Of a DNA stretch of 64,000 bases, positions 1-64,000 are shown in pieces. Location: NCBI GenBank assembly GCA_965226165.1, contig CBDDCI010000002.1, positions 656 to 64,655 of the forward strand. The letters are read 5' to 3'. The number at the start of each line of letters is the position of its first letter. The stretch's first letter is position 1. The notes beneath the pieces are model-generated. The model did no database searches and was not told the DNA's origin. It saw nothing but the letters and a program-made list of their open reading frames with translations. The DNA is from Mycoplasmatales bacterium (GTDB lineage Bacteria > Bacillota_I > Bacilli_A > CBDATW01). Made by a program: the position numbers and the translations under genes.

Positions 1-10210: not shown

Positions 10211-11989
10211 TCCCCTAACGGCATTTCTACAAAAATCATTGCATCCAGTTTTACTTACGCAGTTGAATGTATAAATTAATGTTTTTCAAGTCCATAAAAT
10301 GTAATATATCCTGCATAAGTCTACCCAAAGCCAAATGTAGTACATTCATTGCTAAAATATCTATAGAACTGAACAGTAAAATCTATAAAGAGACAAGTAT
10401 AACAGAAGTAGCTCTAGAGTTTGTGCCAAATAATTGATTGTTGCTTATGTGCTAGCTCCACAGTAGCGGGAAGTTAGCATCGCGTAAAAATGATAGGCCA
10501 CCGCAACATAAACTTTAATTACACGTACATTTTAATTAGAATATAATGGTTTCCAGTTGTAGAGTCGAACCGGTATTTACGTTACGGTAGCCAATCTTTT
10601 GTAATTCTATATTGATATGTTAATGATTTTTTATGTTTTCTGATTTTTGTGTTCAAACAGTCTAATCCAACGCGATAGTACGCTCCAATGAGAGGAAGAC
10701 ACAAATAGGCGGGCTCGAAACTTTTATGTACTTTTATGTATAGCAGACAGTATAACTGTATTGTCCAATAAACTAGAACTATTCATATCACGTGCTATAA
10801 ATTAGTTTATGTTGATTAGTAATTGTTATATCACATGTCAAAGCTCGAATGATAGTCGCAACTCGCAATGTATGATTGGATATTAGGTTTAATTGTACTC
10901 TTACATTATAGTATTATACAATCAGTTTGTACACTTTATATTTCCTTTTGATATTTTAACTTTGCATAAAACGCCTTGATGAAACGATGGGAAAATTCAG
11001 GTGGTGATGTGATCAATGCATATTGTTTAGTTGCCCTTATCAAAATGTTCTTGATTGTTTACAGGGCTAATGTTTTCTCGTAATTTTTAATGAAGTTGCA
11101 ATTGTATTGAATCTCATGGAACCTTTTTTATGTTCGTACATTCAGAATATTCTTACATTGTCTGAGCTATTATTTAGTTCATACTTAAACATTTATTACT
11201 GCAACATTACCCAGGACTTTTCTATCTCGTAATATGTTTTCTTTTTTGTTTCTTTCTTCATCCAGTTACTCTATGACATTAATATTTCAGTTATGAATCT
11301 ATACATTTAGCTTTATTTTCTTTAAGTTGCATTTATGATTTATCTAACTTAGGACATTGATTGTGATGTCAATGTTTATGATAGTACTATTTAAAAGTCT
11401 ATTCTATAACAGTATTGAAATGTCGAAGTATCGTAATAATTCTTTGGATTTACAGAAGAATAGCTTGAAACAGTCGTTTAACTTCAAAAAGCGCGTCGGC
11501 GAGAGCCACGTATTGCTACATAACTTACTCATAGAATTGTTTAAGTGCGGACATAAAATGGCATTTGCCGGGGGGTAGCGGTCATTATTTTTCGCTGAAA
11601 CTTTGCAGCAGTGTTCCCTGATATATAGGGAACCTGTAACTCCACCCGCAAAAAAATACAAAAATTTGAGCAACCCCTACTATACAGTATAGTTCTGAAT
11701 CTATTAGTCACGTGTAAAACTGCGCGCATAGCATTGCATTTTTGGATCGAATAATGCAACGATAACTTTGCGGCCAATTGGAGTAGGATCACATAAAAAG
11801 CATTAAGTTTTTAGTCATTTCATTAGCTTTTTGCTGGCATAAATTTTGTTGCAGTTCAATTTCATTTGTTTTTATACGCGATGGGAAGAAAGGCCTGTCA
11901 TCTTTCTGATGATAAGAGCCCAAGTGACAGAATCTAGGGAATATGGGAATCCCATTCATAGTCAAAATGATGCTCATAGTCAAAATGAT

Positions 11990-12430
11990 GCTCTTAGTCA
12001 AAATGCTTCCTATTGCCATTTTGAAAGTTTAATCTTTAAAATCAAAATTTTAAGATCAAATTTGAATAAATCACCATATTAGCTCCTTGGCCTTATGTAA
12101 GCATATGTGCGCGGTAGCGCGCGCTGACGCGCTCGTAAAAGTGCTGATGTACTACAACTTTTTTGATCGAGATTCCTCAATTTTGCGCGGCCGCACAATA
12201 TTCAGGAATCTTTCCTCAATCTGGAATGAGATTCCTCAATTTCGCGCGGCCACGCAAAATTCAGGAATCTCGATTTAAAAAAGTTGTAGTACATCAGCAC
12301 TTTTACGAGTGCGTCAGCGCGCGCTACCGCGCACATATGCTTACATAAGGCCAAGGAACTAATATGGTGATTTATTTCAATTTGATCTTAAAATTTTGAT
12401 TTTAGGATTAGATTTTCAAAATGGCAATAG
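11990..12430. repeat. Near-perfect ~440 bp palindrome (hairpin/foldback element), centre at ~12210.
   Basis: The left arm (attgccattttgaaagtttaatc...gctccttggccttatgtaagcatatgtgcgcggtagcgcgcgctgacgc...) mirrors the right arm through to ...ttttcaaaatggcaat. Track ORFs inside it are artefacts. Confidence 0.8.
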
Positions 12431-13384
12431 GTAATTTTAGTATAATACATAATTAATATAAATAACTACATTACAAGTCCTCCAAAGCTCCATTCCATAT
12501 AAGATCGGCGGTTCAAAGTGTGATTTATGTCTCTCCGAGAAACTTCACATCATTAAAGCTAAGTTTAGTTTGAAGCTGAAACGTACCTTTGCAAATCTGG
12601 CAACACCTAGGGTATTGGATAAGGTGTTTTCATTGTCACTTCTAACAGGTTCAATGTAAGAGAAATAAATTCTTTCTTCTCTAATCGGTTCACCGGTTTT
12701 TCGTCATTTGCCTCTTCGTAACACTCCCGTAATTGTCTTTTCTGCTTGTGGAGGTAAGTACGGGTCATAATTTAGGATGTCTAGGGCTGTATCTAATGAC
12801 TGCACTTTCCTCTTAAACCTCAATCTTTCAAATATATCGTCTTCATCGGACTGGTACTCGAGATCTAGATCTGTAATGCAAATCTTAAGTATTTACATGC
12901 ATACATATAAACGTATATCCTTTTCCTATTCTATAGTGAAAGTAAGTCATAAACATATCTAACCTATTTCATCATCTGTGTCCAGAATTATTCGCTTGTG
13001 ATGAACTTTTTTTCCATAATCTAAGTAATAACTGTTGAGATACGCGATAAAAATGAACTCAAATACTGGTTCTAAGCAGGTAAGACACCATATGAAAATA
13101 AAGCAATAAAGTGAAGGTGAAGAATTTTAAGTGGTAGTTTACATTATCAATTCAAAACATATCATGAAATACAATTGAAAAAATTTACAATGTAAAAGAA
13201 CAATTTCAAAAACGCCACAGAAAAGGTATGTTTAATTTTTTTATTAAAGGGGTAATTATCAAAAGTTTACAATGACATTTAAAACTAGAAAAATTAAAAC
13301 GGAACTACTAAACCTTGTAAACTTTTGAAGGGTGCAGCACATGGTAAATTGTCGTGACGACCCACAATTACGCTGCACCCCGCA

Positions 13385-15540
<2,156 letters not shown>

Positions 15541-15599
15541 GATTCTAAACAATACTAATAATATTTATCAAATTCTGAATAAAGCGGTAGGTATATCTT

Positions 15600-16860
15600 A
15601 TTCGTTATTTCAACGAATATTATTATTTCCAGCGTAATTGGAGAAAACATATGATTATATGTTCGTAAAATGACAAAAAACTAAAATTCCAAAATTTAAA
15701 TTGAAGTCAATTAAATTCAAAAAATCGATTTGTGACCCAAACAATATATTATATTATTTTGTAGGACTTGGAATTCTGAAAATGCGAAGATGTATTTTGT
15801 TATCACTTCAAGGCATATTTCTCGCGTAATTGCGGAAAATGTTCACAAATAGCCTAAAAAACCGAATTTTCAAAATTAAAATTTGATTCAATCTATGAGT
15901 GAGGTAAAGTAAGAAATAATATCATCTTGCAAGGCATGAGATTCTGAATAAAATGATACATTTTGTTTTTCATTTCAACGCAACGTATTTTATTCGCGTA
16001 TTTACTTTTAGCTAAAATATTCACAAAATGGCAAAAAACGGAATTTTAAAATTTAAAATTAAATTCAAAAACGAAATTTGTGAAACAATGCATTTTTTAT
16101 TAGGCTTGAATTTTTGAATGCAACCGTGAAACTATACTCGCCGTAAAAACAACTATCAGAAAATATAGCCCGCGCACTCTATGATAAATAAGCGCGATTG
16201 CGACTTTTTTTGCGCGGCAGTTGTTTTTGTGAAAAGTATATTTTGGCTTGTCGTTTCAACGCATCGCACATATTTCTCGCGTAATTGGCGAAAATTTTTG
16301 CAACATGGTAAAAAACTAAAATTTTAAAAATGAAATTTATTTTAATTTATGAAACAAAGTGCCAATAATTGCAATATATCATACTGAGTATCAACTTTTA
16401 CGACATGAAAATTTAATTCTGCAACATGGTAAAAAAGTGAAACTTGAAAATTAAATTTATTTTAATTTATGACGCAAAGTGCCCTGCCGACAATTGCAAT
16501 ATATCAACTTTTGCGGCATGAAACTCTAAATTAAATGTCATTTCATTATATGTTTCTCGCGTACTTGGCAAAAATGTTCATAAAGATAAAATGGAGAAAA
16601 ACGGGATTTTAAAAAGTAAAAAGATTTAATTCAATTGAATTCAAAAACGCAATTTGCGAGGCAAGCAATTAAAAATGAAAATTTAATCAAATTAGATTTG
16701 TGAGACTGAAATAGCAAGGTATTATCTTGTAGGGTATGAAATTCTGAATGAAATGGTGTATTTTGTTTGTTACTTCAACGGATATTTCGTGCATAATTGG
16801 CAAAAATATTTACAAAATGGTAAAAAGAATGGAAATGTTAAATTAAAACTAAATTAAATT
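15600..16860. repeat. Degenerate tandem satellite of ~190 bp period.
   Basis: Recurring blocks tttcaacg...atatttctcgcgtaattggcgaaaaatgttcacaaa.ggtaaaaaac.gaattttaaaatttaaa. Confidence 0.6.
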
Positions 16861-17234
16861 CGACAAGTGAACGTTGGAGCTTCCGATTTTCCCAGCCAGG
16901 AGTAGCGAAATTCATTGCTTATGTTGTTTTACCTTTAGTGAAGCTCGATCTAGGAAATAGAATCGTATCGTATATTATATGATAAACTTGGAATTTTTGT
17001 TAAATTCGATTTGTAACTCAATGAAAGACTAATAGATAAGTGAAGACGAGGTAACGTATGAAACAAAATCATATGTGCATGCACCTCTGCAAGATGTCTT
17101 TTTCCAAATTAGTTCAACAAATGTAATATCACAATCGCTAACATTTCATTACCGCGCATTTCAAAATCACAACGATAATGAAGCCCACAGTAATTTTGAA
17201 AGCTTCTCTAATCTATTTTATAGTGTATATTTCT

Positions 17235-17905
17235 CTATTGGTTACTACTAGATAAACTCCTCTAGCGTCCAAAATGTAAAAAAATAACCTGTTTTTCGTG
17301 TGTAACACCGCCCGATGTGGACGGTTTGGGTATATTTAGGACGAAGTTACATAATTGCGGTCGCGCAGGTATTTTTTCAATATCTTTTTAAATACGTTAA
17401 CACAATAGTCAAATGTCATAGGGTTTTTCAAAAACACGAAAAAACACATGGTCGATTTTGAAGTTAGAAATGAAATAAAGTTTAATATATCGAAGCGAGG
17501 GATGTATCCGAAAGATTGTTGCAAAATACAACCGTCGGATGCAAACCACATTCCAACTCATTACATTCATATTATACAATCTTGTCATCATATCATGACC
17601 TCTCGCTTCGCTCGAGGCCATGAATTTGACAATATTGCATGTAATATCATTCCATTCGTTTCCATGTGGTTTGCGTCGACTATTGTTTTTTTACAACTTT
17701 CTCCCGCTACCTCAATCAGAATATTATACAATTTAAAATATAAACAACACAAAATTTAAATTAAATTTAAACGAAATAAAAATATTACCGCATCAATATA
17801 ATATAACTCTTAAATATACCCAAACCGTCCACATCGGGCGGTGTTACACACGAAAAACAGGTTATTTTTTTACGTTTTGGACGCTAGAGGAGTTTTATCT
17901 AGTAG
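17235..17905 (+). mobile_element. MITE-like non-autonomous element with ~100 bp TIRs.
   Basis: CTAGATAAACTCCTCTAGCGTCCAAAATGTAAAAAAATAACCTGTTTTTCGTGTGTAACACCGCCCGATGTGGACGGTTTGGGTATATTTA at 17235-17340 is reverse-complemented at 17810-17905. A partial inverted copy lies at 51230-51720. Confidence 0.7.
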
Positions 17906-17939
17906 TACATGGGGATAGGGCTATTTTAGGATTAATTGT

Positions 17940-18392
17940 TTTTTATGTTATTCATTTGTTATTACTATGTAACGATTATTTGAATGACTCAGATTTTTTA
18001 TCGCTGTTTTTCGAGTTATTTACGGGTTATGAAGCGATAAGTGTGATTATTTGTCGAAAAAATATGAGCTGTTAAAGTAGGGTTAAGAAATTATGATGAA
18101 ATTTAAATTAGTATGAAATGAGTATGAAATTATATGAAAATAGTGTTGAGTTGTTATTACCATGTAACGATTATTTGAATGACTCGAATTTTTTATCGCT
18201 GTTTTTCGAGTTATTTACGGGTTATGAAGGGATAATTGTGATTATTTGTCGAAAATACGAGCTGTTAAAGTAGGGTTAAGTAGTTATAACAAAATTTTAA
18301 CTTGTTAGAAAATTAGTATGAAATGAGTATGAAATTATATGAAATTAGTCTGAAATTATATGAAATGAGTATGAAATTATATGAAATTAGTA
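17940..18392 (+). repeat. Satellite S, made of ~180 bp units plus ATGAAAT(T/G)AGTATGAAATTATATGAAA microrepeats. It forms the left flank of copy 2.
   Basis: Unit gttgttattaccatgtaacgattatttgaatgactcagattttttatcgctgtttttcgagttatttacgggttatgaagcgataa.tgtgattatttgtcgaaaa...gctgttaaagtagggttaag, present twice here. Confidence 0.75.
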
Positions 18393-19160
18393 GTATACAT
18401 TCCTCCGAATTCTCTCAAAATGAAAAATAGGAAGAACAAATTTGCCAGTTTCTCGGGGAGATCCGTTTAAATATGTTGATATCTTGTACTCGAGCATTTC
18501 AGGGGTCGTTTTTTGGGTCGTACAGACAAAAACTGAAAATATGACAAAATCTTGCAATATTTAAAGCTCCAATTTTCAACATTGATAATAAATAATAATC
18601 AAATATTGTTTTTAAGATGAAAATGATATAGAAAAAAAAAATATCTTCAAATATTCTTTAGTAATAAAAAAACATATTCTAAACCAATTTTAAAAAACCT
18701 CTCGAGATAAATGCTTTTAAAATGGGGAATTTACAAGATTCAATGCGCGTCTCCATTTCATTCCGTTCGCTTCGCTCACTTCATTCCATTTCGACGTGCA
18801 TTGAACTTTTTTTCTTAAAAATTAACCAGACTCCGCTAATTAATTTTCTTGATTAAGCTCACTAAAAATCCCCAATATACTCGAATATGGATATATATAT
18901 ATTTAAACGGATCTCCCAGAGAAACTGGCAAATTTGTTCTTCCTATTTTTCATTTTGAGAGAATTCGGAGGAATGTATACTACTTGTTCGAATAGATGTT
19001 TATTCATATTTTTGTTAGGTTTGTCAGGGTTTGTCAGTGGCGATGATTTTTTGTTTGTTTCTATATGACTCGGTATTATTTTCGAATTTACTGACGAAAA
19101 TGTAACGAAAAAATACTGAGTCATTAAAAAACAAACTTTGAATGTTGACATTTTTTTCTC
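18392..19160 (+). repeat. Left terminal inverted repeat of copy 2.
   Basis: Reverse complement of 34800-35680 with indels. An ~85 bp terminal block (AGTATACATTCCTCCGAATTCTC...GATCCGTTTAAATAT) is repeated in inverted orientation ~500 bp inward at 18897-18985. Confidence 0.8.
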
Positions 19161-20400
19161 ATTTATATATATGAATTTTTTTCAAATTTTTTAAAATAAT
19201 TTTTTTTTCAAATTTTTATATATGAATTTTTCTATTTTTTTTTAAAAATAATTTTTTTCAAATTTTGAATTTTTCCAATGATAATTTATATAGTCTTAAA
19301 ATAATAAATGGGTTATAGATTGTTAGTCATTTGTTTTTCATTTGATAGATGATTTATATATGAATTTTTTTCTATTTTTTTTTAAATTTTTATATATGAA
19401 TTTTTTCTATTTTTTATATATGAATTTTTTCTATTTTTTTTATATATGAATTTTTTCAATTTTTTTATATATGAATTTTTTCTATTTTTATATATAAATT
19501 TTTTCTATTTTTTTCAAAGTTAGTTAGTTAATGAATTAGTATTCTTTATTTTTTTCATTTAATATCTTATCGGGAACTTTGAAAATAATATTGAGTCATT
19601 AACTAACTAACTTTGAAAAATATATAAAATTTTTTTGAAAAATATAAAATTTTTTGAAAATTATATATAAAATTTTTTTGAAAAATAAAAAAATTATATA
19701 AGATTTTTTTTGAAAATTATATAAAATTTTTTAATATATTTTATTTTGACTCTTAATATAATAACACATCAAAAAAATTTCAATAAATATTTATGCATTT
19801 GTCACATAAAATTCTTGAGTATATGATTATATGGTTGTATATTATGTTATTTTTTTAAAAGTTGGTATTTTTACTGACGAATAATGAAGGTTTAGTTTTA
19901 TATTTTTTCAAAGTTAGTTAGTTAATGACTCAGTATTATTTTCAAAGTTTTCGGCAAAATATTAAATGAAAGATATAAAATAATGTGAAGTCATTAAAAA
20001 ACAAATTTTTGAAATTATATAAAAAATTTTTTTCAAATTTTTTTTGAAAATTATATAAAATTTTTTTAAATTTATACCATCTAATATAGTAACACATAAA
20101 TTTACATATATTATTTATGTATTTTGTGAGTATATTTTTTAATATATATTTATTTAATGGTAATATTATGGTATTTAAAAAATAATTTTATATTTTTTAT
20201 TAAATAATAAATTTTTTTTCAAAATTTCCTTTATGAATAACTACCTTGAAAAGTAGAGTGCAGTGAGATTTGTTAAAAATATTGATAAATATAGTAATTT
20301 AAAAGTTAAAATATTGCAAAAATAGTCATTTAAGAAAATTTTATTTTTTTAAAAAATATTATAAGATTTTTATTTGAAGAAAATTTTATTTTTTTTATTC
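19160..20400. repeat. AT-rich subterminal region of tandem and palindromic repeats between the left TIR and the pPolB 3' end.
   Basis: TATATATGAATTTTTTCTATTTTTT tandem copies. Hairpins built around TGACTCAGTATT / AATACTGAGTCA cores (19060-19160, 19500-19640, 19900-20000). Confidence 0.6.
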
Positions 20401-20403
20401 TAT

Positions 20404-22368
20404 TTACAAAGTATGAGGGATATTAGAGTTTATATCTTTTATATATCTCTTATCATTTAAAAACTCGATATTGTATTTTGTTACTTCTTTAGTAGAAATT
20501 TTTTGTTTTTTTACTGAAATAATATTAAAAGAAATCTTTTCAGGTTTATTATTATTCAATAATGTTTCTTTAAACAAAATATGATCTATATATTGTTTTG
20601 AAAAAGAATCTGAAAGACCTTTTGTATGTAAAATATTATTTTTCATTTTATAATTATTATTTTCTATATGATTTTTACAAATATAACTATTACATTTTGA
20701 AGACAAAAATATACCTTCTTGAATGGGATTATGTAAAATTTCTGGTTCTGGTTCTATTTGACCTATATCACTTCCAAAAAAATCTTTATTATTTTCAAGT
20801 ATTTCTAGATATTTTTCATGAGACATGTTTAATTTGGCGTAAATACTATCTGTATCCATATACAAAACTTTATAATCATTTCCAAATAATTTAGGATATA
20901 TTTTATATAAATAATTATACATATGAACTTTACTATTTTGTAAAATAATACTACCTATTAAAATTGGATAACTATAAACAACCGACGTTTTTTCCATTTC
21001 TAATATAGACAAATTTTTATTAACAATATTTCTAGAATTATAATTTGGTTTTTTAACATATTTATCAACTTGTTCTTCAGTTGTGACAATCTTAAAATTT
21101 TTAAATCTTTCAACTCTCGTCATCATTACTCCAAATAAGGAATTCATTAATATTTTAAAAGTATTACTCATTCCTTTATTTTTTATTGATTTATAATATG
21201 ATTTTTTTTCAAATAAAATGTCTATATAAGGTCTCATAAAATTAGTATGTTTGTATTCTAATATTTTTTTAACATTAATTTTATATCCTAAAGATTTTAA
21301 CATTTCATACATTTCAAATGAAATATAACTATTTTTATCGTATCCTAAATGGCTTATTAATTTTTCAGATGATTTATAATTCTCTTTCAAATTTTTTCTC
21401 TGAAAATCTGATAATTGATTATATAAAATTCGTGATTTACTAATTAATGAGGAAAATTGTGATAATGTTTTATTGTTTAAAACTTTTTTCGTTGTATAAA
21501 TTTCAACATTTAACAAACAACCAAACGATTTTGATTGACCATATCTATCTTTATCAAATTTAGAAACAAATTTGTAATTACTAATTGGAAGTTTCTGAGT
21601 CATAACATAAGGATATAAACTAACAACATCGCATGATGATATAACTGATTTTTCATTATCATTATCTACAATGTTTTGAGAAGCAACGCATAAACCTCCT
21701 AATATGCTTGAATCAGTATAATCAAACATTGTAATATCTTTAAATAATTCTATTTTAACTTTTGTATATTTCAACATTAAATCTAAGGATAGTGAACAAC
21801 TTGTTATATATTTAGAACAATCTATCTCGAATTTATCCCAAATAGTGTTTCTAAATGTATTGAATATATCAGCTTGCAAACATATGTCCAATTTCATATA
21901 AATTTCTAAATAATCTTTAACATTTTTACATTTTAATTTTTTATAAATTTCCAATGTTTTATCATATTCTTCTTTTTTAATATCTCGTAATTTTAAACTG
22001 GAATAAAATTTATCAATTGATGGGAGTTCTTTATCAAAAATATTATCTTTCGTCAACCATTCATAAGGAAAAGCTGTTTTAATTTTAAGTATTTCAAAAT
22101 TATCTGAAAAATGTTTCTTAGTAATAATTTCATATTTATCTAACAGATTTTTAGATAATTCAGATAATGAACCTTTTATAAAATTAGAAATATCTAATAA
22201 TTTAAAACTATATTTCATATTTTTAAATTTAAAATTAACCATTTTGAAAGATTCACATGAATTACCTATAGTGTTTAATGTTATTTCATCTTTATAAATA
22301 TCACATAAAGATTTTAATAAAATTGAATTATCATATTTCATTCCATTAAAGAAATATATAGGAATCAT
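20404..22368 (-). CDS. Protein-primed family B DNA polymerase, C-terminal polymerase portion.
   Basis: Motif A DVVSLYPYVM, motif B KILMNSLFGVMM, motif C YMDTDSIYAKL. The gene is disrupted upstream: a frameshift at ~22350, a TAA at ~23820 and a frameshift at ~24680. Whole gene 20404-24983. Confidence 0.8.
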   Translation of the reverse strand: MIPIYFFNGMKYDNSILLKSLCDIYKDEITLNTIGNSCESFKMVNFKFKNMKYSFKLLDISNFIKGSLSELSKNLLDKYEIITKKHFSDNFEILKIKTAFPYEWLTKDNIFDKELPSIDKFYSSLKLRDIKKEEYDKTLEIYKKLKCKNVKDYLEIYMKLDICLQADIFNTFRNTIWDKFEIDCSKYITSCSLSLDLMLKYTKVKIELFKDITMFDYTDSSILGGLCVASQNIVDNDNEKSVISSCDVVSLYPYVMTQKLPISNYKFVSKFDKDRYGQSKSFGCLLNVEIYTTKKVLNNKTLSQFSSLISKSRILYNQLSDFQRKNLKENYKSSEKLISHLGYDKNSYISFEMYEMLKSLGYKINVKKILEYKHTNFMRPYIDILFEKKSYYKSIKNKGMSNTFKILMNSLFGVMMTRVERFKNFKIVTTEEQVDKYVKKPNYNSRNIVNKNLSILEMEKTSVVYSYPILIGSIILQNSKVHMYNYLYKIYPKLFGNDYKVLYMDTDSIYAKLNMSHEKYLEILENNKDFFGSDIGQIEPEPEILHNPIQEGIFLSSKCNSYICKNHIENNNYKMKNNILHTKGLSDSFSKQYIDHILFKETLLNNNKPEKISFNIISVKKQKISTKEVTKYNIEFLNDKRYIKDINSNIPHTL

Positions 22369-23680
22369 TCTTTATTTGAAGGTTGCATTCTCTACATATA
22401 AATCCTAATATACTATTTTCTTTGAAAGCATGATCATGATGAATGACTTTGATTTTATTTTCAATTATGTTTTCATTCTTTATATTATCTGTTGAAACTC
22501 TTATTCCAAATTCTGGAAAATGATCTTCTATATTTTTAAATGATAATTTCATATTAATTTCAGTTTTTTCTAAAATAATTTTTTCTAAATCATTTATACT
22601 AAAATGTTTGCTTTTATCATCAGAATATATTTTTAAGCCATCATATTCAAGAGTGAATATATTTATTCTTTTAATAACAAAATAGTTTATCATGATTTGT
22701 AATATTTGGTTTTCAATATCTAAAATGATTCTACTTAAGTTCTTTCCCAAGTGATTATAACCCTTTTCAAAATATCGTTTATCTTTTGAATAAAAATATT
22801 TTTGTATTTCTATAATTTCTTTTTCTAATAATTTCAAATAATTATTGATTCTATTATCATCAGAATATTTTTCTTTAAAGCCTCCGTTTAGAATAGTTAA
22901 AAACCTTTCCTTAACAGATTTTCTATTATTACCAAATGAATTTAAAATCAATTCTCTATTTTCAACATAATTCTTTAAAATATTACAACTTATTTCATAT
23001 TTCTGACATAAATTTAGTAATATAACAGGATGAGCATTAATCATATCGATGTCTTTTATATTTTTAGGCATAATAGAATTTCTAATTTCTTTTTTTAGAT
23101 AAGATAAACAACTTCCAACTCCATAATACCTGTTTTTACATTTATGTTTTTGTTTGTATTGAATTCTTTTTCTACCCGAATCATCTAAACTATCGTAATA
23201 ATTTCTTGCTAAATTATTTACTTCTTCATTATAATCATTATTATCTAATATATATTTTAATTTTTCTTTATCTACTATTTCATTTAAAATAATGCATCTA
23301 TCATTATGAGGATGATCAAATTCACAATCACAATATTTACATTTCAAAGTATTATCGAATTCGTTTTGATCAAAATTTAAATAATCAATAGGATTTTGTA
23401 AATATTTTTCTTCAATTTCTTCTATATATTTTAATTCGTTATACAAACTTTCTGTATATTCTTCTAAATAATAAAAAGTTTGAATGTTTTTACTATATTC
23501 ATCATTTTTGCATTCTAATAAATACCCTCCTGATATAAATTTATGTTCTTTAGTATTCGGGTCTATAACACATTCAAAATGGCTATGAATTAACCAATTT
23601 CTTTTAATACAATTTTTTAAATTTTCAAAATACATGTATTTTTTAAAATTAGGTAATAATTTTTTAGGTTTTCTATTCAT
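22346..23680 (-). CDS. Protein-primed family B DNA polymerase, middle portion (exonuclease/TPR region).
   Basis: Collinear with copy 3 fragments 46272-48107 (for example KNIKDIDMINAHPVIL, LEYDGLKIY, HHDH...CRECNLQIKN). It ends at the frameshift where copy 3 reads on into MYFFNGMKYDNSI. Confidence 0.7.
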   Translation of the reverse strand: MNRKPKKLLPNFKKYMYFENLKNCIKRNWLIHSHFECVIDPNTKEHKFISGGYLLECKNDEYSKNIQTFYYLEEYTESLYNELKYIEEIEEKYLQNPIDYLNFDQNEFDNTLKCKYCDCEFDHPHNDRCIILNEIVDKEKLKYILDNNDYNEEVNNLARNYYDSLDDSGRKRIQYKQKHKCKNRYYGVGSCLSYLKKEIRNSIMPKNIKDIDMINAHPVILLNLCQKYEISCNILKNYVENRELILNSFGNNRKSVKERFLTILNGGFKEKYSDDNRINNYLKLLEKEIIEIQKYFYSKDKRYFEKGYNHLGKNLSRIILDIENQILQIMINYFVIKRINIFTLEYDGLKIYSDDKSKHFSINDLEKIILEKTEINMKLSFKNIEDHFPEFGIRVSTDNIKNENIIENKIKVIHHDHAFKENSILGFICRECNLQIKNDSYIFL

Positions 23681-23821
23681 ACAATATTCAATATGAAAGT
23701 TATATTTTTCTTTACTATAAAAACTATTTAAGCAATTTCTACATGATTTAACAACATGAGAATTGTTACCAATAAAAATATTTATGTTTTTTATTAAAAT
23801 ATAATGATTTATTTCATCTAT

Positions 23822-24571
23822 TTATAATAAATCTAAATCTTTGTCATATGTTTTTAAAGATTTTCTAATAATTTTTTTACTAGCTAATTTTTTATTACAT
23901 CCGAATATATGAATATTACATTCTAAAAAAATTTCTATTTCATCAATTTCACCTATTGAAATGTTTTCAAAATCTGTATTATGTTCATCAATTAATTCTT
24001 TTGAAATTTTTATATCTTTTTTATTAATTCTAGAAATATTTTTTTCAATGGGGTTCAAATGTTTTCTAATGTAGCAATATAACAAGCATTTGTTATCATT
24101 TAAGTTTTTAATAATTACTAAATTTTTCTTTTTGAAAAACACATCAGGAATCTTATCAATTTCTTTTGAATCACCTGCAAAGAATATATTACATTCTGAC
24201 ATTTTTATAAGTAGTCTTGTGTTTTGAATGATTTTCATTTGACTAGCATCATATTCGATATCTCCTTCAGAAATAATGTTAATTTGTTCTTGATCAATAG
24301 GCGTTCCATCAAAAACGTCTCTATCTCTTCCGTATAAATCATCAAAATCAAAACTTTTTAAATGTTTAAAATTCTTTAAATTTAGTTTGTCTATATTATC
24401 AATTTCACTCATATTATTAATATTAAATTTTTCTATCCAAAAATTAGTTAAATCATCTTTTACAGATTGATTATATTTATATATACTTATTTTATATTCT
24501 TTATCCTTTTTTCTATGTTTTAAAATTAATGACTTAACTTTATCTTTAAAATATAAATCTTTATAAAACAC
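23822..24571 (-). CDS. Protein-primed family B DNA polymerase, N-proximal portion.
   Basis: Collinear with copy 3 45463-46901 (VFYKDLYFKD..., NDNKCFLYCYIRK, NIHIFGCNKK). It is separated from the next part by a single in-frame TAA. Confidence 0.6.
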   Translation of the reverse strand: MFYKDLYFKDKVKSLILKHRKKDKEYKISIYKYNQSVKDDLTNFWIEKFNINNMSEIDNIDKLNLKNFKHLKSFDFDDLYGRDRDVFDGTPIDQEQINIISEGDIEYDASQMKIIQNTRLLIKMSECNIFFAGDSKEIDKIPDVFFKKKNLVIIKNLNDNKCLLYCYIRKHLNPIEKNISRINKKDIKISKELIDEHNTDFENISIGEIDEIEIFLECNIHIFGCNKKLASKKIIRKSLKTYDKDLDLL

Positions 24572-24677
24572 ATCCTTATCAATTATATGAAAATCAATGA
24601 TTATATCAATAAATTTCTTTTTAATAGAAGTTCTTTTTTTTATTGTAAAATTTTTATCAAAATTATCAATATGTTGT

Positions 24678-24983
24678 TTAGAAAAAATAATGTTCTTTAT
24701 TTACAGTTTCGTCACATAATAGACAATCAAATTTTTCACATTCATTACAAAATTTTAAATAAGAAGTATTATGTTTTTCACAAAATGAATATCCTTTTCT
24801 AATATTCACCATTTTATCTAATCTATGTTCATTACAATATAGAATTTCTTTTTTTCCTGAATAGTTATAAGAAGATAATTTCTTACAATTATTTATAATA
24901 CAATATTTTTTATATTTTAAAATTTCCCCCTCTGGGGTCATATAAAAATATTCATTCAATTTTGTTATTTTCTTACTACCCAT
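24678..24983 (-). CDS. N-terminal Cys-rich (zinc-finger) domain of the polymerase gene. It is frameshifted relative to the downstream part.
   Basis: YCIINNC...YCNEHRL...FCEKH...CNECEKFDCLLCDETVNKEHYF matches the N-terminus of copy 3 45463-46170, where it is fused in frame. Confidence 0.5.
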   Translation of the reverse strand: MGSKKITKLNEYFYMTPEGEILKYKKYCIINNCKKLSSYNYSGKKEILYCNEHRLDKMVNIRKGYSFCEKHNTSYLKFCNECEKFDCLLCDETVNKEHYFF

Positions 24984-25069
24984 ATATAATAACTATATAT
25001 AAATATTCATATGGATTTTTAAAAATTACAGATTTTTTCATCTTGATGATTAGAACAATAATTATATTT

Positions 25070-25498
25070 TTAAATAATAAGGGTTAAATTCTGATAGTTA
25101 TTTAAAATTCTATCATTACAATAATCTTTAATAAATTTTGCATAACAATAAATATTATTTTTAATTAGTATTTTATCTACAATTGATTTATAAGTTTCAT
25201 TTTCATTTAAAATAAAATTATTCTTTTTTAATAAAAACATTATATATTCTCTGTTGTCATATACATGTTTTTTAAATATTAATTTTTTAGATTTAGTTAA
25301 TATATATTTTCTTTTTAATAAATAATACATATTTATATTATATTTTTTAAAAATATTATCAATATTAAATTTTTGAATATCTCTGTCTAAATAATAAATA
25401 TCAAATATTTTTATTAATACATTTTTAATGATATCATCAGATTCTTCATTGTTATCATTTTTTAATATGTTTTTTAATATGTCTATGTAAGTATCCAT
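25070..25498 (-). CDS. Hypothetical protein, 142 aa. It is a positional and weak sequence counterpart of copy 3 44039-44503.
   Basis: ORF with an ATG, lying between the pPolB and integrase genes and divergent from the integrase. Weak similarity in the KKYNINMYYLLKRKYIL region. Confidence 0.35.
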   Translation of the reverse strand: MDTYIDILKNILKNDNNEESDDIIKNVLIKIFDIYYLDRDIQKFNIDNIFKKYNINMYYLLKRKYILTKSKKLIFKKHVYDNREYIMFLLKKNNFILNENETYKSIVDKILIKNNIYCYAKFIKDYCNDRILNNYQNLTLII

Positions 25499-25593
25499 AT
25501 ATTTGTATTTATATTTTATACATATATAAATTTTATATTTTTAATCTAAATAAAATATATAGAATTGGTAAATATTTTTATATAATATATAAA

Positions 25594-26913
25594 ATGACAA
25601 TTGACATACATAAAGTGATAACTGGGAATCCTATAACAAAAAATTTAATGAAACCATGGGGTAGTAATAAAGAAAAAACAATTTTTAATAAATATACAGG
25701 TCCTGGGAACGATTTAAAAAAACAACTTGATTTTAATTCATATACAGGAGAAATTTATAAAATTCATGATCAACCTTCTTCTTCAAATGATAGATGTTCT
25801 ATGTTGCATGATGTTGCATATACAGTAGCTCAAAATATTGGAAAAAATAATAAAGATATTAAAAGATTAAAACATATAGCTGATGATAAATGGTTGAAAT
25901 GTTTTAAATCAAGGTCTCCCTGGGATATAGCAGCTTATTCGAGTATTAAATCTAAAAAAGTATTGGGACTAGGTAATAATTTTACAATAGAAGACCTTAG
26001 TCAAGAATTAAACAAACCTGTTATTAATAAATTTGAAAGGAAAAAAGTTATTGTGAATCATATAGATGAAATTCATTCTTGTGATTTAGTTGATATGGTA
26101 AAATATTCTAAAATGAACAAGGGATATAAATATATTTTTACAAATATTGATATTTTTTCAAAATATGCATGGAGTTTTCCTATTAAATCTAAAAATATTA
26201 AAGACATTAAACCATGTTTTGAAAAAATATTTAAAGAACGAAAACCTAAATATATTTGGTCAGATCAAGAATCAGCTTTTTTCTCTAATGAAATGTTAAA
26301 ATTTTTTGAAGATCATAACATAAAGATTTATCATACTTATTCAAATCTAAAAGCGGTTGCTATAGAACGATTTAATAGATCACTAAGAGAGTTAATGATG
26401 AAAGAATTTGTTAAAAATAATAATACAGTTTGGTATAATATTTTACCTGAACTAATAAAAAAATATAATAATAGATATCATAATACTATAAAAATGAAAC
26501 CAATTGATGTTAATAAAACAAATGAAAAATATATAAAAAATACTATATACAATTATAATATGACAAATAAAAAACCAAAATATAAAATTAATGATTTAGT
26601 TCGTATCAGTTTAAAAAGAAGAGAATTATTTGACAAACCTACTGGTAATATTAAATGGTCAGAAGAATTATTTAGAATTTATAAAATAAATAAATCGAAT
26701 GTTATAACATATCAATTAAAAGACATGAATGATGAAATTATTAAAGGCATTTTTTATGAAAAGGAACTACAATTAACAAAAAATATCACAGGGGAATATA
26801 TAATAGAAAAAATATTGAAGACTAATAAAAATAAAATACATGTAAAATGGAGAGGATACAATTCATCCTTTAATAGTTGGATCAATAAAAACAGTGTAAC
26901 AAAATATATATAA
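25594..26913 (+). CDS. Retroviral-type (rve, DDE) integrase with a C-terminal chromodomain.
   Basis: HSCDLVDM...GYKYIFTNIDIFSKYAWSFPIKSK (D, D), YHTYSNLKAVAIERFNRSLRE (E), chromodomain EYIIEKILKTNKNKIHVKWRGYNSSFNSW. Intact 439-aa ORF. Confidence 0.9.
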   Translation: MTIDIHKVITGNPITKNLMKPWGSNKEKTIFNKYTGPGNDLKKQLDFNSYTGEIYKIHDQPSSSNDRCSMLHDVAYTVAQNIGKNNKDIKRLKHIADDKWLKCFKSRSPWDIAAYSSIKSKKVLGLGNNFTIEDLSQELNKPVINKFERKKVIVNHIDEIHSCDLVDMVKYSKMNKGYKYIFTNIDIFSKYAWSFPIKSKNIKDIKPCFEKIFKERKPKYIWSDQESAFFSNEMLKFFEDHNIKIYHTYSNLKAVAIERFNRSLRELMMKEFVKNNNTVWYNILPELIKKYNNRYHNTIKMKPIDVNKTNEKYIKNTIYNYNMTNKKPKYKINDLVRISLKRRELFDKPTGNIKWSEELFRIYKINKSNVITYQLKDMNDEIIKGIFYEKELQLTKNITGEYIIEKILKTNKNKIHVKWRGYNSSFNSWINKNSVTKYI

Positions 26914-27046
26914 AAAATGACACAATTTATAAAAATGTATGTCACAGTTTTTATAGAGTTTTAAGTATAAAAATGACACAATTTATAAAAATGTATGTCA
27001 CAGTTTTATTAAATGAATTTCACAAAAAAATATATTATAATTATAT
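26914..27046 (+). promoter_or_regulatory. Intergenic direct repeats (2 x 38 bp) with TGACAC/GTCACA half-sites downstream of the integrase.
   Basis: AAAATGACACAATTTATAAAAATGTATGTCACAGTTTT occurs twice. Analogous GTGTCAT / ATGTCAT arrays follow the integrase in copy 1 (7040-7200) and copy 3 (38344-38698). Confidence 0.45.
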
Positions 27047-28141
27047 ATGACTACTTTTAAGGAAATAGACATTAATGAATATAAAAAATTATTAGATAAT
27101 ATGCAACACACATATGCAAAAACTTTTAATAATATTGAATTATTACATAATTTTGAAGAAAATATAAATGATAAAAATATTGGAACTGTTATTAAAGATA
27201 AAGAGTCATTAGAAAAAGAAGATAAATATATTGATAAATTAAGTGATAAATTATCAGAAAAAATTACAAATTCTAATAATAATAATAATAATATTATACA
27301 AGATAAGAAAAAATATGTTTTTTTAAACACACATGATTATTACAGTAAAAATCCAAAAGATATTTTAAACTATATTAAAAAAATATATATAAAATCAAAC
27401 ATTGGTTATGATAAAATATATAAACCAAGACCTAAAACTGTTAATGTAAGTCTTGGTAATATTATTAAAAAAATAGAAAATGATGATAAAATATCTAATG
27501 AACTCAAAGATGATTTTATTGATGCTTATAATAACATACCAAATAAGACAAGTATTCAATTTCATAATAAATATTATAGAGAATATGTTATGGAACCTAT
27601 TGAAAGGTATTATATCGAAAAAAATATCGATGCAGATGATGAAATATCTATTATAAGAGATGATGATCTATCAATTGTTCCCAGTAGTGATAAAGAAGAT
27701 AAATCTTTAAAAGATAAATTAAAATCAAATATTGAAAAAACTGTTGTTAATACTTTAACAGGACAGGGATTACATTTTAATAAAATTAAGATAGATGAAA
27801 ACCTCTTGAAAAAAAATATTTTAAAAGTTAGATATATTAATTCGAACAGAAAAATCAATAATAAATTTTTAAAAGAAGATTATAAAATTTCTAATAACAT
27901 GAAGAATAGTATATTAAAAAATACTGGTTTAAATAAATTAACTAAAAACGAATATAATGTCTATAATACATTACAAAAATATAGGAAAAATGATGATAAT
28001 TTACAATTACTAACATCATCATACTTAGCAGGGAATAAAAATAAAGATCTTTATAGCAAAATAAATGAACTGTTATATAAGAATTATAAAAATAATATCA
28101 TTAATAAAAAACAATATCAGAATATTATAAATAAGTCATAA
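27047..28141 (+). CDS. Lys/Asn-rich conserved Polinton protein, 364 aa, function unknown.
   Basis: The conserved C-terminal block ILKVRYINSNRKINNKFLKEDYKISNNMKN...SSYLAGNKNKDLYSKINELLYKNYKNNIINKKQYQNIINK is shared with copy 1 and copy 3 (38699-39646). Confidence 0.5.
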   Translation: MTTFKEIDINEYKKLLDNMQHTYAKTFNNIELLHNFEENINDKNIGTVIKDKESLEKEDKYIDKLSDKLSEKITNSNNNNNNIIQDKKKYVFLNTHDYYSKNPKDILNYIKKIYIKSNIGYDKIYKPRPKTVNVSLGNIIKKIENDDKISNELKDDFIDAYNNIPNKTSIQFHNKYYREYVMEPIERYYIEKNIDADDEISIIRDDDLSIVPSSDKEDKSLKDKLKSNIEKTVVNTLTGQGLHFNKIKIDENLLKKNILKVRYINSNRKINNKFLKEDYKISNNMKNSILKNTGLNKLTKNEYNVYNTLQKYRKNDDNLQLLTSSYLAGNKNKDLYSKINELLYKNYKNNIINKKQYQNIINKS

Positions 28142-28155
28142 TTATATTATATATA

Positions 28156-28848
28156 ATGACTGAACTAATTCTTAATTCAAACGAACATAAAGTTGATGTA
28201 AATAAATTAAGATATGAATTCAAATCACCTATTAGATTTGATAATTCTTTTGTATCATTAACACAATTTGTCTTTCATAATTTTTTTCATAATGTAAAAC
28301 AAAATTATGAAATGAAAGTGAGGAAAGATAGTACTTTTTATAATATTAGTTTTATAGATTCAATGCTAGAAATTGAAGATATCAATAAAATTATTAATGA
28401 TGAGTTGATAAGACACGAGTTATCAACTGAAGATGATCCTCCTATAATTAATATTATAGGAGATGTAAATACATTTAAAATAATTATTTTAGTTGAAAGA
28501 GGATATGAATTACATTTAGATAATAATTTTGCTAAAATGTTAGGATTTAGTTATAAAATTTTAAAAAAAGATTTGCAAAGAAGTGATTTAATTCCTCAAA
28601 TTAATCGTATTAATTATCTTAAAATTTATTCTAATATTATTGATAATGAAAATAATCCTTATTATCTTAGTTATGTCTTTATCAAGTCAAATGTTTCTGA
28701 ATTAAGTGTTTATAATGAAAATAATATATATAAAAAACAAAAAATAATTAATGATATTTTTGATTATATAGAAATTGAAATTTTTGATGAAGAAAATGAA
28801 AAAATAGAAATGACTGATTACTTTTCAGTTAGTTTATATATTCATTAA
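28156..28848 (+). CDS. Conserved 230-aa protein, a candidate minor capsid (penton) protein.
   Basis: Homologs at 5343-6035 and 39653-40342. TATATATAATG start context. Confidence 0.55.
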   Translation: MTELILNSNEHKVDVNKLRYEFKSPIRFDNSFVSLTQFVFHNFFHNVKQNYEMKVRKDSTFYNISFIDSMLEIEDINKIINDELIRHELSTEDDPPIINIIGDVNTFKIIILVERGYELHLDNNFAKMLGFSYKILKKDLQRSDLIPQINRINYLKIYSNIIDNENNPYYLSYVFIKSNVSELSVYNENNIYKKQKIINDIFDYIEIEIFDEENEKIEMTDYFSVSLYIH

Positions 28849-28857
28849 TTATATATA

Positions 28858-29235
28858 ATGCCTTTACAAAAATTATCAGAAATAGAAGAAAAATTAGGAA
28901 AAGATTATATTGATATTAAAAAAAGATATATTAAATTAAAAAGATGTAAATATGCTCTTTTAATTTTAAAAACAAGTTTATTATCATTATCTATAGGTTT
29001 ATCTTTTTTAAATCCTATATTAATAATAGTATCATCAATCGTTCCTATTATAGATAGTATTATGTTAATAACAAATAAAGATAAAGAAGTCTCTCATTTG
29101 AAATTACAAAAAGATATTATTAACCAAATTATTAAAGAAATTGAAATTAAAAGATATACTTTTGAAAATGATGAAGAAGTTAAAAAATATATTTTAGAAG
29201 TATATGGAAAAATAGAAACATTTTTAGATATATAA
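28858..29235 (+). CDS. Small transmembrane protein, 125 aa.
   Basis: Hydrophobic core LLSLSIGLSFLNPILIIVSSIVPIIDSIMLI. Its position is conserved upstream of the ATPase. Confidence 0.5.
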   Translation: MPLQKLSEIEEKLGKDYIDIKKRYIKLKRCKYALLILKTSLLSLSIGLSFLNPILIIVSSIVPIIDSIMLITNKDKEVSHLKLQKDIINQIIKEIEIKRYTFENDEEVKKYILEVYGKIETFLDI

Positions 29236-29244
29236 TAATATATA

Positions 29245-29883
29245 ATGAAGTTCATAAATTTTGATAATATAGTTAATAAAAATAATGAAAATAATTATAT
29301 TAATAAAAATGTTTTTGTACCTCAACATGTTTCAAATACAATTATTATAGGTCAATCAGGCTGTTCAAAGACAAACCTATTATTCAATATATTAACATTA
29401 AATCCAGTTTTTCAAAAAATATTTATTTTTACTAAAGAACCAGAAGCAAAATATAATTTTCTTATAAAAAAATTTCCTCAAGATATAAAAATTTTTTATC
29501 AAAATGATGAATGTGATTTAGATAAATTAATTAAAGGAGATTTGCAAACCTGTTGTATCTTTGATGATCAACTAACAGATAATAAAAAAATTACTGATTG
29601 GTTCATACGTTCAAGAAAGAAAAATTGTTCTAATTTCTTTTTAGCACATTCATATTTCAAAATGAGTAAAACATTAAGATTGAACGTTAATTATATTATT
29701 TTATTTAAAATTCCTAAAAATCAATTAACTCACATATATAATGATCAACCAATTAATATTGATAGAGAATTATTTTATAAAATCATTTCAGAATTAAATA
29801 GATATGAAAATATTATTATAGATTTAAAAACTCCTATTGATAAATTTCAAATTAGAAAAAATCTGAATGAAATATTATGTTAA
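29245..29883 (+). CDS. FtsK/HerA-superfamily (A32-like) DNA packaging ATPase.
   Basis: Walker A IIIGQSGCSKTN, Walker B-like CCIFDDQ. 212 aa. Confidence 0.85.
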   Translation: MKFINFDNIVNKNNENNYINKNVFVPQHVSNTIIIGQSGCSKTNLLFNILTLNPVFQKIFIFTKEPEAKYNFLIKKFPQDIKIFYQNDECDLDKLIKGDLQTCCIFDDQLTDNKKITDWFIRSRKKNCSNFFLAHSYFKMSKTLRLNVNYIILFKIPKNQLTHIYNDQPINIDRELFYKIISELNRYENIIIDLKTPIDKFQIRKNLNEILC

Positions 29884-29896
29884 TATATAATATATA

Positions 29897-30061
29897 ATGA
29901 TAGTTAACGGTGTTATTGTTTCAAAGGATAAAAATAAATATCAAATAGGAGAAGGACTTAAATTAGTTAAATAAGGATCTGGATTAACAAATACAAAGGG
30001 ATCTGGAATATCAAATGTTAAAAAACTTGTAAAAGGAAATGGACTAAAAATCTTACAATAA
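29897..30061 (+). pseudogene. Small Lys/Gly-rich basic protein gene with an in-frame TAA after codon 25.
   Basis: MIVNGVIVSKDKNKYQIGEGLKLVK*GSGLTNTKGSGISNVKKLVKGNGLKILQ* is in one frame. It is homologous to the intact copy 1 (4136-4339) and copy 3 (41369-41518) versions. Confidence 0.45.
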
Positions 30062-30088
30062 AAAAATAATATTTTATTATAATATATA

Positions 30089-31285
30089 ATGACTAGTGAA
30101 CTGAACCATATCATAAATTTAATAAAATCAAAAAATGAAAAAGTAGAAAACATATGTTATAAAGAAGTACATAAAATTAAATTAGAAAAAAGAGATGGAA
30201 ATAATCCCATCGTTTTTAATACTAAAAGTATTTTAAGTAACTTAATTGATTATAGCAATGCTTACATCGAATTTCAATTTAACATTAAATTTGCAACGGC
30301 TGATGCTTGTACAAAAGCAAATTTAACTCTTAAAAACTCATATGAAATGATTTTGGAATTGAAAATTGAATTAAACAATAGAATCATTTCAAATGAATCT
30401 AATGTTAATTATAGTCATATTATAAATCATCTATTAGAAAATAGTAAAAATGATGATTTAATTTATAGGAATATTGATATTCATACCGATGTTGTCAAAT
30501 ATAACGATACTAAAAAGGATGTTTTTTTAACAAAAAATGGTGATACTATGAGAGTTACTTGCAATGTCTTTTTAAAAGATATTAGTAACTTTTTCAAAAA
30601 TTTACATATGCCCCTAAAATTTTCAGAATTTAATATAACACTTAGATTAGTCGATTCTATCTATGTTACAGATCAACCTGATACAACTCAAACATTAGTA
30701 AGTGCTAATTTATATGTTGATCAAGTAGATTTACATGAAATGGAAGAAATTCAATTTGTTAAAAATTATAATAATTTTGATGTTAATATTCCATTTTTAG
30801 AAAATTTTGTTATTAGAGATTCTCAAAACATAACAGATAATGAGTTTAATGTAGGAGCAAATAATTGTACAAACACAAACGATATGTTTTTAATGTTAGT
30901 TAAAGATGATGTTGTTACAAATAATACTCATACAAATTCTCTTCGTTTACCTAATAAAAGAGCTAAAAATCTTCAATTATATATAGGGAATCAACTATTT
31001 CAAACAGGAATTAAAAGCGATCTAGAAGCTTATTTAGAATTAAAAAAGAGAAGTGAATTCTTTGATGAATTTATCATAGATTACAATAGATTTTTAAATA
31101 ATTATACTATTTATGCTTTTCCAATAAATAGATATAGTAAAAAAGATAAATCGACAAAATATATTAATATAACAGGTGTTGGTATTGATGAAAATGCTTC
31201 AAAAGGTATTTTAGTATGGAGACAAATGTCAAATATTAATCTTAAAATAAATAATAATTCATTAGAAATAAGAAAAACATATTAA
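30089..31285 (+). CDS. Putative major capsid protein (double jelly-roll candidate), 398 aa.
   Basis: Largest conserved structural ORF. Its position between the small basic protein and the pre-protease/protease genes is conserved in all three copies (2929-4107, 41544-42788). No sequence-level proof of a jelly-roll fold. Confidence 0.5.
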   Translation: MTSELNHIINLIKSKNEKVENICYKEVHKIKLEKRDGNNPIVFNTKSILSNLIDYSNAYIEFQFNIKFATADACTKANLTLKNSYEMILELKIELNNRIISNESNVNYSHIINHLLENSKNDDLIYRNIDIHTDVVKYNDTKKDVFLTKNGDTMRVTCNVFLKDISNFFKNLHMPLKFSEFNITLRLVDSIYVTDQPDTTQTLVSANLYVDQVDLHEMEEIQFVKNYNNFDVNIPFLENFVIRDSQNITDNEFNVGANNCTNTNDMFLMLVKDDVVTNNTHTNSLRLPNKRAKNLQLYIGNQLFQTGIKSDLEAYLELKKRSEFFDEFIIDYNRFLNNYTIYAFPINRYSKKDKSTKYINITGVGIDENASKGILVWRQMSNINLKINNNSLEIRKTY

Positions 31286-31300
31286 ATAATTATATAATAC

Positions 31301-31888
31301 ATGGAAGTTAGTTATAAGTTTTCGCCTAAAGAAATACAAAAATTATCTAAGTTTAAAAATCCTTCTATAATTTTAAGAAAAGAGAATATTGTAAAAAATG
31401 GAAAATATAAGGTTCATCTTACTAAAAACATGTTTAATAAATTACTTGAACATAAACAATTGAAATATGTTTTTACTGATAAAAGAAAGGAAAACTATAT
31501 TAGAGAGGGAGGATCATTGGATTCAATTTTTAAAAGTTTATCTCCTCATTTAATTAAATTTGGGAAGAAGCTTTTGCCATCTCTTGGAGTTACTGGAATA
31601 ACAACAACCACTTCTCATCTGATAAATAAATCTTTAAACAAAAAGAAGAAAAAAGGAGGTGATTTAAAAATAGTTTTATCACAATCAGATGTAAATAAAA
31701 TTAATAATGTTTTGAGAAAATTATCAAACATGAAATTAACTAATCACAAATCCATTTCAGAACAAAACGGATCAGGAATTTTTACTCGCTTATTATTGCT
31801 TTTAATTGGGAGTATGATACCATCATTATTAAATAAAGGATCGGGTGTTTGTTGTAATAAAAAAGATAATTTTTTTTTGAAAAAATAA
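31301..31888 (+). CDS. Pre-protease structural protein, 195 aa, with a C-terminal hydrophobic segment and KGSG motifs.
   Basis: ...EQNGSGIFTRLLLLLIGSMIPSLLNKGSGVCCNKKDNFFLKK. It ends inside a T9 run that overlaps the protease ORF. Confidence 0.5.
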   Translation: MEVSYKFSPKEIQKLSKFKNPSIILRKENIVKNGKYKVHLTKNMFNKLLEHKQLKYVFTDKRKENYIREGGSLDSIFKSLSPHLIKFGKKLLPSLGVTGITTTTSHLINKSLNKKKKKGGDLKIVLSQSDVNKINNVLRKLSNMKLTNHKSISEQNGSGIFTRLLLLLIGSMIPSLLNKGSGVCCNKKDNFFLKK

Positions 31889-31935
31889 ATAACAAAGATT
31901 TATACCCAATTTCAAATTTTAAAATTAATGAAATT

Positions 31936-32307
31936 TTGAAAAATAATGAAAATTATATAGGAACTTTTAGTAAAAATAACGTTCCTAAACTTAAAAATAA
32001 TCAATCAACAATATTTAATTTGGCTAATTCAAATGATAAGGGAAGTCATTGGATAGGAATGAAATTTATAAATAACAAATTATTTTATTTTGATTCATAT
32101 GGAATTCCATATATTCCTGATGTTATAAAAAATCAATACTCAGATGATAAAATTATAATAAATATTTATAGAATTCAAAGTAATGATTCAAATGAATGTG
32201 GGAGATTTTGTATAATGTTTATTCAATCAAATATAAAAAATGAATCAGACTATATTAAATTTTTATTACAATTTGAAAAAAATAATTTTGAAAAAAATGA
32301 TATATAA
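31936..32307 (+). CDS. Adenovirus-type (adenain/Ulp1-like) cysteine protease.
   Basis: GSHWIGMKF...FYFDSYGIP...NECGRFCIMF. The track start is TTG, not ATG. The ORF is open back to ~31890 (FFFEKINNKDLYPISNF), just after the TAA of another frame. Confidence 0.7.
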   Translation: MKNNENYIGTFSKNNVPKLKNNQSTIFNLANSNDKGSHWIGMKFINNKLFYFDSYGIPYIPDVIKNQYSDDKIIINIYRIQSNDSNECGRFCIMFIQSNIKNESDYIKFLLQFEKNNFEKNDI

Positions 32308-32313
32308 GTATAT

Positions 32314-32523
32314 ATGATGGATAGTTCTTATTGCCTTAAATGTAAACGAAAAACAAAAAATATTAATTCAAAAGGATTTGTTACAAAAAATAAAAAATAT
32401 TTAGTTAAATCTTTATGTGATATTTGTAAATCTAAAAAAAGTAAATTTGTTTCAAAACAAGATGCTTCTGGTTTTCTTTCAAATCTCTTTTCAAAAATAC
32501 CAATACTAAATAAAATTATATAG
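32314..32523 (+). CDS. Small zinc-ribbon protein, 69 aa.
   Basis: CLKCKRKTKN-x-CDICKSKKSKFVSK, conserved with 1709-1915 and 43836-44042. Confidence 0.55.
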   Translation: MMDSSYCLKCKRKTKNINSKGFVTKNKKYLVKSLCDICKSKKSKFVSKQDASGFLSNLFSKIPILNKII

Positions 32524-32529
32524 TATATA

Positions 32530-33147
32530 TTGATGTATTATTATAGAGAATCAACTAAAGATAATTATGAAGATGATATAAGAAACTTGAATATTAAAAT
32601 TGATATTGTTTATTCTTTACTAGAAAATATTACTAAAGATAGAAATGATTTATTAATATTGTTTAATTCTAGAATAAATGATAACATCCCAAATGAAAAT
32701 ATTTTTCATAATGATGTATATGTTGATTCAGATAATAGATTTAAATTAATTTTTACATGTAAATCTGAACCTAGTGATATCTATAAATATATTTTTCATA
32801 TATTTATAAAATCTGATTTTAATAATATAAATTTAAAATTTATAATTAATAATAATAAAGATTTCACTTATGATATTTATGTTAATAAATTGTATTATTT
32901 AAAAATTGAAGAAAAATTTATTTTTAATGAAATTCAGAACTTTAAAATATATTTAAAAACTGATAAATCATTAACTATAATGGGTTATAGTTCATATGAA
33001 GTATTAGTAAACTATCATTCTGTAACAATTTTAAATAATCAAGATCATATTAAACGATTAATTTATAAAAAATTGGATAAAAACAACAAACTAATTAGAG
33101 AGTTTATATTAAAAGATATTAAAAAAGATGATTTACCGATTAAATAA
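32530..33147 (+). CDS. Conserved Polinton hypothetical protein, N-terminal half. It is split from 33160-33687 by a stop, where copy 1 has a single 325-aa ORF.
   Basis: Collinear with 726-1703, conserved block LIFTCKS.PSDIYKYIFHIFIKSDFNNINLKF. The real ATG is at 32533. Confidence 0.45.
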   Translation: MMYYYRESTKDNYEDDIRNLNIKIDIVYSLLENITKDRNDLLILFNSRINDNIPNENIFHNDVYVDSDNRFKLIFTCKSEPSDIYKYIFHIFIKSDFNNINLKFIINNNKDFTYDIYVNKLYYLKIEEKFIFNEIQNFKIYLKTDKSLTIMGYSSYEVLVNYHSVTILNNQDHIKRLIYKKLDKNNKLIREFILKDIKKDDLPIK

Positions 33148-33159
33148 TTTATATTATAT

Positions 33160-33687
33160 ATGGATGAGATAGTAGAGAGAGTTGAAAATAATTTTATTAA
33201 TATTTATAAGAAATTTGATATCTTAGATAAAAAATTAAATGATTATCATATGAAATTTGATAAAATAAACGAAATGATTGATATTATTATTTCAGATGAA
33301 TATACTAAAATTTATAAAACATATTTTCCAATGAAAAATTATGATCTAGCACAAGATAGATTTTTTATATACAACGAAGTCATTGATATACCATTAAAGA
33401 CAAATACTTTTATTATTTTTGAATATGTTTTTTATAGTGAATATATTGATATTCCATTAATTATTAATTTAAAAATTGATGATGTTTTAGAAAAATATTT
33501 TAATATACATTTAAAGGAATATAATAAAATTAGGCACATATTTAAATTAGATTATAACATTACTAAAATTAATTTTTATTTATATTTGTATAGTAATGAA
33601 ATATATAATGATGAAAAAATGGAATACTTGAAAAAAATATTATTTAATAATAAAAAAATTAAATTTAATATATTTTCTTTTATATAG
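33160..33687 (+). CDS. Conserved Polinton hypothetical protein, C-terminal half.
   Basis: Matches the C-terminal half of copy 1 726-1703 (ILDKKLN.YHMKFDKINEMIDIIISDEY.KI.K.YFPMKN.DL.QD.FFIYN.VIDIP). Confidence 0.45.
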   Translation: MDEIVERVENNFINIYKKFDILDKKLNDYHMKFDKINEMIDIIISDEYTKIYKTYFPMKNYDLAQDRFFIYNEVIDIPLKTNTFIIFEYVFYSEYIDIPLIINLKIDDVLEKYFNIHLKEYNKIRHIFKLDYNITKINFYLYLYSNEIYNDEKMEYLKKILFNNKKIKFNIFSFI

Positions 33688-33691
33688 ATAT

Positions 33692-34795
33692 ATGAATTAT
33701 TATAGAAAACTTATAGAGAAAACAATTAATGATGTTAAGTTGAAAATGCAAATCGGTGCTTTAACAGTTAGAATAACTGAAAATATTAATAAAATAAATG
33801 ATTTACTTGAAGTAGATAAAGATATTAAAAAAGATGTTAGTGATAATTCAAATGCTCTTAAAAATTTTTACACTAAACAAGATGTACTAAATATAACAGG
33901 TCAATATTATTTAAAAAAATATCTTTATGATAAAACATATATAGATACTAATTTTTTAGTAAAATCAGAAATTGATAAGAAAGATAATGAAATATTAAAT
34001 AAAGTAAATAATAATTTTTATTCAAAAAATTACACTAGCGATAATTATCACTTAAAAAACAATGTTTATGATAAGAATTATATAAACAATTTAACTAATA
34101 ATCTTTATAACAGAACACATTTAGATAATCAATTTAATAATATATATAATAAAACAGAAATAAATGATGAAATATCAAAATTGGATAGGAACATTGTTTT
34201 ATTCAATACAAATTTAACCAAATTTATTGATGAAACTTATGAAAACGATAAAGAAATTTTAGAAGGAGATATAAAAGAAAATAAAAATTTCATTATTAAT
34301 ACATTTAGTACATTTTCAAACAACATTAGTAACATCAATAATAGTCAAAATAGTAGATTGAGTGATTTAGAAAGTAAAAATTTAAGTGATACTCAAATAA
34401 CTAAAATAAATGAATTAGAGAATATTGATCTTGGGAAGATTAATAAATATTCATATTATATAAAAGAATTTTTTATGCATAATATAGATTTAGTCAGGAG
34501 GTTTAATATAACATCTGAAGCAGATTCTATTCAAGTACTACAATTTGAAATAGATAGAAATTTTTTAGTTAATGATATAATCAAATTTTTTATAAGTATA
34601 AAGTTTTTGTATGAAAACATGAAAATGTATTGGGTACTATATTTTAAGATAGATGTTCATTATAAAGATGATGTATTAATTAAAAGTTTTAAAAGACAAA
34701 TGACCTCAAAAGGATTTATTTTCAAAAACCTAGTGACATTTAATATAGATAATATGTTTAAACTTAATAAACAAACAGATCGATTAATTTTTTAA
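33692..34795 (+). CDS. Asn/Tyr-rich coiled-coil protein, 367 aa, a candidate fiber/spike protein.
   Basis: N-terminal coiled coil, then reiterated N-x-Y-x-K/N-Y motifs (YDKTYIDTNFL, YSKNYTSDNYHL, YDKNYINNLTNNLYNRTHLDNQFNNIYNKT). It is the last gene before the right TIR. Confidence 0.45.
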   Translation: MNYYRKLIEKTINDVKLKMQIGALTVRITENINKINDLLEVDKDIKKDVSDNSNALKNFYTKQDVLNITGQYYLKKYLYDKTYIDTNFLVKSEIDKKDNEILNKVNNNFYSKNYTSDNYHLKNNVYDKNYINNLTNNLYNRTHLDNQFNNIYNKTEINDEISKLDRNIVLFNTNLTKFIDETYENDKEILEGDIKENKNFIINTFSTFSNNISNINNSQNSRLSDLESKNLSDTQITKINELENIDLGKINKYSYYIKEFFMHNIDLVRRFNITSEADSIQVLQFEIDRNFLVNDIIKFFISIKFLYENMKMYWVLYFKIDVHYKDDVLIKSFKRQMTSKGFIFKNLVTFNIDNMFKLNKQTDRLIF

Positions 34796-34799
34796 ATAA

Positions 34800-35680
34800 C
34801 GTTTATAAACAAAAAAATTTCAACATTCAAAGTTTGTTTTTTAATGACTCAGTATTTTTTCGTTACATTTTCGTCAGTGAATTCGAAAATAATACCGAGT
34901 CATATAGAAACAAACAAAAAATCATCGCCACTGACAAACCCTGACAAACCTAACAAAAATATGAATAAACATCTATTCGAACAAGTAGTATACATTCCTC
35001 CGAATTCTCTCAAAATGAAAAATAGGAAGAACAAATTTGCCAGTTTCTCGGGGAGATCCGTTTAAATATATATATATCCATATTCGAGTATATTGGGGAT
35101 TTTTAGTGAGCTTAATCAAGAAAATTAATTAGCGGAGTTTGGTTAATTTTTAAGAAAAAAAGTTCAATGCACGTCGAAATGGAATGAAGTGAGCGAAGCG
35201 AACGGAATGAAATGGAGACGTGCATTTGAACCTTTATTTTTGAAAAAGATTGACGCGGAGTTCTGATTAACTTTTTCGATGGGCGATAAACGATTATCTA
35301 ACACTATCATCATATTCCCAAAATCTTGTAAATTCCCCATTTTAAAAGCATTTATCTCGAGAGGTTTTTTAAAATTGGTTTAGAATATGTTTTTTTATTA
35401 CTAAAGAATATTTGAAGATATTTTTTTTTTCTATATCATTTTCATCTTAAAAACAATATTTGATTATTATTTATTATCAATGTTGAAAATTGGAGCTTTA
35501 AATATTGCAAGATTTTGTCATATTTTCAGTTTTTGTCTGTACGACCCAAAAAACGACCCCTGAAATGCTCGAGTACAAGATATCAACATATTTAAACGGA
35601 TCTCCCCGAGAAACTGGCAAATTTGTTCTTCCTATTTTTCATTTTGAGAGAATTCGGAGGAATGTATACTACTGAAATTA
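34800..35680 (-). repeat. Right terminal inverted repeat of copy 2.
   Basis: Reverse complement of 18392-19160. The terminal ~85 bp block is also present in inverted orientation at 34985-35065. The identical track ORFs 18903-19151 and 34844-35065 are a consequence of the TIR. Confidence 0.8.
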
Positions 35681-36290
35681 GTGTTGAGTTGTTATTACGA
35701 AATTGTGATTAATTAAATGAAATTAGTCTGAAATTATATGAAATGAGTATGAAATTATATGAAAATAGTGTTGAGTTGTTATTACCATGTAACGATTATT
35801 TGAATGACTCAGATTTTTTATCGCTGTTTTTCAAGTTATTTACGGGTTATGAAGCGATAATTGTGATTATTTGTCGAAAAAAACACAAGCTGTTAAAGTA
35901 GGGTTAAGTAGTTATAACAAAATCTTAATTTATTTGAAAAATTATATGAAATGAGTATGAAAATGATATGAAAATTATATGAAATTAGTCTGAAATTATA
36001 TGAAAATTAGCATGAAATTATATGAAAATTAGTATGAAATTATATGAAAAAAATTAGTATGAAATTATATGGAATTATATGAAAAAAATAAAAATGATGT
36101 ATAAATTATTTAAAAATAGTGTTCAGTTGTTATTAGTGTGCAACGATTAATTAAACGACTCAGATTTTTTATGGCTGTTTTTCGCGATATTAGCTGTCAA
36201 TGTCGTGATAATGAGTGTTATTTGTAGAAAAAATATGAGCTGTTAAAGTAAGGTTAAGAAGTTATGATGAAATTTTAAATTTCTTAATCA
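35680..36290 (+). repeat. Satellite S (forward orientation) between copy 2 and copy 3.
   Basis: Same ~180 bp unit and ATGAAATTATATGAAA microrepeats as 17940-18392. It is inverted at 50100-51180. Confidence 0.75.
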
Positions 36291-37008
36291 TAAAATTTTT
36301 CAAAAAAAAATTTTGAAAAAAAAATTTACAAAAAAATTTTCAAAAAATTTTAAGTTAGTGGTTTAAAAATTTAAATAGTACTTAAAAATTTTACAAGCGG
36401 ATGCTCGATTAGACTAACTCCCTAATTGAGTTCAGTCAAAGCAACACTAACACCACGGTTTAGGGTTCCGTGGAGACCTGCTCCAAAAAATTCGAAATGC
36501 ACCAAATTCATCGTAACTTGCAGGCTGCGTATCCCTGACTGATTCGTCAAATAGACGAATGACAGCTGACCTCTATACTGAAAATTCACGACTGCAATCG
36601 ATTACTATCGGGTATAGGGGAGATGCGTTTTGTATTAATATATCAAAGCGTTTTAAAACAAGAAAAAAAAATCGTGGAATTATTTGACAGTGTAATCATA
36701 CCATATTAGGAATTACTATATACACTCTATGATATGACGCTTGTTGTTATCATGTATATGTGTACTTAAAATTTTTTTGGGAAAAATTTTTTTTTTTGAA
36801 AATTTTTTTTGGAAAATTTTTTTTGAAAATTTTTTTTTGGAAAATTTTTTTTTTGGAATTTTTTTTTGGAAAATTTTTTATATTAATCTCAATCAAATTA
36901 TCAAAATATTTAACATTTAAATTATAACAATTTTGCTCGTATATCATTCTATATATATAATGTATGTGGAATATTTGTTATTATATAGTCTAACATAATA
37001 TTATATAA
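36290..37008 (+). repeat. 5' terminal region of copy 3: simple repeats, inverted block A (36380-36620) and a ~75 bp TIR (36870-36950).
   Basis: 36380-36620 is the reverse complement of 8740-9000. 36870-36950 is inverted at 49975-50050 (TATGAGCAGGATTGTTATAATTTAAATG...ATAATTTGATTGA.ATT.ATATAAAA). Confidence 0.6.
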
Positions 37009-38343
37009 ATGGTAATCGACATTCATAAAGCTATTATATCTAATCCAATTAGTAAAAATCTATTAAAACCGTGGGGAAGTTTTGCTAAACCAAATTCTTT
37101 AAGAGGAAAAATATTTAATAAATACACAGACCCTGGAAATCCAATTGAAAAACAAGTTGATTTTCATCCTTATACAGGTCAAATATACAAAGTTCATGAT
37201 CCTCCACTATCAAATAACGATAGATGCAGTATGTTTCATGACATAGCTTATACTGTTGCTCAAAACGTAGGAAAAAATCCAAAAGACGTTAAAAACAGAA
37301 AATTACAAGCTGATGATAAATGGTTAGATTGTTTTAAAGTAAGAACACCGTATGATATGCTGGCTTATAGTGCTATTAAAACTAAAAAAACTCTTGGATT
37401 AGGAAATAATTTTACAATGGAAGACCTTAGTCAAGAACTAAATAAACCAACAATTCAAAAATTTGAAAGACAGAAAGTAATTGTTAATCATATAAACGAA
37501 ATACACAGTACAGATTTAGTCGATATGACTCAATATTCAAAAATGAATAGAGGTTATAAATATATTTTTACTAATATTGACATTTTTAGTAAATATGCTT
37601 ATGCTTACCCGATTAAATCTAAAAAAATACAAGACATTAAACTCTGTTTTGAAAAAATATTTAAAAATAATAAACCAAAATACATATGGTCAGATAAAGA
37701 ACCAGCTTTTTTATCTAAAGAAATGCAAGTGTTTTTCAAAAATAACAACGTTAAAATATACCATACCAACAGCCATTTAAAAGCAGTCATTGTTGAAAGA
37801 TTTAACCGTTCATTACGAGAATTGATGATGAAAGAATTTGTTAAAAATAATAATACAGTCTGGTATAATATTCTACCAAAATTAATAAAAATATATAATA
37901 ATAGATACCATTCTACTATTAAAATGAAGCCTACCCAAGTAAATAAAAACAATGAAAAGTATATTAAAGAAAATATATATACTTATAATAAAACAAATAA
38001 AAATCCTAAATTTAAAATAGGGGATTTAGTCAGAATTAGTTTAAAAAGAAGAAACCTTTTTGATAAACCGTCTGGTAATATTAAATGGACTGAAGAATTA
38101 TTCAAAATACATTCAATTACTAAATCAAATGTAATAACTTATAAAATTAAAGATTTAAATGATGAAATAATAAAAGGTATTTTCTACGAAAAAGAATTAC
38201 AAAAAACTAAAAATACTTCTGAAGTATATGTTATAGAAAAAATTATTCGGAGAAATAAAAACAAATACCTCGTTAAATGGAGAAATTATTCAAACGATTT
38301 TAATAGCTGGATTGATAAAGATGATATAATAAAATATACATAA
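37009..38343 (+). CDS. Retroviral-type (rve) integrase with a C-terminal chromodomain.
   Basis: HSTDLVDM...GYKYIFTNIDIFSKYAYAYPIKSK, YHTNSHLKAVIVERFNRSLRE, chromodomain VYVIEKIIRRNKNKYLVKWRNYSNDFNSW. About 70% identical to copy 2's integrase. Confidence 0.9.
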   Translation: MVIDIHKAIISNPISKNLLKPWGSFAKPNSLRGKIFNKYTDPGNPIEKQVDFHPYTGQIYKVHDPPLSNNDRCSMFHDIAYTVAQNVGKNPKDVKNRKLQADDKWLDCFKVRTPYDMLAYSAIKTKKTLGLGNNFTMEDLSQELNKPTIQKFERQKVIVNHINEIHSTDLVDMTQYSKMNRGYKYIFTNIDIFSKYAYAYPIKSKKIQDIKLCFEKIFKNNKPKYIWSDKEPAFLSKEMQVFFKNNNVKIYHTNSHLKAVIVERFNRSLRELMMKEFVKNNNTVWYNILPKLIKIYNNRYHSTIKMKPTQVNKNNEKYIKENIYTYNKTNKNPKFKIGDLVRISLKRRNLFDKPSGNIKWTEELFKIHSITKSNVITYKIKDLNDEIIKGIFYEKELQKTKNTSEVYVIEKIIRRNKNKYLVKWRNYSNDFNSWIDKDDIIKYT

Positions 38344-38698
38344 ATATGTCATTTTCAAATACGCAATTAACAAAAAACATGTCATTACAATTATTTTTAT
38401 GACATCATAAATCCGTGAAAATATGTCATTTTCAAATACGTAATTAACGAAAAACATGTCATTACAATTATTTTTATGACATCATAAATCCGTGAAAATA
38501 TGTCGTGAAAATAATAAAAATATGTCATTCATAAATCCGTGAAAATGATAAAAATACGTTCAAATACGTAATTAACGAAAAACATGTCATTACAATTATT
38601 TTTATGATTCATTCCGTGAAAATAATAAAAATATGTCATTTTTAAATATGCAATTAACAAAAAATATGATATCACGTTTTTGTATAATCTATTAATAT
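38344..38698 (+). promoter_or_regulatory. Array of ~75 bp direct repeats rich in ATGTCAT / ATGACAT motifs downstream of the integrase.
   Basis: The unit tatgtcattttcaaatacg.aattaac.aaaaacatgtcattacaattatttttatgacatcataaatccgtgaaaa is repeated 3-4 times. Confidence 0.45.
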
Positions 38699-39646
38699 AT
38701 GACGTCTTTTGCAACAATAACACCAGAAGATTATAAAAAATTAGTTGATAATGAAAGAAAAATTTTTAATTTGACAGAAAATTTTACAACTCCTGAAATT
38801 TTAAACAAATATAGACACAGTGATAAAAATATTGATGATAAAATTAAACAAGGAGAAATGAATAAAGAAAAATATGAACGCTTAGATAAAATAATTAATA
38901 AAAGTATAGATAGACTCAAACCAACAAATGATTTTATAGATGAATATAGTTATATTAGTGATGATAAAAACGATCATACATTAAATTATGATATTGATAT
39001 GTCAGATATATATAAAAAAGATTATAAATTTGATAATGATGATGAAATATTAGATTCTTTTTCAAAATTATATGAAGAACATGATATCGAATATAAGCCG
39101 AGAGAAAAAACTCAATTTATTAGAGTTAGATATCTTTTACAAAAAATGAAAGAAAGTGAAAATGTACCCACTAATTTATATAATCATTTTCATACGAGTT
39201 TATCAGAAAACAATAAATTATATCATAAAATACCAACTTATCAAGAAGAAGAAGAAGAACAAACAGGTTCTTCCGTTAATAATATTATAATAAATGATAA
39301 AGATTTAAATAATGGTATATTAAAAGTTAGATATTTAAATAACAGAAAATTAACGAATAATCTTTTAAAACATGACTATAAAATTTCTAAAAAAATGGTA
39401 AATGCTATAAAATTTAACAAAGATATACATAAATTATCAAAAAACGAAATGAAAATATATCACGAACTACAAAAATTCTTAAATAAAGAACAAGATATAA
39501 ATGTATTAATAGGTTCATACCTGTCAGGTAATAATTCTAAAAAATTATATAATAAAATTTCTTCAATGTTATATAATAAATTAAAAAATAATATAATTTC
39601 TAAAAAAGAATATACAAAAATTATAAATAAAATTAATAAAATATAA
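38699..39646 (+). CDS. Lys/Asn-rich conserved Polinton protein, 315 aa (homolog of 27047-28141).
   Basis: Conserved C-terminal block GILKVRYLNNRKLTNNLLKHDYKISKKMVNAIK...GSYLSGNNSKKLYNKISSMLYNKLKNNIISKKEYTKIINK. Confidence 0.5.
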   Translation: MTSFATITPEDYKKLVDNERKIFNLTENFTTPEILNKYRHSDKNIDDKIKQGEMNKEKYERLDKIINKSIDRLKPTNDFIDEYSYISDDKNDHTLNYDIDMSDIYKKDYKFDNDDEILDSFSKLYEEHDIEYKPREKTQFIRVRYLLQKMKESENVPTNLYNHFHTSLSENNKLYHKIPTYQEEEEEQTGSSVNNIIINDKDLNNGILKVRYLNNRKLTNNLLKHDYKISKKMVNAIKFNKDIHKLSKNEMKIYHELQKFLNKEQDINVLIGSYLSGNNSKKLYNKISSMLYNKLKNNIISKKEYTKIINKINKI

Positions 39647-39652
39647 TATTAT

Positions 39653-40342
39653 ATGGAGTATATTTTAAATAGTAATCAACATGAAATTAAAAATAATTGC
39701 TTAAGATACACTTTTCAAAAACCGTTAAGGTTTGAAAATCAATATATATCATTAACAAGTATGATATTCTATAACTATTTTGAAAATATTTCTGATAAAT
39801 TTAAATTGATTATAAAAAATAAAACACAAAGTCATACTATTAATTTTAAAAATGGTAGTTATTATGTATCTGATATTTCAAAAATTATAGACGATGAAAT
39901 AAAAAATAATTTTAATGATATATCAGAAAAAGAAAAATATATTCAAATTGTAGTCGATGTAAATAGATACGCTATTTTAGTTGTAATTAAAGAAAATTGG
40001 GTATTAGAATTAGATAAAAATTTTATGGATTTATTCGGATTTGAAAAAAATATATTTGAAGAAGGATATCATAGATCTACTAAAATTCCTAATTTAGATA
40101 AAACCAAATTCTTAAAAATTTATTGTAATCTTGTTGATAACAAAGAAGATAATGAGTTCTTAACAAATGTTTTTATTAAAAATAATATTGGAGAACAAAT
40201 TATTTACGAAAATCATAATAATTATAAACGAAAAAAAATATTAGACACAACGTTTAATTACATCGAAATTTGTATTAAAAATGAAAACAATGAAGATATA
40301 GTTATGAAAGATTTATTTCAGATATCGCTTTATATAAGTTAA
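39653..40342 (+). CDS. Conserved 229-aa protein, a candidate minor capsid (penton) protein.
   Basis: Homolog of 28156-28848 (N-terminal LNSN.H....LRY.F..P.RF.N...SLT, C-terminal DLFQISLYIS). Confidence 0.5.
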   Translation: MEYILNSNQHEIKNNCLRYTFQKPLRFENQYISLTSMIFYNYFENISDKFKLIIKNKTQSHTINFKNGSYYVSDISKIIDDEIKNNFNDISEKEKYIQIVVDVNRYAILVVIKENWVLELDKNFMDLFGFEKNIFEEGYHRSTKIPNLDKTKFLKIYCNLVDNKEDNEFLTNVFIKNNIGEQIIYENHNNYKRKKILDTTFNYIEICIKNENNEDIVMKDLFQISLYIS

Positions 40343-40348
40343 AAATAT

Positions 40349-40717
40349 ATGATGTATTTAGAAAAGTTATTTAATGAAATATTATTACAATTAAAAGAAG
40401 AATCTAAAAAATATAAAAAATTAAAAATATGTAAATACTCGTTTGAAATTTCTAAAGTAGTTATTTTATCATTAGCTACAGGATTATCTTTTATTAATAT
40501 TTTTGCTATTCTATCTATAATCTAATACCTGTCATAGATACTACAAAACATACTGCTAATATAGATCAAAGATTAAATATGTGTAAATTAAAGAAAGACC
40601 TTCTTAAAGAATTATATAATTACAGGTCATCGACTTATAAAAATTTAAATGAAGAAGAAATAAATCATCTTTATGATAAATTAACAAATAAACTTTCTGT
40701 TATAAATACTTTTTAAA
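40349..40717 (+). pseudogene. Small transmembrane protein gene with a frameshift after the hydrophobic segment.
   Basis: MMYLEKLFNEILLQLKEESKKYKKLKICKYSFEISKVVILSLATGLSFINIFAILSII*. The conserved tail IPVIDTTKHTANIDQRLNMCKLKKDLLKEL...EINHLYDKLTNKLSVINTF follows in another frame. It is about 70% identical to copy 1 4968-5336. Confidence 0.45.
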
Positions 40718-40732
40718 ATGGTTTAAATATAT

Positions 40733-41365
40733 ATGACTATAATTAACTTTGATGAGATAATTGGTAAAAAATTTAATACTATTACAAATAACATATTTTG
40801 TTTAAGTCATCCTAAAAACGCTTTGATAATTGGTAAAACAAACAGTGGTAAAACAAACATATTAATGAATTTAATAGCTCAAAATTCTATATATGAAAAA
40901 ATATATATTTATACTAATAATTTGGATGAAAAATATAAATGGTTAAAAAATAAATTTAAAGATGATGTCTTTATTTATATAAATGAAATTAATTTTGATA
41001 AAATAGATAAAAATTATGTTAATTTAATAATATTCGATGACCTTGTATTTTCAAATAAAAAAATATCTGAATTTTATTGTAAATCAAGAAAATTAAATTG
41101 TTCAACTATTTTTATAGGTCATCGCTATTTTAAAAACATTGATAGAACTTTAAAAAATAATATTGATTATTTAATATTTACTCAATTGGATAAACGAGAG
41201 TTAAATATGTTATACCAAGATATAAATTTGGATATTTCTTTAAATGAATTTCAAGATATTAATATGAATTTAAAAAGATATGAATTTATTTTAATTGATA
41301 AATATAATGAATATAAATTTATGAGAATTAGAAAAAATTTAAATCAAATTTATATATGTAAATAA
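40733..41365 (+). CDS. FtsK/HerA-superfamily (A32-like) DNA packaging ATPase.
   Basis: Walker A IIGKTNSGKTN, Walker B-like LIIFDDL. About 35% identical to copies 1 and 2. Confidence 0.8.
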   Translation: MTIINFDEIIGKKFNTITNNIFCLSHPKNALIIGKTNSGKTNILMNLIAQNSIYEKIYIYTNNLDEKYKWLKNKFKDDVFIYINEINFDKIDKNYVNLIIFDDLVFSNKKISEFYCKSRKLNCSTIFIGHRYFKNIDRTLKNNIDYLIFTQLDKRELNMLYQDINLDISLNEFQDINMNLKRYEFILIDKYNEYKFMRIRKNLNQIYICK

Positions 41366-41368
41366 TAT

Positions 41369-41518
41369 ATGATTAACGGACTTGATATTTATTACTCTAA
41401 AAATATTGGGAGAGGATTAAAACCTGTTAGTAATAAAAAAACAGCTTCTGGTTTAAAACCTGTTAGTAAAGGAGGTTCATGTAAAAAATATGGAAAAGGA
41501 TTAAAAATACTTCAATAA
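41369..41518 (+). CDS. Small Lys/Gly-rich basic protein, 49 aa.
   Basis: MINGLDIYYSKNIGRGLKPVSNKKTASGLKPVSKGGSCKKYGKGLKILQ. Below the track's ORF length cutoff but conserved in position and in its GLKxV repeats. Confidence 0.4.
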   Translation: MINGLDIYYSKNIGRGLKPVSNKKTASGLKPVSKGGSCKKYGKGLKILQ

Positions 41519-41543
41519 ATTTAATATTTATTAATAATATATA

Positions 41544-42788
41544 ATGAATGATTTAAGAATTTTAGATGATTTATTTGAAAAACATAATGACGAAATTCAT
41601 TTTGAATTATTTAAAAATTCGAATATAGTATGGATTAATAATGAAAACCAAGGTGATTTTAACAAAGAAATAGTTTTTAATACAAGATCATTAGCGTCAT
41701 TATTAATTAATTATAAGGATGCGTATGTTTTATTAAAATTAGAAGTAAAAATACCATATGATCAAACAGACCAAGGTAAAAAATCTGTACCAAAATTAAT
41801 CTCTCTTAAAAAATCATTTGAATTAGTAGAATATTTAAGAATCTCTCTCAATAATGTTATTATTACTAATGAAAGCTATGTTAATAGGTCTAACTTAGTT
41901 AATTATGTTTTAAATAATGCTTATAATGATCCAACTTCATATAGAAATATATCAAAAGCTATTTCAACTGGTCTAAACATAACTGACAATCAATTTATTA
42001 CTAAAGATACATATTACTCACCTCAAGATGACGACGAAGATACAAGTAATAAATTTCATTATATTGATTTTGAAATACCAATTTTCTTAAAAGACATATC
42101 TGAATTTTTCAGAAAAATCACTGTTCTAAAATTTGCTGAATTTAATATTAATTTAAAATTTATAGATAATATGATTATTTCATCTAGAGAAAATATAGAA
42201 ACGTCTATTAAATCATGTCACTTATTTGTAAAAGAAGTTAAATTACATGAAAATGATCATATCAAATATCTTAAAATGTTAAATGATGGATATAGTAAAA
42301 CTATTAACTTTTTAGAATGTCATACAAGAATTTTTAATGATAAAATGTCTGAAATAAATGAAAACTTTTATGTTAATAATGTACAAAATTGTGATTCTGT
42401 TTATATATATGGTATTTTAGACACAAATAAAGAAGGTTTAAAATATGACCTACCTTCTGTCAAATTTGAAAAACCTTATTTAAATATTGATAATATTAAA
42501 TTTGAAAACCCTATAGATAATGATATTAGTGCTTACGACGAATTAAAAAATAAATCAAATCATTATGATAATTTTTTAATTACATATCCAAATTTCAAAA
42601 ATTATTATAGAATCTATTGCTTTAACGTTTCAAGAAATATACGAGATGACCATAATAATAAATTCATAAATATTATAACAAATATGGAAACAACTTCTTG
42701 TAGTGTTTATGTTGTTTTAAAAACTCATTCAAGTGTTAAATTAGAATATAGTAAATCAAATGGTTTAGTTGTATATAAATCTCAATAA
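41544..42788 (+). CDS. Putative major capsid protein, 414 aa.
   Basis: Positional and sequence homolog of 30089-31285 (N-terminal FNT.S..S.LI.Y..AY, ISNESNVN.S..IN..L.N, FLKDIS.FF). Intact ORF. Confidence 0.5.
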   Translation: MNDLRILDDLFEKHNDEIHFELFKNSNIVWINNENQGDFNKEIVFNTRSLASLLINYKDAYVLLKLEVKIPYDQTDQGKKSVPKLISLKKSFELVEYLRISLNNVIITNESYVNRSNLVNYVLNNAYNDPTSYRNISKAISTGLNITDNQFITKDTYYSPQDDDEDTSNKFHYIDFEIPIFLKDISEFFRKITVLKFAEFNINLKFIDNMIISSRENIETSIKSCHLFVKEVKLHENDHIKYLKMLNDGYSKTINFLECHTRIFNDKMSEINENFYVNNVQNCDSVYIYGILDTNKEGLKYDLPSVKFEKPYLNIDNIKFENPIDNDISAYDELKNKSNHYDNFLITYPNFKNYYRIYCFNVSRNIRDDHNNKFINIITNMETTSCSVYVVLKTHSSVKLEYSKSNGLVVYKSQ

Positions 42789-42816
42789 TATTACTTATTT
42801 ATATATAAATGATTGA

Positions 42817-43376
42817 AATTGGTTATAATTTTTTAAAGAAAGATTTAAATAAAATACAAAAATTTAAAAATCCAACTTTAGATATTGATAAAAGCAGGAT
42901 TAAAAAAATTCAAATTATAAAATATTTCTTAATAAAAATCAATATAATAATTTAATTGAAAATGGTAATATTAAATATAAATTGACTGATTCTAAAAAAC
43001 AAAAACATTTAATGATTGGAGATGGAATTGGTTCTTTAATTCAAATGGCTTTACCGTTTGTTAAATCAGTTGCTACCAAAAGTTTTAGGAACGTTAGGAT
43101 TATCATCTTTAGGAGCTGTAGCTTCTTCTGCTATTAGTAAAAAAATGAATAAAGATCATATTATAAAAATATCTGATAAACAACTTGAATGATATAAATA
43201 AAAATTTAGAAAAAATTAATAAAATGAAGGTCTTTGATAAAAAAATTACTTTGAATCAAAAGGGGTCAGGTATATTTTCATTTTTATTACCAATGTTAGC
43301 AAGTACAATAATCCCAGCTTTAATACCTAAGAAAAAAGGATCTGGTATTTCTAACAAAAATGATTTTTTTTGAACA
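42817..43376 (+). pseudogene. Pre-protease structural protein gene, disrupted by stops and a frameshift.
   Basis: N-terminal MIEIGYNFLKKDLNKIQKFKNPTLDI and C-terminal NQKGSGIFSFLLPMLASTIIPALIPKKKGSGISNKNDFF (track ORF 43185-43373) match 31301-31888, but they are not in one open frame. Confidence 0.4.
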
Positions 43377-43824
43377 AATAAAAAATAAATATCCAGAATT
43401 ATTTAAAAAATCAAATTATCCTCTAAGTAATATTTTCATAAATAATTTATTAAAAGATGAAGAATCTTATTTAGATACTTTTTCAAAAGATGAAATACCT
43501 TTAATAGAAAATAATAAATCTCTTATATTTAATTTACAAAATTCTAATGAAAAAGGCAGTCATTGGATAGCACTTTCAAGAAAAAATAACAATATTTTTA
43601 TATTCGACAGTTTTGGAATTGCTCATATCCCAAAAAATATTTATGACATATATAAAAAATTTAATATTATTACAAACATATATAGAATCCAAGATATAAA
43701 TAGTAATCTTTGTGGATTATTTTGTGTATTATTCTGTCTATACAATGTTAATAATAAAAATAAATTCATAGAATTTTTAAATATGTTTAATGTTAATGAT
43801 TATATTAAAAATGAATTAGTATAA
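43360..43824 (+). CDS. Adenovirus-type (adenain/Ulp1-like) cysteine protease.
   Basis: GSHWIALSR...FIFDSFGIAHIP...NLCGLFCVLF. The ATG lies inside AATGATTTTTTTTGA, so the ORF overlaps the last four codons of the upstream gene in the +1 frame. Confidence 0.75.
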   Translation: MIFFEQIKNKYPELFKKSNYPLSNIFINNLLKDEESYLDTFSKDEIPLIENNKSLIFNLQNSNEKGSHWIALSRKNNNIFIFDSFGIAHIPKNIYDIYKKFNIITNIYRIQDINSNLCGLFCVLFCLYNVNNKNKFIEFLNMFNVNDYIKNELV

Positions 43825-43835
43825 TATATTTATAT

Positions 43836-44042
43836 ATGATATTCTGTCTATCCTGTAAAAAACATACTAAAGATATTAACCCTGTTGGTAAATTAACAAA
43901 AAATAATAGACCATATGTTTTATCTAAATGTAATATTTGTAAAAAATCAAAATCAAAATTTGTTTCTGTTAAAGAAATTAAAGGAGATGGATTTTTATCA
44001 AACATATTTAAAAATATTCCAGTATTAAACACCATTTTTTAA
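43836..44042 (+). CDS. Small zinc-ribbon protein, 68 aa.
   Basis: CLSCKKHTKD-x-CNICKKSKSKFVS, conserved with copies 1 and 2. Confidence 0.5.
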   Translation: MIFCLSCKKHTKDINPVGKLTKNNRPYVLSKCNICKKSKSKFVSVKEIKGDGFLSNIFKNIPVLNTIF

Positions 44043-44503
44043 AGATAATAATAATCATCTTCATTTTTTATAAAATGAGGGTATTTTAAATAATTTTTTT
44101 CCAATATTTTAATAATGTCATTATTTAAATTAATAATTTTCTTATTTTTAAAAATCGGTTTGTAATTAATTGAACTTTTATTACAATAAAATTTATATAT
44201 AGAATTTAAATATTTTGATATAGATATTCTTTTCATATTATAAAATTTTCTAATGTCTTCCAATGATTTATCAAAAAATAATATTATATTTTCATTAATT
44301 TGTTTAATATGTAAACATTTTTTATACAAATATTTTTTCCTCTTATAAATAGCTTTTTTATAAAATAATATATTCATCATGTTCATATTATAATCTCTAA
44401 AAGATATTCTATTAACGTATTCGTAATCATGGATAACTCCACAATTTATGCAAACTTTTTCATAATTCTTACAAGTAATATTTTTATTATCACAGCAATT
44501 CAT
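44039..44503 (-). CDS. Hypothetical protein, 154 aa, with an N-terminal CxxC...CxxCG zinc ribbon (TFIIB-like spacing).
   Basis: MNCCDNKNITCKNYEKVCINCGVIHDYEYV. Divergently oriented between the capsid block and pPolB. Confidence 0.4.
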   Translation of the reverse strand: MNCCDNKNITCKNYEKVCINCGVIHDYEYVNRISFRDYNMNMMNILFYKKAIYKRKKYLYKKCLHIKQINENIILFFDKSLEDIRKFYNMKRISISKYLNSIYKFYCNKSSINYKPIFKNKKIINLNNDIIKILEKNYLKYPHFIKNEDDYYYL

Positions 44504-44990
44504 TGTATATTAATGTATATATTTTATATACAATGGTTGATAAATATTATAGAAAAATTGAATCTGTTGAAAATGAAATTGAGAATTCTATTCAAATATC
44601 TGGTATTTTATTAAAACTTAAAGGATATGATGAAAAATTAAGTGATTTATCAAAAATAGAAAATAATGAAAAAAGTATTAATAATAATAAAAACGATATT
44701 AACAATAATATAACTGGTATTAATAATAATAAAAACGATATAACAAATAATCAAAAAAGTATTAATAATAATAAAAACAATATAATAATAATAAAAACGA
44801 TATTAATAATAATAAAAACGATATTGATAATAATATAATTAGTATTAGTAATAATAAAAATAATATTAATAATAATAAAAACAATATTAATAATAATTCA
44901 GTAGATATAACTAATTTATTATCTTATTATAAACTAGGTAAAATATATATTTATGATATTCCAAAAGGTTATCAGTTAGTTAACAAAAGC
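44503..44990 (+). pseudogene. Coiled-coil / Asn-rich repeat protein fragment (homolog of the N-terminus of 33692-34795), with an internal 27-30 nt tandem repeat.
   Basis: MVDKYYRKIESVENEIENSIQISG resembles MNYYRKLIEKTINDVKLKMQIGA. 44640-44900 holds tandem aataataataaaaacgatattaac units and the frame is lost. Confidence 0.35.
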
Positions 44991-45462
44991 AAACATTTTC
45001 ATATGTTTGAAAAAGAAATAATACATAATTTCATAAAAGATTCATATTTAGAGATTATATTAAAAGTATTAACTCAAATATCAAGTTATATTTTAATAGG
45101 ATATTTTGAAATATTATGCAATTTTTATGATGATAATAATACATTATTTTATACTATCTCATTATCTACCGCAATGGGTAGTATTAATAAATTATCTACA
45201 ATTAAATCAGTTTTTATAGTGCCTATTGATAAGAATATGGATAAAATTAAAATAGATTTTTTATAAAGCCTCAAAAAGGTCAAGAACACCGCTCAGCAAC
45301 ATTTACTATTGTTGATATTAATAGTAATAAAATATATGTTAAATATTATAAAAAGAATTAACTATATTATCTAAGTGATATCATTTTGGATCAAAAAGAG
45401 TTATAAACCATATGACAATTGTAGATTCATTGTAAAATATATTTTCTAATATAGTATATATA

Positions 45463-48400
45463 ATGAGTGACTTGGAAAATGGTTATAAAATAAACAGATA
45501 TTTTTATATGGATTCTAAGCGAAAGATATTGAAATATAAAAAGTATTGTATTATATCTGATTGTGAAAAAAATGCTTCTTTTAATTATAAAGATTTAAAA
45601 GATCCTATATATTGCAATACTCATAAATTAAAAAATATGATTAATGTGAAAAAATCAGATGTAGATAAACACAATTGTTTATTATGTAAGAAATATATTT
45701 CTAAAGAACATTATTTTTCGAAAGAACATATAAATAAATTAAAAAATAATATTTCTATTAAAACTAGGGATTCTATAAAGAAAAAATTTGTTGATTTAAT
45801 ATTTGATTTTCATATAATAGATAAAAATGTATTTTATAAAGATTTATATTTTAAAGATTATTTGAAAAAAATGATTGTTAAGAATTGTGATAACGATAAA
45901 AATTATAAAATTACTTTATATAAATTTAATCAAGCTTTGGTAAAGCATAATGACACAAAATATTGGGTTGAAAAATATATCTTGCAGAATATAAATGATA
46001 TTAACAATATTGATAAATTAAAAATAAAAAACAATAGAAATGATTTGGATTTAATTAATATTACAGATTCTGAAATTGCTAATTATAATGCTGAAGATAA
46101 TTTAGAAGAATTAAATATTTTATCAATGCATGAAGATTATGATAGTAGTATAATGACTATCACAAAATAGCTAGATTAATTGTTAAAATTTCTGAATGTG
46201 ATATTTTTTCAGGTGGGAATGAAATAGATAAAATACCTGAAATATTTTTTAAGAAAAGAAATTTATTAATTATGAAAAATGATGATAATAAATGTTTTTT
46301 ATATTGTTATATCAGAAAATTTAAAAATATTATTACTAATAAAACTTCTAGAATTACTAAAAAAGATTTATTAATTGCTGAAGAAATTATAGATGAATGT
46401 AATATGGATTTTGAAAATGTTAGTTTAGATGAATTAGATAAAATAGAAAATTTATTAAAAGTTAATATTCATATTTTTGGATGTAATAAAAAATTTAATA
46501 GTAAAAAAATTATTAGAAAGTCAAAATCTGATTTTGATACTGATTTAGATTTATTATTAATAGACTATATAAAACATTATATTTTAATCAAGAATATTAA
46601 TAAATTTATTAGTGATAATAGTCATGTTATCAAAACCTGTAGAAATTGTTTAAATGTTTTTTATTCAGAAATAAAATATAAAGATCATATTGAATATTGT
46701 AAATTTAGAAAAGCTAAAAAATTAATGCCATCTTTTAAAAAATACATGGGATTTAAAAATCTTAAAAATTGTATCTTAAATAATTGGATAATTCATTCAG
46801 ATTTTGAATGTATTATAGATCCAATTACAAAAGAACATTCATTTATTGCTGGTGGATATTATTTGGAATGTAGAAATAATAAATTTAGTAAAAAAGTTTA
46901 AACTTTCTATGATTTAAAAGAGTATACTATCTCTTTAGTTAAAGAATTAGTTTATATAGATAACATATAAAGTAATTATTTACAAAATGAAATTGATTAT
47001 TCTAATTTTAATCAAGAAGAATTTGATAGTATTAAAATCTGTAAATATTGTAAATCTGAATTCAATCATCCATATAACGATAGGTATATTATTTTATATG
47101 AAATTTGTGATAAAGAAAAATTAAAATACATTTTAGAAAATAATGATTTTAACGAGGAAGTAAATAAAATAGCTAGGAATTATTATGATTCATTAGATAA
47201 TGATGGTTGTAAAAGAATTATTTATAAACAGACTTGTGATAAGAATCGATATTATGGTGATTCATCTTGTTTAACATATTTGAAAAAAGAAATTAGAAAT
47301 TCTATAATGCCTAAAAACATTAAAGATATTGATATGATTAACGCACATCCAGTAATATTAAATTATTTATGTAAAAAGAATAATGTTGATTGTAATATTC
47401 TGAAAAATTATATTGAAAATAGAGAATTAATATTATCATCTTTTTCAGAAGAAAGAAAATCTGTTAAAGAATTATTTTTAAGTATTTTAAATGGAGGATT
47501 CAAGAAAATTTATTCAGATAATAAACAAACTAATAATTATTTAAAATTATTTGAAAATAAAATTATTAAAATTCAAAATTATTTTTATACTAATGATAAA
47601 AGATATTTAGATATTGACTATAATTATAAAGGTAAAAACTTATCTAGAATTATTTTAGACATTGAAAATCAAATATTACAAATTATGATATATTATTTTA
47701 TTAGTAAAAATGTTAATATATTAACTTTAGAGTATGATGGTTTGAAAATATATACTGATAAATATTCTAAGCATTTTTCAATAAATGAATTAGAACTAAA
47801 TGTTTATAAAAGTATTGGGATTAATATAAAATTAGCTTTTAAAAATATTGAAGACAATTTTCTAGATTTTGGAATAAGATGTAATACTGACAATATTAAA
47901 AATAAAAACATTATAGAAAATAAAATTAAGATTGTTCATCATGACCATTGTTTAGAAAAAAATAATATTATTGGTTATATTTTTAGAGAATGTAGTTTAC
48001 AGATTAAAAATAATAAAACTATTCCTATGTATTTCTTTAATGGGATGAAATATGATAATAGTATTATATTAAAAAGCATATGTGATATAAAAATAATGTC
48101 ACTTTAAATGTTATTGGGAATTCTTGTGAAAGTTTCAAAATGATTGACTTCAAATTTAAAAAAATAAAATACTCTTTAAAATTATTAGATATGTGTAATT
48201 TTATTAAAGGGTCTTTGAATGATTTATCTAAAAATTTAAATGATAAAAATGAAATTGTAACTAGAGAACATTTTTCAGATAATTTTGAATTATTAAATGA
48301 AAAAGTTTGTTTTCCTTATGAATTTATAACAAAAGAAAATATCTATAATGAAAATTTACCCCCAATTAAAAATTTTTATAGTTCTTTAAAATTAAACAAT

Positions 48401-49972
48401 ATTTCTGAAGAAGATTATGATAAAACATTGGATATTCATAAAAAATTAAAATGTAAAAATATTAAAGAATATTTGGATATTTATTTAAAATTAGATATTT
48501 GTTTACAAGCTGATATATTTAATGTATTTAGAAAATGTATATGGGATAAATTTGAAATTGATTGTAGTAAATATATTACATGTTGTTCATTATCATTAGA
48601 TTTAATGTTGAAATATACTGGAGTTAAAATCGAATTGATTAGAGATATTAATATATTTGATTATGTTAATTCTTCTATTTTAGGAGGAATTTGTATAGCT
48701 AGTCAAAATATTGTAGATGATAAAGATGGTGTTATCAGTTCTTGCGATATTGTTAGTTTATATCCATATGTAATGACTAAAAAATTACCAATTGGAGATT
48801 ATAAGTTTGTAAAATATTTTAATAGAAATAGATATTTAGATAGTGAGTATTCTTGTTTGTTAAACGTAGAAATATATACAACAGATAAAGTTAAAAATAA
48901 TTCTATATTAAAACAATTCCCTGCTTTAATTAGTAAAACTTCTGTTAACTATGATGATTTATCAGAATTTCAAAGAAAAAATTTAAAAGAAAATTATAAA
49001 TCATCTGAAAAATTAATTACTCATTTAGGATGTGATAAAAATTGTTATATTTCATTTGAAATGTAAGAGATTATGATATCTTTGGGATATAAAATTATTG
49101 TTAAGAAAATATTAGAATATTAACATAGTAATTTTATGAAACCATATATAGATTTTCTGTTTGAGAAAAAATCTTATTATAAAAAAATTGGTGATATTGG
49201 AATGAGTAATACTTTTAAAATACTAGCTAATAGTTTATTTGGTGTAATGATGACTAGATGTGAAAAATTCAAAGATCTTAAAATAGTTACTAAAGAATCT
49301 CAAGTTGATAAACAAATTAAAAAACCAAATTTTTCTTGTAGAAATATTATTAATGAAAATTTAACTATTTTAGAAATGGAAAAAACATCTGTTGTTTATA
49401 ATTATCTCATATTAATAGGTTCTATCATTTTACAGAATAGTAAAGTTCATATGTTTAATTATTTATAAAAAATTTATCCTCAATTATTTGGTAATTATAA
49501 AGTATTGTATATGGATACTGATTCTGTATATGCTAAATTAAATATTTCTTATGATGAATACTTAAAAATATTGGAAGAAAATAAAGATTTATTTGGTGAT
49601 TCTATTATTGGTCAAATGGAACCAGAATATTTAGATAATCCTCTTAAAGAATTTATTGCGTTATCATCTAAATGCTATTCTTTTATTTGTAAAAACGATA
49701 TTAGAAATAATAAAAATAAATTAAAAAATAATATTGTTCATACTAAAGGTACCGCTGATTCTTATAAAAATAAATATATAGATCATACCCTTTTTAAAAA
49801 AACCTTAATAGAAAATATGAAACCTGACAAAATATCTTTTAATAATATCTCTGTTAAAAATCAACAAATAAGAACTAACACAATTGTTAAAAATAATATC
49901 GAATTTTTAAATGATAAAAGATATATTTCTAATATTAATGAAAATATTCCACTTACTTTATATATAGAATGA
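45463..49972 (+). pseudogene. Protein-primed family B DNA polymerase gene, fragmented into at least 6 ORFs by frameshifts and stops.
   Basis: Track ORFs 45463-46170, 46272-46901, 47280-48107, 48140-49066, 49136-49468 and 49505-49972 are collinear with copy 2 pPolB. Motif A DIVSLYPYVM, motif B KILANSLFGVMM, motif C YMDTDSVYAKL. Confidence 0.8.
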
Positions 49973-50099
49973 TATATGAGCAGGATTGTTATAATTTAAA
50001 TGATAATTTGATTGAAATTGATATAAAAGATATTTCTAAGATTTAAATATATGAAAATATTCTGGATTTTTTTAAATTATATAAATGTAATATGTTAAT

Positions 50100-51180
50100 T
50101 AAATTTTATGATTAAGAAATTTAAAATTTCATCATAACTTCTTAACCTTACTTTAGCAGCTCATATTTTTTCGACAAATAACACTCATTATCACGACATC
50201 GACAGCTAATATCGCGAAAAACAGCCATAAAAAATCTGAGTCGTTTAATTAATCGTTGCACACTAATAACAACTGAACACTATTTTTAAATAATTTACAC
50301 ATCATTTTTATTTTTTTCATATAATTTCATATAATTTCATACTAATTTTTTTCATATAATTTCATACTAATTTTTATATAATTTCATGCTAATTTTCATA
50401 TAATTTCAGACTAATTTCATATAATTTTCATATCATTTTCATACTCATTTCATATAATTTTTCAAATAAATTAAAATTTTGTTATAACTACTTGACCCTA
50501 CTTTAACAGCTCGTGTTTTTTTTTCGACAAATAATCACAATTATCGCTTCATAACCCGTAAATAAATCGAAAAACAGCGATAAAAAATCTGAGTCATTCA
50601 AATAATCGTTACATGGTAATAACAACTCAACACTATTTTCATATAATTTCATACTCATTTCATATAATTTCAGACTAATTTCATTTAATTAATCACAATT
50701 TCGTAATAACAACTCAACACTAATTTCATATAATTTCATACTCATTTCATATAATTTCAGACTAATTTCATATAATTTCATACTCATTTCATACTAATTT
50801 TCTAACAAGTTAAAATTTTGTTATAACTACTTAACCCTACTTTAACAGCTCGTATTTTCGACAAATAATCACAATTATCGCTTCATAACCCGTAAATAAC
50901 TCGAAAAACAGCGATAAAAAATTCGAGTCATTCAAATAATCGTTACATGGTAATAACAACTCAACACTATTTTCATATAATTTCATACTCATTTCATATA
51001 ATTTCATACTCATTTCATACTAATTTAAATTTCATCATAATTTCTTAACCCTACTTTAACAGCTCATATTTTTTCGACAAATAATCACAATTATCGCTTC
51101 ATAACCCGTAAATAACTCGAAAAACAGCGATAAAAAACCTGAGTCATTCAAATAATCGTTACATAGTAATAACAAATGAA
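50100..51180 (-). repeat. Satellite S (reverse orientation), the right flank of copy 3.
   Basis: Reverse complement of 35690-36290 / 17940-18392, including CATATAATTTCATA microrepeats. Confidence 0.75.
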
Positions 51181-51229
51181 TAACATAAAAAACAATTAAT
51201 CCTAAAATAGCCCTATCCCCATGTACTAC

Positions 51230-51720
51230 TAGATAAAACTCCTCTAGCGTCCAAAACGTAAAAAAATAACCTGTTTTTCGTGTGTAACACCGCCCGATGC
51301 GGACGGTTTGGGTATATTTAAGAGTTATATTATATTGATGCGGTAATATTTTTATTTCGTTTAAATTTAATTTAAATTTTGTGTTGTTTATATTTTAAAT
51401 TGTATAATATTCTGATTGAGGTAGCGGGAGAAAGTTGTAAAAAAACAATAGTCGACGCAAACCACATGGAAACGAATGGAATGATATTATATGCAATAAT
51501 GTCAAATTTATGGCCTCGAACGAAGTGAGAGGTCATAATATGATGACAAGATTGTATAATATGAATGTAATGAGTTGGAATGTGGTTGTATCCGACGGTT
51601 GTATTTTGCAACAATCTTTCGGATACATCCCTCGCTTTGACGACTCAAAGATTTTACTCTCATTTCCAATTGAAGACGCTGTAGATGCAAAGCACCATCT
51701 TGAAAATATCTAAGCAAAAT
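51230..51720 (-). mobile_element. Partial inverted copy of the MITE-like element at 17235-17905 (one TIR plus internal region).
   Basis: 51230-51330 matches the TIR. 51340-51700 is the reverse complement of 17340-17800, and track ORFs 51372-51614 and 17448-17759 encode the same peptide. Confidence 0.7.
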
Positions 51721-52063
51721 TGCTACGTGGTGTTGTGAGAACGAATTATTAATCAATCCTAAAATATTTGTATACTGGATAAACACCCTGCAAATATTTG
51801 TATTTGTATTTAAAATTTATTTAGACACGGTAACCATTCCGCAATTACAGCTGATTTTCAACGGGCCGTGCAATTACAATAAAAATATAAAATTTACAAA
51901 GGATTAATGTGAGCTTACTTACTAGTCAGCTTATGCTATGGTAGATACTTATTACAACTTGAATATTAAAACACTAAAATATATTTTTTGTAGCCCACAC
52001 GCAAATATTACATGTATATAGTTTTGCATGGACAATTAATTTACCATTCCAGTGTTGTCAACT

Positions 52064-53400
52064 TCATCCCAGAGCATTAAAGTGATTATTAATTAAGGTT
52101 TTAAAACTTCTTGTGGAAAGTTTATTACAGCCATTGACATTTGACAACATTGCTTGGCAGATCATTCCATGTACAAGCCCCCCGACATGAAAAAGATTTT
52201 TCATGAAGTCAGTATTAGGTTTTCCTAAGTAAAGCTTACAGTCATTGCTCCTTAATTGGTAGATATTATTATGGTTAAACTTTAACATTTCTGACATGTA
52301 ACCTGGTAGCTCGTCTTGGATGGCCTTAAATGTCATTATAATTTCGCGTTACTTAAATATGTTTTGAATTGGTTCCCAGCCTAAGCATTCAAAGATTTCC
52401 CTAGATCTTATCTCGTAGCCTGATCCGGTGATCACTCGAGCAGCTCTTTCTTGCATGTTATAGAGTTTATTAATAAGTGTAAAACTATTGTCACTCCACA
52501 CAATTGAACAGTATGTGAAGTGAGGTAAAGCTAATGAGTTATACATACAAATGAACGTCTCCAAAGTTACAAAACTTTCGCGCGTCTTAATAATAGAACA
52601 GATTTAGAGATCTTTTTACATTGTACATCAATACGCTCTCTCCATTTTAGTTCTTCATCCAGAATAATCCCTAGTACTTTCTTGTTTATGACCTGTTTAA
52701 TGTTGTAGTTACCAATGGATATGTTGGGGTTTTCTGAAAATTGTTTCAATTTTCTCTTTGAAGCTATTGATATAAATTCTGTTTTTTTCTGTGTTAAGAG
52801 TTAGCTCAATATTTGTCTCTAGCCAGATATTAACATTATGCAGATCACTGTTTAACTTATTTTCAATCTCTAAAAGCAAAGTACCAGAGCTTGATATATT
52901 AGTATCGTCTGCAAACATTGAGGCGTGGATCTCTTCTAGGCAATTTGGAAGATCATTGATATAAACTGAAAATAATAATGGACCTAAATGGTACTCCGCA
53001 TGTATTGCATTCTATATTGCTCATGTATGATTTAAAAAGATTCAAAGCTATACTCCTTCAATTCCATATAACTTTAAGTTTGAAATCAAAATTTGGTGGT
53101 CAACCGTATCGAACGCCTTTTTAAGATCAAAGAACAAGACACCATTTAGTAAGCCTTTGTCCATGTTCAATAGATACTGATCTGTTATATGCAAAGGAGC
53201 AGTTTCTGTGGAATGGCATTTTCGAAAGCCAGATTGTTGTTTGACAATGATATTATTATCATTTAAATAAAGAGCTAATTGGTCTGAAATGAACATTTCT
53301 AAAACCTTTGCAATTGTCGATATTACAGAAATTGGTCTATAGTTTCCATATTCACTTTTGTCTCCTTTGAAAATCGGAGTTACTCTAGACTGTTTTAATC
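52064..53400 (-). pseudogene. Non-LTR retrotransposon (LINE) reverse transcriptase remnant, with multiple frameshifts.
   Basis: RT motifs FRKCHSTETA...LFFDLKKAFDTVDH (53048-53296) and MFADDTNI (52709-52918), then thumb-like segments in 52064-52749. All are in different frames. Confidence 0.6.
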
Positions 53401-53919
53401 ATCTGGGAATATACCCGTTACCAACACCAAGTTAAATATACATAGAATTTTTCTCGTCTTCAAGATCTTTGGTTTTGGCAGTCATGTCCGACACTATAAG
53501 TTTGTAGTTGTTCAATTGCTGTGTCAGTACTGCATTTTCTTCTTTCAAAGAAATGATTTATATTCATCTTGCCGTGACGCTTCGTTGCGGCTTACATTAG
53601 GATTATTCGTATTAACAGATTTTAACTCTTGAAATTCTTGCCGTAGCTTCTCAAATTTATGTTCTAGTCGCTCTTCGAGACTTTTCATTTGGTTAAGAGC
53701 TGTTGTTACAGTCACCTCTTCGCTTAGGTTAAGGGTTGTTCCGGATTCTATGTTCTCTTTGTCACCATACCCATCACTAGAATGTGCTTCGCGGTACTCG
53801 TCGTCTTTGTCACCAAACCACTAGAATGTGCTTCGTTTCTCGAGTTGTTGTAATCCACAACAATAGTTCTTAACTGAGATTTAAGGTCGTCGCTTTCTTC
53901 TCCAGATATTGTTAGCAAA

Positions 53920-53950
53920 CCGTAACCCTAACCCTAACCCAAACCCTAAC
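53920..53950 (-). repeat. Short interstitial telomere-like repeat, (CCCTAA)4-5.
   Basis: aaccctaaccctaacccaaaccctaacc. The track ORF 53881-54276 reads through it as GFGLGLGL. Confidence 0.7.
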
Positions 53951-54689
53951 CATCTTATAATAGAATTCACTAGCTCAAGCCGTTTATAATCACCGCCTGT
54001 CGATGTCCATGATGTTTTTCTTTCGAGCAATTTATCCATGAAAGCCATTAGATTTTCCAACGAGCCATTCCATTTAAGCTTTCCTTTATCGATTATGCTT
54101 AAATATTTAACGATATTGTTACAGTAAATACAGCTATCGTCCAAATTAATAAGAGAAGTATCGGAGCTACCAAACAAACGTCCGTCCGCCATGACTATGG
54201 GCAAATATGGTGCTTTTGACAGAAAGTGAACAATTTGTTCACATATCTGCCCTACTATTTTTGAACTTTTTTCCAAAGACCTCAGACAAACCCGGGGAAA
54301 ATAAATCTGAATCGTTAATCAGATCAATAGATCCTGAAAAAACCTTGGCCAATAAACCCTTCCGACGATCCACAAGAGCACAATAAGAGGCTTTACCCGC
54401 AAAAGCTACGGCCTTTCGAACCATATCAATAGCTAAAGCAGGTTCCAAACCTGACATCTTGCGTTGGACACGAAGGGCAAGTGGGCAACTTGCCTCGAAC
54501 TCCAGACAGGAGAACTACACAATCTAAGACCCGTCCAGCTTGATTCATTTGCCGCCTGTCAATGATAGGATTAAAAGTCGTGCTGTTACGTTCTAATTTT
54601 TTCTTTACAAAAGAGTCGGATGAAAATCGGAATGGTTAGGTTACCGTTTGTAATAACAGCGTTTCTTTCGTTTAATTTCGATGAGCAAA

Positions 54690-54760
54690 TTTTGAAAGCC
54701 CTGGAAGGCGGCGTCGGCTGGAAAATCGGCAATGCTCTGGTCGATTCTGGCGCCGCAAAA
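54690..54760 (+). pseudogene. Possible retroelement aspartic-protease fragment.
   Basis: The peptide WKIGNALVDSGAAKTLSF contains the retropepsin active-site motif (hydrophobic-hydrophobic-D-S/T-G-A). This is short, GC-rich context and there is no further support. Confidence 0.25.
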
Positions 54761-55479
54761 ACACTGTCATTCCCGTGCGAAATTCTGCTTGACACAACAT
54801 GTAATAAAGTGTTCTCAGCCAGTGTGTTCTATTTCTCTCCTTACAATTACCTACCCCCCAAACTATGTACACGAGGCGTGTCACGTGTATCACGTGAGCA
54901 CTGCACCACAGAAACTTTCGCCCTCGGAGTCTGAGCTGCTGGAGGCTTCGGAACTGTCAGACTCACTAAAGGAAACTGAAGAAAACTTACCTCTTTTGCT
55001 TTCTCGACCTTTTGAAGAAGAAGCTTTCCGTTCTTTTGATCTTTTGTTCTGGGCTGCCGAGCGGCTGTCTCGCAAACAAGTTCGCGGTGAACGTTCAGGT
55101 GACCTCTGGCCCTGAACCGCTGCTAAATCAGCCATAAAAACGCTATTGTGCAATGCTAAACAGGTAGAAAACACAAAACGTTCGCGAGCGATACGGTGAG
55201 CACACTGATATGAATAAACCTGGATCACGCATCCAGTGAAGCAAATTGAAGCCACCGGAAATGACGAATTTGGAGTACCAAGATGGCGGACAATCAGCAT
55301 TTCTATTACATAAACAAACTTCCTTATTTTAAGGAAATTTACAGAAAGTCAAAACTCTGGTTAAAAGCTTATTCTTACCCCCGCAAAGGACACTGGACCT
55401 GGAGTACCAAGATGGCGGCGATAAGCTTCAAAATTTGATTACTGAGATTACTGCGATGCGTGATCCAGGTTTATTCATA

Positions 55480-56180
55480 TTAGGCCGTGGGCTATTAGGC
55501 CAAAAAGTAGCTAGAAATTCATTTTCGTTGCACCCATCTGGGGAACACCTGCTTTGTGGTTTATTTGTAAGACATATAGGTACATTACTACCAAAAAAAG
55601 TTCACAAGCAAAAAACTTGCCCGATACCAAGAAAACGAGTGATTTATGATCATCTACTATTAAATTATTATTACAGGAAAAAAATGTAAAAGTTCATGTT
55701 CAACGATAACAAAAACGACTGGTATCATCAGAAAGAGCACAAAAAACTGCATATAAGACTCTTAAACAGTTTTTTTATTTTTCAAATAGTTTTCGAGTTA
55801 TATGTTGTTAAACACCATTTTTAAGCTAGTACCCAGTTTTTGTTGCGCAATTTTGGTTCAATTTTCACATATAAAACAAAAATTACTCGAAAACTATTTG
55901 AAGAATAAAAAAACTGTTTAAGAGTCTTATATGCAGTTTTTGTGCTCTTTCTGATGATGCTAGTCGTTTTTGTTATCGTTGAATATGAAATTTCACATTT
56001 TTTCCTGTTTAATGGTAGATAATCACAAATCACTTGTTTTCTTGGTATCGGGCAAGTTTTTTGCTTGGAACTTTTTTTGGTAGCAATGTACCTATATGTC
56101 TCTTAAATAAACCACAAACCAGGTGTTCCCCAGATGGGTGCAACGAAATTAAACAATTTTTGACTACAGCCCACGGTCTA
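55480..56180. repeat. Large imperfect foldback (inverted-repeat arms ~300 bp, centre ~55840).
   Basis: 55690-55830 mirrors 55850-55990 (gcacaaaaaactgcatataagactcttaaacagttttt...). The outer arms 55480-55680 and 55990-56180 also pair (gttgcacccatctggggaacacctg...). Confidence 0.65.
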
Positions 56181-57419
56181 TATCAGTGGGTGAGCAGATA
56201 TGAAGTGGTAGTTGCTAGGCAACGAATAAACAAGATGTGACGCTTTATTTTATGGCTGGCAAAATTTCCCTTTAAATTTTAAGTTAACCCAGGGTTAAGG
56301 TCAACGGCTTTTGAACGACGGGATTCAGCTGTATATGGAGATTGTCGAAAAAAAAGAGATTTCTTCATGGGAAGTACTGACGTATGGCCTTTACGCACGG
56401 GTTAATTTATTTTCACAAAACGAACGAGCGAGTTTTGTGAAAACAAATTAACAAGTGTGTAAATGCCATACAAAAGCACTTCCCATGAACAAATTTGTTA
56501 TTTCATTGCTGGTTTTCACACACGAGTCCAGCTTCCATGTATTTCAATCAAGACAAAAGAAAAAGTTTGCATAAGAATAGAACTCATTTCTCCGAGGATT
56601 TGTCAGGGACACAATCATGGCCACCATTTCTTTGTTTAGGGGCACAAATATGGCCGCCGTGACGTCATGTGAAACCCAAGAATAGAAACTGATTTTTACT
56701 ATTGAACAGATTGCCTTTACGTAATGTAAATTCGGTTCACTTAATTACAAAACCCAAAACAAAAGTGATTACGGCATCGTACATGCAAATGAAAATTACT
56801 TTACTTTTCGAACCCAAATCTAATAATATAAAATAAAAACCCTGAATGAACCAGCAGTTTTTAATTTTTCCTTTAAATATGCGAAGAATACAAAGCCTGT
56901 CTTTTCAAAAACCTCAAAAACTCGCTCAAAAAGCGAATACAATAATGCAGCTTACATGTAGCTGCTTGTTTTAGTGTAACTGCCGTGCCTCTTGCTTGTA
57001 TATTTCTCTTTCAAAAACATCTTTTGGTTTCCATAGCACTGTAAATCTTGTAAACATTGGAAATTGCCCAATTTGTCTAATTTAAACTTAAAATAGACTT
57101 TAAGACACAAGAAATAGTCAGCAATTTGATCAACATTCTGATTCTCGCCGAAAACTTTACCAACCGTGAACGAATTTGCTGGTATGTAAACAAAGGCTCG
57201 CGCTGATTGGACGGAACGGTTTTCGCACGTGCGAAAAAATCGTTTCGCGGTTCTGATTGGTTGACGTTCGTTAAGAACAAATCGTGAAACGGCTTTTCAC
57301 ACGAGAAAAAAACGTGCGTAAATATCAGTATCTATACAATAAAAAGCATTGTTATATGGTTATAACGCAAACGCTTACTCAAACCTGTTTTATACGTCAC
57401 ATTTAAATTGCATTCGACA

Positions 57420-64000: not shown

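Follow-up and report, generated by a model that had tools for sequence, protein, structure and literature searches.

A Polinton with (AGT)2//(ACT)2 ends, a 6-bp target-site duplication and conserved terminal foldback modules of inferred snap-back role

An integrated Polinton/Maverick, termed copy 2, occupies 17,285 bp (18389-35673) of the window, i.e. the whole stretch of 64,000 nucleotides which was analyzed. It has (AGT)2//(ACT)2 ends, is flanked by a 6-bp target-site duplication and carries conserved foldback modules, for which a snap-back role is inferred; a probability of about 80% was assigned to this reading. The termini and the duplication are ordinary, and with moderate confidence the conserved foldback module with its concerted arms is apparently new. 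In the literature searched, which excluded the original 2006-2007 papers and Repbase, we found no account of Polintons whose ends are nested or fold back. The coordinates of all features are listed in Table 1.

The window contains three very AT-rich blocks (~19% GC) amid DNA of 30-40% GC, and copy 2 is one of these blocks. By the defining features tested, among which the capsid is a probable one, it belongs to the (AGT)2 end-motif class of Polintons/Mavericks. The N-terminus of its protein-primed polymerase carries an EsV-1-7 cysteine motif (EsV_1_7_cys, E = 3.4e-9). Using the intact 1535-aa product of the relative L011 as tblastn query, the polymerase gene of copy 2 was found to be split over three frames (-3, -1 and -2); these frameshifts may represent either decay or an assembly (homopolymer) error. 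The integrase has a weak chromodomain match at its C-terminus (Chromo, E = 0.0094) and phospholipase A2 (PLA2)-like motifs at its N-terminus (Phospholip_A2_4, E = 0.0014), both below the curated cut-off. The product of the capsid-like ORF is a probable double-jelly-roll (DJR) major capsid protein. Its AF2 model is of low confidence (pLDDT 56) because of a shallow alignment; the top Foldseek matches of this model were DJR capsids of giant viruses, virophages and adintoviruses with E-values down to 8e-11, at TM values of only 0.2-0.27. A penton candidate (28156-28848) had no Pfam match, and no hits were obtained when the window was scanned for Rfam families and tRNAs. Fragments of LINE reverse transcriptases and an HTH_animal domain are located near the elements and point to an animal host.

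Table 1. Features of copy 2, its insertion site and the neighboring older element (positions refer to the window).
Feature	Position	Strand	Evidence or remark
Left TIR, 769 bp, begins AGTAGTATAC	18389..19157	+	inverted-repeat alignment to right TIR
Right TIR, ~863-865 bp, ends GTATACTACT	34811..35673	-	inverted-repeat alignment to left TIR
Left target duplication GAAATT	18383..18388	+	junction read; single GAAATT in empty site
Right target duplication GAAATT	35674..35679	+	junction read
Uninterrupted counterpart of insertion site, ATATGAAATTAGTGTTGAG	50713..50731	-	sole exact match in window
Left foldback module (arm-spacer-arm), 596 bp	18389..18984	+	layout matches 12 ends of 10 elements
Outer arm, left module	18389..18476	+	
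Inner arm, left module	18897..18984	-	inverted outer arm, one mismatch (T for G, arm position 67)
Conserved spacer hairpin	18742..18802	+	stem AATGCGCGTC / GACGTGCATT
Right foldback module, 690 bp	34984..35673	-	arms 34984-35071 and 35586-35673, 86 nt perfect
Protein-primed family B polymerase	20398..24974	-	Pfam DNA_pol_B_2, E = 4.4e-27
rve integrase	25594..26913	+	Pfam rve, E = 3e-11, 43.9 bits (cut-off 32.6)
A32-like packaging ATPase	29245..29883	+	Pfam Pox_A32, E = 5.6e-8
Capsid-like ORF, 398 aa	30089..31285	+	no Pfam hit; Foldseek matches to capsid proteins
Adenovirus-type (adenain-like) cysteine protease	31936..32307	+	Pfam Peptidase_C5, 27.3 bits (cut-off 21.3)
Second foldback module, 665 bp, arms begin TACTACTAGAT	17243..17907	+	~480 bp left of copy 2
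Inverted duplicate of 17493-18388 and 35680-36298	50101..51637	-	97% over 1538 nt

The inverted repeat of copy 2 runs from 18389 to 35673. In the outermost arms (18389-18740 and 35322-35673), 352 of 352 nt are complementary (100%), and the following arms of 416 nt (18742-19157 and 34811-35226) are 99% complementary; past the first 352 nt, the left and right TIRs are identical at 418 of 424 positions. The right arm contains 95 extra nt (35227-35321). Since this stretch is present in all relatives, the left arm is considered to carry a 95-nt deletion. The earlier note had described long TIRs of ~0.8 kb with the AG...CT termini of Polintons, which agrees with the TIRs of 769 and ~865 bp (99-100% identity) and the AGTAGT...ACTACT ends found here.

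The termini read 5'-AGTAGTATAC...GTATACTACT-3', following the pattern 5'-(AGT)2ATAC...GTAT(ACT)2-3'. In ten related elements, the decamer AGTAGTATAC shows no variation, be it at the 12 outer ends or in any inner arm of the foldback modules described below, and no base outside of it is conserved at the outer ends. The inner arm copies start with the same decamer despite unrelated neighboring sequence, and the sister copies L010 and L011, which have an identical integrase, agree through ...GTATACTACT and differ from the next base. The AG at the start and the T at the finish stay constant whatever the flank and were therefore counted as element sequence rather than target sequence. Inverted repeat, inner copies and relatives place the true boundaries outside of those proposed before (18392-35671/2), which are too far in by 3 nt on the left and by 1-2 nt on the right; on the left, the second AGT of (AGT)2 had been taken as the start. 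The alignment of both ends with other copies, as proposed earlier, retained AG/CT as termini but located the decamer 3 nt outside the supposed start. (AGT)2//(ACT)2 ends with a 6-bp duplication are the commonest end type of vertebrate Mavericks, and the terminal AGT reiteration has been proposed to serve jump-back in protein-primed initiation (PMC8097293).

An empty site, for which a search had been recommended, is present in the same window. Its surroundings match the flanks of copy 2 with 100% over 280 nt on the left and 99% over 215 nt on the right, and on the empty site the two flanks overlap by 10 nt (TGAAATTAGT). Since the ends are fixed at AGTAGT/ACTACT, only GAAATT is duplicated and the target-site duplication of copy 2 is 6 bp. 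L004, which is inserted in non-repetitive DNA and is the only relative with both ends, is flanked by ATCTGT on both sides, likewise 6 bp. The duplication length was read from two elements with both ends and one paralogous empty site, and 6 bp is the norm of the family (PMC10748475, PMC8097293), a range of 5-8 bp being accepted. In both copy 2 and L004, a T stands directly before the hexamer and an AG directly after it, and the repeat looks 9-10 bp long because the flanking T and AG(T) mimic the element ends. An AG after the hexamer was absent in the four copies with a right end only. The T-hexamer-AG context would be an improbable coincidence in two elements; it was treated as coincidence or mild microhomology.

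The target duplication had originally been given as possibly 8-9 bp and called ambiguous due to the repetitive flank, a justified caution. The corresponding parse, AGTATAC...GTATACT(AC) with a duplication of 8-10 bp (TGAAATTA(GT)), takes up the direct repeat in the flanks, which indeed extends over 10 bp in the window and over 9 bp in L004 (TATCTGTAG). We consider this parse hardly credible: AG and T would be derived from the target and would be variable, but they are invariant at the 12 outer ends, whose flanks are unrelated, and in every inner arm; the two ends would not mirror each other, being off by 1-2 nt; and the published motif (AGT)2//(ACT)2 goes with a 6-bp duplication (PMC8097293).

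At both ends of copy 2, an inverted copy of the outermost ~86-88 nt lies ~420-500 bp further in. Four occurrences of the first 21 nt were counted, whereas 0.01 would be expected by chance, and the former observation that ~85 bp recur inverted ~500 bp inward at both ends is confirmed. A hairpin, suggested at the same time, is also predicted, with a stem of 86-88 bp (MFE -149 kcal/mol, z = -14). Folded as single-stranded DNA, stems of 84-88 bp were obtained at -147 to -149 kcal/mol, whereas shuffled sequences gave ~-60 to -68 kcal/mol. When every locus was compared with itself, the same module was detected at 12 of 12 ends of 10 elements, with a total length of 596-749 bp, inverted arms of 84-98 nt and a spacer of ~420-545 nt. 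In addition, L002 contains a partial tandem duplicate of the module, and L005 and L010 have truncated ends. On this survey, the module is a feature of the whole family and not a peculiarity of copy 2.

The relatives come from eleven loci, all of which belong to one low-coverage ENA assembly (ERZ25073769), and their independence is limited because of this single source. The family itself is abundant: the capsid ORF has 886 relatives at E ≤ 1e-3 and the integrase 1,899 at E ≤ 1e-50, the best of those listed being 72-93% identical. No exact match of the integrase is on record, and no integrase relatives were found in scans of IMG/VR and the JGI metagenomes. In IMG/VR, neither the terminal 25-mer nor a degenerate arm pattern had a match. 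In the JGI metagenomes, the degenerate arm pattern retrieved one Tara scaffold (L012), which was rejected as a chance match in a coding region of 42% GC.

In the arms of nine elements, 56 of 81 aligned columns are variable (mean pairwise divergence 37%), whereas the outer and the inner arm of one unit differ at only 0-2 positions. Invariant arm positions are restricted to the first 10 nt, TCC at 16-18 and CAAAAT at 28-33. From one element to another, the arms vary at least as much as the spacer (window versus L004: 0.47-0.51 for the arms and 0.60 for the spacer). Since the arms are variable but matched within a unit, complementarity is kept and not sequence. As the alignments show, the four arms of ~85 nt in an element are identical or nearly so, which indicates that they evolve in concert within the element.

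All 12 modules have their spacer in one and the same orientation with respect to the element end, and in 10 of 10 aligned ends it is collinear from outer to inner; flip/flop is therefore absent. The spacer contains a conserved hairpin with CATTCC-type and CGCTTCGCTC motifs in the loop, followed by an invariant CTTTTTTTCTTAAAAAT. RNAalifold predicted 18 pairs for this hairpin from nine elements, and 9 of the 18 show compensatory double changes.

Parvoviruses also have terminal sequences which fold on themselves, and the modules could accordingly be read as self-priming hairpin telomeres of an element with rolling-hairpin replication. The 3' end of each strand is able to form a stem of 85 bp in which the 3'-OH is paired, and the PLA2-like motifs of the integrase recall the parvovirus VP1u. 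This reading is nevertheless very improbable. Hairpin transfer should yield both flip and flop, which the uniform spacer orientation contradicts; no Rep/NS1 HUH nickase family was detected among the 17 ORFs scanned against Pfam; and copy 2 is, unlike a parvovirus, a dsDNA element with a protein-primed polymerase, a jump-back end-motif and a loop of 420-545 nt.

In another reading, the modules would be mini-elements with a mobility of their own, or alternative substrates of the integrase. The Polinton would then be built like a bacterial composite transposon (IS-cargo-IS), and the modules might transpose or replicate by themselves in the manner of MITE-like parasites. As in Tn5/Tn10, flanks bounded by inverted ends provide "outside" and "inside" ends: outer and inner arms share the terminal decamer in the orientation which an independent element needs. 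The size of 0.6-0.75 kb is MITE-like, and panhandle pairing of a replicating mini-genome could homogenize the arms as well. We regard this explanation as unlikely. No solo module was found in the ~290 kb of the window and the 11 loci. Next to the inner arm stands TGTTCG, a stretch of the element that is conserved across relatives, and the outer flank is GAAATT, so that the module has no duplication of its own; furthermore, the TIR continues for 175-750 bp past the module. In contrast to Tn5/Tn10, the modules are without transposase, lie inside longer TIRs and have arms homogenized within the element.

A further foldback module is located to the left of copy 2, with arms of 97 nt and a spacer of 467 nt. 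Its initial decamer TACTACTAGAT matches that of the first family at 0 of 10 positions, and reverse-complementing its first seven bases yields AGTAGTA. At arm positions 11-45, 19-23 of 35 bases agree with the arms of the first family, and 23 of 35 was reached in none of 20,000 shuffles. In the spacer, CGCTTCGCTC, CATTCCATT and a T7 run follow one another as they do in the first family. Judged by these similarities, the module is homologous to those of the first family and represents a second family with a different terminal decamer. The terminal reiterations of both families, AGT AGT in the first and TAC TAC T in the second, are fit for jump-back.

This module probably marks the left terminus of copy 3, an older Polinton. 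A 1.5-kb inverted duplication, which includes the inner arm of the second module together with 315 nt of its spacer, brackets copy 3, and its right-hand part is probably the right TIR, 250 bp short of the outer end. No other inverted repeats of copy 3's own were found. Without copy 2, the region 17243-51637 comprises ~17 kb. Reading the 1.5-kb duplication as a simple TIR ending at 17493/51637 was rejected, as neither an end-motif nor a duplication exists at these positions and truncation of the right module fits better.

Copy 2 is inserted within an array of 11-bp period (consensus AAATTAGTATG). The insertion had been described as lying in a satellite; the 11-bp array is real, but the "satellite", which a foldback module brackets, probably constitutes the older Polinton's subterminal TIR. 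Units of 195-216 bp with 11-bp AAATTAGTATG arrays extend over ~1.1 kb and were read as the rest of the copy 3 TIR. A similar array also adjoins copy 1. We somewhat favor the interpretation that copy 2 is nested in the left TIR of copy 3 (~17243-51637). Nesting is not proven, as the right end is cut short and no duplication is readable, and as L009 is without these sequences: this one other locus of the second family contained neither the satellite nor the module.

The module could also be a functionless relic of an accident, e.g. a strand-switch duplication, and gene conversion in the chromosome would keep it palindromic. Conversion between neighboring inverted repeats is a known process, and the arm sequence is conserved at a few motifs only. 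Yet the layout persists where the arms are only ~45-50% identical and also in the second family, the spacer has conserved motifs and a covarying hairpin, and spacer inversion is seen in 0 of 12 ends. In the older copy 3, the divergence between arms (1-2%) is similar to that between the left and the right TIR (2-3%; 2.2-3.3%). We therefore rate an accident of this kind as improbable, somewhat below the mini-elements. Since arm and TIR divergence of copy 3 are alike, homogenization seems to precede integration; the few substitutions in this one element give weak support for such an order.

Any explanation must cover that the arms are rewritten together, that their sequence drifts freely, that the spacer is fixed and that the layout persists in two families. 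A snap-back role of the module in end replication or repair would be such an explanation. For integration, the rve integrase would join both ends across a 6-bp staggered cut, giving rise to the target duplication. In replication, the reiterated AGT AGT would allow the protein-primed polymerase to start internally, to jump back and to regenerate the end. These two steps rest on the established biology of the family. On a displaced, damaged or eroded single strand, the 3'-terminal arm could then snap back onto the inner arm, which would recreate a duplex end for initiation by polymerase and primer and would be a local stand-in for the adenovirus panhandle. Exonucleolytic proofreading and resynthesis would copy the inner arm onto the terminus. 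Such templating by the inner arm would homogenize the arms before integration and would leave the spacer uninverted. As a tentative generalization, which we hold to be possible but doubtful, at least two Polinton lineages carry a cis-acting foldback module which rebuilds or repairs their own replication origin, with the inner arm as master copy.

Adenoviruses form a panhandle intermediate of their inverted terminal repeats and initiate replication by jump-back at CATCAT. Copy 2 resembles them in its protein-primed polymerase, in the terminal trinucleotide reiteration and, by analogy, in identical terminal repeats which would be kept homogeneous by pairing of single strands. In contrast to adenoviruses, the terminus of copy 2 would pair with its inverted repeat copy, which lies only ~0.5 kb further in within one and the same end, and each end could therefore fold on its own. 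The (AGT)2//(ACT)2 class of Mavericks/Polintons from vertebrates and animals is reportedly also covered by Kapitonov and Jurka (2006). With Mavericks of this class copy 2 shares the genes for the protein-primed polymerase, the rve integrase, the ATPase, the protease and the capsid (here a candidate), a length of ~17 kb, TIRs within the known range, an identical 6-nt end-motif and a perfect 6-bp duplication (PMC8097293). The TIRs of Mavericks range from 46 to 1,447 bp (~0.05-1.5 kb; PMC8097293, PMC10748475). Copy 2 differs from Mavericks as described in its 19% GC amid a host region of 30-37% GC, in the PLA2-like motifs fused to its integrase and in TIRs which begin with a foldback module and whose four arms evolve in concert. 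Long, structured TIRs capable of forming hairpins, with subterminal tandem repeats, are also found in Drosophila FB and in Galileo; these elements, however, move by cut-and-paste with P- or MULE-type transposases, and their TIRs consist of tandem repeats, whereas in copy 2 one arm-spacer-arm unit contains the element's own terminus twice (PMC3573991).

The corrected boundaries (18389-35673) and the 6-bp duplication matter for annotation only. A "satellite" adjacent to a Polinton can represent the subterminal repeat of another, older one, and Polintons would therefore nest in each other's TIRs. Arms which are rewritten together while they drift would be the footprint of a copying step acting on the ends before integration. 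To our knowledge, neither the replication of Polintons and adintoviruses nor the upkeep of their identical long TIRs has ever been shown experimentally. If true, the snap-back role of the module would constitute a previously undescribed device for end maintenance in the Polinton/adintovirus/adenovirus lineage and would explain the structured long TIRs in this lineage.

Copy 3, a second-family element, is flanked on both sides by a 1.5-kb inverted duplication of 97% identity. The left half is split by copy 2, a family-1 Polinton, and continues outward as a whole 665-bp foldback unit (two inverted arms around a spacer), while the right half ends at position 251 of this unit. The duplication is probably the terminal inverted repeat (TIR) of an older Polinton that served as the insertion target of copy 2. 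Foldback modules are also truncated terminally in some related loci: the first 32 nt are missing at the left end of L010, and in L005 the module is reduced to its outer 460 bp. In L002, the final 210 bp of the right end and some 2.3 kb of satellite DNA with a 42-bp unit (GCAGTATGTACTGCTTAGTCCCTACCAGCCGG...) together form a tandem duplicate adjoining the element.

The arms of the second family are homologous to those of family 1 from position 11 on, whereas the terminal decamers differ at 10 of 10 positions (TACTACTAGA in the second family versus AGTAGTATAC in family 1). The first 7 nt of the second family are the reverse complement of the first 7 nt of family 1, and trinucleotides are reiterated in both decamers.

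Within the spacer, compensatory changes were found in 9 of the 18 pairs of a hairpin present in the window and in L001-L010. Its loop contains many CATTCC and CGCTTCGCTC repeats, which are expanded in L007. Since an invariant T7 run follows, the hairpin resembles a terminator or a cruciform to which a protein binds.

A motif consisting of ATGACTC(A/G)G and a subsequent T-run is repeated in family 1 within the inner TIR, where it forms a small inverted pair, and also occurs in every ~200-bp unit of the 'satellite', which ties the satellite to Polinton subterminal repeats. Between the integrase gene and the subterminal repeats, copies 1 and 3 share a block of about 350 nt that is richer in GC (86% identity between the two copies) and for which neither an Rfam match nor an obvious ORF was found.

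The host part of the window is GC-richer and carries about 21 tandem copies of a 120-bp repeat (70-85% identity). A non-LTR retrotransposon is represented by fragments of its reverse transcriptase (FRKCHSTETA... FFDLKKAFDTVDH), which indicate that the host is an animal.

Coordinates of the features (window, unless a locus is named)
Feature	Coordinates	Strand
Copy-3 inverted duplication, left half	17493-18388 + 35680-36298	
Copy-3 inverted duplication, right half	50101-51637	
Foldback unit, left	17243-17907	
Terminal decamer of the arm, second family	17243-17252	
Terminal decamer of the arm, family 1	18389-18398	
Spacer hairpin	18742-18815, 35150-35224; corresponding region of L001-L010	
Inverted motif pair, inner TIR	19065-19128, 34844-34907	
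Motif, 'satellite' units	17984, 35804, 50589, 51139	
GC-richer block, copy 1	8738-9093	-
GC-richer block, copy 3	36292-36638	+
Polymerase gene, copy 2	20398-24974	-
Integrase gene, copy 2	25594-26913	
Reverse transcriptase fragments	52064-53296	-
120-bp array	60145-62883	
L002 tandem-duplicated right end	16959-17043 and 19335-19543	
L010 left end	2169	
L005 module	3509-3966	

When aligned with an intact relative of 1535 aa, the copy-2 polymerase gene is spread over three frames and contains two or more frameshifts, although the TIRs are near-perfect. The frameshifts reflect either early decay or homopolymer errors of the assembly. The polymerase module lies at the left end in family 1. In copy 3 it belongs to the right end and is encoded on the + strand (36299-50100 compared with L009), and in L009, a second-family locus, on the - strand of the side matching the right end of copy 3. 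The module has been relocated or inverted between lineages.

Two catalytic motifs of PLA2, YTGPG and HDVAY, are present in the N-terminus of the copy-2 integrase (residues 33-98); its match to Pfam Phospholip_A2_4 (E = 0.0014) was under the cut-off. PLA2-like domains are known from adintoviruses as separate virion proteins (PMC8502044), whereas in copy 2 such a domain appears to be fused to the integrase.

Follow-up and report, generated by a model that had tools for sequence, protein, structure and literature searches.

A conserved TATATA box adjoining the start codons of Maverick/Polinton-type elements as a putative gene-by-gene promoter

Maverick/Polinton-type elements in the window

The window, by which we mean the whole 64,000-nucleotide stretch of DNA analysed here, carries three copies of a virus-like element that, judged by its genes and termini, is of the Maverick/Polinton type. 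The elements have a GC content of 16-22%, against about 35% in the surrounding DNA; their copies number in the hundreds, and their host is probably an anthozoan, coral-type animal. All relatives were drawn from one DNA assembly (ERZ25073769).

Copy B (18387-35675, 17.3 kb) is complete according to its TIRs, the reading of its ends and its Pfam-matched genes, and the range 25580-34795 delimited in a first-pass annotation corresponds to the right arm of this one element rather than to its entire length. The termini of copy B read 5'-AGTAGTATAC...GTATACTACT-3' and are flanked by a 6-bp target duplication, GAAATT (18381-18386 and 35676-35681), and its TIRs, about 770-865 bp long (left, 18387-19157; right, 34811-35675), match at 99-100% between 18389-19157 and 34811-35673. 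Copy A (1-9300, minus strand, about 74% nucleotide identity to copy B) is a partial, structural-gene arm that runs off the start of the window. Copy C, recognised by its inverted repeats and by ends read from the sequence, is split by the insertion of copy B: its main part lies at 35682-51641 on the plus strand and its left TIR carries on at about 17489-18386, the repeats at 17544-18391 and 35673-36298 matching 50101-51587 at 98-100%. No TSD was recognisable at the ends of copy C.

Among the genes there are a retrovirus-type rve integrase (PF00665, E 3e-11 at 25594-26913 and 1.6e-10 at 37009-38343) with an additional chromodomain, a protein-primed PolB (PF03175, E 4e-27 at 20404-22368 and 8e-24 at 48140-49066), an A32/FtsK-type packaging ATPase (PF04665, E 5.6e-8), an adenain-like protease (PF00770, E 3.5e-6) and a double jelly-roll major capsid protein; like the long TIRs, the 6-bp TSD and the size within 15-20 kb found for copy B, these are Maverick/Polinton features. 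Gene set, TIRs, TSD and size are all like those of coral and other animal Maverick/Polintons (PMC11131425). The 230-aa protein (28156-28848), for which neither Pfam nor PHROG gave a match, is by its position a candidate for the single jelly-roll penton. In the intact copy L005 the replication gene is uninterrupted and encodes 1534 aa, combining EsV-1-7 Cys repeats, a PLV-primase-like region and pPolB, and in copy B it is broken into four ORFs (20404-24983). Both this replication protein and a narrow capsid family suggest a link to the odd elements of Octocorallia, Hydrozoa and Bivalvia, which cluster with aquatic PLVs (preprint 10.64898/2026.06.19.733378). No homologues of RNA polymerase, VLTF3 or TBP were detected in the element by Pfam, PHROGs and PDB sequence searches.

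A TATATA box at the gene starts

In the right arm of copy B, on the plus strand, the integrase gene (rve and chromodomain, with a PLA2-like N-terminus) starts with TATATAAAATG at 25586-25596. The string TATATATG opens the genes for a 364-aa protein (27042-27049), a 69-aa zinc-ribbon (DUF5679) protein (32309-32316) and a 175-aa protein (33155-33162), and TATATAATG opens those for the 230-aa protein (28150-28158), a 125-aa membrane-like protein (28852-28860), the A32-type packaging ATPase (29239-29247), a small ORF of 52-56 aa in intact copies that a TAA cuts in copy B (29891-29899) and the major capsid protein (30083-30091). The remaining starts of this arm are those of a 195-aa gene, TATATAATACATG at 31291-31303 (TATATAATATATG in other copies), a 204-aa gene, TATATATTGATG at 32524-32535 (TATATAAATG in L005 and L006), and a 367-aa gene, TATATAGATATATG at 33681-33694. 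On the minus strand of the left arm, the replication gene, which has an EsV-1-7 Cys region, starts with TATATATG (24981-24988), and the start of a 142-aa gene (25496-25528) has a weakened proximal box, AAATATATG, with a TATATA 24 nt upstream, where L005 and L006 read ACATATATATG. Two left-arm ORF "starts" without the motif (22346-23680 and 23822-24412) are not real, being pieces of the broken 1534-aa gene.

The same strings recur in the other copies. In copy A, on the minus strand, TATATATG is found at 699-706, 1913-1920 and 5334-5341, TATATAATG at the capsid gene (4105-4113), the ATPase (4956-4964) and 7036-7044, TATATAATATATG at 2909-2921 and 6033-6045, TATATAAAATATATG at 1701-1715 and TATATATTATG at a small ORF (4307-4317). 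In copy C, on the plus strand, TATATAAATG precedes the integrase (37002-37011) and a broken gene that follows the capsid gene (42802-42811), TATATATG the ATPase homologue (40728-40735) and a further gene (43831-43838), AATATATG a 49-aa small ORF (41364-41371), TATATAATG the capsid gene (41538-41546) and the EsV-1-7 Cys/replication gene (45457-45465), and TATATACAATG another gene (44525-44535); a minus-strand gene has TATATACATTAATATACAATG at 44501-44521. The twelve coordinates singled out in the first-pass annotation as motif-bearing gene starts all lie about 10 nt before an ORF-opening ATG that has TATATA(A)(A)ATG or TATATATG in front of it. The weakest true starts (38699, 39653 and 25498) retain just (A)TATATG. 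The protease ORF alone has neither its own ATG nor a box; a frame change joins it to the upstream ORF, and it is therefore no independent unit. The right-arm spacers of copy B are indeed short, though slightly tighter than the 10-25 bp estimated before: of 12 junctions, 9 measure 4-15 bp and the others 47, about 113 and 133 bp.

Enrichment and conservation of the box

The first-pass observation is confirmed: when the coding strands of all three copies are counted, 25 of 36 ORF starts have TATATA at -10 to +1 of the ATG, compared with 24 of the 851 other ATGs in the same AT-rich DNA (Fisher p 1.2e-26), and in the host-like flanks 9 of 720 ATGs carry it. In a curated set of 63 starts, comprising those of the window, the intact copy L005 and the divergent copy L004, TATATA lies within 30 nt of 61, and the commonest endings are TATATATG (20) and TATATAATG (19), followed by TATATAAATG (3) and TATATAAAATG (2). 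A TATAWA box is present 1-12 nt upstream of 58 of these starts and a second, distal one at 26, with 5.2 expected in each case. TATATA is the top-enriched hexamer in the interval from -14 to +1, 31-fold over the element background. In DNA of 80-85% A+T, such a motif has a modest information content.

The motif adjoining the starts is linked to them and under purifying selection. Across seven aligned right arms, 10-30% diverged, the mean pairwise difference is 0.084 in the 8 nt before the ATG, compared with 0.188, 0.130 and 0.244 at codon positions 1, 2 and 3 and 0.318 at four-fold A/T sites (MWU p 6e-8 and 4e-16). The box also persists in lineages L003 and L004, whose capsid identity is 26-45%, and it survives indels that shift its register, TATATAATG becoming TATATATG. 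Such tolerance of indels is more easily reconciled with a putative DNA-level signal whose spacing is flexible than with a fixed Kozak-type context.

These data bear on one alternative, namely that the boxes have no function and that extreme A+T mutation pressure fills short spacers with TA repeats. The 16-22% GC content and the spacers made of A and T only speak for it, but when the comparison was confined to ATGs preceded by 10 bases of A/T only, TATATA was still found at 18 of 22 starts and at 9 of 85 other ATGs (p 2e-10), while the TIRs and other AT-rich non-coding parts are free of ATG-linked boxes (0 of 209 ATGs in the TIRs). Since, moreover, the spacers are better conserved than second codon positions and the box is kept through indels and in the distant lineages, we regard this explanation as the most improbable of those considered.

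Geometry of the box and its probable role

The proximal box lies 0-5 nt from the ATG, and in 38 of 63 starts it ends at -1 or overlaps the A of the ATG. Often the box is doubled, and the second TATAWA, 7-10 bp further upstream, overlaps the ATA-TAA end of the preceding gene. At long spacers, as before the integrase and capsid genes, the box stays beside the ATG.

We consider it probable, from the position and conservation of the box, that it acts as the core promoter or initiator of each gene, with gene-by-gene transcription into near-leaderless mRNAs. A transcription complex would be seated on the easily melted TATATA and RNA synthesis would begin within or just past it, so that the mRNA leader would be 0-10 nt long and A/U-only, with the first AUG as the start codon. 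The leader might grow by slippage of the polymerase along the TA repeat, just as the RNA polymerase of ASFV adds AU or AUAU, and since the genes are separated by neither a terminator nor a poly(A) signal, transcripts would probably read on into 3'-nested sets. As for the reader of the box, host RNA polymerase II working with a non-canonical geometry, possibly aided by an element zinc protein, and a polymerase supplied by a co-infecting AT-rich giant virus appear about equally plausible. Against a promoter role count the modest information content of the motif, the undiminished frequency of TATATA within genes, and the lack of terminators or AATAAA enrichment at unit ends and of RNA polymerase, VLTF3 or TBP homologues in the element. 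A start-hugging TATATA serving as a miniature promoter for each gene would give a hint at how Maverick/Polinton elements are switched on.

A canonical TBP-bound TATA box, directing host RNA polymerase II to a start about 30 nt downstream, is very unlikely. TATATA(A) is a good TBP site that resembles the eukaryotic TATAWAW, the elements sit in animal nuclear DNA, and polintoviruses are widespread in stony corals, where their genes are expressed in ordinary RNA-seq (PMC11131425). However, the eukaryotic TATA box precedes the transcription start by 25-35 nt or more, and with boxes 0-5 nt from the ATG, a start about 30 nt downstream would lie within the ORF, with loss of the AUG and with the next in-frame Met far off, for example in the capsid gene. 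Only 12 of 63 starts (5.2 expected) have a further box 25-36 nt upstream for which the proximal box could serve as initiator. The earlier view that these are not host-type promoters is supported in this respect.

A signal acting in RNA is the foremost of the alternatives, although we think it unlikely. One long RNA per arm would issue from the divergent region 25498-25594, and an unstructured UAUAUA before each AUG would promote internal initiation, or reinitiation after a stop 4-15 nt away. The tiny stop-to-start gaps and the single orientation of all genes of an arm are consistent with this, as is the absence of terminators and of AATAAA enrichment between genes: no terminators mark unit ends, and AATAAA is not enriched there (14 of 38, 10.7 expected, p 0.15). 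TATATA within genes likewise is not depleted (70 observed, 76 after synonymous shuffling, z -0.9), nor is TATATA(A)ATG (9 observed, 9.1 shuffled), and the genes thus do not avoid the hexamer by itself as a spurious signal. On the other hand, a translation context would be register-specific, whereas the box is found in at least two registers with respect to the AUG, A and T being about equally frequent at position -3; it also stands before each arm's first gene and after spacers of 113-133 bp or more than 1 kb. To our knowledge, animal cells offer no precedent for reinitiation after long ORFs across 12 or more cistrons, and the corresponding motif of NCLDVs and virophages is regarded in the literature as a promoter feature. 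An AG directly before the ATG, looked for as the 3' acceptor of a spliced or trans-spliced polycistron, was not found as a rule: G stands at -1 in 1 of 37 starts.

Quite improbable, too, is a role at the end of the upstream gene, in which TATATA together with the frequent AATAA(A/T) at the stop would direct 3'-end formation or termination, or act as a dual stop-restart signal. In its favour, the upstream stop (ATA TAA) is often overlapped by the distal box, and UAUAUA is an efficiency element of 3'-end formation in yeast. Against this, the box is also found ahead of the opening gene of each arm, which has no gene upstream of it (25586-25596; 5422 in L005), it tracks the ATG and not the stop at long spacers, it is missing after the last genes of arms, and AATAAA is not enriched at gene ends, as given above.

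Relation to known promoters

The putative promoter has close counterparts among viruses. ATG-adjacent TATATA was found at 5 of 6 ORFs of a Sputnik-like virophage contig (L067), 7 of 14 of an NCLDV-like contig (L118) and 7 of 12 of a PLV contig (L007), and start-proximal TATATA in a GVMAG contig (L048); these IMG/VR comparators were retrieved by the motif search itself and therefore prove existence, not frequency. They bear out the proposed likeness to NCLDV and virophage promoters, and at the same time the motif, being common to unrelated viruses, can no longer be called element-specific. As for the Sputnik/mavirus-type capsid genes of virophages, the capsid proteins of the element have no Pfam V20/V18-19 match, in contrast to contig L067, and show fold similarity only.

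In Nucleocytoviricota the identical hexamer lies a few nt before most starts ("TATATA_3-6" of Prodigal/VirSorter2; prodigal-gv in geNomad). Such motifs are frequent upstream of their genes according to the authors of geNomad (PMC11324519) and are treated as a giant-virus hallmark or promoter feature, and the genomes, like the elements, are AT-rich and compact (PMC11324519, PMC7852108). Unlike them, the elements bear an integrase and reside in an animal genome, with tighter spacing and no viral RNA polymerase nearby. The ASFV-type late promoter, with TATATA in asfarvirus, faustovirus, kaumoebavirus and pacmanvirus, has TATA at the initiation site (ASFV late Inr TA(+1)TA), the hexamer standing at 0 to -20 from the ATG in asfarvirus and kaumoebavirus (PMC7163114, PMC5974111, PMC11788076). 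Its leaders are very short and AU-rich (median late 5'UTR of 9 nt, with AU slippage; PMC7163114), and an AT-rich element 4-12 bp upstream gives a layout like that of the doubled box. ASFV, however, encodes its own 8-subunit polymerase and TBP and TFIIB homologues, and its motif is confined to late genes, whereas in the elements integrase, replication and capsid genes all have the box, so that the label "late-type" does not apply. The poxvirus late promoter TAAATG likewise overlaps the start codon, and its slippage-made leader is a plausible parallel, but its sequence differs, TAAATG being read at 3 of 63 starts; the resemblance to it that had been suggested gives way to the ASFV-type TATA initiator and TATATA, which are closer in sequence.

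Virophages, transpovirons and EMALEs place one short motif, copied from the helper, before nearly all genes (Sputnik; TCTA in mavirus; the helper's TATATA in the pacmanvirus transpoviron, PMC11788076). As in the elements, their GC content is far below that of the host, and mavirus and EMALEs are integrated with TIRs and an rve integrase (PMC8547959, PMC11788076). The elements differ in having an animal host, no known helper virus and copies in the hundreds. For Maverick/Polintons themselves, our literature searches turned up no description of such a start-proximal TATATA rule.

A string of the gene starts also occurs apart from genes: a gene-free sub-terminal array of copy B (19150-19514, plus strand), built of 24-25-bp units TTTTTATATATGAATTTTTTCTAT, shares TATATATGAAT with several of them.

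Maverick-type elements and their host

The GC content of the window is about 35%, broken by three blocks of 16-22% that Pfam domains (rve integrase with chromodomain, protein-primed family B polymerase, A32-type ATPase and adenain-like protease) identify as Maverick/Polinton-type elements. Copy A (1 to about 9300, minus strand) extends past the window edge, whereas copy B (18387-35675) is complete, with termini AGTAG...CTACT (element end sequence AGTAGTATAC), terminal inverted repeats (TIRs) of ~800 bp and a 6-bp target duplication, GAAATT. Copy B is nested inside the left TIR of copy C, which it splits into 17489-18386 and 35682-36298 (other TIR, 50101-51641), and because the duplication is intact and the copy B TIRs are 99-100% identical, this arrangement points to a recent integrase-mediated insertion. 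The left arm of copy B, which is transcribed divergently, contains a gene of 142 aa as well as the replication gene. In intact copies the latter encodes 1534 aa comprising EsV-1-7 cysteine repeats, a primase-helicase-like region and pPolB (263-4867, minus strand, in the related copy L005), the middle region having 30% identity to the N-part of the DUF5906 primase-helicase of a PLV-like contig, L007; in copy B (20404-24983, minus strand) it is split into four ORFs of 101, 249, 444 and 654 aa. The elements also encode a 69-aa zinc protein (DUF5679). Ten unknown proteins compared with PHROGs and the 1534-aa protein compared with PDB sequences gave no useful match, and neither Rfam nor a tRNA scan detected anything in the window.

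The flanks hold LINE-type reverse-transcriptase fragments (52064-53398, minus strand) and, not far from them, a TTC28-like gene (59875-63999, plus strand) that extends past the window and consists of ~22 tandem 120-bp units (40-aa TPR repeats, 60145-62883) followed by a CHAT domain. TTC28-like proteins from stony corals and from the octocoral Dendronephthya (50% identity for the latter) are its best named relatives, so homology suggests that the host is an animal, probably an anthozoan. The capsid protein has 886 matches; every relative with a listed source is from ENA only, and those whose sample was looked up (93% to 26% identity) all come from one long-read assembly, ERZ25073769, so the family is present in many copies in a single host and has not been seen elsewhere; one intact copy lies at ctg129672:45284-66459. 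Neither the capsid protein and a capsid alignment, run against IMG/VR and JGI metagenomes, nor an ATPase alignment, run against IMG/VR, found a relative. A giant-virus genome carrying the element, considered on account of the 114x coverage of contig ctg131302, was dropped, the flank being gene-poor with called ORFs of only 32-74 aa.

A selected TATATA box at gene starts

A TATATA(A/T)AATG motif at gene starts was proposed in the first-pass annotation for 25580-34795, an interval that does hold copy B genes, though of its right arm only. All 12 positions cited there lie ahead of an ATG that opens an ORF, in the form TATATA(A)(A)ATG or TATATATG. The motif is not equally frequent at random ATGs: on the coding strands TATATA lies within -10..+1 of 25 of 36 ORF starts vs 24 of 851 other ATGs (p 1e-26), and when the comparison is confined to all-A/T upstream sequence, of 18 of 22 starts vs 9 of 85 other ATGs (p 2e-10). 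Among 63 curated starts from the window, L005 and the divergent relative L004, a TATAWA box begins 1-12 nt upstream of 58 (5.2 expected), and in 26 another box lies 13-24 nt upstream, as a rule 7-10 bp away from the first one and in many cases overlapping with the ATA-TAA end of the preceding gene. TATATA is the hexamer with the highest enrichment (31-fold). Where spacers are long the box still adjoins the ATG, and the boxless ORF "starts" in the left arm of copy B are fragments of what in L005 is a single gene. No such link between box and ATG was seen in the host flanks or the TIRs.

The box is under selection. In an alignment of seven right arms, 10-30% diverged, the mean pairwise difference was 0.084 for the 8 nt before the ATG, compared with 0.188, 0.130 and 0.244 for codon positions 1, 2 and 3 and 0.318 for four-fold A/T third positions (p 6e-8 and 4e-16). 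Where indels have occurred the box is re-formed in another register, as in ATTATATATAATGCCT vs ATTATATATGGCT, and it is found at most intact gene starts of L003 and L004, relatives whose capsid proteins are 34% and 26% identical to that of copy B. Its register relative to the ATG is variable, so that A and T are about equally frequent at position -3; this favours a loosely spaced signal at the DNA level over a translation context.

A candidate gene-by-gene promoter

A virus-type promoter acting gene by gene, as the first-pass annotation had it, remains the best reading: on balance, the box is probably a compact core promoter/initiator, so that every gene would form a unit of its own and give a nearly leaderless mRNA. 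Base composition alone is excluded by the controls and the conservation. As a canonical host TATA box it would have the wrong geometry, since transcription beginning 30 nt downstream would leave out the AUG; a box at -25..-36 is present in only 12 of the 63 starts, and canonical TATA-to-Inr spacing is only weakly enriched. A splice acceptor or SL trans-splicing site would call for an AG, which is absent before the ATGs. A gene-end signal is unlikely, given that the box also stands before the gene that opens each arm and that AATAAA, the poly(A) signal, is not significantly enriched near stops (14 of 38 vs 10.7 expected). Some observations speak against a strong initiator that works alone: TATATA shows no depletion inside coding sequence, unit-end signals are not visible, and Pfam, PHROGs and PDB sequence searches revealed neither an RNA polymerase nor a late transcription factor in the element. 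NCLDV-type T-run terminators are absent between genes, with just a T7 run ~20 nt past the polymerase stop.

The same box in other viruses

The qualifiers attached to the proposed promoter are not upheld. Far from being element-specific, the box also occurs in PLV-like, virophage, NCLDV-like and giant-virus contigs. The PLV-like IMG/VR contig L007, found via a distant replication-protein match and carrying an IVa2-type ATPase, the DUF5906 primase-helicase and an rve-like gene, has TATATA within -10..+1 at 7 of 12 ORFs. IMG/VR was also scanned for TATAATATATAATG and all ORF starts then scored; a Sputnik-like virophage fragment (L067, MCP V20 E 5e-105; 5/6 ORFs vs 7/186 ATGs), an NCLDV-like fragment (L118, family B polymerase E 3e-92; 7/14 vs 11/576) and a giant-virus MAG contig (L048, 7/17) recovered in this way show that the architecture exists, not its frequency, because they were selected by the motif. 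A "TATATA_3-6" class is in use in VirSorter2 (PMC7852108), and in asfarvirus and kaumoebavirus TATATA is placed 0 to -20 relative to the ATG (PMC5974111). Late genes of ASFV have a TA(+1)TA initiator and AU-rich leaders with a median of 9 nt and AU/AUAU slippage (PMC7163114). The pacmanvirus transpoviron has TATATA in common with its helper (PMC11788076), and the promoter of virophages and EMALEs is that of their helper (PMC8547959). The poxvirus TAAATG analogy is ruled out on sequence, the TATATA of ASFV and other NCLDV being the better analogue, and late specificity was not borne out.

Which polymerase reads the box

The box may be read by a giant-virus polymerase. Motif and placement are identical, all genes have the one box, a pattern shared with Sputnik and mavirus, and the GC content of the elements is far under that of the animal host, by 15-20 points. 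The elements have PLV affinities, and a preprint notes that elements of Octocorallia, Hydrozoa and Bivalvia cluster with aquatic PLVs (10.64898/2026.06.19.733378). PLVs reported in insect entomopoxvirus occlusion bodies are an animal-host precedent (PMC11296320; also cited in that preprint). Host Pol II is the other candidate, there being hundreds of copies integrated in the nucleus. We know of no giant virus of cnidarian cells, which also favours the host enzyme, and coral polintovirus genes are expressed in ordinary RNA-seq (PMC11131425).

A giant-virus-type box together with low GC raises the question of whether animals harbour virophage-like elements awaiting a giant virus. That Maverick/PLV-like elements of an animal genome are wired for giant-virus transcription machinery, living as virophage-like parasites on an AT-rich NCLDV that infects cnidarians and has so far escaped notice, and possibly acting as a host defence, seems to us unlikely; if true, the integrated copies, hundreds in number, would form a dormant reservoir like that of mavirus in Cafeteria. 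Should the box be read by host Pol II, it would represent an unusual, near-leaderless type of metazoan promoter and might be an ancestral trait uniting Polinton-like viruses and Nucleocytoviricota.

The motif class is already known; the literature searched gives no description of its use, under selection and at nearly every gene, in Maverick-type elements that sit in an animal genome. To our knowledge the expression mode of Mavericks/Polintons is essentially unknown, and a selected six-base box at gene starts offers a promoter model that can be tested, and an inexpensive way of annotating them.

Additional features of the elements

The right arm of copy B has one long spacer (133 bp, 3' of the integrase gene), within which two copies of AAAAATGACACAATTTATAAAAATGTATGTCACAGTTTT lie at 26914-27007; an ATGTCA..TTTT string also occurs 3' of the integrase/PLA2 genes in copy C and L004 and may mark a unit boundary or terminator. 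Non-coding sub-terminal arrays (19150-19514, 19612-19742 and 20006-20073) comprise ~5.6 inward-facing units of TTTTTATATATGAATTTTTTCTAT (24-25 bp, 88-91% matches), which contain the gene-start string TATATATGAAT without any gene, followed by units of GAAAATTATATAAAATTTTTT; the arrays may bind factors, act as decoys or be related to an origin.

At the integrase N-terminus (25690-25887, residues 33-98) there is a match to PF08398, a parvovirus-type phospholipase A2-like domain, below the Pfam cut-off (E 1.4e-3); in L004 this domain is a separate 139-aa gene (4740-5159, E 1e-8). Directly upstream of the capsid gene all lineages have a small Gly/Lys-rich ORF (29897-30061 in copy B), of 52-56 aa and ending in ...GLKILQ when intact, which in copy B is truncated at codon 26 by an in-frame TAA. 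L004 itself is the entire 15.2-kb contig ctg70784 of ERZ25073769 (16% GC), without host flank, and the upstream region of its replication gene recurs near the opposite end (about 14480-14520). It may be episomal or rearranged.

The adenain-like protease ORF (31936-32307) has neither its own ATG nor TATATA and lies in the -1 frame of an upstream 195-aa ORF (31301-31888), the break falling at the T-run AATTTTTTTTTGAAAAAATAA (31866-31890). Because U_UUU_UUU is the classical -1 slippery site, this would be either programmed frameshifting or slippage yielding a precursor-protease fusion, or a homopolymer sequencing error. The break is conserved in copy B, L005 and L006a (TCTTTTTTT) and in copy A (TATTTTTT), and the related copy L002 (T10) encodes a single read-through protein of 337 aa.

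What the first reader, a model, noticed from the sequence alone, without database searches (positions are those of the whole stretch)
31860..31960. Protease ORF has no ATG in two copies and always overlaps the upstream structural gene at a T-homopolymer, pointing to frameshift or slippage-dependent fusion
In copy 3 the protease ATG sits inside AATGATTTTTTTTGA and overlaps the last four codons of the upstream gene in the +1 frame. In copy 1 (2368 region, ATATTTTTTGA) the protease frame is also +1 and open but without an ATG. In copy 2 a T9 run puts it in the -1 frame, again without an ATG. The conserved peptide FFE(K/Q)(L/I)(N/K)N spans the junction. The protease may be made as a C-terminal fusion of the pre-protease structural protein by ribosomal frameshifting or transcriptional slippage on the U-run. 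That would be a neat way to package the protease. Alternatively copies 1 and 2 are simply inactivated.
Basis: partly seen in the sequence, partly recalled or inferred. Interest (0 to 1): 0.6.

Follow-up and report, generated by a model that had tools for sequence, protein, structure and literature searches.

The report
Start-less viral protease behind a T-run
In a large family of virus-like Polinton/Maverick elements, the capsid-maturation protease gene has no start codon or promoter of its own and begins inside a run of 7-10 T's at the end of the preceding gene, so it is probably made only as a slippage-dependent extension of that protein; this is inferred from sequence alone.

Summary
At 31870-31878 a T9 run ends a 195-codon gene. 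An adenovirus-type protease ORF opens there in the -1 frame, directly after a TAA, with no ATG before its catalytic histidine. The other two window copies have the same junction (+1 frame; one with an ATG).

The pattern holds across 13 further DNA copies and more than 300 protein clusters from one assembly. The run is always present (6-11 T). The commonest and inherited state is T9/-1 in this copy's family and T8/+1 in the sister family. In-frame copies (T7/T10) make up 7-14% and are sporadic. ATGs occur no more often than chance predicts.

Every other gene carries a TATATAATATATA motif directly before its ATG; the protease does not. Protease dN/dS is 0.08-0.30, so it was translated while the start-less lineages diverged. 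Runs of 8 or more are otherwise depleted in the coding DNA. Lesions in decayed copies are mostly nonsense substitutions, so assembly error is an unlikely cause.

Best reading (0.55): the protease is made as a C-terminal fusion through slippage on the U-run, either transcriptional or ribosomal. No stimulatory RNA structure was found, and no RNA or protein data exist. This would be a new variant of a known strategy.

The parts
18386..35676 (+). Copy 2 (family A), a complete Polinton/Maverick-like element. It has terminal inverted repeats at 18386-19157 and 34811-35676. It is inserted in the left inverted repeat of copy 3 with a 6-bp target duplication, GAAATT.
   Evidence: The self-BLAST gives inverted matches of 100% over 352 nt and 98.3% over 424 nt. 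The termini (5'-AGTAGTATAC) and the duplicated GAAATT were read directly against the uninterrupted right repeat. Pfam finds rve integrase, Pox_A32 ATPase, Peptidase_C5 and DNA_pol_B_2.
31301..31888 (+). Upstream ('pre-protease') gene of 195 codons, intact. It follows the putative major capsid gene. It carries conserved GG/GSG motifs and a hydrophobic segment, and ends ...GSGVCCNKKDNFFLKK-TAA.
   Evidence: ORF list and translation. There are 770 homologues, and the consensus is strongly conserved. It has no Pfam, PHROG or PDB sequence match.
31283..31300 (+). TATA-rich start motif (TAAATAATTATATAATAC) directly 5' of the upstream gene's ATG. The same motif precedes every other gene and is absent before the protease.
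   Evidence: Upstream sequences of all genes in copy 2 and L007. A weight matrix trained on L007 ranks copy 2 gene starts as its top hits and finds no in-frame site near the junction.
31870..31878 (+). T9 run, the proposed slippage site. In the upstream frame it reads AAU UUU UUU UUG, which contains the heptamer U_UUU_UUU. In the protease frame it reads UUU UUU UUU.
   Evidence: Direct reading. It is the longest homopolymer in the module and the only T run of 8 or more. Its length varies from 6 to 11 T among copies.
31867..31869 (+). TAA in the protease frame immediately before the run. The protease ORF therefore cannot start upstream of the run.
   Evidence: Three-frame translation. The same closure, by TAA or TGA, is present in L007. 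It is implied for 62 of 72 T9-type clusters that end KDNFFLK[KN].
31870..32307 (+). Protease ORF, about 145 codons (FFFEKINN...EKNDI, then TAA), in the -1 frame relative to the upstream gene. It has an adenain fold, with candidate catalytic residues H (GSHW), D (FDSYG), Q (RIQ) and C (ECGRFC).
   Evidence: Pfam Peptidase_C5, E 9.6e-6. In the AlphaFold model of a full-length in-frame relative, the protease domain has pLDDT mostly 80-97. The best PDB matches are adenovirus proteinase 1NLN/1AVP, E 9e-6. dN/dS is 0.08-0.30.
31886..31888 (+). TAA stop of the upstream frame, three codons after the run (in the T9 state).
   Evidence: 72 of 120 upstream-protein clusters end ..FFLK[KN].
2343..2353 (-). 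Copy 1 junction, ATATTTTTTGA. The run is interrupted (A then T6). The upstream frame stops at TGA (2345-2343), and the protease is in the +1 frame without an ATG.
   Evidence: The upstream gene of copy 1 carries one frameshift and one nonsense codon.
1922..2391 (-). Copy 1 protease ORF. It is open from about 2391, and the tool calls a GTG start at 2368. It is 82% identical in amino acids to copy 2.
43360..43824 (+). Copy 3 (family B) protease ORF. The ATG at 43360 lies inside AATGATTTTTTTTGA, and the T8 run is at 43364-43371. The upstream frame stops at TGA 43371-43373, so the protease is in the +1 frame.
   Evidence: There is no start motif before this ATG. The upstream gene remnant (about 42810-43373) has at least three frameshifts.

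Best explanation
The window holds three copies of a very AT-rich (19% GC) Polinton/Maverick-like endogenous virus. They belong to two sister families. In these families the adenovirus-type maturation protease is not an independent gene. Its reading frame opens inside a run of T's at the 3' end of the preceding gene, which encodes a 190-195 residue, probably virion-associated precursor protein. The protease has neither an ATG nor the TATA-rich start motif that sits directly in front of every other gene.

The protease is therefore most likely made from the upstream gene's mRNA as a C-terminal extension, giving the junction ...CCNKKDNFF(F)-EKINNKDLYPISNF.... This would happen only in the fraction of transcripts or ribosomes that slip on the U-run.
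- In family A, which includes the copy at 31870, the inherited state is T9. It needs a -1 shift (ribosomal, on U_UUU_UUU) or one extra U in the mRNA (U9 to U10).
- In family B the inherited state is T8. It needs a +1 shift at UUU_UGA or the loss of one U.

The result would be a small amount of protease tied to a structural precursor. That would both set its dose and carry it into the assembling particle, as Gag-Pro fusions do in retroviruses. The fused protease could then free itself at the conserved GG/GSG motifs.

What is shown:
- the anatomy of the junction;
- its recurrence across copies;
- the missing start signals;
- purifying selection on the protease;
- the inherited out-of-frame state.

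What is inferred:
- that slippage occurs at all;
- at which level it occurs;
- the packaging role;
- self-release at the GG/GSG motifs.
For: 1. Anatomy. In copy 2 and in L007 the protease frame is closed by TAA or TGA right before the run, and it has no ATG before the catalytic His.

2. Start signals. All 11-13 other genes of copy 2 and L007 have TATATAATATATA-like sequence within 0-3 nt of their ATG. A matrix trained on L007 places copy 2 gene starts in its seven top hits. Nothing comparable lies before the protease, and nothing lies before the ATGs of copy 3, L002 or L010.

3. Recurrence. All 16 DNA junctions lie on a T run with no spacer.

4. Inherited state. Within clusters of at least 90% identity, family A members with a readable C-terminus are T9 in 80 cases, T8 in 17, in-frame in 7 and T10-like in 1. 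Three clusters are 12-14/15 T9. Family B members are T8/+1 in 53 of 71 cases and in-frame in 10. The out-of-frame state was therefore passed on through family expansion, while in-frame copies are scattered. Three of the four full-length fusions found as cluster representatives were looked up (P0133, P0195, P0238), and each is the sole member of its cluster.

5. Selection. Protease dN/dS is 0.08-0.30 at dS 0.24-1.1 among family A copies, nearly all of which lack an ATG. The candidate catalytic residues H, Q and C are at least 90% conserved.

6. ATGs at chance rate. An ATG is present in the open overlap in 3 of 12 out-of-frame DNA junctions. From base composition the expectation is about 0.018 per codon, which gives about 24% for 15 open codons.

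7. Run avoidance elsewhere. Homopolymers of 8 or more are depleted in the coding DNA: 2 observed against 7.1±1.5 expected, and 3 against 8.9±1.7, in synonymous-codon shuffles. Yet the junction keeps the longest run.

8. Not assembly error. Lesions in decayed copies are mainly nonsense substitutions, with few frameshifts. Examples are L005 (15 stops, 1 frameshift) and L004 (5 stops, 1 frameshift). L007 and the capsid module of copy 2 have none.

9. Precedent. Runs of 9 A or T are established sites of efficient RNA-polymerase slippage, and U_UUU_UUU is a recognised slippery heptamer (review PMC5009743).
Against: - There is no RNA or protein evidence.
- All copies examined are endogenous, and most are decayed. 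Copy 2 itself has two frameshifts and one nonsense codon in its polymerase gene. The state of a replicating element is therefore inferred, not observed.
- The two families need shifts in opposite directions, and run length varies from 6 to 11. A fast-mutating homopolymer with no function could look the same. On a tree of cluster representatives the run state is almost randomly distributed (36 changes against 39.8 after shuffling).
- There is no stable or conserved RNA structure downstream of the run (z -1.6 to +1.9), and no Rfam match. A classical stimulated -1 frameshift signal is therefore not present.
- Slippage by eukaryotic RNA polymerase II on U8-U9 is not known to be efficient. This last point rests on my own knowledge.
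- Distant relatives are mostly stand-alone proteins of about 150 residues that begin just before the conserved (Y/H)P(L/I)SN motif.
- Some large subfamilies do have a true ATG in the overlap (L002, L010/P0442, copy 3).
- All related DNA comes from a single low-coverage assembly (ERZ25073769, 3-6x).
Confidence: 0.55

Rival explanations
1. The functional template is the in-frame genome (T7 or T10). The upstream protein and the protease would then form one polyprotein that cleaves itself. The run is simply hypermutable, so most integrated copies carry a length of plus or minus 1-2 nt. These copies are defective for protease, or are complemented in trans by in-frame genomes that arise through DNA-replication slippage. 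The heterogeneity would lie in the genomes, not in the RNA.
For: In-frame copies exist in both families, and some are complete ORFs of 320-337 residues: P0133, P0195, P0238, P0184, P0576, P0629, P0675 and P0714. In L011 the whole upstream gene and the protease share one frame. In-frame copies make up 7-14% of members within clusters. The run changes length very often. This reading explains the missing ATG and missing motif as well as the slippage model does.
Against: In-frame copies are scattered, and those that form their own clusters are singletons or small clusters. The large young clusters are T9 in family A and T8 in family B. The least decayed capsid modules (L007 and window copy 2, with no lesions in 11 genes) are T9. 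The in-frame DNA copies are among the more decayed: L005 has 15 stops, and L006 has 3 frameshifts and 3 stops. If T10 or T7 were the master state, it should dominate the young clusters.
Confidence: 0.2
2. In most of these copies the protease is simply not expressed. The elements are dead or non-autonomous endogenous copies. The intact ORF and low dN/dS reflect selection in ancestors that still had a normal start. The T-run differences are neutral decay, or homopolymer errors of a low-coverage long-read assembly.
For: Every copy examined has some lesions. Copy 1 and copy 3 are clearly decayed, and copy 2 has a broken polymerase gene. All related loci come from one 3-6x assembly. Long homopolymers are mutation hot spots. 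Distant relatives have ordinary stand-alone proteases.
Against: The start-less, out-of-frame state is shared by hundreds of clusters spanning dS up to about 1, while dN/dS stays at 0.08-0.30. An ancestor with a normal start would have to be lost many times or be very old. No copy shows a spacer or a start motif before the protease. Lesions elsewhere are mostly nonsense substitutions, with 0-1 frameshifts per 8.6 kb in several copies. Homopolymer miscalling therefore cannot account for 25-40% non-modal run lengths.
Confidence: 0.15
3. The protease is translated separately. Possible routes are an ATG inside the overlap (as in copy 3, L002 and L010), a near-cognate codon (ATA/ATT/GTG), or termination-reinitiation at the overlapping stop of the upstream gene.
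For: Copy 3 has ATG ATT TTT TTT GAA, overlapping the upstream TGA by 14 nt. L002 and L010 have ATGs 9-10 codons upstream of the Glu codon that follows the run. About 23% of family B members start MIFFEQ. In T8 copies the homologous codon is ATA.
Against: In the T9 state, the majority in family A, a stop codon sits immediately before the run and no start of any kind is available. None of the overlap ATGs has the start motif. They occur at different positions and at about the frequency expected by chance. Reaching them by scanning would mean passing a 190-codon ORF that contains several AUGs.
Confidence: 0.1

Closest known systems
Gag-Pro(-Pol) frameshift fusions of retroviruses and LTR retrotransposons (-1 at U_UUU_UUA in HIV-1; +1 in Ty1/Ty3)
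   Same: A protease ORF without its own start overlaps the end of a structural-protein gene. It would be made as a minority C-terminal fusion by slipping on a U-rich site. That fixes the protease-to-structural-protein ratio and delivers the protease into the particle.
   Different: Here the element is a dsDNA, protein-primed-polymerase virus-like element. No stimulatory stem-loop or pseudoknot is present. The slippery run is a polymorphic homopolymer. The two sister families need shifts in opposite directions.
Productive transcriptional slippage on runs of about 9 T/A (Shigella mxiE, Thermus dnaX; shorter runs in potyvirus P3N-PIPO and ebolavirus GP)
   Same: A run of 8-9 identical bases lies exactly where two overlapping ORFs must be joined. 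Adding or losing one base in the mRNA fuses them. No RNA structure is needed (review PMC5009743; PMC4552492).
   Different: The known cases involve bacterial RNA polymerase or viral RNA-dependent polymerases. Use by a eukaryotic DNA element has not been described in the papers searched. The polymerase that transcribes these elements is unknown.
Adenovirus proteinase (AVP, adenain) with precursor protein pVI and its C-terminal cofactor peptide pVIc
   Same: The protease has the same fold (1NLN/1AVP are the best PDB matches). The protease gene sits next to the capsid genes. The upstream protein has conserved GG/GSG motifs. In the T8 state it ends in a 9-11 residue peptide that begins GV/GS/GC and ends FF. 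For comparison, pVIc is GVQSLKRRRCF: 11 residues, with Gly1'-Val2' and Phe11' bound in pockets (PMC4246237).
   Different: AVP is a separate gene product and pVIc acts in trans. Sequence search finds no homology between the upstream protein and pVI. The AlphaFold model does not dock the peptide on the protease (junction pLDDT about 40-50).
Polinton/Maverick elements and adintoviruses
   Same: The gene set matches: protein-primed PolB, rve integrase with chromodomain, A32/FtsK-type ATPase and adenain. Long terminal inverted repeats and a 6-bp target duplication are also present.
   Different: Distant relatives of the protease are mostly stand-alone proteins of about 150 residues. The papers read and searched describe adenain as an ordinary gene and mention frameshifts only as decay. 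This lineage is unusually AT-rich and has a start motif abutting each ATG.
+1 frameshifting at a 'shifty stop' (bacterial RF2 CUU_UGA, antizyme UCC_UGA)
   Same: In the T8 state the upstream frame reads UUU_UGA. The P-site tRNA-Phe can re-pair perfectly one base forward and continue with GAA, the protease frame.
   Different: This applies only to T8 copies (family B, and a minority of family A), not to the T9 copy at 31870. No stimulator has been identified. The comparison rests on my own knowledge of those systems.

Membership tests
Polinton/Maverick (polintovirus-like) element | Protein-primed family B DNA polymerase | tested here: met
   Pfam DNA_pol_B_2, E 4e-27, on 20404-22368. An uninterrupted 1472-residue homologue is present in L004.
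Polinton/Maverick (polintovirus-like) element | Retrovirus-like (rve) integrase | tested here: met
   Pfam rve, E 3e-11, with a weak Chromo hit, on 25594-26913.
Polinton/Maverick (polintovirus-like) element | Adenain-type cysteine protease and A32/FtsK-type packaging ATPase | tested here: met
   Pfam Peptidase_C5 and Pox_A32. The predicted fold matches adenovirus proteinase.
Polinton/Maverick (polintovirus-like) element | Terminal inverted repeats and 6-bp target-site duplication | tested here: met
   Copy 2 has inverted repeats of about 770-860 bp at 98-100% identity. GAAATT is duplicated at both ends, as shown by comparison with the uninterrupted sequence.
Polinton/Maverick (polintovirus-like) element | Double and single jelly-roll capsid proteins | not tested
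   The 398-residue and 230-residue proteins (30089-31285 and 28156-28848) are in the expected positions. They have no Pfam or PHROG match, and no structure was predicted for them.
Programmed -1 ribosomal frameshift signal | Slippery heptamer X_XXY_YYZ in phase with the upstream frame | tested here: met
   AAU UUU UUU UUG contains U_UUU_UUU in phase, both in copy 2 and in the T9 state in general.
Programmed -1 ribosomal frameshift signal | Stimulatory stem-loop or pseudoknot a few nucleotides downstream | tested here: not met
   The 120 nt downstream fold no better than shuffles in four copies (z -1.56 to +1.86). No Rfam family matches.
Programmed -1 ribosomal frameshift signal | Conserved frame relation and shift site among relatives | tested here: not met
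   Family A is mostly T9/-1 and family B mostly T8/+1. Run length ranges from 6 to 11.
Programmed -1 ribosomal frameshift signal | Trans-frame protein product observed | not testable with these tools
   No transcriptome, ribosome-profiling or proteome data are available here.
Productive transcriptional slippage | Homopolymer of about 8-9 or more A/T at the point where two ORFs overlap | tested here: met
   T9 lies at 31870-31878, and the modal length is 8-9 in both families. The threshold is taken from PMC5009743.
Productive transcriptional slippage | mRNA population with run lengths different from the DNA | not testable with these tools
   This needs RNA sequencing of the host.
+1 frameshift at a shifty stop (RF2/antizyme type) | P-site codon able to re-pair at +1, directly followed by a stop codon in the upstream frame | tested here: inconclusive
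   The feature is met in T8 copies (UUU_UGA in copy 3, L001, L004, L008, L009 and L010). It is not met in the T9 copy at the given coordinates.
Adenovirus pVI / pVIc cofactor system | Sequence or structural homology of the upstream protein to pVI | tested here: not met
   A profile search of all PDB chains gives nothing below E 0.1 and no adenovirus protein. The AlphaFold model of the upstream part has low confidence.
Adenovirus pVI / pVIc cofactor system | C-terminal peptide released at a protease site that binds and activates the protease | not testable with these tools
   Only a resemblance is seen. A conserved GSG precedes a 9-11 residue tail ending FF. Compare GVQSLKRRRCF.

The most novel reading that the evidence does not exclude
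A whole lineage of Polinton/Maverick-like dsDNA viruses makes its maturation protease only through recoding. Polymerase or ribosome slippage on a U8-U9 tract appends the protease to a virion precursor protein. This would be a Gag-Pro-like dosing and packaging device, tolerant of changes in run length. It would be the first recoding signal in this virus group, and a rare case of productive homopolymer slippage in a eukaryotic DNA element.
Probability: 0.5. Interest if true: 0.75.

Novelty: new variant of a known kind. Interest (0 to 1): 0.62.

Why it matters
Polinton/Maverick elements are thought to be ancestral to or related to adenoviruses, virophages and many other dsDNA viruses. Yet nothing is known about how they express and assemble their virion proteins.

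A protease that can only be made as a slippage-dependent extension of a structural precursor would explain two things: how a compact DNA virus doses its maturation enzyme, and how it packages it. It would extend the Gag-Pro logic of retroelements to a DNA virus lineage. It would also give recoding researchers a natural series of T7-T10 alleles for testing transcriptional against ribosomal slippage in a eukaryote.

There is a practical consequence too. Gene callers and annotators will systematically mis-call or miss these proteases. In the protein database they appear with GTG or TTG 'starts', or truncated.

Tried and rejected
Searches that found nothing:
- Scans of IMG/VR and JGI metagenome contigs for related loci found no relatives.
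- All related DNA had to come from exact-protein look-ups, and all of it lies in one ENA assembly.
The host is unidentified. The flanks carry LINE-type reverse transcriptase and endonuclease, a weak Ig hit and a weak GIY-YIG hit.
- The RNA structure search downstream of the run was negative, and so was Rfam.
- The PDB profile search for the upstream protein found nothing.
- AlphaFold of a full-length in-frame fusion gave a confident protease domain, but a low-confidence upstream part and junction. The idea that the C-terminal peptide docks like pVIc could not be assessed.

Explanations considered and rejected:
- Homopolymer sequencing error as the cause of run-length variation. Lesions elsewhere are mainly nonsense substitutions, and several copies have 0-1 frameshifts in 8.6 kb.
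- An alternative genetic code. All other genes are intact under the standard code, and TAA, TAG and TGA all serve as stops.
- A small intron joining the frames. It would remove the CC..KKDN codons, which are conserved in the upstream frame (direct reading; not tested further).
- My first guess that the T9 of copy 2 was a private 1-nt insertion in a T8 design. T9 turned out to be the majority and inherited state of its family.
- Selection for an ATG in the overlap. The frequency of ATGs there matches the chance expectation.
Full report
**What the window is.** The 64 kb window contains stretches of about 19% GC embedded in DNA of 30-40% GC. Self-comparison shows three related elements. Copy 1 lies at about 555-8100 on the minus strand, copy 2 at 18386-35676 and copy 3 at about 36950-50000. 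Pfam identifies an rve integrase with a weak chromodomain, an A32-type packaging ATPase, a Peptidase_C5 (adenain) protease and a protein-primed family B polymerase. Copy 2 has terminal inverted repeats that are 98-100% identical. It sits inside the left inverted repeat of copy 3, with termini 5'-AGTAGTATAC and a duplicated GAAATT. These are Polinton/Maverick-type virus-like elements. Copies 1 and 2 belong to one family (A: 77% nucleotide and 82% protease amino-acid identity). Copy 3 belongs to a sister family (B: 48-49% protease identity).

**Checking the observation.** At the given coordinates, the 195-codon ORF 31301-31888 ends GAT AAT TTT TTT TTG AAA AAA TAA. The T9 run is at 31870-31878. 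The protease frame reads TAA TTT TTT TTT GAA AAA ATA AAT AAC..., which translates as *FFFEKINN. It is therefore the -1 frame, it is closed by a stop immediately before the run, and its first ATG lies after the catalytic histidine. Copy 3 has AAAATGATTTTTTTTGAAC: an ATG at 43360, T8 at 43364-43371 and the upstream frame ending in TGA, with the protease in +1. Copy 1 has GATAATATTTTTTGAA: +1, ATA ATA where copy 3 has ATG ATT, and no ATG. The strings it quotes belong to copies 3 and 1. The upstream gene is intact only in copy 2.

**More copies.** The protease has 660 homologues in the protein collection, the upstream protein 770, and the copy 3 protease 728. Every contig I could fetch comes from one ENA assembly, ERZ25073769, at 3-6x coverage. 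IMG/VR and JGI metagenomes contain none. The proteins were called with a bacterial gene caller, so many N-terminal 'M' residues are really GTG or TTG. I confirmed this on DNA: P0035 in L001 and P0002 in L004 start at GTG, while P0026 in L002 and P0442 in L010 start at ATG.

I tabulated sixteen DNA junctions.

| Family | Run state | Protease frame vs upstream gene | Copies |
|---|---|---|---|
| A | T9 | -1 | copy 2, L002, L007 |
| A | T10, after an A-to-T change | -1 | L003b |
| A | T8 | +1 | L001, L004, L008, L009 |
| A | A then T6 | +1 | copy 1 |
| A | T7 | in frame | L003a, L005 |
| A | T10 | in frame | L006 |
| B | T8 | +1 | copy 3, L010 |
| B | T7 | in frame | L011 |

No copy has a spacer between the two genes.

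**Which state is inherited.** Of the 120 best upstream-protein clusters, 72 end ..FFLK[KN] (T9) and 30 end ..FF (T8, TGA stop). About 11 read on into the protease, four of them as complete ORFs of 320-333 residues. In 62 of the 72 T9 clusters the last codons are GAT AAT, which places TAA directly before the run in the protease frame. On a tree of cluster representatives the state looks almost random (36 changes against 39.8 after shuffling). Inside clusters of at least 90% identity it is clearly inherited. In family A, T9 accounts for 80 members, T8 for 17, in-frame for 7 and T10-like for 1. Three clusters are 12-14/15 T9. In family B, T8/+1 accounts for 53 of 71 members. Of these, 37 lack an ATG and 16 start MIFFEQ. 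Ten are in frame and three read FFFEQ. The modal state is thus out of frame in both families, but in opposite directions. In-frame variants are scattered derivatives. Three of the four full-length fusions found as cluster representatives were looked up (P0133, P0195, P0238), and each is the only member of its cluster.

**Missing start signals.** In copy 2 and in L007 every gene has a TATA-rich motif (consensus about TATATAATATATA) ending 0-3 nt before its ATG. A weight matrix trained on the L007 starts gives seven top hits in copy 2. Six are annotated gene starts and the seventh is the homologue of a small L007 gene. Its best hits near the junction are out-of-frame ATGs with much lower scores. 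The ATGs in the overlap of copy 3, L002 and L010 also lack the motif. They lie at three different positions. Their frequency (3 of 12 out-of-frame DNA junctions) is what base composition predicts: about 0.018 per codon, or about 24% for 15 open codons. These ATGs therefore look incidental.

**Evidence that the protease was nevertheless translated.** Pairwise dN/dS of the protease among nine family A copies is 0.08-0.30, at dS 0.24-1.1. The candidate catalytic residues H, Q and C are at least 90% conserved. An AlphaFold model of a natural full-length in-frame copy (P0133) has a confident protease domain (pLDDT mostly 80-97). Its best PDB matches are the adenovirus proteinase-cofactor complexes 1NLN and 1AVP (E 9e-6).

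**Whether the run is special.** It is the longest homopolymer in the 4.2 kb that precede the protease stop. It is also the only T run of 8 or more in the module. Synonymous-codon shuffles predict 7.1±1.5 runs of 8 or more in copy 2 and 8.9±1.7 in L007. Only 2 and 3 are present. Long runs are therefore avoided in coding DNA yet kept at this junction.

**Whether the length variation is an artefact.** Decayed copies carry mostly nonsense substitutions and few frameshifts: L005 has 15 stops and 1 frameshift, L004 has 5 and 1, and L002 has 1 and 0. L007 and the capsid module of copy 2 have none. The polymerase gene of copy 2 has one frameshift in a T run, one frameshift that is not in a long homopolymer, and one nonsense codon. 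This is real decay, not homopolymer miscalling.

**Mechanism.** The simplest reading is that the protease is made from the upstream gene's mRNA as a C-terminal extension, after a shift on the U-run.
- The T9 state offers U_UUU_UUU in phase for a -1 ribosomal slip. Equally, one extra U from RNA-polymerase slippage would restore the frame.
- The T8 state offers UUU_UGA for a +1 slip, or the loss of one U.
- Runs of 9 A/T are established sites of efficient polymerase slippage, and homopolymeric heptamers are recognised slippery sites (PMC5009743).
- There is no RNA structure downstream and no Rfam match. This argues against a classical stimulated -1 signal. It fits unstimulated, low-level slippage or transcriptional slippage.

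I cannot separate these two levels with the data available.

A low-yield fusion would give a small dose of protease attached to a structural precursor. The upstream protein is strongly conserved, with GG/GSG motifs that could serve as cleavage sites for this protease clan. In the T8 state it ends with a 9-11 residue peptide that begins GV/GS/GC and ends FF. This recalls adenovirus pVIc (GVQSLKRRRCF; PMC4246237). The resemblance is no more than that. Sequence search finds no homology, and the model does not dock the peptide.

**Rival explanations.**
- The in-frame genomes may be the functional ones, making a polyprotein, with a hypermutable run producing out-of-frame copies. Such ORFs do exist. 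However, they are scattered, and the in-frame DNA copies are among the more decayed.
- The copies may be dead, with the protease unexpressed. This is hard to reconcile with the breadth of the start-less state, the low dN/dS, and the absence of any copy with a normal start.
- Initiation may be separate, at overlap ATGs or near-cognate codons. This is impossible in the T9 state, and the motif analysis does not support it.

**Comparison with what is known.** Distant relatives of the protease are mostly stand-alone proteins of about 150 residues that begin just before the (Y/H)P(L/I)SN motif. The arrangement here is therefore a derived feature of this AT-rich lineage. The papers I could search describe adenain in Mavericks and adintoviruses as an ordinary gene. 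They mention frameshifts only as decay, and none links polintons with slippage. In function, the closest analogues are Gag-Pro frameshift fusions and T9/A9 transcriptional slippage such as Shigella mxiE.

**Verdict.** The fusion-by-slippage interpretation is the best-supported explanation (about 0.55). Including the in-frame polyprotein variant, about 0.75 goes to 'the protease is made as a fusion'. It remains an inference from sequence alone. It is a new variant of a known strategy and is worth an RNA and protein test.

Noticed in passing
window 18380-18392 and 35671-35682; 17490-18385, 35677-36298 and 50101-51640: Copy 2 is a nested insertion. It sits inside the left terminal inverted repeat of copy 3, with termini 5'-AGTAGTATAC...GTATACTACT-3' and a duplicated GAAATT. 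The interrupted repeat (17490-18385 plus 35677-36298) matches the intact right repeat 50101-51640 at 96-98%.
   Followed up: yes
window, directly 5' of the ATGs at 25594, 27047, 28156, 28858, 29245, 29897, 30089, 31301, 32315, 32533, 33160, 33692; same in L007: A TATA-rich motif (about TATATAATATATA) ends 0-3 nt before the start codon of every gene, and intergenic spacers are often only 4-15 nt. If it is a promoter, the 5' leaders are almost nil. That is unlike a normal TATA box placed about 30 nt before the transcript start, and more like the promoters of cytoplasmic DNA viruses and linear plasmids.
   Followed up: partly
window 25594-26913 (N-terminal ~100 residues); L002 3495-4775; L006 4490-5536: The integrase carries an N-terminal parvovirus-type phospholipase A2-like domain (YTGPG...HDVAY). 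The Pfam PF08398 hit is weak in the window copy (E 0.0014). The same family is on record for the homologues in L002 and L006. A PLA2-integrase fusion is unusual; in adintoviruses PLA2 is described as joined to a pX-like domain.
   Followed up: partly
window 31301-31888 and the 107-sequence consensus: The upstream protein has four conserved Gly-Gly or Gly-Ser-Gly motifs (..QNGG..KKGG..QNGG..KGSG). Amphipathic or hydrophobic stretches lie between them, and the C-terminal peptide G(V/S)CC.KKDNFF follows. This layout recalls adenovirus precursor pVI with its cofactor peptide pVIc, but no sequence homology is detectable.
   Followed up: partly
window 20397-24983 (minus strand) versus 45463-49972 (plus strand): The polymerase module lies to the left of the integrase, on the opposite strand, in family A (copy 2, L004). 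It lies at the right end, on the same strand as the capsid genes, in family B (copy 3, L010). The two families therefore differ by relocation or inversion of a module.
   Followed up: partly
window 20404-24983: The polymerase gene of copy 2 carries two frameshifts and one nonsense codon, while all 11 genes of its capsid module are intact. All detected lesions thus fall in about one third of the coding DNA.
   Followed up: partly
window 25594-34795 and L007 513-9771: Homopolymer runs of 8 or more are strongly depleted in the coding DNA relative to synonymous-codon shuffles (2 vs 7.1±1.5; 3 vs 8.9±1.7). This suggests selection against slippery runs in this very AT-rich element.
   Followed up: yes
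window 32315 onward; L002 9966-10172; L007 7246-7377: A small cysteine-rich ORF (MMDSSYCLKCKRK..., Pfam DUF5679 on record for the homologues) follows the protease after only 6-7 nt. It has its own start motif.
   Followed up: no
window 60069-62826: A tandem array with a period of about 120 nt and 72-80% identity between copies lies in the host-like flank (self-hits at offsets of about 120, 240, 360... nt).
   Followed up: no
window 9434-9778, 17951-18392, 35711-36281, 50118-51180: Short internal repeats of about 160-340 nt recur within and next to the terminal inverted repeats of the elements, at 68-89% identity.
   Followed up: no
proteins P0285, P0308, P0311, P0376 (distant relatives, not in the window): Some distant adenain relatives carry a shared N-terminal domain of 130-240 residues with a conserved ..F..Y....NCQ.F...LEANG.. 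motif. It may be a second cysteine-peptidase-like domain. Two others (P0389, P0254) have short basic or hydrophobic N-terminal extensions, with ..SGGCC.. and ..LLGNLLTGK.. respectively.
   Followed up: no
window 52064-53296; L004 20046-20459; L005 15380-18407; L010 1-5731: The flanking DNA carries LINE-type reverse transcriptase and endonuclease fragments, a weak Ig-domain hit and a weak GIY-YIG hit. The host is therefore a eukaryote rich in retrotransposons, possibly an animal.
   Followed up: partly
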